Shown: in pieces, positions 1 through 51,134 of the stretch
Layout of the letters: the number at the start of each line of letters is the position of its first letter
Numbering within the stretch: the first letter of the stretch is position 1
DNA from: Octopus bimaculoides
Taxonomy: Eukaryota
NCBI RefSeq assembly: GCF_001194135.2
Contig: NC_068984.1
Coordinates: 101,688,065-101,739,198 of the forward strand
Direction of reading: 5' to 3'
Length of the DNA: 51,134 nt
Notes under the pieces: model-generated
What the model saw: the letters and a program-made list of their open reading frames with translations, nothing else
Databases searched by the model: none
Told to the model about the DNA's origin: nothing
Translations under genes and position numbers: made by a program

Positions 1-545
1 AAATTTCCAAGGTTTCCACCTCACCCCACCCCGTTTTTCGGACCCCATGATTTTGTAAATGAACAATCTAATGTCTTTATTTTAATGGTTTACCAATGTA
101 TACAGTGAGTTTCTTTGCCCTATGTGTCAGGAAGACACTTGGCAAGAAATGGAAGCAAAATTGAAAGAAGAGGATGATAATAATAACAAGAGCACTCAGA
201 GAATGCAAACCTCTGCCAAGGCAACACCAACGTCCTCTCAATGATTCGCTGGAGATGATTTTTAAAATAAGAATACCTGAAATAAACTCGACTGCTTTCA
301 CAAATGAGAACACTAAAAATTAACCCAACCGCTCTCAAAAATTAAGTAAAAAACTGGAAGAATAATCCAGAACCTTTATCTGGTACTGGATTGATCCCTA
401 AACTTAATCAGTACCAGTCATGAGGCCAAAGATCCCTAAAAGTTTCATCTAAATCCATCCAGCAGTTCTTGAGATATTTTGTCCACGGACAAACAAACAC
501 GATTGAAAACAATACCTCTGTCTTCACTAAGGCAGAGGTAATAAT
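1..545 (+). mobile_element. Right end of a probable Helentron/HINE-type non-autonomous element
   Basis: Ends in ...acaaacaaacacgattgaaaacaa followed by a 12-bp hairpin TACCTCTGTCTT-cact-AAGGCAGAGGTA (513-540) and ATAA. This layout matches Helentron-associated elements from memory; the left end is outside the window or unresolved. Confidence 0.5.
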
Positions 546-548
546 AAT

Positions 549-685
549 CCTTTCTACTATAGGCACAAGGCCTGAAGTTTGGGGACAGGGGATAAGTCGA
601 TAACATCAGCCCCAATGTGTAACTGGTACTTATTTTATCAACCCCAAAAGAATTAAAAGCAAAGTCAACCTCAGTGCAACTTGAA
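549..685 (-). mobile_element. tRNA-derived SINE, family A, 5'-truncated
   Basis: Reverse complement of the core GTTGACTTTGCCTTTCATCC...GATAAAATAAGTACCAG and the tail GCCTTGTGCCTATAGTAGAAAGG seen in other copies in this window. Confidence 0.8.
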
Positions 686-1174
686 TAATAAAAATAATAA
701 TAATAATAGGAAATGATTAGAGAGAAAGAGATAATATTTTGGTAGGTAAGTTGCAAGAATGTGCAAGTAGTGGCGAACACTGCTTTAGAAGGGTGAGAGA
801 TGTATGTTGATGGAAAAGCTGATATGATTTGGTGGTATAGAAGAGTGACCGATGTAAACTGTGAATGAAGGGGAAAAATATTAAGAACTAGTTTAAAAGC
901 CGCCTTATTGGGTGGCTTTTAAACTAGCTCCTGTGGAGGGCTCTTCATTAGGCCTTGAGCCTAATAATGACACTTCGTGCATTGAGTACATATTAAATTT
1001 TATTAAACTTGACCAATATTTTTCAAGCAATGAACAATTTTCGTCAAAGCAATGATATAATATGTTGACTCAGAGCTTATTGCAAAGCTTCATGATAAAC
1101 AACATTTCTTGTCTTCCCATTCAGGGGTCAGTACAATTTCTTTTCTGTCTAACCTCTTTCTTTCTCTCTTTCTG

Positions 1175-1480
1175 TTGATTGCTTTCAACCATCACCATCA
1201 CCAGTACCACCACCATCGCCACCACAACTGCTATACACACACCATTTAGACTTCTGATGCCACCACCATCACCACTGTCTTTCACATCCCTTACTATCAC
1301 CGTCATGCTTGACCACTTCAGCTACCACCACCCATCATCACCGTCGCCTCCGCCTTTATCACAACTACAGCTCATACTGTTACTATCACCCCATTGCCAT
1401 CTCGACCGTCAATCTACTACTGCCCTCAAAATCTCTATGCCTACTATTACTCTTACCCCAGCAAGAAGAGTAGAAGACAT
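1175..1480. repeat. Low-complexity (CAC/CAT/TAC)n trinucleotide-rich tract
   Basis: Degenerate accatcaccacc/actact runs. Accounts for the Thr/Pro-rich ORF 1179-1487. Confidence 0.75.
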
Positions 1481-1746
1481 ATCATAGAATAGTGAGAAAG
1501 GGGGTCAAAGTGTGACACACAGAAATTCGTTTTGGCATTTATTATTATAGATGAAGAGTGAATATCAAGTGATGTGGTCCTGGATAGTAAGGAAGACAAG
1601 TAGTATCACAGTAAAAAGATAATGATGAAGTATGTAGTTCCGTTTTATTTAATTACAGCAGCAGAATACTGCAGTTAGGCAAGTGATGGAGAGATCAGTG
1701 AGAGAGAAATGATGGTGTATGGAGAAGGTTTGATAAGGGTTGAGGG

Positions 1747-1790
<44 letters not shown>

Positions 1791-1837
1791 TTGGAAATGG
1801 ATGCGTGACGTTCAATCAAACAACAATAATAATAATA

Positions 1838-1873
<36 letters not shown>

Positions 1874-1879
1874 CTTTAC

Positions 1880-1972
1880 AATGCTGGCCAGTACCGTATT
1901 TTTCCGCAATAAATGGATAATTTATCCTGATCTCGCTATCTATAGCATTATAACGCATTTGAGTGTATCTTA
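1880..1972 (-). mobile_element. Partial copy of the short MITE found at 15771-15916
   Basis: Reverse complement (ctcaaatgcgttataatgcta...gatcaggataaattatcca...tactggcca) aligns by eye with 15790-15880. Flanked by TA microsatellites. Confidence 0.65.
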
Positions 1973-1982
1973 TATATATATA

Positions 1983-2074
1983 NNNNNNNNNNNNNNNNNN
2001 NNNNNNNNNNNNNNNNNNNNNNNNNNNNNNNNNNNNNNNNNNNNNNNNNNNNNNNNNNNNNNNNNNNNNNNNNN
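1983..2074. other. Assembly gap
   Basis: Run of N. Confidence 0.99.
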
Positions 2075-2235
2075 GATGAGATGGCTGTGTCTTCTCAAGC
2101 ACCAGATATCATCAATCATCCAAGTTCTTTGTCATCTCCCCCATGAGGTTTAAAGTCTTAAGATAGCCAGCAATGCTTTAATGCTTTCTCCAATATATTC
2201 CTAGATCTCCCTCTTCAACAAGCTCCATCCATATT

Positions 2236-2392
2236 GATTTCAAATTTTTGGTACGAGGTCAGCAGTTTCAGAGGAGGGGTAAGTTGATTACATTGACCCC
2301 CACTGGTCCTTATTTTAGTGACCTTGAAAGGATGAAAGGCAAAGTCAACCTCAGTGGAATTTGAACTCAGAATGTGAAGACGGATGAAATAA
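2236..2392 (-). mobile_element. SINE family A, partial
   Basis: GGATGAAAGGCAAAGTCAACCTCAGTGGAATTTGAACTCAGAA core; reverse box-B-like GTTCAAATTCC. Confidence 0.8.
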
Positions 2393-4202
2393 TAAGATAT
2401 ATCCATATTAGTGATAGGCACTTCTTTATGTAGCCACCCTCATCCACACACATCACATATCCATACTGGCTCAGTCTTCACTTTTGTACACTTTATTTGA
2501 CTCCACTTATGCACAATTTTTCTCTCAACACATATTTCATCGTTTATGCACACTAACATTGCACATCCAACAGAGCATGCTAATTTCAGTTCATTCTAAT
2601 TTTTGCAATTCCTCTGCATTCAAGGCTCACATCTTGCCACATAACATTGCTGTTTCTACACAAACATCTTACAATCTACCTTTCATTCTGAAACAGAAAC
2701 CTTTTGTTATTAACACTATCACTAGCTCTCTGAACTTTCTTCAGCCTTCTTATTCTAGCAACTATACTTTCAAAACCTCCTCCTGAACTGCTAATTAGAT
2801 CACCATGAGAATACAGTGAGTCAAATTCGATTTCTAGGTAGTGAGTTAGTGTATGAGACTTTGCCAAAAATTCCTGCTACAATCTAATAACAGAAGTGTA
2901 AAAGTAAGTGTTTAGCATTCAGGCAAATGGCCATTCTTTGGATGGGTTATAAGAAGTATTGTAGTATGTAACCAGAACTCTAATGTTGTCTTTTAATTTG
3001 TATGGAATCAACTACTTGCTCAGGACTGAAGTGTTTTCTAGCCAAGAAACCTTAGTCTTTGGGATGCAGTTTTAGTGATGTATAATATTATGTGAGGTCA
3101 CCATGAGAGGTTGAGATTTAGAACCATTAGCGAATTTGAAGGCTTCCTTTGTATTTTATTCATAAGTAATATTATCTGGAAGTGTATGAAAATTTTCTTT
3201 CTGGGATGTTGAAAAAGACTAGGTTTCATTACCCTATTAGGCAATGAAAAAAGATAGCTCTACATTTCGTTTAAAAGCTCACTATAAAGGGAAGCAACTC
3301 TTCTGTTTCTTCCACATCAGATTTTTATTTGTAGTTTGTTGTTTTTCAAGAGATTCGTGAATAGATTTCAGTCTTGATTTAATGCCACTTTTTGTTTTGT
3401 AGAGAGATGAAGAATAAATAAAATATTTTCATTGTGTTGATTATGTCTGTTACCGTTAGCTACAGTCATGTTCCGTTGTCGTCATTAGTTTTACAAAAAC
3501 CGATACCTTTCTAATAATAGTTTTTTCTATATAAATTGTTGTCTCATCTTCCTTTTTTTATTTCAACGTGATTAACGTAGGTTGATGTTTGCCACTTATC
3601 CGCGCAGCAATCATCGTTATCCTTGGTCCGTTAAAATACTAGTGACTTCCTTGTTTATTTATCAGCATTAAAACCGGTTAACACAAACAGTTTATTCCGG
3701 TTGAATGGTGATGTGTTGAAAGGGCACAAAAACAAATTGTCAATTTAAACTTTCCTTCCAAGTAATTTTCACCTTATTCACCAACGAAACCAACTTCGAG
3801 AGACAGTTAGTGTGTTATACAAGTTCGTATACTCTAAATTGTCTTTGATTCTACATATGTACGCTTTGGATAGAATAATCTGCTAACGTGTATATTATAT
3901 TAATGTGTGAATATATATCCGAAAAATCCTTAGCCTTATTTCAGGTATTTTTTATTTAAGATTACCAGGTAACTGTTATTGCTCTAATTTTTTTAGATCT
4001 CGCTACGCAGCTCCTGAAATATCAACAAAGAATTAGTAGAAGTAAAGAAAAAATAAACATAATTAAAAAAAAAAAAAACATTATATAAGTCATCTGTTTT
4101 TCTTATATAACCATTTTTTTTCTCTCTATAAATTCTTTGTAATTATTGGAGCTGTTTTTTCGTGTTTACTGTTTACTTAATATTGTTTGATGTCTTTATA
4201 GA

Positions 4203-4257
4203 ATGTCTTTCTCCTGTTGGTTTGGTTCTGAACATTACCGAGACCATTTCAAAGATG
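4203..4257 (+). CDS. MSRB1: MSRB1 coding exon 1: MSFSCWFGSEHYRDHFKD-G
   Basis: Matches the MsrB1 N-terminus (human MSFCSFFGGEVFQNHFEPG). Acceptor ttatag ends at 4201, ATG at 4203, phase-1 donor G|GTAAGG at 4258. Confidence 0.9.
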
Positions 4258-4429
4258 GTAAGGAAGTAATTTTGATTTCAAATAATTGTCCTCTCTTATT
4301 CTGTCTATCAATATTAATTGATCCCAGTTATTGCCGTTAAGGTAAACCACATGAAATAACCAATCTATTTTCATTAGGATCAAACAGTAACGCTTAGAAA
4401 CTAATTATTACTTTATATTTATTTGGTTT

Positions 4430-4650
4430 TACGTAATGTAATTATGGATTTATTGCTGTTGATCGAAGTGATTGGTTATTGATGAGTGAACTGATTTGTT
4501 ATAGTTTATTTATTGTTGATCAAACTGATTAGTTGTTGACGATGGAACTGATTTCTTATCACGTCTTGTTGATCGAACAGATGCGTTATGTTCATTTATT
4601 GATAATGGAACTGATCGGTTTTTGTTGATCGAATTGATTTGTTATTGATA
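4430..4650. repeat. Degenerate tandem repeat built from GTTGATCGAA and TTATTGAT..GGAACTGAT motifs
   Basis: About four alternating occurrences of each motif, seen by eye. Confidence 0.55.
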
Positions 4651-4809
4651 GTGATTTAAAGTGTAAGAACAAAATCTCTATTTATTCACCTTTACGGCTT
4701 ACTTTTTCTATCGCTTTACAATTTTTCAAAAGCAGTTTGTTTTAAAGCGACAGAATCGGCAACTCATTCCGAAGAAGTAGGTATATACTGGGACAAAAAT
4801 ATACGGCAA

Positions 4810-5400
4810 TATTACTAATACTTTAATCGGTGTAGTTTTAATTAATACTTTTACTGAGATGGTTTTAATTATTATCATGATTGGTACAGTTTTAATTAAT
4901 ACTTTAACTAGTGCAGTTTTAATACCTTAATTGATGCAGTTTTAAGTATTACCTTAATTGGAAGTTTTAATTAATACCTTAAACAGAGCAGTTTTAATCA
5001 ATACCTTAAACAGAGCAGTTTTAATCAATACCTTAACTGCGGCAGTTTTAATTATTAACTTAATTGTTGCAGTTTTAATTAATACCTTAATTGGTGCAGT
5101 TTTACTTAATACCTTAATTGGAAGATGTAATTCAATTGCAGTAGTTTTAATTATTACCTCAATTGGAAGATGTAATTCTTTAATTGCAGTAGTTTTAATT
5201 ATTATGTTAATTGGAGCAGTGTTATTTATTACCTTGATTGGAGCAGTTTTAATTAATATCTTAATTGGTGCTGTTTCAGTTAATACCTTAATTAGAGCGG
5301 TTTTAAGTATTATTACCTTAACTTGGGTAATTTTGATAATTACTTTAATCATTGCAGTTTTAATTATTTACATTAACTAGTGAAGTTTTAACTAATATCT
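4810..5400. repeat. AT-rich minisatellite, ~30-33 bp unit GCAGTTTTAATTAATACCTTAATTG
   Basis: More than 15 diverged copies, including near-exact 30-bp duplicates (agagcagttttaatcaataccttaa). Accounts for ORFs 4954-5352 and 4958-5380. Confidence 0.9.
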
Positions 5401-5679
5401 TGAGGCAGTCTTGTTTTTCAGATGGGATATTTTTTTATGTGAGGGCTACATTTTGTTTTGTTTTTATATTAATATAGTCCGATTTATTCGAGCTAATTAA
5501 ATCAATTCATTAATTTGTTTATTTATTAAGGATGGTTTCCATGTTTAAAAATAGAGATTCTGATTTTATTAGCAAATATTCTTTTAGTATAAGGCAGTCA
5601 AACTTTTAAGATGGAATTTATGTTTCTCTTATAGTTCGCGGGTACATTTTTAGCTGTTTGTTATGTAACTAGAAAAAAT

Positions 5680-5915
5680 GTGTGTGTGCATATAGTTATG
5701 TAAATGTTTGTGGGTATGTGCTTATGTATGTTTATATGTGTGTGTTCTATTTATCTATCTATCTATAAGTTTGTATATATGTGTGAATATGTATGTGTAT
5801 ATGTATGTATATATGTGTGTATAGGTATGTATATTTGCATGTATGTGTATGTATATTTATGTATGTGTGTCTGTGTGTGTTTGCATGTATGTATATAGGT
5901 GTGCATGATATATGT
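5680..5915. repeat. Mixed TG/TA microsatellite
   Basis: tgtg/tatg/tata runs. Confidence 0.9.
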
Positions 5916-6317
5916 ATGCTTTCAGTTTCTTTATTAGAAATTTTGTTAGAGGGCTGTAGCAGGTTCATAACAGAAAGTTCCATCACTGGAATTTGGAAAA
6001 CAATAAGGATAATTGTTACATATTGAACTTTAAGAAATTCCTGCATATTTTTACTGTTCCACTAACAGATTGTATTTGTAAAGTTTCATGTTAGCCAGTT
6101 CCTTGCTCTTCTTGAAAATCCTAGCTTTTCCAGATTTCAACTACGGCATTAACTTACATAACCAATTGCACCAAAAGCAGGGTAACTAACCTCTATGACT
6201 GTATATGACTTTTCTTTTCTGTCCCAAATAATTATATCAAGCCTGTTGTTTTTGGACATAGTCAAAGTCTTGATTGGAATGTTCCACCAATATTCCATGT
6301 ATTGGTATTCTGCTATT

Positions 6318-6520
6318 CTGTTACTTGGAGCACTGCCTTAAAGGGATTTTTAGTTGAAGAAATTGATCCCAAGAATTATTTTTTGTAAGCTTAGTACTTA
6401 TTCTATAGGTTTCTTTTGCCAAACTGCTAAGTTATGGGGACATAAACTCACCAACATCGGTTGTGAAGCAATGGTGGGGGTACAAACATAGACACAAAGG
6501 CACACACACACATACATATA
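6318..6520 (-). mobile_element. SINE family B, 3' half
   Basis: Reverse of GATAGAATAAGTACTAGGCTTACAAA...GGTGCTCCA; homologous to 24560-24908. Confidence 0.8.
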
Positions 6521-7685
6521 TATATAGTTAATAAAAAAAAATGGAGGAAAAAAACAACACGAGGACATGGTACATACAAAGTATTCTTTTTTTTTTACCA
6601 TAGTGGAATGAATTCTTCTGTGTAAGAATACAAATATACAAAAATTTTCTGAAAATTCCCAAAAAATAAAAAAGTTATGAGGGGGTTATATGGCATGCAT
6701 AAAGCAGAATTCCACCAGTATTTTTTTATATTTATCTCCAGGCAGTCTTTTATGCAACATCATGTCACAGTGGGAGGTAGTATCTTAATGACCTTTTTTA
6801 GACAGCTGTTAATTACATGTGTTATGTCCTCTACAGAAGAATAATTTGATTGACACTTGCTGTTGTAGCTTGGAAGTTTAAGGTCTTTGTGTGTCATGTG
6901 TTCATTATGTATGTATGTATGTGTGTGTGTGTGTGTTTTAACAACTTTTGCTATGAATGACTAATTATTAATGGATATTATTACACACGCACAAGCACAA
7001 AGATACATTTAGGGAAAAACATGCTATATTTAACAGCTGTTGATTGAACATAAGGTCGCCAAGATGTATAGCATTGAAACAGAATTATTGCTCTATTAGA
7101 ATTTCGAAAAAAATTTGTTTTGTTTTTTATCTTATTATTATACTTTGAGATATTAATATCAGTTGGCTTCTAATACCTGAATTAAATATTTATTATTTAT
7201 CCGGTTCTATGCAATGTGATTACAACCTGTTATTTATTGAGTGGTGTTTAGGCACACAGTTTGTTGCTTGAATGATTAATTGTTTATGTAAGTCCAGGAG
7301 GTATTGTTACCCAGAAGAGCAATGAATTCCCATGGGAAAAGTACTGTTGAAATGCAGAAATGTTCATGGGTTGTAGTATTTGTTGCTGTAGAGTTATATG
7401 TCTGAGAGCAAATAGCTAATTTCCTCTGCAATGAAGTTCTCATCATCTTTACTAAATCACTTTGATTTGAGAGCAATTGGTATATAACTTGGAGACAAGT
7501 TTAGGAAAGAGATGACTCTCCTATTTTTACTATGACCAATGTACTGAAATCAGTAGCATTTACAGTTAGTTCAGACAGGAGCTCCCCATATTCATATTTC
7601 ACTCTCAGATGTTGGTGATGGAAAGCTCGGCCAAGTATCATATCAGGATGCAAGTCCCTCAAAATACCAAGTCATGCAGCAACCG

Positions 7686-7906
7686 TGTTGTATTGTAATT
7701 TGTTATAAGATAACCCGACAACAGTAAAAACAATGTAATGAACTAACAAATCTCTTTACGAACCAACAATCAAGATTCCTTGTAAACTAATCAACCAACA
7801 CCTTCCGACATCACTCAACTCTGAACTCTCTCAGATCGCTACTATTTATACTTTACTCAGACCAGTCTATTCCTCACTAGGGAGTGTCGTAACTCTCATT
7901 ACAACA
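7686..7906 (-). repeat. 3' LTR of the Gypsy element
   Basis: TGTTG...CAACA termini; homologous to 11874-12142. Confidence 0.9.
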
Positions 7907-10900
7907 TCTTTTTTAGCTGTTGTATCTTAATTGTTGCCTGACTTTTAAGGTAGTATTGTTTGTTACACTGCACTTTTTCTTTTCATCTCTTGTTTTTTCT
8001 TTTTGCCTTTTTTGAAAATTTAATATCTTTTCTGGTTAGGTTTTACATCCAGATATTCAGTCTGTTTTTGTTTTCTGAAGCTAGTTCTATGGGGTTCAAT
8101 ATCACTTGGTGCTGGCACTTCAAACATATAATAGATTTCCTTTGGTATTACCCTTTGTTTTTCTGTATGTCTCATCTTTAACTGGTTAAGGTGCCTCTTA
8201 TGTTCCAAACATTATCCTTTAATTAAATACATCATGTTATCTAATCTTTTGATTACACAGCCATCCTCCCTACCTTCTTTACCATTTTTGTCATTTTTAA
8301 AATGAACTTTATCTCCTACTTTGAAATGTTTTGTAATATTTCTTGTATTTCCTTCAGATGGATTTTTTGTTTCTCCTTTATATGTATTTTTTCCTGGCAT
8401 TAATTTATCGAAGATCAATTTTATTTTATGTGCAAACATTAACTCTGCTGGTGACTTTCCTGAATTAGTATTTGGATTTGGCGTTATTTTATATACTCTC
8501 AAAAACTTTGTTAGTGCCTAATCATTATCTAGCCCATTCCTAGATTTTCTTAGAGCTCTTTTGAACATGTCAACAAATCTTTCCGCCTACCCATTTGATC
8601 TCAGGTGGTAGGGTGGGGTAAAGATGTGCTTTATGGCATGTATTTTGCAGAAATTTCTTAATTCATATCCCATAAATTGTGTTCCATTATCTAAAACTAA
8701 CGTATCTCGAACATCGTATCAAGCAAATAACTCAAATAGGAACTTTATTGTTCTTTGCTGTGCGTTTATTACATCTGCATACCTCTGGCCACTTTGTATA
8801 ACTATCCACTACGATTAGATAGTATGCGCTGTTCACTAGTCCAGCATAGTCAATATATATCTTGGACCATGGGCTCTCAGTCTCCGACCATGATTGGTAT
8901 TTTACTCATGGTGCCCTGGTTGCCAACGCACAACCTTTACGTGCTTTCACCAACTTCTCAATGTCCCTGTCTATAGTCGGCCAATATGCAAATCTCCTCA
9001 TTGAAGCTTTCATTTTGGACATTCCCGGGTGCACACAGTGGAATTATTGCAATTCTCATTTCTGTAGTACATTTGGTACTACTACTTTCTGCACGTACAT
9101 TAAGACATCGTCACAAAGTGAGAAATTATTTGAATTTGTATTTTTATTATGCTTATTTTTCAATGTTTCTTTCATTCTTGTAATGCAACCATCCTCTACA
9201 AATTTCATTTTTATATCATGCACTGTTACCGGCAGTTTCTGAATTATATTACACACAATACTTCTTCATTTTCTGACTGTAATGACACTGTCATGGTCTC
9301 TTCTAGCGGTTCCACACTCTTGGGAATTAGCCTCGATAAGCAGTCTGCATGACCAATTTTCTTTGACAGAATATACTGCATCTTAAAATTGTAGTTCAGC
9401 AGTATAGTACCCCAGCATTGTAGTCGGTTCACTCTATTGGTAGGTAATCCCTTCTTTGATCGAAAAGTTGATAGTAATGGTCTATGGTTGGTTTGTAACA
9501 AAAAACTTCTACCATGTAGAAATTTGTAAAATTTTTTTACCACAAAAATAATTGATTAGAGCCTCCTTCTCTATCTGACTATACAGCATGAACTACTGGT
9601 TTCGTATTTCCATCTTTATACTTGTGTAGCAAGACTGCTCCTATTCCATACTCCAAAGCATCAGATACTACAGCAATGTCCATTCTTGGATTGAAATATG
9701 CTAGTGACAAGTCAGAAATTAGCATTTGCTTTATGTCTTCAAATGCATTTTGGCACTTTACTGACCAATTTCATTTTACTTCTTTTTTTAGTCAATTGTT
9801 TAATGGTGCTCTCAGTTTATGTATATTTAGAATGTACTGTTGATAGTAATTTACTAGGCCAAGGAAAGCTTGTAATGTCAGTATATTCATTGGAAGAGGC
9901 ATATTCTTGATTGTGTCTGCCCTGAACGGGTTAGGACGTCTTCCATTCTTATCTATGATTTGACCTAGGTATTTGATTTTAGGCAAAAAAAATTCACACT
10001 TCTCTTCACTGAGTATGAAACTATAATCTTTAATTTTTTTAAAGACACACTTCACGTGTTCGATATGTTCATTCTGCAATTCACTTTTGATTAACACTTC
10101 ATCAAGGTAAGGAATAGCAAAGTGACAGTCTGCCAACAACGTGCCCATCACCTGTTGGAATATTGCAGGTGCTACCTTCAGTCCAAAAGATAGTCTATTG
10201 TATTTGCATAGACCTCTGTCCATGTTGACTGTTAACAGCTTTGGGTATTTTTGTTATTTTGCGTTTTTATATGAATAGTCGGAGCTGCCCTTTTCACGTA
10301 ATCCACTTTTTCAATGATTTCGTTTTTTTCCAGTCTGTCCAACTCATCATCCACTTGCTTTATTGCCACAAAAGGCACTTTCCTATTAAGCTTGAACACA
10401 GGTGTAACGTTATTATCTAATTCAAAACACGCTTCAGTCTTTGCACATAGATCTAGTTTGTCCAAGAGAAACATTTAAAAAAAATTTTCTCCTTAATTCT
10501 TTAGACGAATTATTTTTAGAGAGTCAACCATTTATGCTTTTACAATAGAGATTTATGGGGAGGCCCCATAAATCAATAATTCTAACCAATCAGTACCAAC
10601 AGATTGGTTGCATTTTTAATGACAAAGACTTTTGCCTTGCATGCTTTACCTCGAAATGTAACATTAGTCCACATTTCACCTGTATAATTTGTCGCCCATC
10701 ATGCTACAAGCAGATTTCATTGTTTTTCTCAACATAGGTTCCCTATTTTCTTCCATGTGTCCATATTTATTATTGAAATATCACTTCCAGTATCCAATTG
10801 AAGTTTAATATGTATTCTATTTATTTTTACGTGTACAAATTTTCTTATTTGGGAGTCGATTCTTGTTTCTGCTGAGAGTGTTCTAGGATTTTTAACGTTT

Positions 10901-11873
10901 GACCTTCGTAATTTGGTTCTGCAGTGTGAACTCTTATGATCAATTCTTTTGCAACTGTAACATTTTTGATTTTTAAAAGGACAGCCTTTTCTGAAATGTA
11001 TGCCCCCACATCCATAACATGGATTAGGACATGGTGCTCTTTTTTGGTTGTACTTTTCCAGTTGGTATATCTGTATTTTTGAGGAGTCCTTTTCTTGAAT
11101 TTTTTCTACATCATGTTTCAGGTTTACCATCCTTTGGCACTCTTCTGCCATGGACTGTAAGATTAGATTTTGGTTCACTTGTTTCAATTTAGGAAGAATT
11201 CTTGCTCGAATTTTTGTATCTTCACTTGCTGTAAGGTCTTGTATGAAAATAAGACACTTGAACATAACAGGTGTAAGTTTAAAACTTTCACACATCCTTT
11301 TGACTGTTCCTACTTATGTGATAAAATCCTCATTATCTTTTTTCTGTTATATTCCAACACTCCATTCAAGTGTTAAATAGAGAGGTTTTATCACCGGATA
11401 TGTTAGAAAGTAATTCTATTGTTTCTTTGAAGCAAATTTTATTGGTTTTTTTTTTAGGCAATATGAAATTACAGTAACGTTCATGTTCTAACAGAGCTAA
11501 TTTTCGCAATAACAATCTCACTTTTTGTTTGTTCGACCCTGATCTTCAATCTTGCTTAAAAATCTCCTTGTACCTTTTGTAGTATGATGCAAAAGTTGTA
11601 CCTCCTCTGGGTTATAACTGAATTCATTAATCGAGTTCAAAATGCCGCCTGGTGAAAACAAACCTACCTCATTTTTGGACTTCTTATGAATATAGCTCCA
11701 ATAATTGTTGTTGTTGTTGTTGTAATAGTTGCTTCTGCAACTCCTATTGCTGCGCTTATTGTTGCTTTTGCAACTGTACTATGGAAGCTAATTGGTCTTC
11801 CATCATTTAACAAGTTGTATCATGAACAAATTGTTAAATAACCTACGTGAGCTTTGAAACCCTTATCGTCAGA

Positions 11874-12142
11874 TGTTGTATCCTAATTTGTTATGTGCAA
11901 TAAATACGATAACCAGACAAAAGTAAAAACAATGTAACAATGTAACAAATCTCTTTACGAACCAACAATTAATATTCCTTATGAACTAACCAACCAACAC
12001 TTTCCGACTTCACTGTGAACTAACATGAACTTCACTCAACTCCAAACTCTGAACCTCTGAACTTACTCGGATCGTTACTATTCATACTTCACTCGGACCA
12101 ATCTATCTCTCTCAAGGGGGTGTCATAATTCTCATCACAACA
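11874..12142 (-). repeat. 5' LTR of the Gypsy element
   Basis: TGTTG...CAACA termini; about 48 bp longer than the 3' LTR because of internal small duplications. Confidence 0.9.
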
Positions 12143-12599
12143 AACCAGTACCTGGTTGTTAAGGCTAACATTTAGGTCCATCACAACATAACACTTGGAA
12201 CTATTATTTTAGGTTTTGTGAGCCATGATGATGTCTTTACTTGATGGGTGAGCCTTTAATTTTAGTTCCTGCACAGCTTTTTTTTACTGAGGTAACTAAC
12301 AGTGCTGCAGAATCCTAGACAGATCCTAGACACCACTTAACCTTTGTCCATTCCTAATCACAAAAGTTGCAACTTGAATGAGTCCCTGTCATACATTCAC
12401 TGGGTTAGTATGTGAGAAGTGACCACTGTCACCAGTAAGCTTGATAAGGACTTGGGTTTGAATACGAGAGCATAATGTTCCTTTTTGAGGCATTTATTGT
12501 ATTTATGCTGGACAGTTATCACATGAATGGTAAAAGAAAAAACAAATGAAACATTTCCTCTTAGTAATTTATAATCGGCACACAGAACTGGTTCATTAA

Positions 12600-13200
12600 G
12601 AACAACTGAAAGCTTATATGAATCTTTCTCATATACTTGTGATATCTATAGTTAATCAGAGTTAACTATTGTCACTGTATTGACCTTTGGGGTTATGTAT
12701 ATATTGTTACTGTGCTGGGCTATGTCTATCACAGAGGCTTTATTATAGACAATCTTGAAGCCCAGTGCTTTATTTTCTAAGAGGTGCTGATGTATTGCAG
12801 TTGAGGTTATACCAACAATGAATGTCACATGTTGCATCATAGTCATACTGCTTTGTGCTATAATCCTGGAAATTTCCATTCCTCTATAGCTTCTCCAACT
12901 CTCTGTAAAATTCATCTAATGATTCACTTGATAGCTAGTAAGTATCTGGTAAAGACTTTGTTAGATTTCATGTATGGCCAAGTCAAAATTTTCACATCCT
13001 TCAATATATCTAAAGACACTGGAGCTCACTCAGGCTAATAGAGTCCTATATTTATTTGGTATTTTGTCCTGATAGTCCTCTTCAATGCAATGGTTCACCA
13101 CTGGTGCTGTTCTGTGAACTCAGGTCAATATCTAAAACTTAGGTTTCTACACCATCTCCATGTTTGAAATTGAGTTGAATAAATTGTAATGACAGCAAAA
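12600..13200 (-). mobile_element. Second, unrelated Gypsy-type gag remnant
   Basis: Fragmented translations KYRTLL..VSSSVFRYIEGCENFDLAI and IVGITSTAIHQHLLENKAL..YNKASVIDIAQ resemble Gypsy gag (IRQRLLEN motif). Confidence 0.6.
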
Positions 13201-13342
13201 AGTTGGTGGCTACTTTCCAAGTTTTATTCAACTCAATTGTTTAGTTATGGCCTACAATATGATGACACACTATGAGTAATTACCTTATACACTTTGTCCA
13301 GATTACTTCAGGTTGTAACTAAGGAAACCTAATTAATGGTAA

Positions 13343-13794
13343 TATTGGTTTCAAATTTTGGCACAAGGCCAGTAATGTCAGGGGAGGGGTAGTCAATTAC
13401 ATCTGCCCCAGTGCTCAACTGGAACTTATTTTATCAACCCCAAAAGGATGAAAGGCAAAGTCAACCTCAACAGAATTTGAATTCAGAATTCAGAACATAA
13501 AGGCAGACAAAATGCCTCTAAGCATTTTGCCTAATGTGCTAACAATTCTGTGAGTTTACTGCCTTAATTAATAATAATACTGATTCCAAATTTTGGCTCA
13601 AGGCCAGCAAGTTCGGGGAGGAAGTAAGTCGATTACATCAACTCCAGTGCTCAACTGGTACTTATTTTATTCACTCTGAAAGATGAAAGGCAAAGTTAAC
13701 TTCAGCAGAATTTGAACTCAGAACATAAAGTCAGATGAAATGCTGCTAAGCATTTTGCCCAGTGTGCTAATGATTCTATCAGCTTGCCACCCTA
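13343..13794 (-). mobile_element. Two head-to-tail SINE family A copies (about 13343-13566 and 13580-13794)
   Basis: Each has the full core, box-B-like GAGTTCAAATT and the tail GCCTTG(T/A)GCCAAAATTTG. Confidence 0.9.
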
Positions 13795-13832
13795 ATTAAT
13801 AGTAATGTAACAGTGCTGTTAATAGTCTAGAG

Positions 13833-14127
13833 CAGGGGTTTTCAAACTTTTTGACTTGCGGACCCCTTTATATTTCAGGCTTTACCTTTGGGACCCCCTT
13901 ATAAACGCTTATAAAATTTATACATAAATATTTGCTTAAAATAACATATATTTTTACATTTATTTATTTGACAGTATTTAACAAATAGGTTTATTGTCAA
14001 TTAAAAGATTTCAATTAAAAAACATATATAAAATCAAATTGCCCATAAAAAGTATTTGCTGTCCACGGACCCCCTGTCTTGTCCTTGCGGACCCCCTGTG
14101 GTCCGCAGACCAGTTTGAAAACCCCTG
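13833..14127. mobile_element. hAT/Charlie-type MITE
   Basis: Perfect 16-bp TIRs CAGGGGTTTTCAAACT / AGTTTGAAAACCCCTG, 8-bp TSD GTCTAGAG / GTCTAGAA (the NTCTAGAN target typical of Charlie), and subterminal CGGACCCC repeats. Confidence 0.93.
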
Positions 14128-14205
14128 GTCTAGAATACCCTAAGTACTTGAGATATTAGAATATTTATGCTATTTATCACATTGCTTTCTTCTTTCATTT
14201 CATAG

Positions 14206-14348
14206 GTACATACAACTGTGCTGAATGCAATACTCCTTTGTTTGACAGTGTGAAAAAGTATGAACACACTTCTCCATGGCCAGCGTTTTTCAGTTTAATT
14301 CATCTAGATCTTGTCAGCAGACATCAAGAATCTCCTTCTGCAATCAAA
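14206..14348 (+). CDS. MSRB1: MSRB1 coding exon 2: (G)TYNCAECNTPLFDSVKKYEHTSPWPAFFSLIHLDLVSRHQESPSAIK
   Basis: First Zn-binding CxxC and the KY.H.SPWPAF motif of MsrB1. Acceptor catag|, phase-0 donor AAA|GTAATT, and in frame with exons 1 and 3. Confidence 0.95.
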
Positions 14349-14399
14349 GTAATTTATCATTTCTAATGTTTCTTTGTTTTTTTTTAATTTATTTCTTTA

Positions 14400-14622
14400 G
14401 TTGTGGCTATTACTGGTGTCATGTAAATGGCACCTGTGCTGCTGGCACGTAAAAAGCGCCCATTACGCTTAGAGTGGTTAGCGTTAGGAAGGGCATCTAG
14501 CTGTAGAAACTATGCCAAATCAAACTGGAGCCTGATGCAGCTCTCTGGCTTACCAGTTCCAGTCAAACTGTCTAACCCTTGCCAGCATGGAAAGCAGACA
14601 TTAAAGGATGATGATGATTGTG
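14400..14622 (+). mobile_element. SINE family C with (GAT)n tail
   Basis: GGCACGTAAAAAGC...GCGTTAGGAAGGGCATC...GCCAGCATGGAAA...GATGATGAT; homologous to 47265-47580. Confidence 0.85.
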
Positions 14623-14627
14623 AAGTC

Positions 14628-14830
14628 ATGTAACCTAGTGGTTAGGGTATTGCATTTATGATCACAAGATCATGGTTTTGATTCTCAAACCAGATAGTGC
14701 ATTGTTTTCTTGAGCAAAACACTTCATTTTTGTGTAGCTCTAGTCCACTCAGCTGCAAATGAGTAGTCCTGTGACAGACTGGTGTCCTGTTCAGGGAGAA
14801 TATTGGAATCTCGGTCACTTATACAATATG
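14628..14830 (+). mobile_element. tRNA-derived SINE of a further family (V-SINE-like)
   Basis: Box-A-like CCTAGTGGTTAGGG, a decayed box B, then TTGAGCAAAACACTTCA and GTCCACTCAGCTG...AATGAGTA. Confidence 0.6.
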
Positions 14831-14899
14831 GAAATTGGGTAACTGGGATTAAGAAATTTCTTCTACTCCAGAGAACTTTTGGAAAAAAAAAGGAATATT

Positions 14900-15240
14900 G
14901 AGAAGTAATGTTTGTTGCTACTTCAACATGGCTCTTCCTTATGAACTGGCACTATTACTATTTTTAACCCCAAGAGGACACCTCCTCTAGCTGGTTATCA
15001 ATGTAATCTGCGCCCGATATATATTGCAAGCAGAGGAGCAAACCCCTGCCATCTTCTAGTGAGTCAACAGGACTACCTGGTTGGTAGGGGTTGGTAGATG
15101 ATAGGTGTTTGCCCCCCTGCTTGCAAGATATATTGGGTGTAGATTGCATTAGCTAGAGGTATCCTCTTGGGGTTAAAAATTATAGTAACATCAGTTCATA
15201 CAGAACAGCCATGTTGTAGTGGCAACAAACATTACTTCTC
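14900..15240. mobile_element. Foldback MITE with ~90-bp inverted arms, in MSRB1 intron 2
   Basis: 14900-14991 (GAGAAGTAATGTTTGTTGC...CCAAGAGGACACCTCCTCTAGCT) is the imperfect reverse complement of 15151-15240. No TSD found. Confidence 0.8.
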
Positions 15241-15732
15241 GGGTTAGTTTCTACTTTCTAACATAGAAATTTTCTAACTAAAGGGAATATTGGCTTTTAA
15301 CTTGATTTAAATATTTTATTTCTTCCTAATCTATTCTAAAGAATCAAGATCTTTCATTATTCAAAATTTATTGCATTCTGTTTGTTACATATTGAGAAAA
15401 AAGTGATATAGGTAGTAGAAATGGCTATTAGCAATGTTAAAGTTTTGTATTAAAAGAAAATGATAACCGATGGTAGTCAATTTGTTTGTTGATAAAAAAT
15501 TTTCTTCATTTTCTGCTTAATTTAAATTTGATTCCTGAAAAACTCTTTTTTATTTTGTTATTGCCTGTATCTATGAGCATAGTTTCCTTACATATCAATG
15601 CCCAGGGTTAACATAGGTAATTTAAACCGGTAGTAATAAAGGATATTCTTATCCCTTAGATGGTTATTCCAACTGCTAACTCTACTTATATATATGTGTG
15701 TGTGTGTGCGTGTGTGTATATGTATGTGGGTG

Positions 15733-15770
<38 letters not shown>

Positions 15771-15780
<10 letters not shown>

Positions 15781-15916
15781 ATTTTTTTTATTCTCAAATG
15801 CATGATAATGCTAATAAATAGCATGATCAGAATAAATTATCCATACATTGCAGAAAAATATGTTACTGGCCATTAGCATTATCACGCATTTGAGAATAAA
15901 AAAAATTTATTTCTCT
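15771..15916. mobile_element. Short MITE with ~45-bp TIRs, inserted in a TA/GA microsatellite
   Basis: ...TATTCTCAAATGCATGATAATGCTAAT / ATTAGCATTATCACGCATTTGAGAATA...; second partial copy at 1880-1972. Confidence 0.75.
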
Positions 15917-15967
15917 ATCTTTCAATATATCTCAATGCTTCTAAAACCACCTTTGTTTGTTTGCTTT

Positions 15968-16006
<39 letters not shown>

Positions 16007-16189
16007 GTGTATGTGTGTGTTTATTGCATAAGCGATAAAGAAGCAATCAAATACAGACTTGCAGGTAAATGTGTTGTCTGGTATACATTCATATTTAGTA
16101 TTTGGGTCATTTAAATTTATTTTAATGGTTTAATGAGAGTAAATGGGTGAGTGTTAATCTGGTTAGATCCACTCACATACACATGTATA

Positions 16190-16393
16190 CTCTTTTACTT
16201 GTTTCAGTCATTTGACAATGGCCGTGCTGGAGCATGCCTTTAGTCAAGCAAATCGTCCCCAGGACTTATTCTTTGTAAACCTAGTGCTTATTCTATCGGT
16301 CTCTTTTGCTGAACCGCTAAGTTACGGGGACGTAAACACACCAGCATCGGTTGTCAAACGATGTTGGGGGGACAAACATAGACACACAAACAA

Positions 16394-16428
<35 letters not shown>

Positions 16429-16608
16429 CATACATATATACAACGGGCTTTTTTTTTCAGTTTCCATTTACCAAATCCACTCACAACGCTTTGGTCAGCC
16501 TGAGGCTATAGTAGAAGACACTTGCCCAAGGTGCCACACAGTGGGACTGAACCCGGAACCAAGTGGTTGGTAAGCAAGCTACTTACCACACAGCCACTCC
16601 TGCGCCTT
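16190..16608 (-). mobile_element. SINE family B, full length and well preserved
   Basis: Reverse of GGCGCAGGAGTGGCTGTGTGGTAAG...GGTTCCGGGTTCAGTCCCACTG...TGACTGAAACAAGTAAAAGAG, with an internal TA/TG microsatellite. Confidence 0.92.
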
Positions 16609-16850
16609 TGTATATTAAATTATTTTTGAAATAGATAGCCACACTATTTTACTGGAGTAGAAGAGGAAAGAAAAGTGACTAAGATTGAGGAATACATAGT
16701 AAGGATTGAAAACCGAAATGAAACCAAAAGGTGTTAACTTTCCATTCTTTGAAAGAGAGCATCTCATTGAAATCTAACTAAAAGATTCTTAATTGTTAAA
16801 GATATGACAAATTCTCTGTATAGAAATATGAATGATCTTGTAAAGGAATA

Positions 16851-17058
16851 ATCCTTCCTACTATAGGCACCAGGCCTGAAATTTGGAGGAGGGGCATAGT
16901 CAATTACATTGACCCCAGTACTCAACTGGTACTTAAATTATCGACCCCAAAACGATGAAAGGCAAAGTTGGCCTCAGCAGAATTTGAACTCAGAATGGGA
17001 AGACAGTCAAAATACCACAAAGCATTTTATCCAATGTGCCAACAATTCTGCCAGATCA
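16851..17058 (-). mobile_element. SINE family A
   Basis: Full core and the TATAGTAGGAAGG-type tail. Confidence 0.88.
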
Positions 17059-17204
17059 CCAGTACAACATAATTTGATAGTTTGATTGACATGATTTTGG
17101 AATTGTTGAGATTTTGTTGATTTTTTTTTAATTTCTTTTTTAAGAAAATCAAGTATTGAGCTATTTATGGAATAACAAATTATCATTAACCATTCATTTA
17201 CCAA

Positions 17205-17312
17205 ACTAACATGGTTTGACAGTATTTGACAAGATCCATTGGGCCCAAGGACTGCATCATGTTCTAGAGCCTATTTGGCAAGGTTTCTACAGCTGGATGC
17301 CCTTCCTAATGC
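17205..17312 (-). mobile_element. SINE family C fragment
   Basis: TTTCTACAGCTGGATGCCCTTCCTAATGCC is the reverse of the family C core. Confidence 0.7.
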
Positions 17313-17539
17313 CATTTGGTGCCATATTAGTGGCTCATATTCAAATTTAAAAGCTTTAAAATTCTTTTAAAGAATGAGTTGTCTTGAGAACTTACCAGAT
17401 ATTTTCAATGTGGGTGAAAAGTGTTGAATTTGGTGTTGGGGTGTATCTAAAAGAGTTTACTTTTCAAGATAATTTTAGTTATTTTCGAAGTATTTTTGTT
17501 TTAATTTATCTCCTTTCTCTTTTTTTTTTTATTTGGCAG

Positions 17540-17662
17540 ATTTCCTGTGCAAAATGTGGCAACAGTCTTGGACATGAATTCTTGAATGATGGACCTCAGC
17601 TTGGTAAAAATCGATACTGAATATTTAGTAGTGCCCTAAAATTTGTTCCTAGAAAGTCTTAG
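17540..17662 (+). CDS. MSRB1: MSRB1 coding exon 3: [40 protein letters not shown]; TGA 17618-17620 read as selenocysteine (Sec93)
   Basis: Second CxxC and the GHEFLNDGP motif. The TGA aligns with human Sec95 (SRFUIFSSSLKFVPK) and homology continues after it up to TAG 17660-17662. Acceptor polyT-ggcag|. Confidence 0.95.
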
Positions 17663-17669
17663 GGCACTA
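17629..17669 (+). promoter_or_regulatory. Hairpin just 3' of the Sec UGA (candidate Sec redefinition element)
   Basis: TAGTGCCCTAA (17629-17639) is the perfect reverse complement of TTAGGGCACTA (17659-17669). Function is inferred. Confidence 0.5.
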
Positions 17670-18993
17670 ATTTATGCAAGGAAGCGAGATTGAACTTCAA
17701 ATATATTTTGAGTATTCTGAAATTGAGTTGCTTACAATTCTTTAACCTCTTCTTTTTTCTTCTCTATTTGTTCTTGTAACAACTTATTAAAAGAGTAATT
17801 TATACAATCCTATTAATTTATACATAAAGCATAGTCAACTGTTCACTAATTATTCATAAATTTATGTTAGTTTTTCATTTTGGAACAAACTTGAAAATTT
17901 AGCATTGTCATTAGGATAGAATTATAGCACTGCTATGGAGCTGTTATCTTTGTATTTTTTTTAGAACGAATGAGAAAGTGTCTCCCAGAGTAATGACCAT
18001 ACTTATCATACTAGTTATTAATTTAATTATTATGTAATGTCATTTTAAAAATTCTAAATGAAGAAAATAACCCAAATGTATTGATTTTGTGTACAAATTA
18101 AATTAGTTGGGCCAGAATTTGTAACTTATTAACACTATATTTAATTTAATCATTCAAAATGCTATATCCCTAAACAGAGGATGAACTTCCAAGATTTCTT
18201 GCAGAGATTGCTGTAGTTGAAATTATGTTTTAAAGAACTGAGACTTGTTTTTATTTTAATCCACTTTTATGTGTATGTTTACATGGGTTTATCAAGGTTT
18301 TATTGTTGTTAGAAATATATATAATGTGTGTCTTTCAGAGTCCTATAATACAAAATGACAGCTTTATGTTTCATAACAGAAAATCTAAAATTTGAAAAGC
18401 AGCATAAAATATATCTTCTACATATCCTATTATACATGGCCTATCTGTGTTGTTCTTCCTTACTCTTAGTACAGAAAACTGATGATGTTTTATTCTTCAA
18501 CTTCATATCATCTAAACAGGTGTCATTGAATAGTGACTGACCGGTGTGTCTCTGTTCTTATTAATTTTTGTTTCTCATCTAATATCTCACAATAGTATTT
18601 GGTTGATGTTAACTATGTCCAAATAACTGGCTTCTTACATACTACTGTTTTAAATGTAAAGTTAACAATTATTGCTCTCCTAAATGACCAGGTAATCTTC
18701 TGATTGAAGGCTATCTTATTTTTCACTTTAGTCTTTTCCTTATGTGATTCTTTGATTCATTAAAGCATACAGTTCCATGGAATTTTCATTAGTTAGTAAA
18801 ATTCCGGCCAAAGGGAGCTTTATTTTCACTTTTCAAAATATGATTTAATGCTAACTTTATATATTCTCTGACATACCTTTGTGTTAAATAAGCAATGTTG
18901 TGTATGCATTAAAATACTCATAACTATGTTTTAAGACATCAAATCAGTAAGTTAGTAGTATCACATCATCCTTTGTACTATACACACACATAC

Positions 18994-19033
<40 letters not shown>

Positions 19034-19444
19034 TCAATTATACATTAATTTCTCTTATTGTTATTGAAGGTAACTTAACTCGTTTATATGTAACTTAAAT
19101 TTCTATTAAAAATGTTGATGTTGATCTGTAGGTAAATTATTTATATAAGTGATCTTTTAACTGAATAGATGACAAGTTGTTTCAGTATCTTTTGTATTTC
19201 AAGGATATTATAATTATATAGAATTGTTTATATTTAATTACTTTTCTTGAGGAAGATGTTAGTATTCCTGTATTGCTGTCTCAATAGCTATAACTATGGT
19301 TTAGATTATTCTTACTGCACAATCTACAATAGCATTTTTATTTTCATTACTTTTTTTTTTCTAGAAGAGACTTTAATCAGAAACCAAAATATGATTTTAT
19401 CTATCTCCTTTCAAAATATTCATTTTGAAGTTTACTCTTTGTAT

Positions 19445-19520
19445 ATTTCTGCTAGAACTCATGAAATTATGAGGCCAGAGCCATATTTGGAAAGCCTCAT
19501 TTTAGAAGTATCAGTCTAAC
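19445..19520 (+). promoter_or_regulatory. Candidate non-canonical SECIS for MSRB1
   Basis: ATGA(19461)...AGAA(19504-07) gives the tandem GA core at correct spacing around the helix ATGAGGC/GCCTCAT, with a type-II mini-stem CCA-TATT-TGG. The apical AA is replaced by CAGAG. Confidence 0.3.
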
Positions 19521-20498
19521 ATCAAAAATACAAAGAGTTAACAACAAAAAGAGTATCAGAATCACTTATCTTTGCCTCTCAAAATGATAAGTAAAATTTC
19601 AACTATACAGAATAAAACATTCTCCTTAATTTCTCGGTGAAAGCTTTCTGTAACTGGTTTTGTTTGAAATCTCCATTTTCAAACCTACTTTCACTTTCTT
19701 TTTCTCTTTATCCTTTATGTATTTTTATTTTAAGTCAGAGCATATCTACTTCAGATGTTTTCTATCAAATATTTTTATAATTCAAATTTCTATAAAAAAA
19801 AATTTTTTTAATAAACACAGTAAAATATCAAAGTTTTTATTTCCTAAACTTGGTGCCTCAATAAACTTTCACATTTTATCTTATGTTTTTTTGTTTTATT
19901 CAATTAAAAAAATATTTTTTAAACAAATAGTTTTGATTTTTTTATTGGAATTTAATGGTTACTAAAAATTATTAAAATTTTACTCTTATAATTTTTCTGT
20001 TTTCACATTTAAAATATTGAAATTTCTTCAAATAAATTCTTATTTGTTATTATTTGATACGTCCGTGTTTATTTTTCTCTTGTCTACATTTTCATTGCTT
20101 TAAATCACTTTTAACCAGTGTCACTTGAGGTACTACCAAGCTTCTCAAGATGGAACTTAGCTTACATGCACACAAAAGGACCCTGTAATGTATTTTCAGG
20201 TTACCATTTACTGAGTCTGTCTTCTGAGCCAGTTGCAAAGATGTAACCATAGGGATGTCTAGAAAACCACCAATCTATTCCTTTTATTTCATTTCATGCT
20301 CCAAATAGTCCGATACCAATATGGGAGTTTCATGTTAAAATAATAGACTCACACACACACACATTTGTGTTAATTATTTGAGATCACTGCTTGTGAATAC
20401 CAATAATGGTGGGGGAGATTAATAATTACCAGAAAGCATTGTTATCACAGATTAATAATTATATACACACTAGTTTGGTTAATATTGCAGATGTTTCT

Positions 20499-20715
20499 AA
20501 GGGATCAAGCTGGCAGAATCATTAGCATCCTGGACAAAATGCTTAGTGGCATTTCGTCCATCTTTATGTTCTGAGTTCAAATTCTGCCAAGATTGATTGT
20601 GCCTTTTATCCTTTTAGGGTCGATAAAATAAGTACCAGTTGAGCACTGGGGTCAATCTAATCAACTTACCCCCTCCCCTGAAAATTCTGACCTTGTCCCA
20701 AAATTTGAAATCAAT
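20499..20715 (+). mobile_element. SINE family A
   Basis: AGCTGGCAGAATCATTAGC box-A-like head, GAGTTCAAATT box B, and core. Confidence 0.9.
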
Positions 20716-20744
20716 ATTGCATCTGGATCAAATTGACCTGAGGC

Positions 20745-21100
20745 ACAGGCATGATCATGTACTAAGAAGCTTGCTTCCCAACTATGTGGTTCCTGGTTCA
20801 GTCTCACTGTATTGCACCCTGGGAAAGTGTCTTCTACTATAGTCCTAAGCTGATCAAAGTTTTGTGAGTGGATTTGTAGATGGAAACTGAAAGAAGCCCA
20901 TTGTATACAAACATATTTGTCATGTATAGATAGATAGATGTATATGTGTGTGTCTTTGTATCTGTGTTTGCCCTGCCACCACTTAACAATTGATGTTGGT
21001 TGTTTACAACCTCGTTAGCAGTTCTCTAAAAGAGACTGATCGAATAAGTACTAGTCTTTAAAAAAATAAATACTAGGGTCCATTTGTCTGACTAAAACCA
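20745..21100 (+). mobile_element. SINE family B
   Basis: GAAGCTTGCTTCCCAAC...GGTTCAGTC...GGAAACTGAAAGAAGCCC...GAATAAGTACTAG. Confidence 0.85.
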
Positions 21101-21104
21101 GTGC

Positions 21105-21205
21105 TAAACTGGTACTTATTTTATCAACCCCAAAAGGATGAAAGGCAAAGCCAACCTCAGTGGATTTTGAACTCAGAATGTAAAGACACGAAATGCCGCC
21201 AGCTC
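21105..21205 (-). mobile_element. SINE family A, partial, inverted relative to 20499-20715
   Basis: AACTGGTACTTATTTTATCAACCCC...TTGAACTCAGAATG. Confidence 0.85.
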
Positions 21206-21284
21206 ACTGCATCTATGTTCTTTTTAAATTTTCTAAGAATATAGTGGTCATAGTTATATATTTCAGTGTCAAAGTTACTTTGTG

Positions 21285-21575
21285 TCAGAGGTCAGCCAGA
21301 AATCTATCCATTTCCATTTGCATTGATTCACTTAGCAAATATGTTTGAAGTGATCGAAGCTTATTGAAATCTTCTCCTTGTTCTATAAGACATTGGTTGT
21401 CTTCACTGTATCTTTGTGAGTTCATAACAATTATATTTTTAAGGTTATTCTCCACAAACTGACTTATTGAATCAATATGTGTATGATACTGACAAAATAC
21501 TTGGTAAGCTCTTCTAGCCGTGTAAGTCTGTTCTGGTAGACAAATAGTTGGTGGTAGATAACCATATGAAAAGTC
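21285..21575 (-). CDS. Uncharacterised gene, last coding exon: DFSYGYLPPTICLPEQTYTARRAYQVFCQYH...MEMDRFLADL*
   Basis: Acceptor ttttgcag|GAC, 96 open codons in AT-rich DNA, phase-0 compatible with the exon at 24263-24167, TGA stop at 21287-21285. Confidence 0.8.
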   Translation of the reverse strand, partial: DFSYGYLPPTICLPEQTYTARRAYQVFCQYHTHIDSISQFVENNLKNIIVMNSQRYSEDNQCLIEQGEDFNKLRSLQTYLLSESMQMEMDRFLADL

Positions 21576-21639
21576 CTGCAAAATAATAACACTGATTATT
21601 ACTATAAAGCTTTAGTATATTGTAAGACTTATAGTACAC

Positions 21640-21965
21640 AATGTTACACAAGAATGTTAAGAATGGCTCTGAATGTTACATGGAGAGCTCATTTGACCAA
21701 TGAGCAGCTTTATCAAGATCTACCCAAAGTAACTGAGAAGATTCAGCAGAGAAGGATGTGAATTGTTGGTCACTGCATCAGGTACCCAGAAGGACCTTGG
21801 TGCCAATTGTCTTATGGCAGTTGGTTGTAGGAAGAATCAACAGAGGAAGAAAACGTTTAACCTTTGTGAACAACTAGCTTCAGGACAGTGGAATGACGAA
21901 TGTTGAATTAAGAACATGCATGGGGGACCACGATGGATATCATGCTCATGTGAAACCATTGAAGC
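21640..21965 (+). mobile_element. 3' fragment of an RTE-group LINE (end of ORF2)
   Basis: Translates as MALNVTWRAHLTNEQLYQDLPKVTEKIQQRRM*IVGHCIR...GRKRLTFV, typical of the RT C-terminus of RTE-like LINEs. Confidence 0.75.
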
Positions 21966-22122
21966 ATCTGAGAGGACAGCCAAACTAACTTCATTCAATT
22001 TTTCTTAGCCCCCCTTTTTTTCCACCAATGATTATCATTTGTAATAAAAGAGTCTGTTAATTTTCTCCCAAGCCTTTTTTGTTGGCTATTTTCAGAGTTT
22101 CTTGGAGTCTTAGCGTTTTTAA

Positions 22123-22477
22123 CCTTTTTGTTACCATATTTCTGTTGAGATGCTCTATGTTTCTTTTAATTAATTTTAAATATAACAAAGAATCTTATAA
22201 AATAACTTAGTTATCCTTAATTCTTTAAGCCCATAACACTGATTTACTGGCGGATGGCTTATTTTTATCTATACCATAGCACCGCTCTATATTGTAGCAC
22301 CAGTGGAGTGCTACAGTATAGTAAGATTCAGGAGGTGAGGACTCAAAGGGTTAAGCTAGTATTAGGAACATAAATTGTGACTTAGATTTGGTGGAAGATT
22401 TTAATTCAGAACTTTTGAAAACAAAACATTTGTATTACAGAGCCAGAGGCGATTTCAGGTGGGTTGGTATCAAAGGA
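22123..22477. mobile_element. TTAA-flanked MITE (piggyBac-type termini) with a nested TTAA MITE at 22221-22350
   Basis: Outer TTAA|CCTTTTTGTTACC...GGTATCAAAGGA|TTAA. The inner element is flanked by TTAA at 22217-20 and 22351-54 and ends in CTCAAAGGG. Confidence 0.7.
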
Positions 22478-23762
22478 TTAAATGACCTGATAGCAGTGTT
22501 GTCATGCAAGATCACAAGGGAACATTTATGGAATATTTGACCTCTTTTATTTACTGAGACATCCCTCATTTTTATAGGACCACTGATATGCCTTCTTCAG
22601 GCACAAGCCTGGACAAGATTGTGTAGAAGGAACTCAATGATTTCAGTTGTGAACAATGGAGATATTAAGTGTGGAGTGTCTGGAAGAATTGGGTATGTGT
22701 TTAATAAAGACTGTAGGGAGTGAGACACATCATTAGTAAAGAATGTAGAATGGAAGAAAGATAGATGTATTAAATGTGTAAGATGTACACAGTTTATTAG
22801 TTAAAATGAGGAGAAGTAATTCTTTTATCTTGTATTACTGAATGATGTGCTAAACGAAAAAAAAAATGACTTCAATACTTTCCCCAAATTTACATCAAGC
22901 AAAATGGAACTCAATATCTCTTTCGTACATTCAGTAATAGTGAAATTTGAGTGGTATTAATTTCAAGTGACCTTTATCCAGTGTGCACACTTTATAAATG
23001 CATGAACAATCATGGTGACCTGGTTTGATTAATAACTCTTAGTTAAGCATACAACAATTACTAGCATTTACATTTTAGTCTCTTAAACACTGTGCTTTCA
23101 TATTAATTTTGTCACCTATATACTTCAGCCATTCAGACACTTTCATATCAATTTTCTTTTTATCAAATTTAAATTCTTACAAGGAAATATCTTAAAATTT
23201 TTATTTTTGAGAAGTTTTTAATTTTCAGACGAGAGTAAAGATATATTAAGAATCAACTTGAAACTACAAGTAATAATTAGGTTATTCTGACACTAAACAT
23301 ACTGTGTTGTTAGAATGTTGGTTATTATATGACCTAAGACTTGGAAAGATAATTGTTAATGTTAAATTTTGGGGAGTACCTGACCAAGCACAACTGTTTG
23401 AATCCATTATTTCTCAACTCCTGTATCAATATCTCTTGACACTAATGTCTGTAGTCACCCATTAAGACACTAGATGATCAACAAATCTTAATATGTACCA
23501 AATGAAAAAAACAAAAATGCAGCAATGTCTCAAGTTTATCATTAGGCCTAATAGTCAGTGATAAAGTCCTTTAACCAATCATGATGATTATAAGCAACCA
23601 TTAGTTTTAACCAGACTCCACTGTCTCTATGAATTCTCCAACATCACAAATCAAACTTGCCTGTATGCAATCACTAATACCACTATCTAGCCACCATCCT
23701 TTTACAAAGTACAAAGTATTTTACCTGACAATCTTCCATTCAATTTGGAAAACTTTTTAAAG

Positions 23763-24125
23763 GTGCAGATATGGCTGTGTGGTAAGAAGTTTGCTTCTCA
23801 ACCACATAGTTCCAGGTTCAGTCCCACTCTGTAACATGTACTTTGGGCAAGTGTCTTTTACTATAGCCTTGGGCCAAGGATTTGGTAGACAGAAAATGAA
23901 AAAATCTGTGATGTGTGTATATACATAGATATATGTGTCTGTACTTGTCTCCCATCATCACCACTTGGCAACCAGTTTTGGTGTGTTTACAGCCTCGTAA
24001 CTTAACTATTCAAATAAGAGATTGTTAGAATAAGTACCAGGCTTAAAATCATAAGCACTGGGGTCAATTCATTCAACTAAAATGTCTTCGAGGTGGTTCC
24101 CTAGCATGGCTGCAGTCTAATGACT
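23763..24125 (+). mobile_element. SINE family B
   Basis: GGCTGTGTGGTAAGAAG...GGTTCAGTCCCACT...CATGGCTGCAGTC..ATGACT. Confidence 0.85.
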
Positions 24126-24166
24126 TAAACAGGTAACAAAAAATATATATGTTTACGAATACTTAC

Positions 24167-24263
24167 AGATTTCTTGTTGCTTGTTTTTTGGGGAATATCA
24201 AAATAGACATTTTTCTGGTCCTCATTTCTTATAGATTTTTGCCTGTTGGGAAACATTGGAAAT
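24167..24263 (-). CDS. Uncharacterised gene, coding exon 3: (K)FPMFPNRQKSIRNEDQKNVYFDIPQKTSNKKS
   Basis: Acceptor tatcag|A completes the phase-2 codon AA|A; strong donor TCT|GTAAGT; 97 nt. Confidence 0.8.
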
Positions 24264-24559
24264 CTGATACATTTTATTTGAAACAAAATCTCTGCTTTCA
24301 AAAAAGTGCTTGTAAATTGTATTAACATCTAATTTGTTCATTTTTGTTTAGCTCATCAATAAATCAATATAAGAAGTAATGCATAATTATATCAACATTG
24401 CTTCAAGCGCTGTTCACTAACATTACATTGTATCCAAAGGTACAGCTAGGTGCTAAAAGTAGAGGTAGTGAGCTCATAAAAAAATATATTGTGACACATA
24501 CCAAACAATTTTTAACTCCTTTCTCTTATATTATATGAAGTATTTCATAAGTTATTACA

Positions 24560-24908
24560 TAGGCGCAGGAGTGGCTGTGTGGTAAGTAGCTTGCTTACCA
24601 ACCACATGGTTCTGGGTTCAGTTCCACTGCGTGGACCGACAAAAGCCTTGTGAATGGATTTGGTAGACGGAAACTGAAAGAAGCCCATCGTATATATGTG
24701 TGTGTTTGTGTGTCTGTGTTTGTCCCCCTAGCATTGCTTGTCAACCGATGCTGGTATGATTATGTCCCCATCACTTAGCGGTTCGGCAAAAGAGGCCGAT
24801 AGAATAAGTACTAGGCTTACAAAGAATAAGTCCCGGGGTCGATTTGCTCGACTTAAGGCAGTGCTCCAGCATGGCCACAGTCAAATGACTGAAACAAGTA
24901 AAAGAGTA
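24560..24908 (+). mobile_element. SINE family B, CpG-rich, with an internal deletion after the tRNA head
   Basis: Near-identical to the reverse of 16190-16608 but lacks the CACCTTGGGCAAGTGTCTTCTACTATAGCC segment. Confidence 0.9.
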
Positions 24909-25194
24909 TACGTAATTGCATTCTTCATTCATTAATTTCATGTTTCATCGACATCATTGTGTGTGAAACTTACTACTGATATAGGTAACTAAAGAGTTTT
25001 AAAAATTTGTTGAAATGGCGCCAATTTTGTAAAATGTGCTCATAGTGGTGGTGAGAGGGTCACTCCCCTTCCTCCTCTCTTAGCTATGCCACTGATTTCC
25101 CCATATATGTTTTGCAGAATATCGAAAATGATGGATATTCATCTACAATAATCAAACAATGTCAAGACAAGGAGACACAAGCATACACACTCGC

Positions 25195-25350
25195 ACATAC
25201 ATATGTGTGTGTAATAAATCCACTCACACAAGGCTTAGGTCAGCCTGGGGCTATATCAAAGACACTTGCCCAAGATGCCATGCAGTGGGACAGAACCTGA
25301 AAAATGTGGCTGCAAAGCAACCTTCTTAACCACACAACCACACCTATATA
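25195..25350 (-). mobile_element. SINE family B, 5' part
   Basis: AATCCACTCACA...GACACTTGCCCAAG...CTTAACCACAC. Confidence 0.75.
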
Positions 25351-25587
25351 TACAGCCACCATGATTGACCGCTAGCCGCTAAAGCTTTTTCTATTCTCCA
25401 CTCACATTTAGAAAAGTGGGCGAGATGTGTGTGTGTACACACATATATAACTACAAAAGCTCTGTACTGTCTTAAACATCAAACGATAGTAGACACAATG
25501 ATTAGATCATGTGATTAGAATAAAGGAAGAATGATTTCTTCATAAAACCCTCTTCAGTGAATTAGCCATCAGGAAAAGACTACAAAG

Positions 25588-25620
<33 letters not shown>

Positions 25621-25623
<3 letters not shown>

Positions 25624-26491
25624 GGTGTGGTGAATAAACTGTCACCTAAATTATGCGAAAATGAAAATAACACTGACATCTCATTTGAACAGATATATTG
25701 ATATATTTACCAAAATTACATAAATATATCTTGAAATACTAAAGAGTAAATTTATTCAATAAAATTGACATTGGCTTCAACCACGGCCTCCAGATGACTT
25801 CAGAATCTCCTGCAACTCTTCTGGATGGTCTCCTTGTTTAAGTTGGTGAATGCTGTTGTAATCCTTGCCTTCAGTTCATCTTTGGTGTTACAAGGAGTTT
25901 TGTTGGTCTCTCACTCAACTGTTGGGTTGCAGTCTGGGGAGTTAGGTAGCCAGATGTTAGGGGTGGTGTGGTTGCAGAAATTGTCTGACAGCCATGACTG
26001 AGTTGTTCTGCTTGTGTGACATGGTGCAGAGTCCTGTTGCCAAACATAGGGTTTTCCAGCAGCCACCCTCTTGACCCAGGGCAGCACTACCTCCTCCAGG
26101 CACTTGGTGTAGGCTTCTGTGTTGAGTATGAGGCTGTGTGGGAAGATGAATGGAGGCATAACATCATCATCAGTAGTGATCACTCTAAACACCATGATGT
26201 TGACTGGATGTTTGATTTTTATCACTCTCAGTACATGTCCTCAGATTGCACTGTCCTCTGATACCTAAACACTCTGAAATGTTCGTAGTGGAGCTTCTGC
26301 TGTGAATGCCAATCTGTACAGTATGTCATTTCCAAATTTCTGGCAGAGCAAATTGTATCATGGTGTTGTTTTTCTCACAGACAGTGCCCATCTGACCCTA
26401 TTATACTGTGCAGTCGACAAAATCAAAAACAAACAATGTGCATGCACGAAATTAAAAATATGAAATGGCAAAATTTATCCATTGCACCCTG
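25621..26491 (-). mobile_element. Internally deleted Tc1/mariner-superfamily element, probably maT (DD37D)
   Basis: TA|CAGGGTG...CACCCTG|TA termini. Transposase fragment VWQQDSAPCH...IWLPNSPDCNP; spacing would be 37 residues to the NPLD aspartate, which is deleted here. Confidence 0.85.
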
Positions 26492-26997
26492 TATATTTTT
26501 TTTTTTTTTACTGAAGTCAAGATTTTAAAATTGAGACAAAATTGTGGAAAACTGAAGCCCGGAACCATACCAACTGACATAGCTCTATTACCATCAGAAC
26601 CAACATTTTAGAAATAAAAAAAAAAGAGAAAATTTGAAGAAAATCACGAAGATGCAACAACAAGCATGCTCTCCAGCACCAACTCTTGCTTTGCCATTTT
26701 TTACCAGTTTTCTTGGACGATTAGCTACACACATGCACACACACATGCATACAAACACACATACACTACACATACACACGTGTGCATGCATGTCTGTACA
26801 TGCACACACACACACACACACACACACATTTTATTGCATATAACATTTTCATAGTTTCTGAGCAAGTTTTTTGAAATGTATTAAAATAATGCATCTCTTG
26901 TCCCTATACATTGGGATTCCTAGTAATAGTAATAGGTATTATACTAAGGAATCCCCATGTAATTCATAAAATATTGATTAATCTGAATGATACATAC

Positions 26998-27242
26998 TTG
27001 CAAAATTGGTTCTGAACTTGTTCTTGATACATCTGTAAGTGACTTGCATCAACAGATCTGTTTCTGTGTGCTTCTAGGTTTTGTTGTGGCGTTTTCTCTT
27101 CTTCTTGCACGTTTGTTTGATCTCCTTTAGCTGGACTGTCCTCAGTTTTTGGTTGAGATTTGTTTCCATCATCCTTTTCCTCTTTTCCATCTGCAGCACT
27201 GGTGCTAGCAACCTTTGGCTTAGCTTCCTCTTTAACTGGAGG
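26998..27242 (-). CDS. Uncharacterised gene, coding exon 2: PPVKEEAKPKVASTSAADGKEEKDDG...SHLQMYQEQVQNQFC(K)
   Basis: Acceptor tttattag|CCT, 245 nt open, phase-2 donor AA|GTATGT. Charged low-complexity coding composition. Confidence 0.8.
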
Positions 27243-27327
27243 CTAATAAAGTAATAATAATAATAAATGAAATTATAGACAATCTAATTTTTGAAAAATG
27301 ATTAATCTATGTTGTTTTCTTCTCTCT

Positions 27328-28469
27328 TTATTTTTAATTTTATGTATCAAATATATTCATTTAACCTTGATATTTGGAGCACAGCATGTATTTTGGTAAC
27401 CAAAATTTCAGAACCTTTGGTGGTTTGGTTTGTTTACTCAGTCTTGATATATATATTTTTAACAGATAAACAAGTGTAGTGAGATTCCTGCTGAGTTTTA
27501 AACCATCACCTTTGGGTTTCCCAGCTCAGGCTCACAGCCTACCATATTGCCATAAAAAGCCAGGCCACTTTGGAAAATTTATGTCACCATAAAAGGCATT
27601 AATGCAAATGCAAATATGACTCGACCAATAAAATCAGGTGAGCTCAGATCTTCCCATCAAATAGTTAGGTCAAATCTCTTAGGAAATCTCTGCCAGCTTA
27701 GTAAAAGCTGGCAAATTAAATCTCAGACAGAATCATCCAGGAGTCATACGGAGCCATGTCATTTTACTCTGTGTGATGGTCTCTCCTCAACTTCTATGTT
27801 TTCTTATAGAATAACACAGAACTCTGTTGGTCAGTTTTGTAATGAGATGTTCTCATATTTTTCTACCCTCTCTGTCTTTAATAACTATGATCAAATATTA
27901 TATAAATCACTAAAATATTTCATACAATCAAGACTTGTAACTGCCACATTTGATTGTCTCTTGTATGATGTAACATCATACAAGAGACGACATAGAAGTT
28001 GAGGAGTGACCATCTCACAGAGTAAAGTAACATGGCTCCGTATGACTCCTGGATGATTCTGTCTGAGATTTAATTTGCCAGCTTTTACTAAACTGGCAGA
28101 GATTTTCTAAGAGGTTTGACCTAACTATTTGATGGGAAGATCTGAGCTCACCTGATATTATTGGTCAAGTCATATTTGCATTGACATTAATGCCTTTCAT
28201 GGTGACAAAAATTTTTCCAAACTGACCTGGCATTTTTTTTTATTTTGCAATATTGTAGGCTATGAACCTGAGCTGAGAAACCCAAAGGTGATGGTTTAAA
28301 ATTCAGCAGGAATCTCACTACACTTGTTTATCTGTTAGAAATATATATCAAGACCGAGTAAACAAATCAGACCTTCAATGGTTCTGAAATTTTGGTTACC
28401 AAAATACATTCTGTGCTCCAAATATAACCAGGTTAAATAAATATATTTGATACATAAAATTAAAAATAA
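27328..28469. mobile_element. Large foldback element with ~470-bp inverted arms and a ~190-bp spacer
   Basis: About 27328-27800 is the reverse complement of about 27995-28469 at high identity (e.g. CATGGCTCCGTATGACTCCTGGATGATTCTGTCTGAGATTTAATTTGCCAGC). No TSD identified. Confidence 0.9.
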
Positions 28470-28739
28470 TTGTTGTACAAATGTAAATGCAAATGTTCCA
28501 GATGATAAAAAATATGAAAATTTATATAAATATTCATTCATGTGGTCATTCTCACCTTCACATGCTTCTCACCTAATATTGTGTACTATGAACAATGAAT
28601 TAATGACTAAGATCCACACTAAACAGAAATTATCAGTAGATTTTGTAAACCTGGACACAAGTAAGCAATTTTGATTATGCAAAAGAGTTGATATTAACTT
28701 TAGCACAAAATCTAGAAACAGGAGGAAATGGTATAGACT

Positions 28740-28880
28740 ATTAAATCAGCCACATCATTTGACTGCTATGTATTTTATTGACCGTAGAAATATAAAAGGT
28801 GGTGTTGAACTAGGGAGGATTTGAACTCCAAATGTAAAGGAATGCAGCTAAATACTATGAGGTATTTTGTTGGATGATTT
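28740..28880 (-). mobile_element. Decayed SINE related to family A
   Basis: TATTTTATTGACC...GGATTTGAACTCCAAATGTAAAG. Confidence 0.5.
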
Positions 28881-29639
28881 ATTAGATCTGAAAATTCAAT
28901 GTTTTACAAAAATATGTTTAAATATACAAATGTTTTCTTATCCAGATCAAATTAAATGATATTTCAGAGATTTCTTAAATGAGGTGTTTGAGTGATTATG
29001 TGACTATTTATCCAGGATAACGGGTACTTGATCAATTTTTATTTATAAATACACATACACGTGCACGCGCACCGCACACACACACATTCACACAAATAGG
29101 GTCTTCTAGGTAGAAGTATTACCTTTTATGGTTGGTAGGCTGCTCTCCAACTGGATGGTAGATAGTTGTCACTTGTCCTCATCCATTTCCTAACTCTCTT
29201 GAGTGGCTCTAAATGCCATACCCTGATAAGCAGCTTCAGCTAAAGAATAAAACCATATGAAAGGGTGGTGCTAACATGCTGCCACTAAGTGAATTAGTTC
29301 CATGACGAAGTCATCAGCTAGGGCAGAAAAAGTTCTTAAACTGAATTGTAACTGTTTCATGTTTACAGCCAAGGTAAGCCCACCAGCTGAATATTTAGCC
29401 GTGGTTTAATAGTGAGTGGAATGGACTCTGCCAGATTCCATGGCCAAGATTTGCCATATGACAATGATGAACTAACCAAAAAATAATACCAATCACAGCC
29501 TAGATTAATAATGACCATGACATCTTTCTCTCACTGAGATGGATGGAAGATAAAATAAGTGCACTACAAGTGTCTTGAAATAGCATATTAGTGGAAGAGA
29601 GAATATATTGTGGAAGAGAAAATATTTGTGAAACATAGA

Positions 29640-30560
29640 CTATAAGAACTCCAAGTCAAAATGTGAAACTAAAAATAGCTCATTCATGAGACAAAGATAC
29701 AATTGGCACCTCCTCAGACTCAGTGAAAGCAGATGGAAGATCATTGAAGAAACACAGAATGAAAAAAGACATTTCAGTCGTGATAAGAACAGCCATACAG
29801 ATAGTATAGGATTCCTAGTTAACAAATCCATCAAGAACACTGTACTAAGATGATAACCAATGTCAAATAGACTGCAACTATCCACCTCCACATGTGCAAG
29901 CTCCATGAGTCAGAGTGTCTATTCCAGTGCATCTCTCTCACCTCCTCTGGGGCAACGCCTTTTCCATTTTGTCCTCTGTGACCATGTGGAGGTCACAATT
30001 ACAGGAAATTGTGCATTCCACTACTTAATGTAAAGTTACTCCACTTCAATTAAAAGGTAAACTCCTACAAATAAAACCCAACAGCATTACAGTTCACAAG
30101 TTTACATCCCAACAATAGACTACAATGATGAACACACTGAAGAATTCTATGTCATCAACAACAGAAACAGGAAAGGTATGATTATGATACAGAGTGTCTG
30201 GAATACCAAGGTAAGAAGGGACTCACAAAGTGACTGGGTTGTGGGGATTTCGTTGGTATTTTATGTAATGACACCTCAAATGAAGTGGGAATTGCACCAA
30301 CTGAATTTTGTCAGTTATAAAAAACATGGTACTGTCAAACACCCTGGTATACACAACATATTCTGTATATAAGCGTGGCATACCCCCCCCCCCCCGCCAA
30401 CTGATTCCACCACTCGATGGACCATATGTTAGTGCAAAACCTAAGTAAACAAACAGAAGACCATGAGAATAAGTAAGAGATTCATTAGGTTTTACAAAAC
30501 CCTGCAAGAAACAGTAGTCAAATGACTTCAAATCACAACAAAGAAAATACCCGAAGAAGT
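29640..30560 (+). mobile_element. RTE-group LINE AP-endonuclease remnant
   Basis: Fragments RYNWHLLRLSESRWK...GFLVNKSIKNTVL, VYIPTIDYNDEHTEEFY and a decayed NMVLSNTL...DHMLV segment. Frameshifted. Confidence 0.75.
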
Positions 30561-30824
30561 AAATGTTTATTAACTTCTGTAAAAAAGAAAAAAAACAGAA
30601 GAAAGAAAGCTATGAGGTTTCATTTTGAAGGAATGGGATCATCAGATATTCAAGGACCTCCTTGATTCTTCAGACCCTAGACTGATGTTGAATAGGCTTT
30701 GACTATTATAAGCACAAGCTGCAACAGTGTGCACATAAAATCCAAGCAATTATATTTGTGTTGAATGGTATTTTTAAAATACACCAAAAATAAAATGAAA
30801 AAGTATTCAAAAACTGTTATTTAC

Positions 30825-30917
30825 AGTTTCTTCTTTCTGTTTTTTCTTCAACTCTATTCTCTGGGCTAGCGTTAATCCATCATCTACTTTCTCCTTTTTC
30901 TTCTTCTTTTTTGGCAT
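30825..30917 (-). CDS. Uncharacterised gene, first coding exon: MPKKKKKKEKVDDGLTLAQRIELKKKQKEET
   Basis: ATG in a good context (AAAATGC) after an in-frame TAG (30944-30942). Exon acceptor tctatttcag| at 30980, phase-0 donor ACT|GTAAAT, in frame with exon 2. Confidence 0.72.
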
Positions 30918-31104
30918 TTTCTTAAAGTTCCTACAAGTCTTCTACTGCAACTTCAACTCTGGGAAGTACTTTTCTTTTAACTGAAATAGATAAAGATATC
31001 AGACTTCCTTGAAATTTTCTATATGTTAATTGTTTGTGTTTTAACATTTAATCTAAACAACTGCATTAAAACAAACTTTGTCATATTACACTGCAAAACT
31101 ACAT

Positions 31105-31158
<54 letters not shown>

Positions 31159-31334
31159 CATATATATGTGTGTATGTGTGTGTGTGTGTGCATGCATATA
31201 TATGTGTATGTATATATAAACTCAGATGAATATGGTACTTAAGTTGGAGCACCAGAATTTAGTACGGTATTATCCATACAATTTCAAAGTAAGGTGATTA
31301 TGTATATATATATATATATATAACATAAATAATA

Positions 31335-31990
31335 TGGTGGCAAGAAATGGGTTCTCTATAAATTTGTCAAGCACTGAAGACAGTGGGTAGGCTAAAGGAG
31401 AAACACCAGCACCCCAGACTAAAGAAGCTCTTCACCCACATAAGATGTTGTTATCTATTTGGTGGGATATGAAAGGTTTAGTCCACTTTAAACTTTTAAA
31501 CTCAAAGCAAGCGATAACACAGGAGATCTACTGCAAGCAGATTGGGTGGCTTAAGTCAGCGCTAGAAGAAAAATGACCATCTTTAGTTTCAAGACTAAAG
31601 TTGTTCTTCCATCAGGATAATACTTGCCCACATACAGCGAGAATGACATTTCAAAGGATGGAGCAGTTTGAATGGGAAATGATGCCTCACCTACCATATT
31701 CACCAGACATTGCCCCATCTGATTATCATTTACTCCACAGTTTTCAAAATCATTTGGGTGGATAAAATATGAATTCTGTAGATGAGGTCAGATCAGTACT
31801 GGAGGAGTATTTTTCATCACGGACAAGTGAATTTTGGAAGGGGTGGGGCCTTGCAAATCTACCAAATAGATGGAAGAGCATTGTAGAAAATGAAGGCGAA
31901 TATATTTTAGATTAATAAAAAACTTTGTTTATCTTAATTGTGAAAAATAAAGAAGTATAAAAAAACATACTATTTATGGGATGACCCAAC
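31335..31990 (+). mobile_element. Mariner (DD34D) transposase remnant with its 3' end
   Basis: FFHQDNTCPH...PHLPYSPDIAPSDYHL with exactly 34 residues between the aspartates; ends ...TTATGGGATGACCCAA. Confidence 0.9.
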
Positions 31991-32102
31991 ACACACATGT
32001 ATATATATCGATAGATACAACAATGTTATATGCCATTACTTATGTTTCACATTTGTATCATTGGGTAATTGTACACAGATTAGCCTAATAAATATAATTA
32101 TA

Positions 32103-32265
32103 CAGGCTACGCTGTGAGATTAAGAAGTTAGCCTTCATAACTATATGATATCAAGTTCAGTTCCCCTGTGCAACAACCTAGGTAAGTGTCTTTTACTAGA
32201 ACTCTAGGACAACCAATGCCTTGTGAGAGAATTTGGTTGATGGACACTATAGAAAGCCTGTCAAA
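32103..32265 (+). mobile_element. SINE family B, decayed 5' part
   Basis: GTTCAGTTCCCCTG...GTAAGTGTCTTTTACTA...CCTTGTGAG. Confidence 0.65.
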
Positions 32266-32486
32266 GATGTGTGTGCGTGTGTGTTTACATACATATGTCT
32301 GTGTGTAAGAGTGAATAATAAGAAGTATAAGAAGCTGTAAAATAATGCTTCAATAATATATTCATCAAACCCATGCCACCATTGAAAAATGAACAGAAAA
32401 ATGAATGAACACACAGACTATGCTTGTAAGAGAAACATTTTTTTCTTCTTTTTTTTTGTTCATTACAAATGATATATAAGACACTT

Positions 32487-32695
32487 AAGGTTGCAAGCTG
32501 GCAGAATGGTTAGCATGCCACGTAAAATGCTTAGTGGCATTTATTTCAACTGTCTTTATGTTCTGAGTTCAAGATCAATTTTGCATTTCATCCTTTTGGG
32601 ATTGGTAACATAAGTACTGGTTGAGCACTGAGGTTAATGTAGTTAACTTACTCCCTCCCCTAAACTTACTGGCCTTGTGCCAAAATTTGAAAGCA
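32487..32695 (+). mobile_element. SINE family A
   Basis: GCAAGCTGGCAGAATGGTTAGC head, core, and GCCTTGTGCCAAAATTTGAAA tail. Confidence 0.85.
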
Positions 32696-34037
32696 ATGCA
32701 GGAGACACATGTATTATCAATGTTTGTTAATAACATGCTGCAGTAATAGAATCCTGTTTCTTTTTACAATTTTTGCATTTCTACCTCATATAAATAATGT
32801 ACCTGTCTTATAACACATTAAGACAAAACACAGCTGACAAAATAATGTTTGGTTTACCTTATTGCAACTTTCCCATTTCTTTAGTAAATAAACTAATATC
32901 CATAGCAGTGAACTTTTAGTTTCAGTGAATGCAAGATAAAATAATATCACAAGAATGATGGAATAATGGTCAATATGAAAAGACTCAAGAAAATACTGGA
33001 TACTTTACGTGTCAAGAATCAAGTTGTTTGAGTTAGTTATTTATGGTTTGCTTGTCTTGTTCAATGTATCCGACTGATTACCTTCAGCTTTCAGTGTTGT
33101 TTAGCTTAAGGAAGATCAATATAAGTCTGTGCAAAACAATTAGAACCTCTCTCTTGACAATGTTAACTGATTGATAGACATAGTAAACACACTTGTTCTG
33201 ATTATAGAATCATATCTGACAATGATAACAACAGCTTTCTTAACACAATATTCTCTTTCTTTCTTCTTTCTTTCCTATTCATATATTTTACCTTGATCAC
33301 CAACTCTCTTACTCTTCTTCACTCTTTTTGTCTTATTAGCTTTTTTCCAGTAACTAATCAGAAGAAGATGGATCATATCCATGACCATTGCGGTCTCTTC
33401 CAGATTAGTGGTGTTGATTCAGTTGATGATAGTCAGTCACAATATACACCAGTTAATGTTTAAAGGAATACCATAAACAGGAAAAGAATTCTAGAAGGCT
33501 GCAGTGCTGGGAAAAAGGGTTTAGTGCAAGATGTATGTGATTACTCAGTCGGTTGAAAAATTGTCTAGAATGAAATCAGGAGCTAAAAAAGGTTGAGACC
33601 ATTATTTTGAGACATGGGACAAAAAATAGCTTATAATTACTAATGTTTGAATCCCCCAGAAAATGAGCTCATGACATAGAGGGTTGGAAAAAAATCATCT
33701 AAATGACTATGTAGATATCTGTGCTTATGAGAGAGAGGGGAGTGAGGGAAAGAGGGAGGGAGGGAGGGAAAGAGGGAGGGAGAGGGAGAGAGAGATGGAC
33801 TATACATGAGAAATGTATAACTAGTCTTCATATACTTCAGCCATCCAGTTTTGATCTGATTAATTTGTTTAGATCAACTTGACAATATATTCATTTTTTA
33901 CTTATTTATTTCTCAGTGTTTAATTCAACAAGATATCGTAAATTATCACCAAGTTCAAAAACAAAAAGCGCAATACAGAAAGGTTGGCATTGTTTATACT
34001 GTCCAAAAATGTTGATCACCTAATCTTACTGAAATTA

Positions 34038-34178
34038 ATTCCGTAGAGGTCAACTTTGCCTTTCATCCTTTTGGAGTTGATAAAATAAGTACCAGTTGAG
34101 TACTAGAGTGAGTCGATGTAATTGACTTATCCCCTCCCCCAAAATTGTTGGGCTTGGGCCAAAATTTGAAACCAATCT
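34038..34178 (+). mobile_element. SINE family A, 3' part
   Basis: GGTCAACTTTGCCTTTCATCC...GATAAAATAAGTACCAG. Confidence 0.85.
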
Positions 34179-34860
34179 TACTAAAGTTAAAATAACTACA
34201 ATCAGTCTCACTCTATAGATATACTCTGTGGATTAAACCAGCAGGTTTGTTTATAGGATGCATGATGGCTTATTTTCCCCCAAAGGCCCTAAGAGTTATG
34301 CCAGTGGAGCACAAAATCCTATGATAAGCCAGGCCAATATGGACCACCTCTTCCCAGCAGTAAAGATAGGTTTGTGTAGGGCCAACACTCCTCCCTACTG
34401 AGAAAAAAGCAAAGTTTCAAATTCATTGATGACAATTCAAAGTGAAAGATACTCTGATGGCAATTCAGAACCTCCTGGAAGAGGAAGGCCATTCTTCTGG
34501 GAAACATAGGATATGTCAGCATTCATCAGGAACCTACAAGGGACGAGAGGATATTTACCTTGTGCCAAGAGAGTCCTAATGTTTGAACTGGCATTCTGTC
34601 AGTTACAATGACGAGTGTTCCAGTTTATCTGATCAATGGAACGCAAACAGACAAACACATGCACACACTCATACATACATACATACATCTACTTAAGCGC
34701 CGTTGTAATATAATTATCTTCGATATCCACTTGGTAGTGAAAGCCTATCTTAGATGAATCAAATTTAGAAATAACTGTTGATGATCACCAGCTATCACAA
34801 CACTGCTTATATAGATCTACTGCATCTCAATTTGATAGACTTTCAAAATACGGGATGGTC

Positions 34861-35828
34861 NNNNNNNNNNNNNNNNNNNNNNNNNNNNNNNNNNNNNNNN
34901 NNNNNNNNNNNNNNNNNNNNNNNNNNNNNNNNNNNNNNNNNNNNNNNNNNNNNNNNNNNNNNNNNNNNNNNNNNNNNNNNNNNNNNNNNNNNNNNNNNNN
35001 NNNNNNNNNNNNNNNNNNNNNNNNNNNNNNNNNNNNNNNNNNNNNNNNNNNNNNNNNNNNNNNNNNNNNNNNNNNNNNNNNNNNNNNNNNNNNNNNNNNN
35101 NNNNNNNNNNNNNNNNNNNNNNNNNNNNNNNNNNNNNNNNNNNNNNNNNNNNNNNNNNNNNNNNNNNNNNNNNNNNNNNNNNNNNNNNNNNNNNNNNNNN
35201 NNNNNNNNNNNNNNNNNNNNNNNNNNNNNNNNNNNNNNNNNNNNNNNNNNNNNNNNNNNNNNNNNNNNNNNNNNNNNNNNNNNNNNNNNNNNNNNNNNNN
35301 NNNNNNNNNNNNNNNNNNNNNNNNNNNNNNNNNNNNNNNNNNNNNNNNNNNNNNNNNNNNNNNNNNNNNNNNNNNNNNNNNNNNNNNNNNNNNNNNNNNN
35401 NNNNNNNNNNNNNNNNNNNNNNNNNNNNNNNNNNNNNNNNNNNNNNNNNNNNNNNNNNNNNNNNNNNNNNNNNNNNNNNNNNNNNNNNNNNNNNNNNNNN
35501 NNNNNNNNNNNNNNNNNNNNNNNNNNNNNNNNNNNNNNNNNNNNNNNNNNNNNNNNNNNNNNNNNNNNNNNNNNNNNNNNNNNNNNNNNNNNNNNNNNNN
35601 NNNNNNNNNNNNNNNNNNNNNNNNNNNNNNNNNNNNNNNNNNNNNNNNNNNNNNNNNNNNNNNNNNNNNNNNNNNNNNNNNNNNNNNNNNNNNNNNNNNN
35701 NNNNNNNNNNNNNNNNNNNNNNNNNNNNNNNNNNNNNNNNNNNNNNNNNNNNNNNNNNNNNNNNNNNNNNNNNNNNNNNNNNNNNNNNNNNNNNNNNNNN
35801 NNNNNNNNNNNNNNNNNNNNNNNNNNNN
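34861..35828. other. Assembly gap (further gaps at 36364-36463, 36939-37050, 43689-43698)
   Basis: Runs of N; these create the poly-X ORFs. Confidence 0.99.
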
Positions 35829-35829
35829 A

Positions 35830-36480
35830 GGTGCACATAAAATTTTAATGTTTTCACATGTAATTGTTTCAATTCAGTAGTATTAATAGATGAAGCTTTC
35901 TTTATGTAGATGCTTTCAACTTTTCACTCCTCTGTAAATTTTAGCTATGGGAAGATACACTGATGGATCATTGATGTTAATTTCATGTAGCTCTTAAATT
36001 TTCAGAATTTCTTTTTTAACAAAATTACCAAGCATTCCCTTAAGAGTTCATGTAACAGATTTGTGCAGTTTATGCATCCTATAGCTACTGATTGGAAATC
36101 TAAGTTCAACTTAATTATATCTGGCAAAATATATGTTAAAAATGCACAATACATATCTGTGATTGGATTTGTTAATGGATTCAGTACATTTGAAGCTGCA
36201 CTGTTGTTACCTTCAATAGCGTGCAATTGTATTCTTTTGACAACTTGTTTTAAAGACAGTCACCTTGTACAACTTACATGTAATGATTTATGTGGATTTG
36301 TTTGAGTATATGCCTGAAACTCTTCATATTCCTGCAGTCTCTTTGGGCTATTTGAGAGGAATGNNNNNNNNNNNNNNNNNNNNNNNNNNNNNNNNNNNNN
36401 NNNNNNNNNNNNNNNNNNNNNNNNNNNNNNNNNNNNNNNNNNNNNNNNNNNNNNNNNNNNNNNCATTTAAACATTTAAAT
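35830..36480 (-). mobile_element. hAT-family transposase remnant (ZNF862/SCAND3-like type), broken by gaps
   Basis: FLSNSPKRLQEYEEFQ...HKSLHVSCTR(W) and YCAFLTYILPDIIKLNLDFQS match hAT transposase motifs. Confidence 0.75.
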
Positions 36481-36689
36481 TTTTGATTATATGAATATAT
36501 GAATATTTGAATCCAATAAATCGTAAGTTTTCCATTTTCAATACATTTCTAAGAATGCTCTATGAAAATGAATACATATACACATACATACATACACACA
36601 CACACAAATATAGAAACATACATATGTAGTGAAACTACTTATCGCCATTAAATACAAAACTGCTATCGCCATTCTTCTCATTTAAATAT

Positions 36690-36910
36690 AAACAAGCGCG
36701 AGCGTAGCAGAAAACATCAACCTTGTCATCACGTGACTGATCATTATTCGAATCGGCAACTTCTTCGAACCATTCCCGCCAGAACGCAAACTGACCAATC
36801 ACGGCCCCTAATAAGGTCACTTGATAGAGTATTTTTCTGAAGCCTTCGAGAGCCGATAGTTTGTTATAAATAGCTTTAACTCGGAGGCCAAATTTGTCTC
36901 GGTTCAGTTT
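36690..36910. promoter_or_regulatory. CpG-rich promoter-like cluster
   Basis: TCACGTGAC E-box (CACGTG 36730-35), CCAAT 36795-99, TATAAATA 36865-72 and TCAGTT 36904-09, with CpG density well above background. TATA-Inr spacing (41 nt) is non-canonical. Confidence 0.35.
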
Positions 36911-38659
36911 CTCTTTGAGATCTGTTCCATGTACCACANNNNNNNNNNNNNNNNNNNNNNNNNNNNNNNNNNNNNNNNNNNNNNNNNNNNNNNNNNNNNN
37001 NNNNNNNNNNNNNNNNNNNNNNNNNNNNNNNNNNNNNNNNNNNNNNNNNNGTCATGACCAACACGGTTCTACGATTACTACTAACCAGCATCAATCTCCA
37101 CCAGCGTCAACACAACTTACTATGTACACCAAACTAAACCACCGCGGCACATCTCTCTCTTCGATTCTGTTAGGTGACTTAGCTTCACCACGATAATAAA
37201 CAGACAAGAGATTTCAGCCAGCGACGAACATCTGTATAACAAGAATCACAGCCCGGCATGGAAGCCACAACATCACAACCAGTGATCGCTCTGCCACACT
37301 CACAGCCTCAACTACTTTCACATACAGACTTTTCCTATAGTGTACTCAGAACTGGTATAAATGCTCATGGTTACTGATTCTTTCTATCTGCTTTAATATC
37401 TCACATACACATACATGTATCACTCACATACATACTTTTCTTTGTATGACGGCCTGTCTTTGATTATGTTATTATATGTCGCATTCACACTCACACACAG
37501 ACATACATCTTTTATGCCACAATAAATATCTCTGTTATTCATCTCATACGGTTGTGATCTTTCATTACTGGTCATCTATGTTATCGTAGTATAACATATT
37601 TGTATATCATCTTTGATATATAATTTTGTGTTCGACCGTGTGACACGTTTAAATAAAAGGAGTCCTCTGTTTCTTCCATTCGTCACCATATCTCCTTTTT
37701 GAGTTCACACGGTCGTTCTTACACATATATTATCTCATATTATTGCTTACTAATTAATATCTTCCGGTACATATATATCAGAGGTGATTCCAGATCATCA
37801 GCGTCACTCGGGCTCATCACAGATTTCGTCACTCGGCCTCATCACAAGTTTCAAGTTTTTCCGCAATATTTCTAGCCCAAGAGTCCTTAAAAATGAATCT
37901 GAAACTGAGCCCTCTTTTCATCAGAAACGAGGTGTGAGTAATCACCGATATCAACAACATCAATGATATTTTTTGACACAGGGCAGGCGCTGAACGAAAA
38001 TAAATCAACTGCGACCAGGCTCAATAAAAGGAGCCCGAGTTATTGGCTGCAATTACATATTTGAAGTCAGTGTTGGCAGAAATTAAATAATCTTGCAAAT
38101 ACACATTCACTGTACTGAATTTATACTCGGGCTAAGCCCGAATAGCCAGAGTGCTGGAGTCGCCGCTGATATGTGTGTGTGTGTGTGTGTGTGTGTCATT
38201 ATTCAGTTACATTTCAAGATTTATTGCCCTCTATACTAAGCGAGGTGGTACCCCCTCCACTGACATTTCTTATTCAGGAGAGAAGCACGAGCGCCTGTCA
38301 ACAATCTATTTGCCAGCTTTGGTTTACGCCTGATCCAGCATTCCAGTTCACCAAAAGAGCTGAACCTAGGAAATATCTCATTAAGAAACAGAGACCACAC
38401 CCGCTCACTGTCTCACTTATTCAGACTGCTATTATATATATGTAGTGGTCCAGTCCATTCTTGCCAGGGGGTGTTGTACTCTTGCACAACATCAATGACA
38501 AAGAACTTTATATTTCATATTACAAGCCATAAATTAAAAGTTGCATTACAAGTATGAATGCTGACCTGTTTTTTTTTACATAGTTTTTTGTAAAATAAGT
38601 TACAAGTTAATTGTTTGTGTAGTAAACTACAAAATAATTACATTCTCTTAATTTCTTGT

Positions 38660-39010
38660 AATTCAGAATGTTCCATGGTCTCAGCAGACAAAATGGAAAA
38701 GGCGTTGGCCTGCAGGAGGGCAAGGGGGATGCACTGCAACAACTACCTTGACTCACAGGCCTCACACTTGTGGATAGCCATCTCCACCCCAATAGCAGTG
38801 AGCAGGGATATGATCTGGGGACAGAGAACATTGGAGGTCTCCACTGCCACAGGCATGACCTATACCTGTCAGAGAGTGACCGACATTTTGACAGTTTGCT
38901 TTTCTCAGCCTAGAGAGCAGCAGGCTGAACACACCAAATTGCCACTGGAGAATATGTCACAGCATGTGGCATCCCAGATGATGGACATTGGTCTCACAAG
39001 GGCAGGATTT
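38660..39010 (+). mobile_element. Possible MULE-type transposase remnant
   Basis: ALACRRARGMHCNNYLDS loosely resembles the WA..YR...HTNN..ES motif of Mutator-like transposases. Weak. Confidence 0.3.
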
Positions 39011-40324
39011 TAACATTTTTCTTTCAGTTCTTCAAATCATAATATCAATTGCCCATAGAAAAATTAAATTATTACAAAAAGGAAGGAGATGAAATTGATT
39101 GACTATACAATACGATGTTGTTGATAAGGATGGATAAAGTTGTTTACATACTGTGTGACAAGTTAACTATGAATAGAAATTGGAAAGTTAGTATTTTGAC
39201 ACTTAAGATTTCAAATAATATATAACACAACAGCTAAAAGAGAAACATTCCCAATCAAAGAACATTAAAATTCTTAATAGGACCATTGCATTTAGTAAGC
39301 GCAAGTTTTAGCATTTCATAAACTATTGTCAATCATGGAAAATTACTAAATGATGCATCGTTTTATTTGACTTCCATAAGAAAAAATTAATTATAAGGTG
39401 CATGAATGAATTAACAATAAACAAGAATACTGTTAGAGATAGAGTTATGGAAATTAATACTAATGTAGTAATACTAACCATGTCAGCCTAGTAACAAGTG
39501 AAGGTTATGACACATCAGCAACCTTAGTCTACATTTTAGCCAATCATTGTCCTGGTGTATTTGTGTTGGTGTTAAGAGTAATGAAAAATTCAATGAAGTT
39601 TTGTACTAAATGATGGTTATAAAATACAAACCAGAGGAGAGCAAGCACTGGCAGAGGACAGCAGAGGTTTTCTTGATCAACCAGCAGCCATGCCACTATT
39701 GAATTGCACTCCACTTGTAAGCTTCTTATTCGAGTTCCAGTTCCTTAAGACTAAAGAAATAATTGTAATGGGAGAAGGAGGTACTCCAAAGGTATCACAA
39801 GCCTTCAATTTCATTATACCACTTTGACCTTAAGCTAAAAGATTATCTCACCAAGTCTCAAGACTTACATTTTCTCCTCTCATCAAACATATTCTCACAC
39901 ACAAGCTACTGGCATTCAGCATATCAGCATTCGGCATGTAACATCAATATGGAAATAAAACTGAGTCGTTAAAACTAAATATTGTGGTTAGTTTTATGTG
40001 GGAAATGACATGCTGCCAGAACAAATTTTTAGCTACCAGTTCACCCAGCCTCACTTACAAAATCATGTTCAACATTTAAATAGCTATAACTTTTCTCCTT
40101 TTGTCATGATAAAACCTCTGATATTGTTATTAATTTAGTTAACTATAATTGCACAATATTTTTATAGATTCTGTTCATGAGAAATTTAAGTAAAGAAATT
40201 TGCCTCTAAACATACCAGAAAAATACATACATGACATAACTGTGTAGTTAAAATGTTTCATGAAAGACAAAGAGATATGTCAAAAATTGTTTCAGTTTCA
40301 ACTGATGGGTCCTCTAATATGGTA

Positions 40325-40530
40325 GTTCTAAATCAATGGTTCTCAACTGGGGTCCATATAAGATTTTGTTAAAATTTATATGTAATAAATCGGTTACACC
40401 TCTACAATGCACAAAATGTTATAACAATTTTCTTCTATACAATTCCTAATAACATTAGATAGTAAAAATATAATAGTATTTTTTAAACATCAAGTGGCTA
40501 GGTGGGGCCATCCAGGTACAATAGAAATCA
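40325..40530. mobile_element. Charlie/hAT-type MITE fragment
   Basis: Starts CAATGGTTCTCAACTGGGGTCC after TTCTAAAT. Right end not resolved. Confidence 0.5.
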
Positions 40531-40854
40531 AAGGGATTGGCATAAACAAATATTTAATTAACTTTTAAATGAGGTTGAATAAGTTTACAGCAGTTTAATT
40601 ATCTACATTAGCTGAGACATAGCTAATTACATGAATGATTTGTTGAATCTTTAAATGATTACTTTTAAATATGGAAAGCATAGAGCATGATTTTCTGTAG
40701 CTAAATCATTATGCTTGGTCCAGTGAATTTATGTTTTTCAAAGAATTTTCAATGTATATGAATAAACATAATATTAAACTGCAAGGTTTTTGGAAATCTG
40801 CCATTGTGATGTGTGATTTGACCCAAAGATTTAATAGTAAACTTAACATATAGG

Positions 40855-40920
40855 TGTAGACATGACTATGTGGTAAGAAGCTTGCTTCCCAACCACATGG
40901 TTTGAGGTTCAGTCCCGTAT
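40855..40920 (+). mobile_element. SINE family B, tRNA head only
   Basis: TGTGGTAAGAAGCTTGCTTCCCAACCACATGGTTTGAGGTTCAGTCCC. Confidence 0.8.
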
Positions 40921-41262
40921 TATACACACATACATCATGTTATATACACACACACATAAATGTATGAATGTGACTAGAATAAAATTTGTTTTTAATGATA
41001 TAGAAAGAAATAAAAGGAAAAAAATATGACTTATAAATATTTAGCAATTTAATTCTTTAAATAAAAATAGTGTCCTGGATTTGATTCATTTAGATTAGTC
41101 CATTGAGAGAAGAATATGTACAGACGTAATGTCTAGGAAAAATATGTGCATGAGAAGCTTTAAAAAAAATGAGAATATTACAAAGTTTTTCAAAGACAGA
41201 AACTGGCATATGAAATTAAATACAAGAGGAGAAAACTGACATAAAAGAAACAACCTTACATA

Positions 41263-41610
41263 TTCTTTTCTACTCTAGGCACAAGGCCTGAAATTTTGTC
41301 AGTCAGTTTGATTGACCTCAGTATGCAACTGGTACTTAATTTATCGACCCCGGAAGGATGAAAGGCAAAGTTGACCTCAGCGGAATTTGAACTCAGAATG
41401 TAATCTTTTCTGCTCTAAGCACAAGGCCTGAAATTTTTGGGGAGGGGCCAGTTGATTAGATCGACCGCAGTATGCAACTGGTACTTAATTTATCGACCCC
41501 AAAAGGATGAAAGGCAAAGTCGACCTTGGTGGAATTTGAACTCAAAACGTAACGACAGACTAAATACCGCTAAGCATTTTGCCCGAAGGGCCAACATTTC
41601 TGCCAGCTCA
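41263..41610 (-). mobile_element. Tandem SINE family A copies (full 41402-41610 plus partial 41263-41400)
   Basis: The two copies share TCTA(G/A)GCACAAGGCCTGAAATTTT and CAGTATGCAACTGGTACTTAATTTATCGACCCC. Confidence 0.92.
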
Positions 41611-42242
41611 CATATTGTATAAGAAGTGTCTGTCTACTTTCAACAAGATATCAGAAAAAAAGAGTGCTAGAAAGCATATCAAGAGCTCATTATTTTGTTC
41701 TTCTAGTGTGAGCAAAAGATGTTCATCCTTTCAATATATTTTGAAACTGATTCACATTAAAAAAAGTTCCAAGTGTATGCTGTGAAAGAAAAAATAAAGT
41801 TAGACCAAGTGCTAAAAGGTGCACTTAAGAATTTATTATTTGTTCTTGTTATAAAAAGAGTCATCCATCATTTCCTGACATTGAGAAGATATTCACACTG
41901 AAAAGAAATACAAGGAATGCTAGGTAAGAAGGAAAAAAAATAGTCTTGGTGTCAGACCATAGTGTAAGTTGTAAGTTTGTGACCATTAGGATATTTTATT
42001 GCAAAGCTTACTTCATTCAAAAGCAAAGAATGATATTAATCTGGTATCATGACTGTAATTATTAGAGTGGGAAAGATACTATATAACAACTTTTGTGGCT
42101 TTGGTAGTTAGCACAGGATGCATTCAGTAAAGAAAATATTTTGTTATTACAAGACCATGTCCCAAATTGACATCACAGCTTTCTCAATGATTTCTGCTAT
42201 ATCTATCATTAGACAAATGAAATAAACTAGTTATGTAGATGC

Positions 42243-42450
42243 AATCGGGACCTGACAGTGAACTATCTCTTCCAACCTATGGCGTTTGAGATGTTTGGAG
42301 GGACTGGGCCACTAACAGTGAAGTTCTTGTCATTATTGGCAGCTTGCTTCACTAAGGTGAGGCCTGTGAGGGTTCTTCGCTTTTCCAACACCTTAATCTC
42401 ATTATTACTCACGGTAACTCTGTGATTGTGCTGGATTGTTTCGATAGGTT
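42243..42450 (+). mobile_element. 3' end of a CRE-clade non-LTR retrotransposon (restriction-like endonuclease domain)
   Basis: NRDLTVNYLFQPMAFEMFGGTGPLTVKFLSLLAAC, then a frameshift, then EGSSLFQHLNLIITHGNSVIVLDCF. Corresponds to the (E)TxG.W/G...FQRLS.AIQRGNA RLE tail. Confidence 0.75.
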
Positions 42451-43237
42451 CTGTTGAACCTTGTGCTATGCGACCAATTGAAGCACTTAGTGCTGCATTG
42501 ATGTTTTTCTTTCTTTTCTTTCTCCCTTTTTTTGTTTTTTTTTCTTTGTCTTTCTTTTGTAAAATATATTTCTGTTCATATTTTGAATAAAATTTTGTTT
42601 TTATTTAGAAACACTCCTATGAATGGATTATTAAAAATAAAATAAAATAATGTTTTGAAACATTGGTCTAAAAAGGTTTGTCATTACTGTATTAGGCTCT
42701 ACTACATTTGTATTTGATATGCTGAATACACCCTGAACCTATTTTCCCCAGTCACATTGTTGATATGTTTAACAGTATTTTTACATCACCTCTATAGTGG
42801 TCATTCTTAGTCTTATCACCTGTGTAGAATACTCTTCACAGAGAAGGGTTTAATAAGACCGAAACATATCCATTGCTTTCTCCAGTTGGCTTTAAAAACC
42901 AGATCTTCCAATTCACATTCTCCATATTTTCTATGAATTTCGATCAACTGAACTAATTGGAGTTACTTCCCTTATTGTTTTTCAACTCTGAAATGTTTAG
43001 TTAGTGTTTTTGTCAAACTTCCTAGATAATCTCGACCTGTCTTCCATTTCTCTGTGTAACGTATGTGACAACCTGCCACAGTTGTATTTAATATGTGACT
43101 CCCTATTACAGGTAATTTCCATTCAGCCGTATTCAACTAATTCTAAAATTTCTCAAATAATACAGAGAGTAAACGTGGAGAGAAACAGAGAATGATTAAT
43201 GAGCCATATTATATACTTATTACAAAAGTTAGGTAAA

Positions 43238-43915
43238 TACTTGGCATAACTACAGAGTTCTACCCACCAGACTTTGGAAGGTCATAACTTTCAGAAAAAT
43301 GAATATTTTTTAATGAAATTTTCTATGCATATTGTATTTATTATGTATATTACGAATATATATATTATGTAGATTCCGGTGAAAGTGTTTTGGAATGAGG
43401 GTGGGGGACAATTTTCCGATGTGCATTTCGTATGTGCATCCGTAGATTTCTATTGAAGTAATAAGCAGAAAAGAGAAGCCGTCATAAGAAAACTTACGTT
43501 AAAAATAGTATGCACACGATTTTTTTTTCTCAATAGAAGTAAATTCCAAAGTAAACGTTTCTAGTAGAGAAGTAGAAGAGAACAGAAGCAGCGTATTACT
43601 TCATTACAAATCTACGGAGATGCACATACGCACATAATAGAGAAAAATGAAACAATTATGGACGACTTGCTCCGAAACACCACCGAGTNNNNNNNNNNAA
43701 TATTAATTTTCATGGAAGTTAAGAAGAATTTAAGTGGACTCTGTTGGAATTTCCGAAAATTGTCCCCCACCCCCATTCCAAAACACTTTTTGTATATTCG
43801 GATTCTACATAGTAAATACTATATGCATAGAAAATTTCATTAAAAAATATTCATTTTTCTGAAAGTTATAACCTCCCAAAATCTGGGGGGTAAAACTCTG
43901 TAGTTATGCCAAATA
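43238..43915. mobile_element. Foldback MITE with ~180-bp TIRs and a nested internal inverted repeat
   Basis: TTGGCATAACTACAGAG...GGGGACAATTTTC (43241-43417) is the inverse of 43753-43912; inner pair about 43422-43462 and 43595-43634. Confidence 0.85.
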
Positions 43916-44696
43916 CTTTACTTGTTTCCTGATAAATTTTTTAATGTACGAAAAGTCACAGGGAAAAAATCAGAAATAAAAGGCACAGGAAACCTTCATG
44001 AATAACTTATTTAATGTTTGTTTTGCTGTTTCATTCTTTAAATGGAGATATTGAATAAAGCAGATTTTTTTGTCATATTATGTATAGGCCTGTAATAAAT
44101 CTTTGTCATTGAGTATAAACTATGTACTGTCACTTCTTAAGTGACTTAGAATACTATTTAATTACTTAGATTGTATGCTCTTTAAATATAACGTTTCCTG
44201 TGACATATTCCTGGTCAAATTTGTGACTTTTTCTATGATTTTATTTAAAAGAAATTTATTCAATATTTGTTTATTTACTTTCGAAAAACAACCCACGTAT
44301 ACACACTTCAATCATTACTTCCTTGTTTTTAACACCTTCGTCTTTCTTGTGGATTTTTATTGATAAAATCACATCAGTGAAATACTTTTGAAATTTCTGG
44401 CCTTAAATTCAAGGTTAGTCGATCTAAAAACACTTTCTTTATTTGTAGATAAAATAGTTATTTCTTTGGGTTTTTTTTCTCTCAAGTTGTCGATTACCCA
44501 TTTTCAGAGAAATACACGGCAGTTAGTTGGTTTTTCAGTTTTAAGAATTTAACTTTTATTTTATTAGTAACCAAACCACAAAGATCCTAATTTGCTAATC
44601 CAACGAGTTCTCGAACTGCAAACACATGTGTATGTTTATGTTACACCTGCATCAAAGATAGACACCGCACCATATTATGCAATATATACAACAGTT

Positions 44697-44912
44697 TAAG
44701 GCGGCGAGCTGGCGGAATCGTTAACACGCCGGTCAAAATAATTAGCGGCATTTCGTCCGTGTTTATGTTCTAGGTTCAAATTTCGCCGAGGTCGATTTTT
44801 CCTTTCATCCATTCGGGGTCGATAACATAAGTACCAGTCGAGTAATGGAGTCGATGTAATCGACTTACTCCTCCCCCAAGATTGTTGTCCCTGGGCCAAA
44901 ATTTGAAAGCAA
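44697..44912 (+). mobile_element. SINE family A, young copy with intact CpGs
   Basis: GGCGGCGAGCTGGCGGAATCGTTAACACGCCGG...GGTTCAAATTTCGCCGAGGTCGA...GGGGTCGATAA. Confidence 0.92.
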
Positions 44913-46199
44913 TATATATACCACACCACATTACATTACACATATATACTATAATACGCTACATTACACATATATCCAAAACATACCATAGTACATACGC
45001 GACACAATAAACCCAAGCTATATCACCAGGGTAGTATTGTATGCCCCCGGGCAAATCAGTGTACTAGGCCTTATAATATTTATTTATTGACAGCAAGGCA
45101 AGCATACATAGATAAGAATTGAGTTCCTAAACCCGTGTGGTCCCTGGACTACTGCTCGGACGGCACTGCACACCACGCATTAAATAACAACATAGATCAC
45201 AAATACATAAAACACACACCCACTACTATACACCACATCATAAATTACTCCCACATAAACAAATACATATATCACACTATAAACACAAACACAAACACAT
45301 GACGGTCTCCAAAAGATACACTGAAGCGGTGAACCGTGTTAGGTCCTTTCTCAGGTTTAATTAAGTTTTTGAGGTGAGTCGGAAAAAATGCCAGGATCTA
45401 TCGTTTTCAGAGTTTTTAATGTACTGCATCAATACATTTGGCAGTAAAGTAAATTATAACTAGTGCACCAGTCACTGGTTTTAAATAATTAAAATACTTA
45501 TTGTAAATTTAATAAAAGAAAAAATTTGAGCCGATGGTGTTCACTGTTTTAGCGTGTAATTTTAGTGGCGGGATGGATTAAAGTTGAAAAACTATAAACT
45601 GTGCTAAACACACATAGACAAATCTAATATGTTTTACTTTCTTACCCACTTCGAGAAATATATACATTTCTTTCACACAAACATACAGGTAGGTTAATCT
45701 TTTATGAACATAGGTATCTATTTACACGCACACACACACACTATTAACCACTGAATAGATAAGTAGGTCCAAATTCCTTTTGCGTTGTAGTTTTATTAGT
45801 TCTCCACTTCTTAAGGTTTTTAAAGCTTACTTTATTGTATTTAAAAATCAAAAGCTACTTCCCTGTTAATCCTGTATTTCTTCATAGCAAGGCAAAATAT
45901 TTGACGTAAGTAAAAATTACAACTTTTTTAACCCCATTTATAATTTTAGTTGAATGGAAATTAATTTAATGACCACCTGTTGCACATGTAATTTAATCTC
46001 ACAACTGTAAAATGTCTAACGTAAAGTAAAACGTAAAACTATTAGAGATTTATGATATTTTCCTTGATTTTTGTTTACTAAAATTACTCATTAATGTGAT
46101 ATCAAGTCGAAGCATGTTTGTACGTGTCCTGAAAGTGGAACGAAATTATGTCCGGCTCTAGGCATATAGTTGTACATCATAGGTACGCACATGCTTGTA

Positions 46200-46308
46200 C
46201 GTATACACATACACACATTTAAATACACAATATATATGCATTGACGTGGGTGTTATATATTTATGTGTGTATATATGTATGTATATAAATGTATCTATAT
46301 GCATGTAC

Positions 46309-46373
<65 letters not shown>

Positions 46374-46450
46374 CATACATACATACATAAGAATATATAC
46401 ATATGTGTATATATATATATATATACATATGTATACATCTATACATATAA
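46200..46450. repeat. TA/TG/CA microsatellite block
   Basis: Long (TA)n with flanking mixed dinucleotides; source of several YI-repeat ORFs. Confidence 0.95.
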
Positions 46451-47264
46451 ATTTGACATGAGCGATTCTTTCTTGTCTTGGCATTCAAGGTCAAACAGCT
46501 GGGTGGAATTTCGCAAAAAATTACACAGATGTGTAGAATGATCCTATGGTGTTGCTGGGCTTTGTATTTTTTTCATAGCTCCCATGGTTACTGAGATAAT
46601 CTACTATAATAATACTTTTGTGTTTATGAATGAGAAAGATCAGGGTGATAGATGAATAAGTAAGGAAGGAAGGGGTGATGTCATACTTGGTAGTGGGATG
46701 ATGAAAATTGTACACTGAAAAAATAAATCAAGCAGCGTTTCAACTCTATGTGAATATATGTGTGTGTATGTAAAAGGGGGGTATGGGAATGTTTGTGTGT
46801 ATGTGCGTGTGTGTGTGTGTTTGTGTGTGTGTGTGATGGAAGTGGGATGGTTCATCTTCGTTTGCTTAGTATTTGGGTTTATCTTTTGATTTGGTTGAAT
46901 CTTGGTTGTTTTTTGTTATTTTTTTTGGTCAGTTATTTTTAGCGTTTTGACAGAAAAATATCATTCTAAAATTGTTTTTTAACGTAAGTGTGCCCAAACA
47001 AGTCTAATGCTTACACAAAGCATTACAGCCACATCATCCAACCCGACCGGGTGAAACTGGGCTTAGCTGCTATATATATATATATACATACATCCTTTGT
47101 GTTCTGTTTTCATTTTACGTTTTAATATATTCTCTCACCTCTGCCACTATCTGGCATATACAGGTGCTTACGCTTATCAAGTATTACCTCTAAAATTTAC
47201 AATATATATACACATGCATATATGCATATGTATACATGTTCATATATATATGTGTGTGTGTGTA

Positions 47265-47580
47265 TGGCAGGTAAAAAGCACCAACCGAACGGGGTCGATG
47301 CCAGTACCCCTTGACTGGCCCCTGTGCCAGTGGCACATAAAAAGCACTATCTGAACATGATTGATGCCAGGCCTGCCTGACTGGCTCCTGTGCTGGTGGC
47401 ACGTAAAAAGCACCCACTACACTCTCGGAGTGGTTGGCGTTAGGAAGGGCATCCAGCTGTAGAAACATTACCAGATCAGATTGGAGCCCTGGTGCAGCAG
47501 CTGGCTCTCCAGACCTCAGTCAAACTGTCCAACTCATGCCAGCATGGAAAACGGACATTAAACGATGATGATGATGATAC
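47265..47580 (+). mobile_element. SINE family C, longer copy with (GAT)n tail
   Basis: Repeated GGCAC(G/A)TAAAAAGCAC units, GGCGTTAGGAAGGGCATCCAGCTGTAGAAAC, and a GATGATGAT tail. Confidence 0.9.
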
Positions 47581-48811
47581 ACCTTGTACAATAACTTTTT
47601 CTGTATTCATAATGGAAATATACAGTCGGGTTTTTATAAGTGTGTGTGTATGTTTGTGTGAATTATTTCATAATTTTCAAAATCATGTGGTCTTTGAAAT
47701 CTTTGTTTGCAATGCAATATTTTTCCTGATGTAGGCCATCTGTTAACCTCTATCATAGGCCAACTAATAATCAGCAATGCCTCAGCATGATCAGATCCAC
47801 AATAACTTTAAACCAACTAAAATAAAGTTTTTACCTTGTTTTCTTAATGTGCTTATCACGAAATCTACAAAACTTGATTTATAAGCAGTTTGTTTGAGTT
47901 AGTTTGCAGAGCTGTTATTGTACTGAAGGTGAATGAGACATAAATAGGTTGAACTAGCTATTTATTCATCAATTACAGAACACATACACTAAGTTTAGAA
48001 ACACTTTTGTACATATATGAATTGAATTGAATTGTACTCGTTTCTGCTCACGAGCTGTGGCCATGCTGGGACTCTGCCATATTTATATGCTTTATTGGTC
48101 ATTACATAATTTCCTAATTATAATTGATGAGGAAAGAGTCCGGTTGATCCCCACCACCTTTTTTTTAGACCTTTAGGGGGTTTTGGAAGATGTTTGTAGA
48201 TTTAAAAACAAAAATTTGTTATTTTTCCTGTTGATTTCTTAGATAACAAAAGTAAATCTTTTCTGATCCTGTTCACAGAATAATGCAACATATGGCTTTA
48301 AAATACTTGTAAAATTAAATTAGAACAAATTTCAGATATTGAATAAAGCATTGAAACTGTAGTGCAAGGGAGTGCTAAAACAAAAAGTGCTAGCTAAACT
48401 AGAGAGATTAAGATAGGTTAGCCATAGTTACTCTCTTAGTACCTAGGTGACCAAGTCAGCAGAGATTTGTCTGGTTGTCAAACAAATGAGCCAAGAGATC
48501 AAAACTAGATATCTGACTCAAGAGATCATTAGTTTCTGATTGGCTAAAATAACACAACAAAGCTAAAACTAAAATAATTTTGTTAATCCAGTCAAAAATG
48601 GGTGACTGACTGACTACTAGTCTGTGATCTCAAAGTGCTGATTGTCTAATGTAATGTACATGACAATGGTGAAACTAAAATGTCATCTGCATGAGACTGC
48701 TACAGATTTTGGGAATTTGCCAGAAGAATAAGGTACATTCTAATAAGTTTTTACTTTTAGAAAGAAATTTTGTCAAAATTAGATAAGTTAAGAACACAAA
48801 AGCTGATGAAT

Positions 48812-48945
48812 CAATGCATTCATTGTCATTATTCAATATCTGCCTTCCATACTGGCATGGGTTGGATGGTCTTACAGGATTCTGTGAGTTGGAGGACTGT
48901 ACGAGACTCCAAAATCTCTTTTGGAATGACTTCGATTGTTAGATC
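48812..48945 (-). mobile_element. SINE family C, 3' fragment
   Basis: TCTGCCTTCCATACTGGCATGGGTTGGATGG is the reverse of the family C tail. Confidence 0.7.
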
Positions 48946-49788
48946 CACTTCCTTCAACTAGTATTTAATCAATTATCTAAAATAATATACAGCAAATCAA
49001 TTGTAATTTATTTTAACAATGAAAATTAAATCAAACAAATATAATACTACATAGTAATTTTAATCATTAATACAATGAAAGCAATATTATATTTATAAAA
49101 GAAAGTATATTATTAACAAGTGAATAATTAATATATTTATACTCAAAATCTTATAATTATACATAAAAATTAAACTACTTATTTATTTATGTTATCTGCA
49201 GCCTACAAAAAGATATTTATTATAAATAACCAGTTATATCTAGTTCAAACAACAACTACAGACCCCACATTACACAATGTGTTAGTGTTTTTTTCATGAC
49301 ACTGACACTAGTGGGTCACCAAATAACTTGCAAGACAGAAAATCCCTTGAGTGAGTAGGGTTTAGCAGAGGGGGAGCTAGCTTCATGCTTTGTTTTGAGA
49401 GGCTAAAGTGTGATAGAACAGATAGAAATGTTTTGCTGAAGAGGGAAGACTAAACATCAAATGAATGCTAAAAGATGTTTCTGTGAGAGGCATTTTCCAT
49501 TTGGTTTTTGTAAGACCTAATTTGAACTGAAAGATTAAAAACATTTAGGAAAGAATGAGAAATGAATCAGTTATAGGTGTGAAGAGATAAATAGTGGTGA
49601 TAAGGTGTCCACGTGGCATCTCAAAGTACAAGACTAGTAGAAGTGGGGTGGGGGTTGCAAGAGTGTGTGGGAGTAAGGGGGGTATGAGAGGTAGACAACA
49701 TATGTAAGGATTGGGTAAGGTTAAAGGGTAGATGTGGGGATTGCCAGTGGTACCTGAAATTGGGGAGGTAGAGGGATGTATGTATATA

Positions 49789-49991
49789 TGAGGGGTTGCT
49801 GAAAATTTCCTGGCTTTAGGGGTATCGTGAAAGGCCTGGCTGGAGGCTCAACATCCTGACTTCTTTTACAGAGCTAAGAAAAACTGAAGGACTGCTGCAA
49901 TAAGTGTGTGAATCTGAGAGGGGAATATATTGAATAAAATCATAACTGATCCTCCTATATTTTCTTTTATTTACTTTCCAGCATCCCCTCA
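49789..49991 (+). mobile_element. Mariner-derived MITE retaining the transposase C-terminus
   Basis: TA|TGAGGGGTTGCTGAAAA...TTTCCAGCATCCCCTCA|TA; internal WLEAQHPDFFY...KCVNLRGEYIE*. Confidence 0.8.
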
Positions 49992-50766
49992 TACATATGT
50001 ATATAAACTTGTAAGTATACAAGTTTACTTTCTCCCAGTAGGAAGTTTTAACAAGAACTAGGATCCTTCAATCCCAGTGGTTCGCATGCTAGTTAACCCA
50101 TAGTTGGGACTCTAACAAGTGCTACTACTCTCGGTCAGAGTAGACCTGAGAACAATAGTGGCTAAGAGATGGTTCTACACTTCTCAAAACTCAGGAACTC
50201 TCATACCAGGGTCCCATTGCCAGATGCAGTTTAGTATCATATGCAAGACTTAGAACTTCTGTCTAGGAGAAGATAAACTCATATAAAAAAAAAACCTGAA
50301 GTCCCGTTGGTCTTCCGTTGACTCAACCTTATTTGTAACTCTGATGTTATAAATTCGTGCACAGGAACTTCTTGGACTCAGAATCTTTGCATGGCATTAT
50401 TGAGTTTAGGAAGTGGTCTCAACCAGTCGTGAGTTGACTTTTAGCATTTGTATGTGAGTGAGTATATGCATGTGTGCATGTGTTGTTTATATTTAACATT
50501 TGTTATTGTTTGTACAGTGCGATGCTGATGTTGACATTAAGTGCTGAAAAACAGGTAAAGGTTAGTGATTGAAAGAGTATCTTGCCATAAAATTCTATTT
50601 CAAATGACTCTATCCAAATCCATACTAGCATGGAAAAATTGATGTTAAATGAATGAACAAGGATATGTTGCAAAATTGTACCCTGGAGTTTCATCACCAG
50701 GCTGCTGAGTTAGTGAGAACCAGCTCTTGTTATTTCCTATCAGCTCAGTTCCTCTAAACAAATTGG

Positions 50767-51060
50767 TCTATCAATATATATAAAACCGAGAATGTCTGTC
50801 TGTCTGTCAGTGTGCATCACTAAAATTCGAGAACTACCCAACCAATTTCATTCAAATTTTACACATGCCTTGCTTAGGATCCATGCAGTGTCATGGGCTA
50901 GAAAAGTTTTCAACTGCTTGCCTAATGTGAGCCTGGAGCAATCTCTTATCTCTTACACTATTTCAGTATTACATGTTGAAAGTGAAACAATAACATCTCT
51001 ATTGTAAAGTATACTTTCACTTTAATAATTTCACTATTAATACTGAAACTATTAAAGTGA
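50767..51060 (+). mobile_element. Probable Helitron 5' end (non-autonomous)
   Basis: TCTATCAATATATATAAAA...(GTCT)n start typical of animal non-autonomous Helitrons. 3' CTRR end not seen. Confidence 0.5.
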
Positions 51061-51087
51061 GACCATTATCTCACATATATACATGCA

Positions 51088-51120
<33 letters not shown>

Positions 51121-51134
51121 TATATATATATATA

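Follow-up and report, generated by a model that had tools for sequence, protein, structure and literature searches.

The active site of the Sec form of MsrB1 includes Gly77, Glu81, Phe97, and an N-terminal Cys, whereas His, Val/Ile, and Asn are found in the Cys forms, and four Cys residues of MsrB1 bind zinc (PMC1278935). MSRB1 is older than vertebrates (PMC13134290), and Sec-containing SelR has been reported in Lottia, a mollusc, and in five further invertebrates (PMC3473315). Additionally, Sec-redefinition elements (SREs) are described as acting alongside SECIS elements in a subset of selenoprotein mRNAs (PMC3541580, PMC9599142). We analyzed a stretch of 51,134 nucleotides from Octopus bimaculoides (contig NC_068984.1, positions 101,688,065 to 101,739,198 of the forward strand; hereafter, the window), which very probably carries the octopus orthologue of MsrB1 (SelR, SELENOR), with three coding exons for a zinc enzyme of 106 residues in which the catalytic position, residue 93, is a UGA-encoded Sec. 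Beyond the coding exons, the window contains a SECIS element at 19434-19538, which the first-pass annotation had not located. All features of the MsrB1 locus given here are on the plus strand of the window.

The spliced coding sequence of 321 nt comprised 92 codons, the TGA, 13 further codons, and a TAG stop at 17660-17662. The spliced sequence reproduced the exons (4203-4257, 14206-14348, and 17540-17662), the GT-AG joins, and the 106-codon frame that had been proposed earlier. Coding exon 1 (4203-4257) begins with the ATG at 4203, holds codons 1-18 plus one base, encodes the candidate resolving Cys5, and is followed by the donor GTAAGG; both the exon and its donor were kept in O. vulgaris and Argonauta. 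Because an AG acceptor occupies 4200-4201, exon 1 probably starts at 4202, after a non-coding 5' exon beyond the window. An assembled transcript of a relative (L001, 80% protein identity) matched the window from 4202 on and diverged upstream in the alignment, and the O. vulgaris gene model likewise starts upstream of the part alignable to the window. Coding exon 2 (14206-14348), flanked by the acceptor ...TTCATAG and the donor GTAATT, encodes the first CxxC motif (C23, C26) and an SPWPAF motif; positions 735-878 of L001 aligned to 14205-14348, and the exon was conserved with its AG/GT borders in L003 and L002 (Argonauta). The coding part of the last exon (17540-17662), preceded by ...TTTGGCAG, encodes the second CxxC motif (C69, C72), GHEF, the Sec codon, the 13 codons after it, and TAG, and positions 879-1006 of L001 aligned to 17540-17667. 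Both predicted junctions (4257/14206 and 14348/17540) were joined in L001, so that the transcript support for splicing comes from a related species rather than from O. bimaculoides itself; the L001 contig ends before any SECIS. The splice sites of the locus were also kept in O. vulgaris and Argonauta, and the window DNA was 88-92% identical to that of O. vulgaris. Together with the protein identity to O. bimaculoides given below, this agrees with the octopus source that the first-pass annotation had supposed.

The encoded protein contained a SelR domain (Pfam PF01641, E 5e-23; 81.7 bits, with the cut-off at 24.9) and matched mouse MsrB1 (PDB 2kv1) over residues 1-104, across the TGA position (E 1e-38, 135 bits), as well as human MsrB1 (PDB 3mao; 1.6e-34, 122 bits). 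These matches are well above what chance would produce. The assignment to MsrB1 in the first-pass annotation was borne out by these scores, as the 135 bits to MsrB1 compare with about 67 bits for both MsrB3 and bacterial MsrB (E 1e-17) and 46 bits for MsrB2. The two CxxC zinc motifs described earlier were found as C23-A-E-C26 and C69-A-K-C72, aligning with C23/C26 and C71/C74 of the mouse protein. In the alignment, mouse Glu81 and Phe97 are matched by Glu (in GHEF) and Phe (in U-I-F) of the octopus protein, and the residue opposite mouse Gly77 is Ser, which is neither the Gly of the Sec type nor the His of the Cys type. An N-terminal Cys was also present, as Cys5 (MSFSC) in Octopus and Argonauta and as Cys4 (MSFCS) in L001. 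This one-residue shift of the candidate resolving Cys falls in the flexible N-terminus.

The TGA at 17618-17620 (residue 93) fell on the catalytic position in the alignments to 2kv1 and 3mao, namely mouse Sec95, which is Cys or Ser in these PDB chains; it therefore occupies the catalytic Sec position of vertebrates, as had been claimed. Homology also continued for 13 codons beyond the TGA, with the alignment to 2kv1 running to residue 104. The TGA was kept in four cephalopod sequences (the window, O. vulgaris, Argonauta, and L001), and an in-frame TGA was found in five other sequences (Lymnaea, Pinctada, L005, and two mammal transcripts). The coding sequence was 321 nt long in each of the four cephalopods and ended at the same codon (TAG, TAG, TAA, and TAG). 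Codon changes after the TGA, counted in the three other cephalopod sequences against the window, were synonymous in 1, 3, and 7 cases and non-synonymous in 0, 0, and 1 (11:1), and the cephalopod sequences became unalignable a few bases beyond the true stop. The relatives thus showed neither a sense codon nor relaxed conservation at this site, and the codons after the TGA are under purifying selection.

The truncated annotation that had been anticipated was seen in the UniRef entry of O. bimaculoides, in both O. vulgaris proteins, and in the Argonauta hians protein, none of which reads through the TGA; three of these four records end in ...NRY, and the fourth, the O. vulgaris isoform CAI9721337.1, already ends at ...GPQLD. 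The first 92 residues of the octopus protein were 100% identical to the O. bimaculoides UniRef entry A0A0L8G6K5 (92 aa, E 2.9e-60). These UniRef and NCBI records, together with an O. vulgaris gene model that ends before the SECIS, would agree with a genuine stop at the UGA and a real product of 92 residues. However, judging from the alignment to 2kv1, such a product would end before the catalytic residue and would miss the final strand of the fold, and a genuine stop is at odds with the 11:1 ratio in the 13 codons after the UGA, the fixed position of the true stop, the loss of alignment just beyond it, and the conserved SECIS. We consider this explanation very improbable.

An even less probable explanation is that A-to-I editing of the mRNA converts the UGA to UGG (Trp), with no insertion of Sec. 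Coleoid cephalopods edit their mRNAs heavily, the UGA is located in a small local hairpin (UACUGA/UUAGUA), and one database protein (P0007) has W at the TGA position, which probably reflects a gene caller reading TGA as Trp. Nevertheless, the enzyme would be inactive with Trp at its catalytic position, the TGA is shared by Lymnaea, Pinctada, and mammals, in which mRNA is not known to be edited to the coleoid extent, and the conserved SECIS would be left unexplained. The least credible explanation, a decaying pseudogene of a Cys-type MsrB whose TGA arose from TGT or TGC, accounts for the in-frame stop and nothing further, and is contradicted by the intact splice sites, the 321-nt coding sequence in four species, the synonymous to non-synonymous ratios before the UGA (34:14 and 37:18), the lack of frameshifts or relaxed constraint in relatives, and the Sec-type Glu and Phe that stand in the active site instead of Val/Ile and Asn (alignment; PMC1278935).

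The reading as a Sec-containing MsrB1 is further supported by the SECIS stem-loop at 19434-19538 (-30.1 kcal/mol, z -3.98). Helix 1 is formed by 19434-19456 and 19515-19538 and is followed by AUGA at 19461-19464. Helix 2 pairs 19466-19475 with 19494-19503 over 10 positions, including two U-U mismatches, and leads to a CAGAG bulge (19476-19480), a mini-stem (19481-83 paired with 19488-90), and an AAA bulge (19491-93), with the 3' GA at 19505-19506. The AUGA and GA were invariant in three octopods, and the bases beside GA varied among A, G, and U. The element was conserved in O. vulgaris and in Argonauta (L002 19646-19751), in which no other colinear non-exon block was conserved from the stop to the next gene.

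The architecture of the octopus element was identical to that of the MsrB1 SECIS of Lymnaea and L005. A covariance model (R1), built solely from the MsrB1 SECIS of Lymnaea and L005/L006 and containing no cephalopod sequences, had its sole match in the window at 19457-19511 (25.3 bits, E 1.3e-4); below E 1, its hits were limited to the octopus SECIS and the two orthologues of this element. In an alignment of five sequences fitted to the model, changes on both sides were found in 9 of 13 pairs, including 8 of 10 in helix 2, and in the model-fitted alignment 90.8% of the cells paired, compared with 31-44% in slid controls. The Rfam SECIS model did not match the octopus element, not even when a 181-nt slice was scanned at E 10; this says little because the Lymnaea and L005 elements were missed as well. 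The canonical unpaired apical AA(R) was absent from the octopods, which have CAGAG in Octopus and GACAG in Argonauta, with the second A alone kept; the corresponding motif is AACAG in Lymnaea and AAAAG in L005. Natural exceptions to the apical motif exist, such as CC in SelM and SelO, and we therefore retain the octopod element as a variant SECIS.

The SECIS lies on the same strand as MsrB1, between its stop and a neighbouring gene of convergent orientation, the last coding exon of which ends at 21285, and the 3' UTR of the SECIS-containing mRNA would span 17663-19635. The contiguity of this 3' UTR to 19.6 kb is something we infer, since the gene model of O. vulgaris stops short of the SECIS, at a point equivalent to about 18.1 kb. 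The first AATAAA after the stop was located by pattern at 19611-19616, 73 nt past the SECIS stem, and is probably the polyadenylation signal of this mRNA.

By the recoding pathway established in eukaryotes, the SECIS in the 3' UTR, about 1.84 kb beyond the UGA, would be expected to recruit SECIS-binding protein 2 and eEFSec carrying Sec-tRNA(Sec), such that the ribosome would read the UGA at 17618-20 as Sec and terminate 13 codons on, at the UAG at 17660-62. Because the UGA is in the last exon, failed recoding should yield an inactive product of 92 residues and not nonsense-mediated decay. By analogy with mouse MsrB1, Sec93 would attack the sulfoxide of methionine-R-sulfoxide, and the resulting selenenic acid would be converted to a selenenylsulfide with the N-terminal Cys5, a bond that thioredoxin would reduce. 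Cys 23, 26, 69, and 72 would hold the structural zinc.

Additionally, a stable hairpin at 17629-17669 starts 8-9 nt after the UGA (MFE -18.9 kcal/mol, z -3.73; none of 200 shuffles was as stable). Its 5' arm is UAGUGCCCUAA, with the core AGUGCCCUA at 17630-38 (codons Ser-Ala-Leu), and its 3' arm, UUAGGGCACUA, with the core UAGGGCACU at 17660-68, holds the true stop codon. An equivalent stem was found in four cephalopod sequences, and these sequences showed no covariation in the stem. Synonymous changes in the codons of the arm were absent from Argonauta and L001 and limited to CUA-to-CUG (A-U to G-U) in O. vulgaris; in the proximal 3' UTR, the sole conserved stretch was the GGCAC that follows the stop. 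The hairpin is a possible Sec-redefinition-like element. We tentatively propose, as a conjecture that is rather unlikely to hold, that Sec decoding in cephalopod MsrB1 mRNAs has been tuned in a lineage-specific manner by an SRE-like, stop-holding hairpin together with a SECIS that functions in spite of lacking the canonical apical AA. If so, the hairpin could promote Sec insertion and also influence termination 13 codons later, and the replacement of the first apical A by C (Octopus) or G (Argonauta) would mean that the SECIS-binding machinery of octopods has relaxed requirements.

Several known systems can be compared with the octopus gene. The Cys paralogues MsrB2 and MsrB3 share the SelR domain, the zinc CxxC motifs, and the same chemistry, but they have Cys, His77, Val/Ile81, and Asn97 (PMC1278935) where the octopus has UGA, Ser, Glu, and Phe. 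The SRE of SEPN1 (SELENON) resembles the octopus hairpin as a stable stem-loop a few nucleotides downstream of a Sec UGA and conserved among related species; the two have no sequence relation, and in the octopus the spacer is 8-9 nt and the 3' arm includes the true stop and the first bases of the 3' UTR.

Mammalian MsrB1 (SelR/SelX/SELENOR; 2KV1 in mouse and 3MAO in human) is alike in length class, fold family, and the two CxxC zinc motifs, in a UGA-encoded Sec at the same aligned position within R-[FY]-U-I-F-S-S, in GHEF with its Glu, the Phe two residues after Sec, and the N-terminal Cys, and in the location of the UGA in the last exon and of the SECIS in the 3' UTR. The octopus protein is about 55-57% identical to it and differs by a deletion of two residues near residue 60, by having Cys5 in place of Cys4 and Ser in place of Gly77, and by a C-terminal tail shorter by 8 to 10 residues (13 codons after Sec versus 21-23). 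In the mammalian SECIS, helix 2 has 11 bp and the apical loop is AAA, and the CCN/NGG mini-stem layout of the octopus type is not present.

The Sec-containing SelR/MsrB1 of invertebrates (Lottia gigantea; Lymnaea stagnalis, L004) likewise has the in-frame TGA, and Lymnaea and the octopus share a SECIS composed of AUGA-N, a 10-bp helix, a 5-nt NANAG bulge, a 3-bp CCN/NGG mini-stem, a 4-nt loop, a 3-nt bulge, and NGAN. Octopods differ from Lymnaea in the first apical A of the MsrB1 SECIS, UGA and SECIS are 1.84 kb apart in Octopus and about 0.6 kb apart in Argonauta, and the cephalopod hairpin after the UGA was not seen in the same form in Lymnaea. Since Sec-MsrB1 has already been reported in Lottia and other invertebrates, the octopus gene represents a new, mis-annotated case of a known selenoprotein.

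The MsrB1 gene of O. bimaculoides comprises three coding exons on the forward strand. Exon 1 extends from the ATG at 4203 to 4257 and is followed by GTAAGG, exon 2 (14206-14348) follows a pyrimidine tract and AG and runs up to GTAATT, and the coding part of exon 3 starts at 17540, with TTTGGCAG directly before it. The spliced coding sequence of 321 nt contains 92 sense codons, the in-frame TGA at 17618-17620, 13 further sense codons, and a TAG at 17660-17662, and its product carries two CxxC motifs (C23AEC26 and C69AKC72). Re-reading of the sequence thus returned the exon coordinates, GT-AG joining, in-frame TGA, and paired CxxC motifs claimed in the first-pass annotation.

Both splice junctions (4257/14206 and 14348/17540) were reproduced by a 1434-nt transcript contig of a relative (L001), which was assembled from the public run SRR24189505 and is evidently mRNA-derived. 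This contig matches the window in three colinear blocks (680-738 to 4202-4260, 735-878 to 14205-14348, and 879-1006 to 17540-17667), and the block junctions are those predicted for MsrB1. Its encoded protein shares 80% identity with octopus MsrB1, which is further than Argonauta (85%) yet far nearer than any non-cephalopod (59% or less); therefore, the contig probably derives from another cephalopod. In addition, the O. vulgaris and Argonauta genomic loci keep all three exons and their AG/GT sites. Upstream of 4202, just after an AG, the contig no longer matches the window, and the gene model of O. vulgaris begins well upstream of the portion alignable to the window, suggesting that a non-coding 5' exon likely lies outside the window. 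A search for such an exon and for the MSLYK start of an O. vulgaris isoform found nothing convincing.

The 106-residue product, compared with structure and sequence databases with Cys substituted at the TGA, matched the MsrB1 structures of mouse (2kv1, E 1e-38) and human (3mao, E 1.6e-34), and a SelR domain was identified by Pfam (E 5e-23). Matches to MsrB3, MsrB2, and bacterial MsrBs were far weaker (E 1e-17 or worse). Both MsrB1 alignments cross the TGA position and reach residue 104, bearing out the MsrB1 identity and the continued homology past the TGA that had been noticed in the sequence. The TGA falls at the position of catalytic Sec95, where the PDB chains carry Cys or Ser. According to Kim and Gladyshev, Sec-type MsrB1 is marked by Gly77, Glu81, Phe97, and the resolving Cys4, whereas Cys-type MsrBs have His, Val/Ile, Asn, and Thr at those four positions (PMC1278935). 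Octopus MsrB1 shares the Glu (GHEF) and the Phe (U-I-F), its N-terminal Cys is residue 5, and the residue equivalent to Gly77 is Ser. The catalytic-triad Arg and Asp reported in the same study have aligned counterparts as well.

Each of the four cephalopod sequences has a 321-nt coding frame in which codon 93 is TGA and codon 107 is a stop (TAG, TAG, TAA, and TAG). Codon changes relative to the window were counted as same/synonymous/non-synonymous for codons 94-106 and codons 1-92, and were 12/1/0 and 83/5/4 in O. vulgaris, 10/3/0 and 44/34/14 in Argonauta, and 5/7/1 and 37/37/18 in L001, respectively. Directly 3' of the stop, only GGCAC is common to the cephalopod sequences, and farther on they are unalignable. 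The TGA, in frame and with I-[FY]-S-[SA] after it, also occurs in Lymnaea stagnalis, Pinctada imbricata, a non-cephalopod MsrB1 transcript (L005/L006), an octocoral-like one (L008), and two from mammals. The first-pass annotation had named a sense codon in relatives, with relaxed conservation, as the sign of a pseudogene; the relatives instead keep the TGA, and the changes beyond it are mostly synonymous.

A downstream scan for stem-loops of the AUGA/helix/GA type pointed to a candidate SECIS element at 19461. Because a simple scan (AUGA, helix, AA or CC, GA) gives approximately 19-20 loose matches per strand, a pattern match alone is no evidence. A fixed pattern taken from the Lymnaea and L005 elements occurred once in the window, with 0.36 occurrences expected by chance. 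The segment 19434-19538 on the forward strand folds at -30.1 kcal/mol (z -3.98) into a long lower helix and an internal loop, the quartet site of AUGA (19461-64) opposite AGAA (19504-07), a helix 2 of 10 positions with two U-U pairs, and an apex consisting of a CAGAG 5-nt bulge, a 3-bp mini-stem, a 4-nt loop, and an AAA bulge. The only colinear non-repeat matches between the window and the Argonauta locus (L002) were the three exons, the SECIS (74% identical at L002 19646-19751), and a pair of blocks (21285-21536), both part of the last exon of a convergent neighbouring gene. Among the three octopods, AUGA and the 3' GA are invariant, the GA flanks vary (A-GA-A, G-GA-A, and U-GA-G), and helix 2 differs at two pairs (G-C to G-U and U-A to U-G).

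Elements of the same layout, with lengths of 10/5/3/4/3/3/10 and unrelated helix sequences, occur in the 3' UTRs of MsrB1 from Lymnaea (L004:11492) and L005 (470). A covariance model built from these non-cephalopod elements only, and run against both strands of the window plus seven further loci (139 kb), matched the window at 19457-19511 (25.3 bits, E 1.3e-4) and the orthologous elements of O. vulgaris (23.1 bits) and Argonauta (21.6 bits); beyond these three octopod elements, nothing in the 139 kb fell below E 1. In the five-sequence alignment, which was fitted to the model, 90.8% of cells were paired versus 31-44% with the partners slid, and both-sided changes occurred in 9 of 13 pairs, a count from five sequences only. 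The element departs from the textbook SECIS in that C (Octopus) or G (Argonauta) takes the place of the first A in the unpaired AA, giving an apical motif of CAGAG (window 19476-19480) or GACAG (L002 19675-19679) versus AACAG in Lymnaea and AAAAG in L005. Rfam gave no SECIS match, either at the gathering threshold on the whole window or at E 10 on 6 kb and a 181-nt slice, and was also blank on the Lymnaea, Pinctada, L001, and L005 loci. Since it likewise misses the Lymnaea and L005 elements, this negative result is uninformative. There was no SECIS match in L001, whose contig reaches only 432 nt beyond the stop, and none by simple scan in L008 or in Pinctada, where one more intron follows the Sec exon. 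Downstream of the stop, AATAAA first occurs at 19611, 73 nt past the SECIS stem; this hexamer is the probable poly(A) signal of the MsrB1 mRNA. A (CA)n/(TA)n microsatellite at 18975-19049 in the putative 3' UTR is the source of all weak Rfam miRNA matches (mir-297 and others), which were rejected as artefacts of this repeat.

Taken together, the homology across the TGA, the conserved TGA and downstream codons, and the candidate SECIS support a Sec-containing MsrB1 in octopus. We therefore hold with high confidence that both the original observation and its selenoprotein interpretation are correct, and the SECIS and the probable poly(A) signal are added to the gene model. By analogy with what is established for Sec decoding in eukaryotes and with the enzymology of mouse MsrB1 (PMC1278935), the 3'-UTR SECIS, 1.84 kb from the UGA, would recruit SBP2 and eEFSec with Sec-tRNA(Sec), the UGA would be decoded as Sec93, and translation would terminate at the UAG 13 codons on. 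Sec93 would then reduce methionine-R-sulfoxide, with Cys5 resolving the selenenic acid and thioredoxin regenerating the enzyme. Because the UGA sits in the last exon, failed recoding would be expected to yield a truncated inactive peptide and not nonsense-mediated decay. A tRNA scan of the window found no tRNA gene and hence no tRNA-Sec.

Automated annotation had been expected to cut the protein at RY, and the database records agree. The best match, UniRef A0A0L8G6K5 of O. bimaculoides, has 92 residues, is 100% identical, and ends in ...GKNRY. Its cluster includes two O. vulgaris proteins, CAI9721338.1 ending in ...NRY and CAI9721337.1 (P0081) ending earlier in ...GPQLD, and the Argonauta hians entry, named "methionine-R-sulfoxide reductase B1-like, partial", likewise has NRY as its last residues. 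None of the retrievable octopod records (O. bimaculoides, O. vulgaris, and Argonauta hians) reads through the UGA and three stop there; the search, which did return full-length vertebrate entries, contained no full-length octopod MsrB1. The ...GPQLD end implies a donor GT at 17604-05 inside exon 3 (window 17603-17605) that skips the Sec codon; it could represent a real SECIS-less isoform or a predictor dodging the in-frame stop. In O. vulgaris, the gene model stops at a point corresponding to approximately 18.1 kb, beside an ATTAAA at 18097. Another database homologue (P0007) has Trp at the Sec position and continues far beyond the normal stop, likely owing to a gene call with a code reading TGA as Trp and no true Sec-to-Trp change.

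One Sec-containing SelR has been reported in the mollusc Lottia gigantea, and others in a sponge, placozoan, cnidarian, annelid, and amphioxus (Jiang et al. 2012, PMC3473315), and a 2026 analysis states that MSRB1, MSRB2, and MSRB3 are older than vertebrates (PMC13134290). Routine mis-annotation of selenoprotein genes has been stressed in both studies and in SelenoDB (PMC2238826). The octopus gene is thus a newly found, mis-annotated case of an ancient metazoan selenoprotein and would be unsurprising to specialists; both the age of MsrB1 and the systematic UGA-Sec problem were known. Our literature search found no paper on a cephalopod selenoproteome. Since the truncated octopod records all lack the catalytic residue, cephalopod selenoproteome counts and redox-enzyme inventories built on them will be wrong. 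The corrected model, with three coding exons, Sec93, the SECIS at 19.46 kb, and the probable poly(A) signal at 19.61 kb, is directly transferable to annotation.

The non-coding DNA of the O. vulgaris locus (L003) shows 88-92% identity to the window, which places the window in a different Octopus species and agrees with O. bimaculoides. Intron 1 (9.9 kb) contains a 27-bp minisatellite (4816-5401, approximately 22 copies, 70% matches) that yields long spurious ORFs on both strands (4954-5380). On its reverse strand, a reverse-transcriptase fragment (9792-10223, Pfam RVT_1, E 1.9e-17) and an ORF that encodes a CCHC zinc knuckle and weakly matches aspartyl proteases (10729-11295) are both interrupted and represent retroelement remnants (9792-11295). 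The last coding exon of a convergent neighbour (21285-21581, reverse strand, coding sequence ending at 21285) includes the Argonauta-conserved blocks at 21285-21536 and is conserved there at L002 21547-21870; the gene is annotated in O. vulgaris as a 234-residue protein, and Pfam assigned no family to this exon. A short dispersed repeat (approximately 50-90 nt matched, both orientations) occurs at 583-672, 13375-13481, 20591-20680, 21108-21176, 34047-34134, 41311-41541, and 44795-44864, and its many copies in the Argonauta locus suggest an old SINE-like family. A second repeat family was found at 14469-14618, 17273-17309, and 47417-47579. None of the five assembly gaps (runs of N at 1983-2074, 34861-35828, 36364-36463, 36939-37050, and 43689-43698) lies inside the MsrB1 exons, 3' UTR, or SECIS.

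Additionally, a hairpin begins 8-9 nt 3' of the UGA, where 17629-17639 pairs with 17659-17669 on the forward strand. The true stop codon is part of the 3' arm of this stem, whose core is AGUGCCCUA / UAGGGCACU. A folding energy of -18.9 kcal/mol (z -3.73) was obtained for the 69-nt segment, none of 200 shuffles being as stable, and the stem is seen in all four cephalopod sequences, among which no covariation was found. Neither Argonauta nor L001 has a synonymous change in the arm codons AGU GCC CUA, although L001 differs at 7 of the 12 post-UGA codons whose amino acid is conserved. The sole arm-codon change in O. vulgaris, CUA to CUG, turns A-U into G-U, and the non-coding GGCAC after the stop is kept while the remainder of the proximal 3' UTR is not. 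The unchanged arm codons, the pairing retained as G-U, and the kept GGCAC suggest that the hairpin is constrained as RNA. A hairpin of different sequence, with its 5' arm beginning at the same codons, was found in L005 (z -4.6), and inspection of the Lymnaea and mammal sequences for a post-UGA hairpin gave nothing convincing. The variant SECIS and this hairpin are modest additions, and possible test cases for SECIS predictors and recoding studies. The hairpin may be an SRE-like element, as it resembles SELENON's selenocysteine redefinition element (PMC3541580, PMC9599142).

Follow-up and report, generated by a model that had tools for sequence, protein, structure and literature searches.

A hairpin beside the selenocysteine UGA of octopus MsrB1 mRNA as a candidate modulator of UGA decoding

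A perfect stem that opens a few nucleotides past a selenocysteine (Sec) UGA and closes over the true stop codon could act on the decoding of the UGA, on termination at the stop, or on neither. Such a stem lies at the end of the MsrB1 gene of Octopus bimaculoides, within a stretch of 51,134 nt of contig NC_068984.1 (the window). The initial annotation of the window took it for a possible cephalopod recoding element that couples Sec insertion to termination, in an mRNA with no canonical SECIS nearby. To our knowledge, UGA-proximal elements with a known function are confined to the SELENON and SELENOS mRNAs, with predictions for a few others; an abstract by Howard and colleagues from 2005 reportedly lists Sps2, SelH, SelO and SelT besides SEPN1. 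Our literature search found no report of a Sec redefinition element (SRE) or other UGA-proximal element in MsrB1. Here we ask whether the octopus hairpin is a selected structure, how it relates to the UGA and to the stop, and what its role is most likely to be.

The octopus MsrB1 gene and its hairpin

MsrB1 exons were located by tblastn, using a vertebrate MSRB1 query, and splice sites and frame were then read from the sequence. The gene has three coding exons on the + strand of the window (Table 1). Translation of the last exon gives a Sec-type active site and a tail of 13 codons from Sec to the stop. A UniRef entry from Octopus bimaculoides (P0001) matches the 92 residues before the UGA at 100% identity, which bears out the identification of the gene as a cephalopod Sec-type MsrB1. 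The database record for octopus MsrB1 is a 92-aa product, terminating at the UGA.

Table 1. Features of the MsrB1 locus, in window coordinates
Feature	Position	Strand	Details and basis
MsrB1 coding exon 1	4203..4257	+	ATG 4203-4205, donor G/GTAAGG; tblastn, sequence reading, protein match
MsrB1 coding exon 2	14206..14348	+	acceptor AG 14204-05, donor GT 14349-50; frame fits P0001
MsrB1 last exon, coding part	17540..17662	+	ends at stop; translation, tblastn
Sec codon UGA, residue 93	17618..17620	+	frame translation
Spacer, UGA to stem, 8 nt	17621..17628	+	sequence reading, fold
5' arm TAGTGCCCTAA, codons S-S-A-L-K	17629..17639	+	inverted-repeat scan, fold
Inner helix, 4 bp (17641-44 with 17654-57), and 9-nt apical loop	17641..17657	+	RNAfold
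3' arm TTAGGGCACTA	17659..17669	+	inverted-repeat scan
SECIS, form 2	19449..19518	+	Argonauta conservation, pattern scan, covariance model R1
Likely poly(A) signal AATAAA	19611..19616	+	~93 nt past SECIS

Sequence reading and an inverted-repeat scan confirmed the hairpin as it had first been described, with a perfect 11-bp stem that begins 8 nt past the UGA and holds the stop. The two arms are perfectly complementary over 11 bp and are separated by 19 nt. The 3' arm consists of the final nucleotide of a Ser codon, the stop TAG (17660-17662) and seven UTR nucleotides, GGCACTA. RNAfold gave a minimum free energy (MFE) of -18.4 to -18.9 kcal/mol and z = -3.7, with 0-1 of 200 dinucleotide shuffles folding as stably. 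Octopus MsrB1 thus carries a stable stem-loop that starts within ~10 nt 3' of its Sec UGA, which is where an SRE is found.

The stem is also rare in its surroundings. The 51-kb window contains two perfect stems of 11 bp that have five or more G/C pairs and a loop of 3-30 nt, as against a mean of 0.05 in 100 first-order Markov resamples. When the spliced octopus mRNA was scanned, the post-UGA segment paired better with the 80 nt downstream of it than any of 380 other positions did with theirs. These counts bear on the possibility that the hairpin has no function and is a by-product of codon composition and limited cephalopod divergence. The number of such stems expected is ~40-fold below the number observed, and the octopus arms are mixed in sequence instead of being purine and pyrimidine tracts; both points argue against a by-product. 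The other stem of this class in the window, GATTTATGGGG at 10550-10574, has a 3-nt loop and lies within MsrB1 intron 1.

Conservation and pairing across MsrB1 mRNAs

Three cephalopods were compared: Octopus, the genome of Argonauta hians (L002) and a cephalopod transcript from Logan (L001). A protein search with the 46-aa last exon as query returned no match, hence no further cephalopod orthologues. MsrB1 protein identity to octopus is 85% in Argonauta and 80% in the Logan transcript. An 8-bp core of the stem, GUGCCCUA/UAGGGCAC, is unbroken and identical in all three. On the 5' side, the arm core GTGCCCTA is invariant in 3/3 cephalopods, together with every synonymous site of AGT GCC CTA. On the 3' side, GGGCAC at the stop and the start of the UTR is likewise identical in 3/3, so that 5-6 UTR bases are kept beside a UTR that further on cannot be aligned. 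Codons with 4- or 6-fold degeneracy are identical in the three cephalopods at 3/3 positions in the arm versus 2/12 elsewhere in the exon, the 12 being the other amino-acid-conserved codons of this kind in the last exon (hypergeometric p ~0.02, computed by hand). The conserved UTR bases and synonymous arm sites support the earlier view that coding constraint alone does not explain the hairpin.

The differences among the three cephalopods leave the stem intact. In Argonauta, insertion of 1 nt (an extra A) turns the stop from TAG into TAA, and the 3' arm is retained. The outermost pair, U-A in Octopus, is C-G in the Logan transcript, a compensatory change, and two inner pairs show one-sided changes in the other cephalopods with pairing unbroken. 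Compensatory evolution, the expected mark of a selected stem in relatives, was therefore found in part: both arms are kept and one pair is compensated, but column-wise covariation in the three cephalopods is not significant: 172 of 500 shuffles score equally well, and among the 15 pairs 10 are invariant and one shows a compensatory change. This last result is what a hairpin without function would also give.

A wider comparison drew on Sec-MsrB1 loci from Logan transcripts (L003-L008, L011), from the genomes of Lymnaea (L009), Pinctada (L010), the sponge Ephydatia (L053) and a bird (L054), and from a JGI metagenome scan (41 loci, L012-L052). MFE folds of the UGA to +100 placed a hairpin at the same post-UGA site in most of about 20-24 Sec-MsrB1 mRNAs, that of the sponge included. 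Across lineages the 5' arm spans the (F)S-x-x-L codons and starts ~3-12 nt past the UGA, and the arm sequences are unrelated between lineages. The arms are, for example, GCUCGAUU/AAUCGAGC in L003 and UCUUCCCU/GGGGAGGA in L006. A 13-bp stem in L025 reaches into the 3'UTR, and stems of 17-20 bp occur in L019, L011 and the sponge, where z = -4.0. The initial annotation had treated the element as a cephalopod one; with analogous hairpins in the sponge and in other eukaryotes, that restriction is not supported.

The hairpin is not universal. Folds and the positional control described below gave a weak hairpin or none in Lymnaea (a local stem of 5 bp only), L014, L024 and L037, and the bird mRNA, spliced by hand, gave z = -0.5. 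Absence in some taxa is again in keeping with a structure of no function, as are shuffle tests on single taxa, which were often non-significant. Shuffling of the downstream 100 nt taxon by taxon gave mixed p values, from 0.003 to 0.97. This test is a weak one: its fixed split missed hairpins with short loops, and purine-rich tails still pair after shuffling. Because of these two weaknesses, we let it be superseded by a cross-taxon test and a positional control.

In the cross-taxon test, the 24 nt after the UGA were paired with the downstream 80 nt in 21 taxa, one of them a cephalopod. Pairing of each 5' segment with its own downstream sequence averaged -17.2 kcal/mol versus -12.2 kcal/mol with the downstream sequences of other taxa (permutation p <= 1e-5). 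In the positional control, made within each transcript, the post-UGA site ranked in the top 10% in 11/21 taxa and in the top 5% in 7/21 (KS p = 6e-6). Pyrimidine-rich Ser/Leu codons lying opposite purine-rich Lys/Gly/Glu tails could account for some of the cross-taxon signal. The two tests each reject chance, and together with the conserved synonymous sites and UTR bases they show a stem maintained beyond coding constraint, as is expected of an SRE. We consider it improbable that the hairpin is without function, and we hold with good confidence that the octopus hairpin is a real, selected structure.

Two further observations concern the same part of the gene. An intron lies directly after FVP(K/F)(D)G in Pinctada (L010 4787-4830), the bird (L054 4013-4050), L032, L034, L042 and L045-L048; this tail-splitting intron is absent in Octopus, Argonauta and Lymnaea. 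Where the intron splits the tail, the 3' arm of any hairpin is joined only by splicing, and Pinctada and several of the metagenome loci were left out of the hairpin judgement on this account. The codon after the Sec UGA (in the region of 17621-17626 in the window) is ATA in 31/34 distinct MsrB1 mRNAs, ATT and ATC being synonymous, and ATA and the next codon often build a 10-nt palindrome, TGAATATTCA. The near-invariant ATA may be a context signal for UGA decoding at the nucleotide level.

Is the UGA or the stop the fixed point of the structure? All of the 3' arm is coding sequence in at least 9 taxa, up to 60 nt upstream of the stop, and all of it is 3'UTR in 4 taxa. It overlaps the stop in the remainder, among them L003, L026, L029 and the cephalopods with their short tail. 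The 5' arm stays beside the UGA throughout. Since the position of the 3' arm relative to the stop varies and the 5' arm is fixed, a stop inside the stem is not a conserved feature, and the fixed point of the MsrB1 hairpin is the UGA. The location of the stop within the cephalopod 3' arm is most simply an outcome of the short 13-codon tail after Sec. Coupling of Sec insertion to termination, as proposed in the initial annotation, finds no support in this pattern.

The same pattern makes it unlikely that selection has kept the structure for a task at the true stop or at the mRNA 3' end, be it in termination efficiency, stability, protein binding or a coupling to termination. The stop does lie within the 3' arm in 3/3 cephalopods and in the several other taxa just named, as such a role would have it. 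Against this stand the taxa in which the 3' arm is all coding or all 3'UTR, and the Argonauta stop, which has shifted within the arm.

A further possibility is RNA editing. UAG is a favoured ADAR context, and A-to-I editing is very frequent in coleoid cephalopods. Position is what commends this idea: A17661, within U-A-G, is part of a perfect duplex, and a UAG stop that was edited would read UGG and give an extended protein. However, for ADAR an 11+4 bp duplex is short, the site reads UAA in Argonauta, and similar hairpins occur in the sponge and other non-cephalopods. We regard an editing substrate as very improbable.

A SECIS element downstream of the hairpin

Whether the hairpin must itself direct Sec insertion depends on the rest of the mRNA. 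A SECIS lies 1.84 kb downstream, at 19449-19518. It has helix I (GCUAGA/UCUAAC; the Argonauta counterpart is GUUAGAA/UUCUAAC), an internal loop, a core made of AUGA at 19461-64 and GA at 19505-06 with an A.A pair above AUGA, and helix II, in which 19466-75 faces 19494-503 over 10 positions, 8 of them paired and two U.U. A mini-stem, CCA/UGG, is also formed. An unpaired AA (AAR) 11-12 nt after AUGA is absent from 19449-19518. The 5' part of the apical loop reads CAGAG in Octopus (loop 19476-19493), GACAG in Argonauta (L002 15675-15693), AACAG in Lymnaea and AAA or AAG in other taxa. The cephalopod SECIS has an AAA bulge at the 3' side of the mini-stem.

Conservation and searches both point to this element. 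When the downstream sequence was compared with Argonauta by blastn, a collinear conserved block appeared (19447-19553 = L002 15646-15751), in which two helix II pairs of the Argonauta SECIS have changed one-sidedly with pairing intact. A pattern scanner found the octopus SECIS once a Watson-Crick pair directly above the quartet was no longer demanded, and in Lymnaea and eight other taxa the same scanner found, past the UGA, elements of like architecture with 43-48 nt from AUGA to GA. A covariance model (R1, alignment A5) was built from nine non-cephalopod MsrB1 SECIS elements, a training set picked with the same pattern idea as the scanner, and was run on the window and 15 loci. Its single match in the window is 19449-19518 on the + strand (27.4 bits, E 3e-4), and it matched the orthologous site in Argonauta at 22.7 bits. 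Further plus-strand matches were in L015, L016, L021, L026 and L030. The L021 metagenome contig holds two tandem Sec-MsrB1 genes (UGA at 583 and 1315), each followed by its own match to R1 (723-790 and 1435-1504).

The statement that no canonical SECIS is nearby is thus not supported: an element conserved in Argonauta is matched independently by a model from other taxa. Other searches were less informative. Rfam reported no SECIS in the whole window at the gathering threshold, nor in stretches of 6 kb and 161 nt at E <= 10. An Rfam SECIS scan of four other MsrB1 mRNAs found none either, and the negative result in octopus therefore carries little weight. With a loose ATGA..AA..GA pattern, matches were no commoner than chance. 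MsrB1 SECIS elements, here and in the other MsrB1 mRNAs examined, escape the Rfam model, which is relevant to selenoprotein annotation in mollusc genomes. The AATAAA at 19611 suggests an octopus 3'UTR of ~2 kb, from 17663 to ~19635, which would put the SECIS on the MsrB1 transcript; on that footing the octopus mRNA has a 3'UTR SECIS in addition to its hairpin, as an SRE-bearing mRNA does.

With a SECIS in place, the hairpin would act beside it instead of standing in for it. In bacteria, SelB recognises the SECIS through its C-terminal domain; in eukaryotes, SBP2/eEFSec work with a distal SECIS, and eEFSec does not read a SelB-type hairpin. The octopus hairpin does sit directly after the UGA, in a position similar to that of the bacterial SECIS (PMC10778597), and could on this ground be taken for the Sec insertion signal itself, either as a bacterial-type SECIS within the ORF or as a SECIS substitute. 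However, the hairpin at 17629-17669 has neither AUGA nor GA at its stem base and no match to R1. Because it has no AUGA/GA quartet it is not a eukaryotic SECIS, and a separate conserved SECIS exists; together with the reading properties of eEFSec, this leaves an insertion signal in the hairpin extremely improbable.

Several other features were seen in the window. Two more blocks are conserved in Argonauta at 75-77% identity (21285-21341 = L002 17547-17603; 21404-21536 = L002 17738-17870), ~1.7-2 kb past the SECIS, and may represent an exon nearby or a regulatory element. An interspersed repeat, ATGAAAGGCAAAG..AACCTCAG..GAATTTGAACTCAGA, is present in at least 4 copies (2332-2371, 13448-13487, 13683-13722 and 21138-21177). 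A copy at 21108-21166 also matches many sites in the Argonauta locus, and the repeat is probably a SINE-like element common to octopods. Assembly gaps (1282 N in total) lie at ~1983-2040 and ~37000, and (TA)n microsatellites at 1753-1790, 18980-19050 and 46314-46367. Rfam matches to mir-297 and mir-1277 were rejected as spurious, being caused by the (TA)n microsatellite of the 3'UTR.

A candidate role in UGA decoding

The position of the octopus hairpin agrees with that of recoding elements in other selenoprotein mRNAs. Its 8-nt spacer equals that of SELT (SELENOT), in which a hairpin predicted by EvoFold from conservation only starts pairing 8 nt after the UGA (PMC1440920), and falls between the 6 nt of the SEPN1 stem-loop and the 9 nt of SelS SL1 (PMC3628699). 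The SELENOT hairpin differs in that all of it is coding and its sequence is deeply conserved among vertebrates, whereas MsrB1 hairpins vary in sequence by lineage. The likeness to the SEPN1/SELENON SRE is broader: both are in-frame, stable stem-loops a few nucleotides past the UGA, phylogenetically kept, with a SECIS in the distal 3'UTR. SEPN1 belongs to another gene family, however, and its SRE has no sequence similarity to the octopus hairpin, whose 3' arm crosses the stop into the 3'UTR. The function of the SEPN1 SRE was shown by mutagenesis and by patient mutations; that of the MsrB1 hairpin is predicted. The SRE promotes readthrough and Sec insertion, and mutations in it reduce SelN (PMC6844570).

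Among known elements, the SL1 or PSL stem-loop of SelS (SELENOS), 9 nt past its UGA, comes closest to a hairpin straddling the end of an ORF. The SelS stop is close to the Sec codon, and the stem-loop therefore lies in the 3'UTR. Unlike that of MsrB1, the SelS stem lies in the 3'UTR over its full length, and it masks a splice site as well. The SPUR element of SelS is a separate sequence motif, and no counterpart was seen at octopus MsrB1. The MuLV readthrough structure has a spacing of ~8 nt. Stem-loops and pseudoknots that stimulate viral stop-codon readthrough are alike in this respect, with the 3' structure ~8 nt past the leaky stop (PMC3159437). Viral readthrough uses near-cognate tRNAs, whereas decoding in octopus is by Sec-tRNA through the SECIS.

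If the hairpin acts on the UGA, in which direction would it act? The reported effect of the SelS stem-loop was positive in 2013, when SL1 raised recoding (PMC3628699), and negative in 2019, when deletion of the proximal stem-loop increased UGA recoding (PMC6844570). Because SelS SL1 gave opposite signs in two studies, the sign of the MsrB1 effect is not predictable from this precedent. A selected UGA-adjacent element with a negative action, one that lowers Sec insertion or makes it conditional (on selenium supply or a helicase, for instance), would be served by the same anatomical evidence as a stimulatory one, and the SelS deletion is a direct parallel for it. Part of that deletion effect was ascribed to SPUR being moved closer (PMC6844570, PMC3628699), the SEPN1 SRE is stimulatory, and the octopus sequence gives no hint of sign. 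We consider a negative action unlikely.

On balance we lean towards a stimulatory modulator of UGA decoding of the SRE type. The arms co-evolve across MsrB1 mRNAs, and structure, position, conservation and a separate SECIS are all present; the action on UGA decoding and its stimulatory effect we infer by analogy with known elements. The recoding element first proposed for this site thus survives in its core, with position and conservation that fit the SRE type, and without the coupling to termination, the lack of a SECIS and the restriction to cephalopods. With the UGA in the ribosomal A site, a stable stem 8 nt downstream would be placed at the mRNA entry channel. A stem there might slow or reposition the ribosome, which would in turn shift how release factor competes with eEFSec/Sec-tRNA; the Sec-tRNA would be supplied via the distal SECIS at 19449-19518.

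We further propose, tentatively and with less assurance than for the octopus hairpin itself, that MsrB1 mRNAs may carry an ancient second recoding signal from sponges to cephalopods. Such a signal would be fixed in position and free in sequence, with a near-invariant UGA-AUA and with arms that co-evolve, synonymous Ser/Ala/Leu codons on one side changing with the tail or UTR on the other. If this is true, arm co-evolution can maintain elements without sequence conservation, and screens based on alignment would therefore miss them. In that case MsrB1 would join the selenoprotein families in which Sec insertion relies on a UGA-proximal element as well as on the SECIS. If the hairpin does modulate Sec insertion, such elements would have an earlier origin and a wider distribution than a catalogue centred on vertebrates implies.
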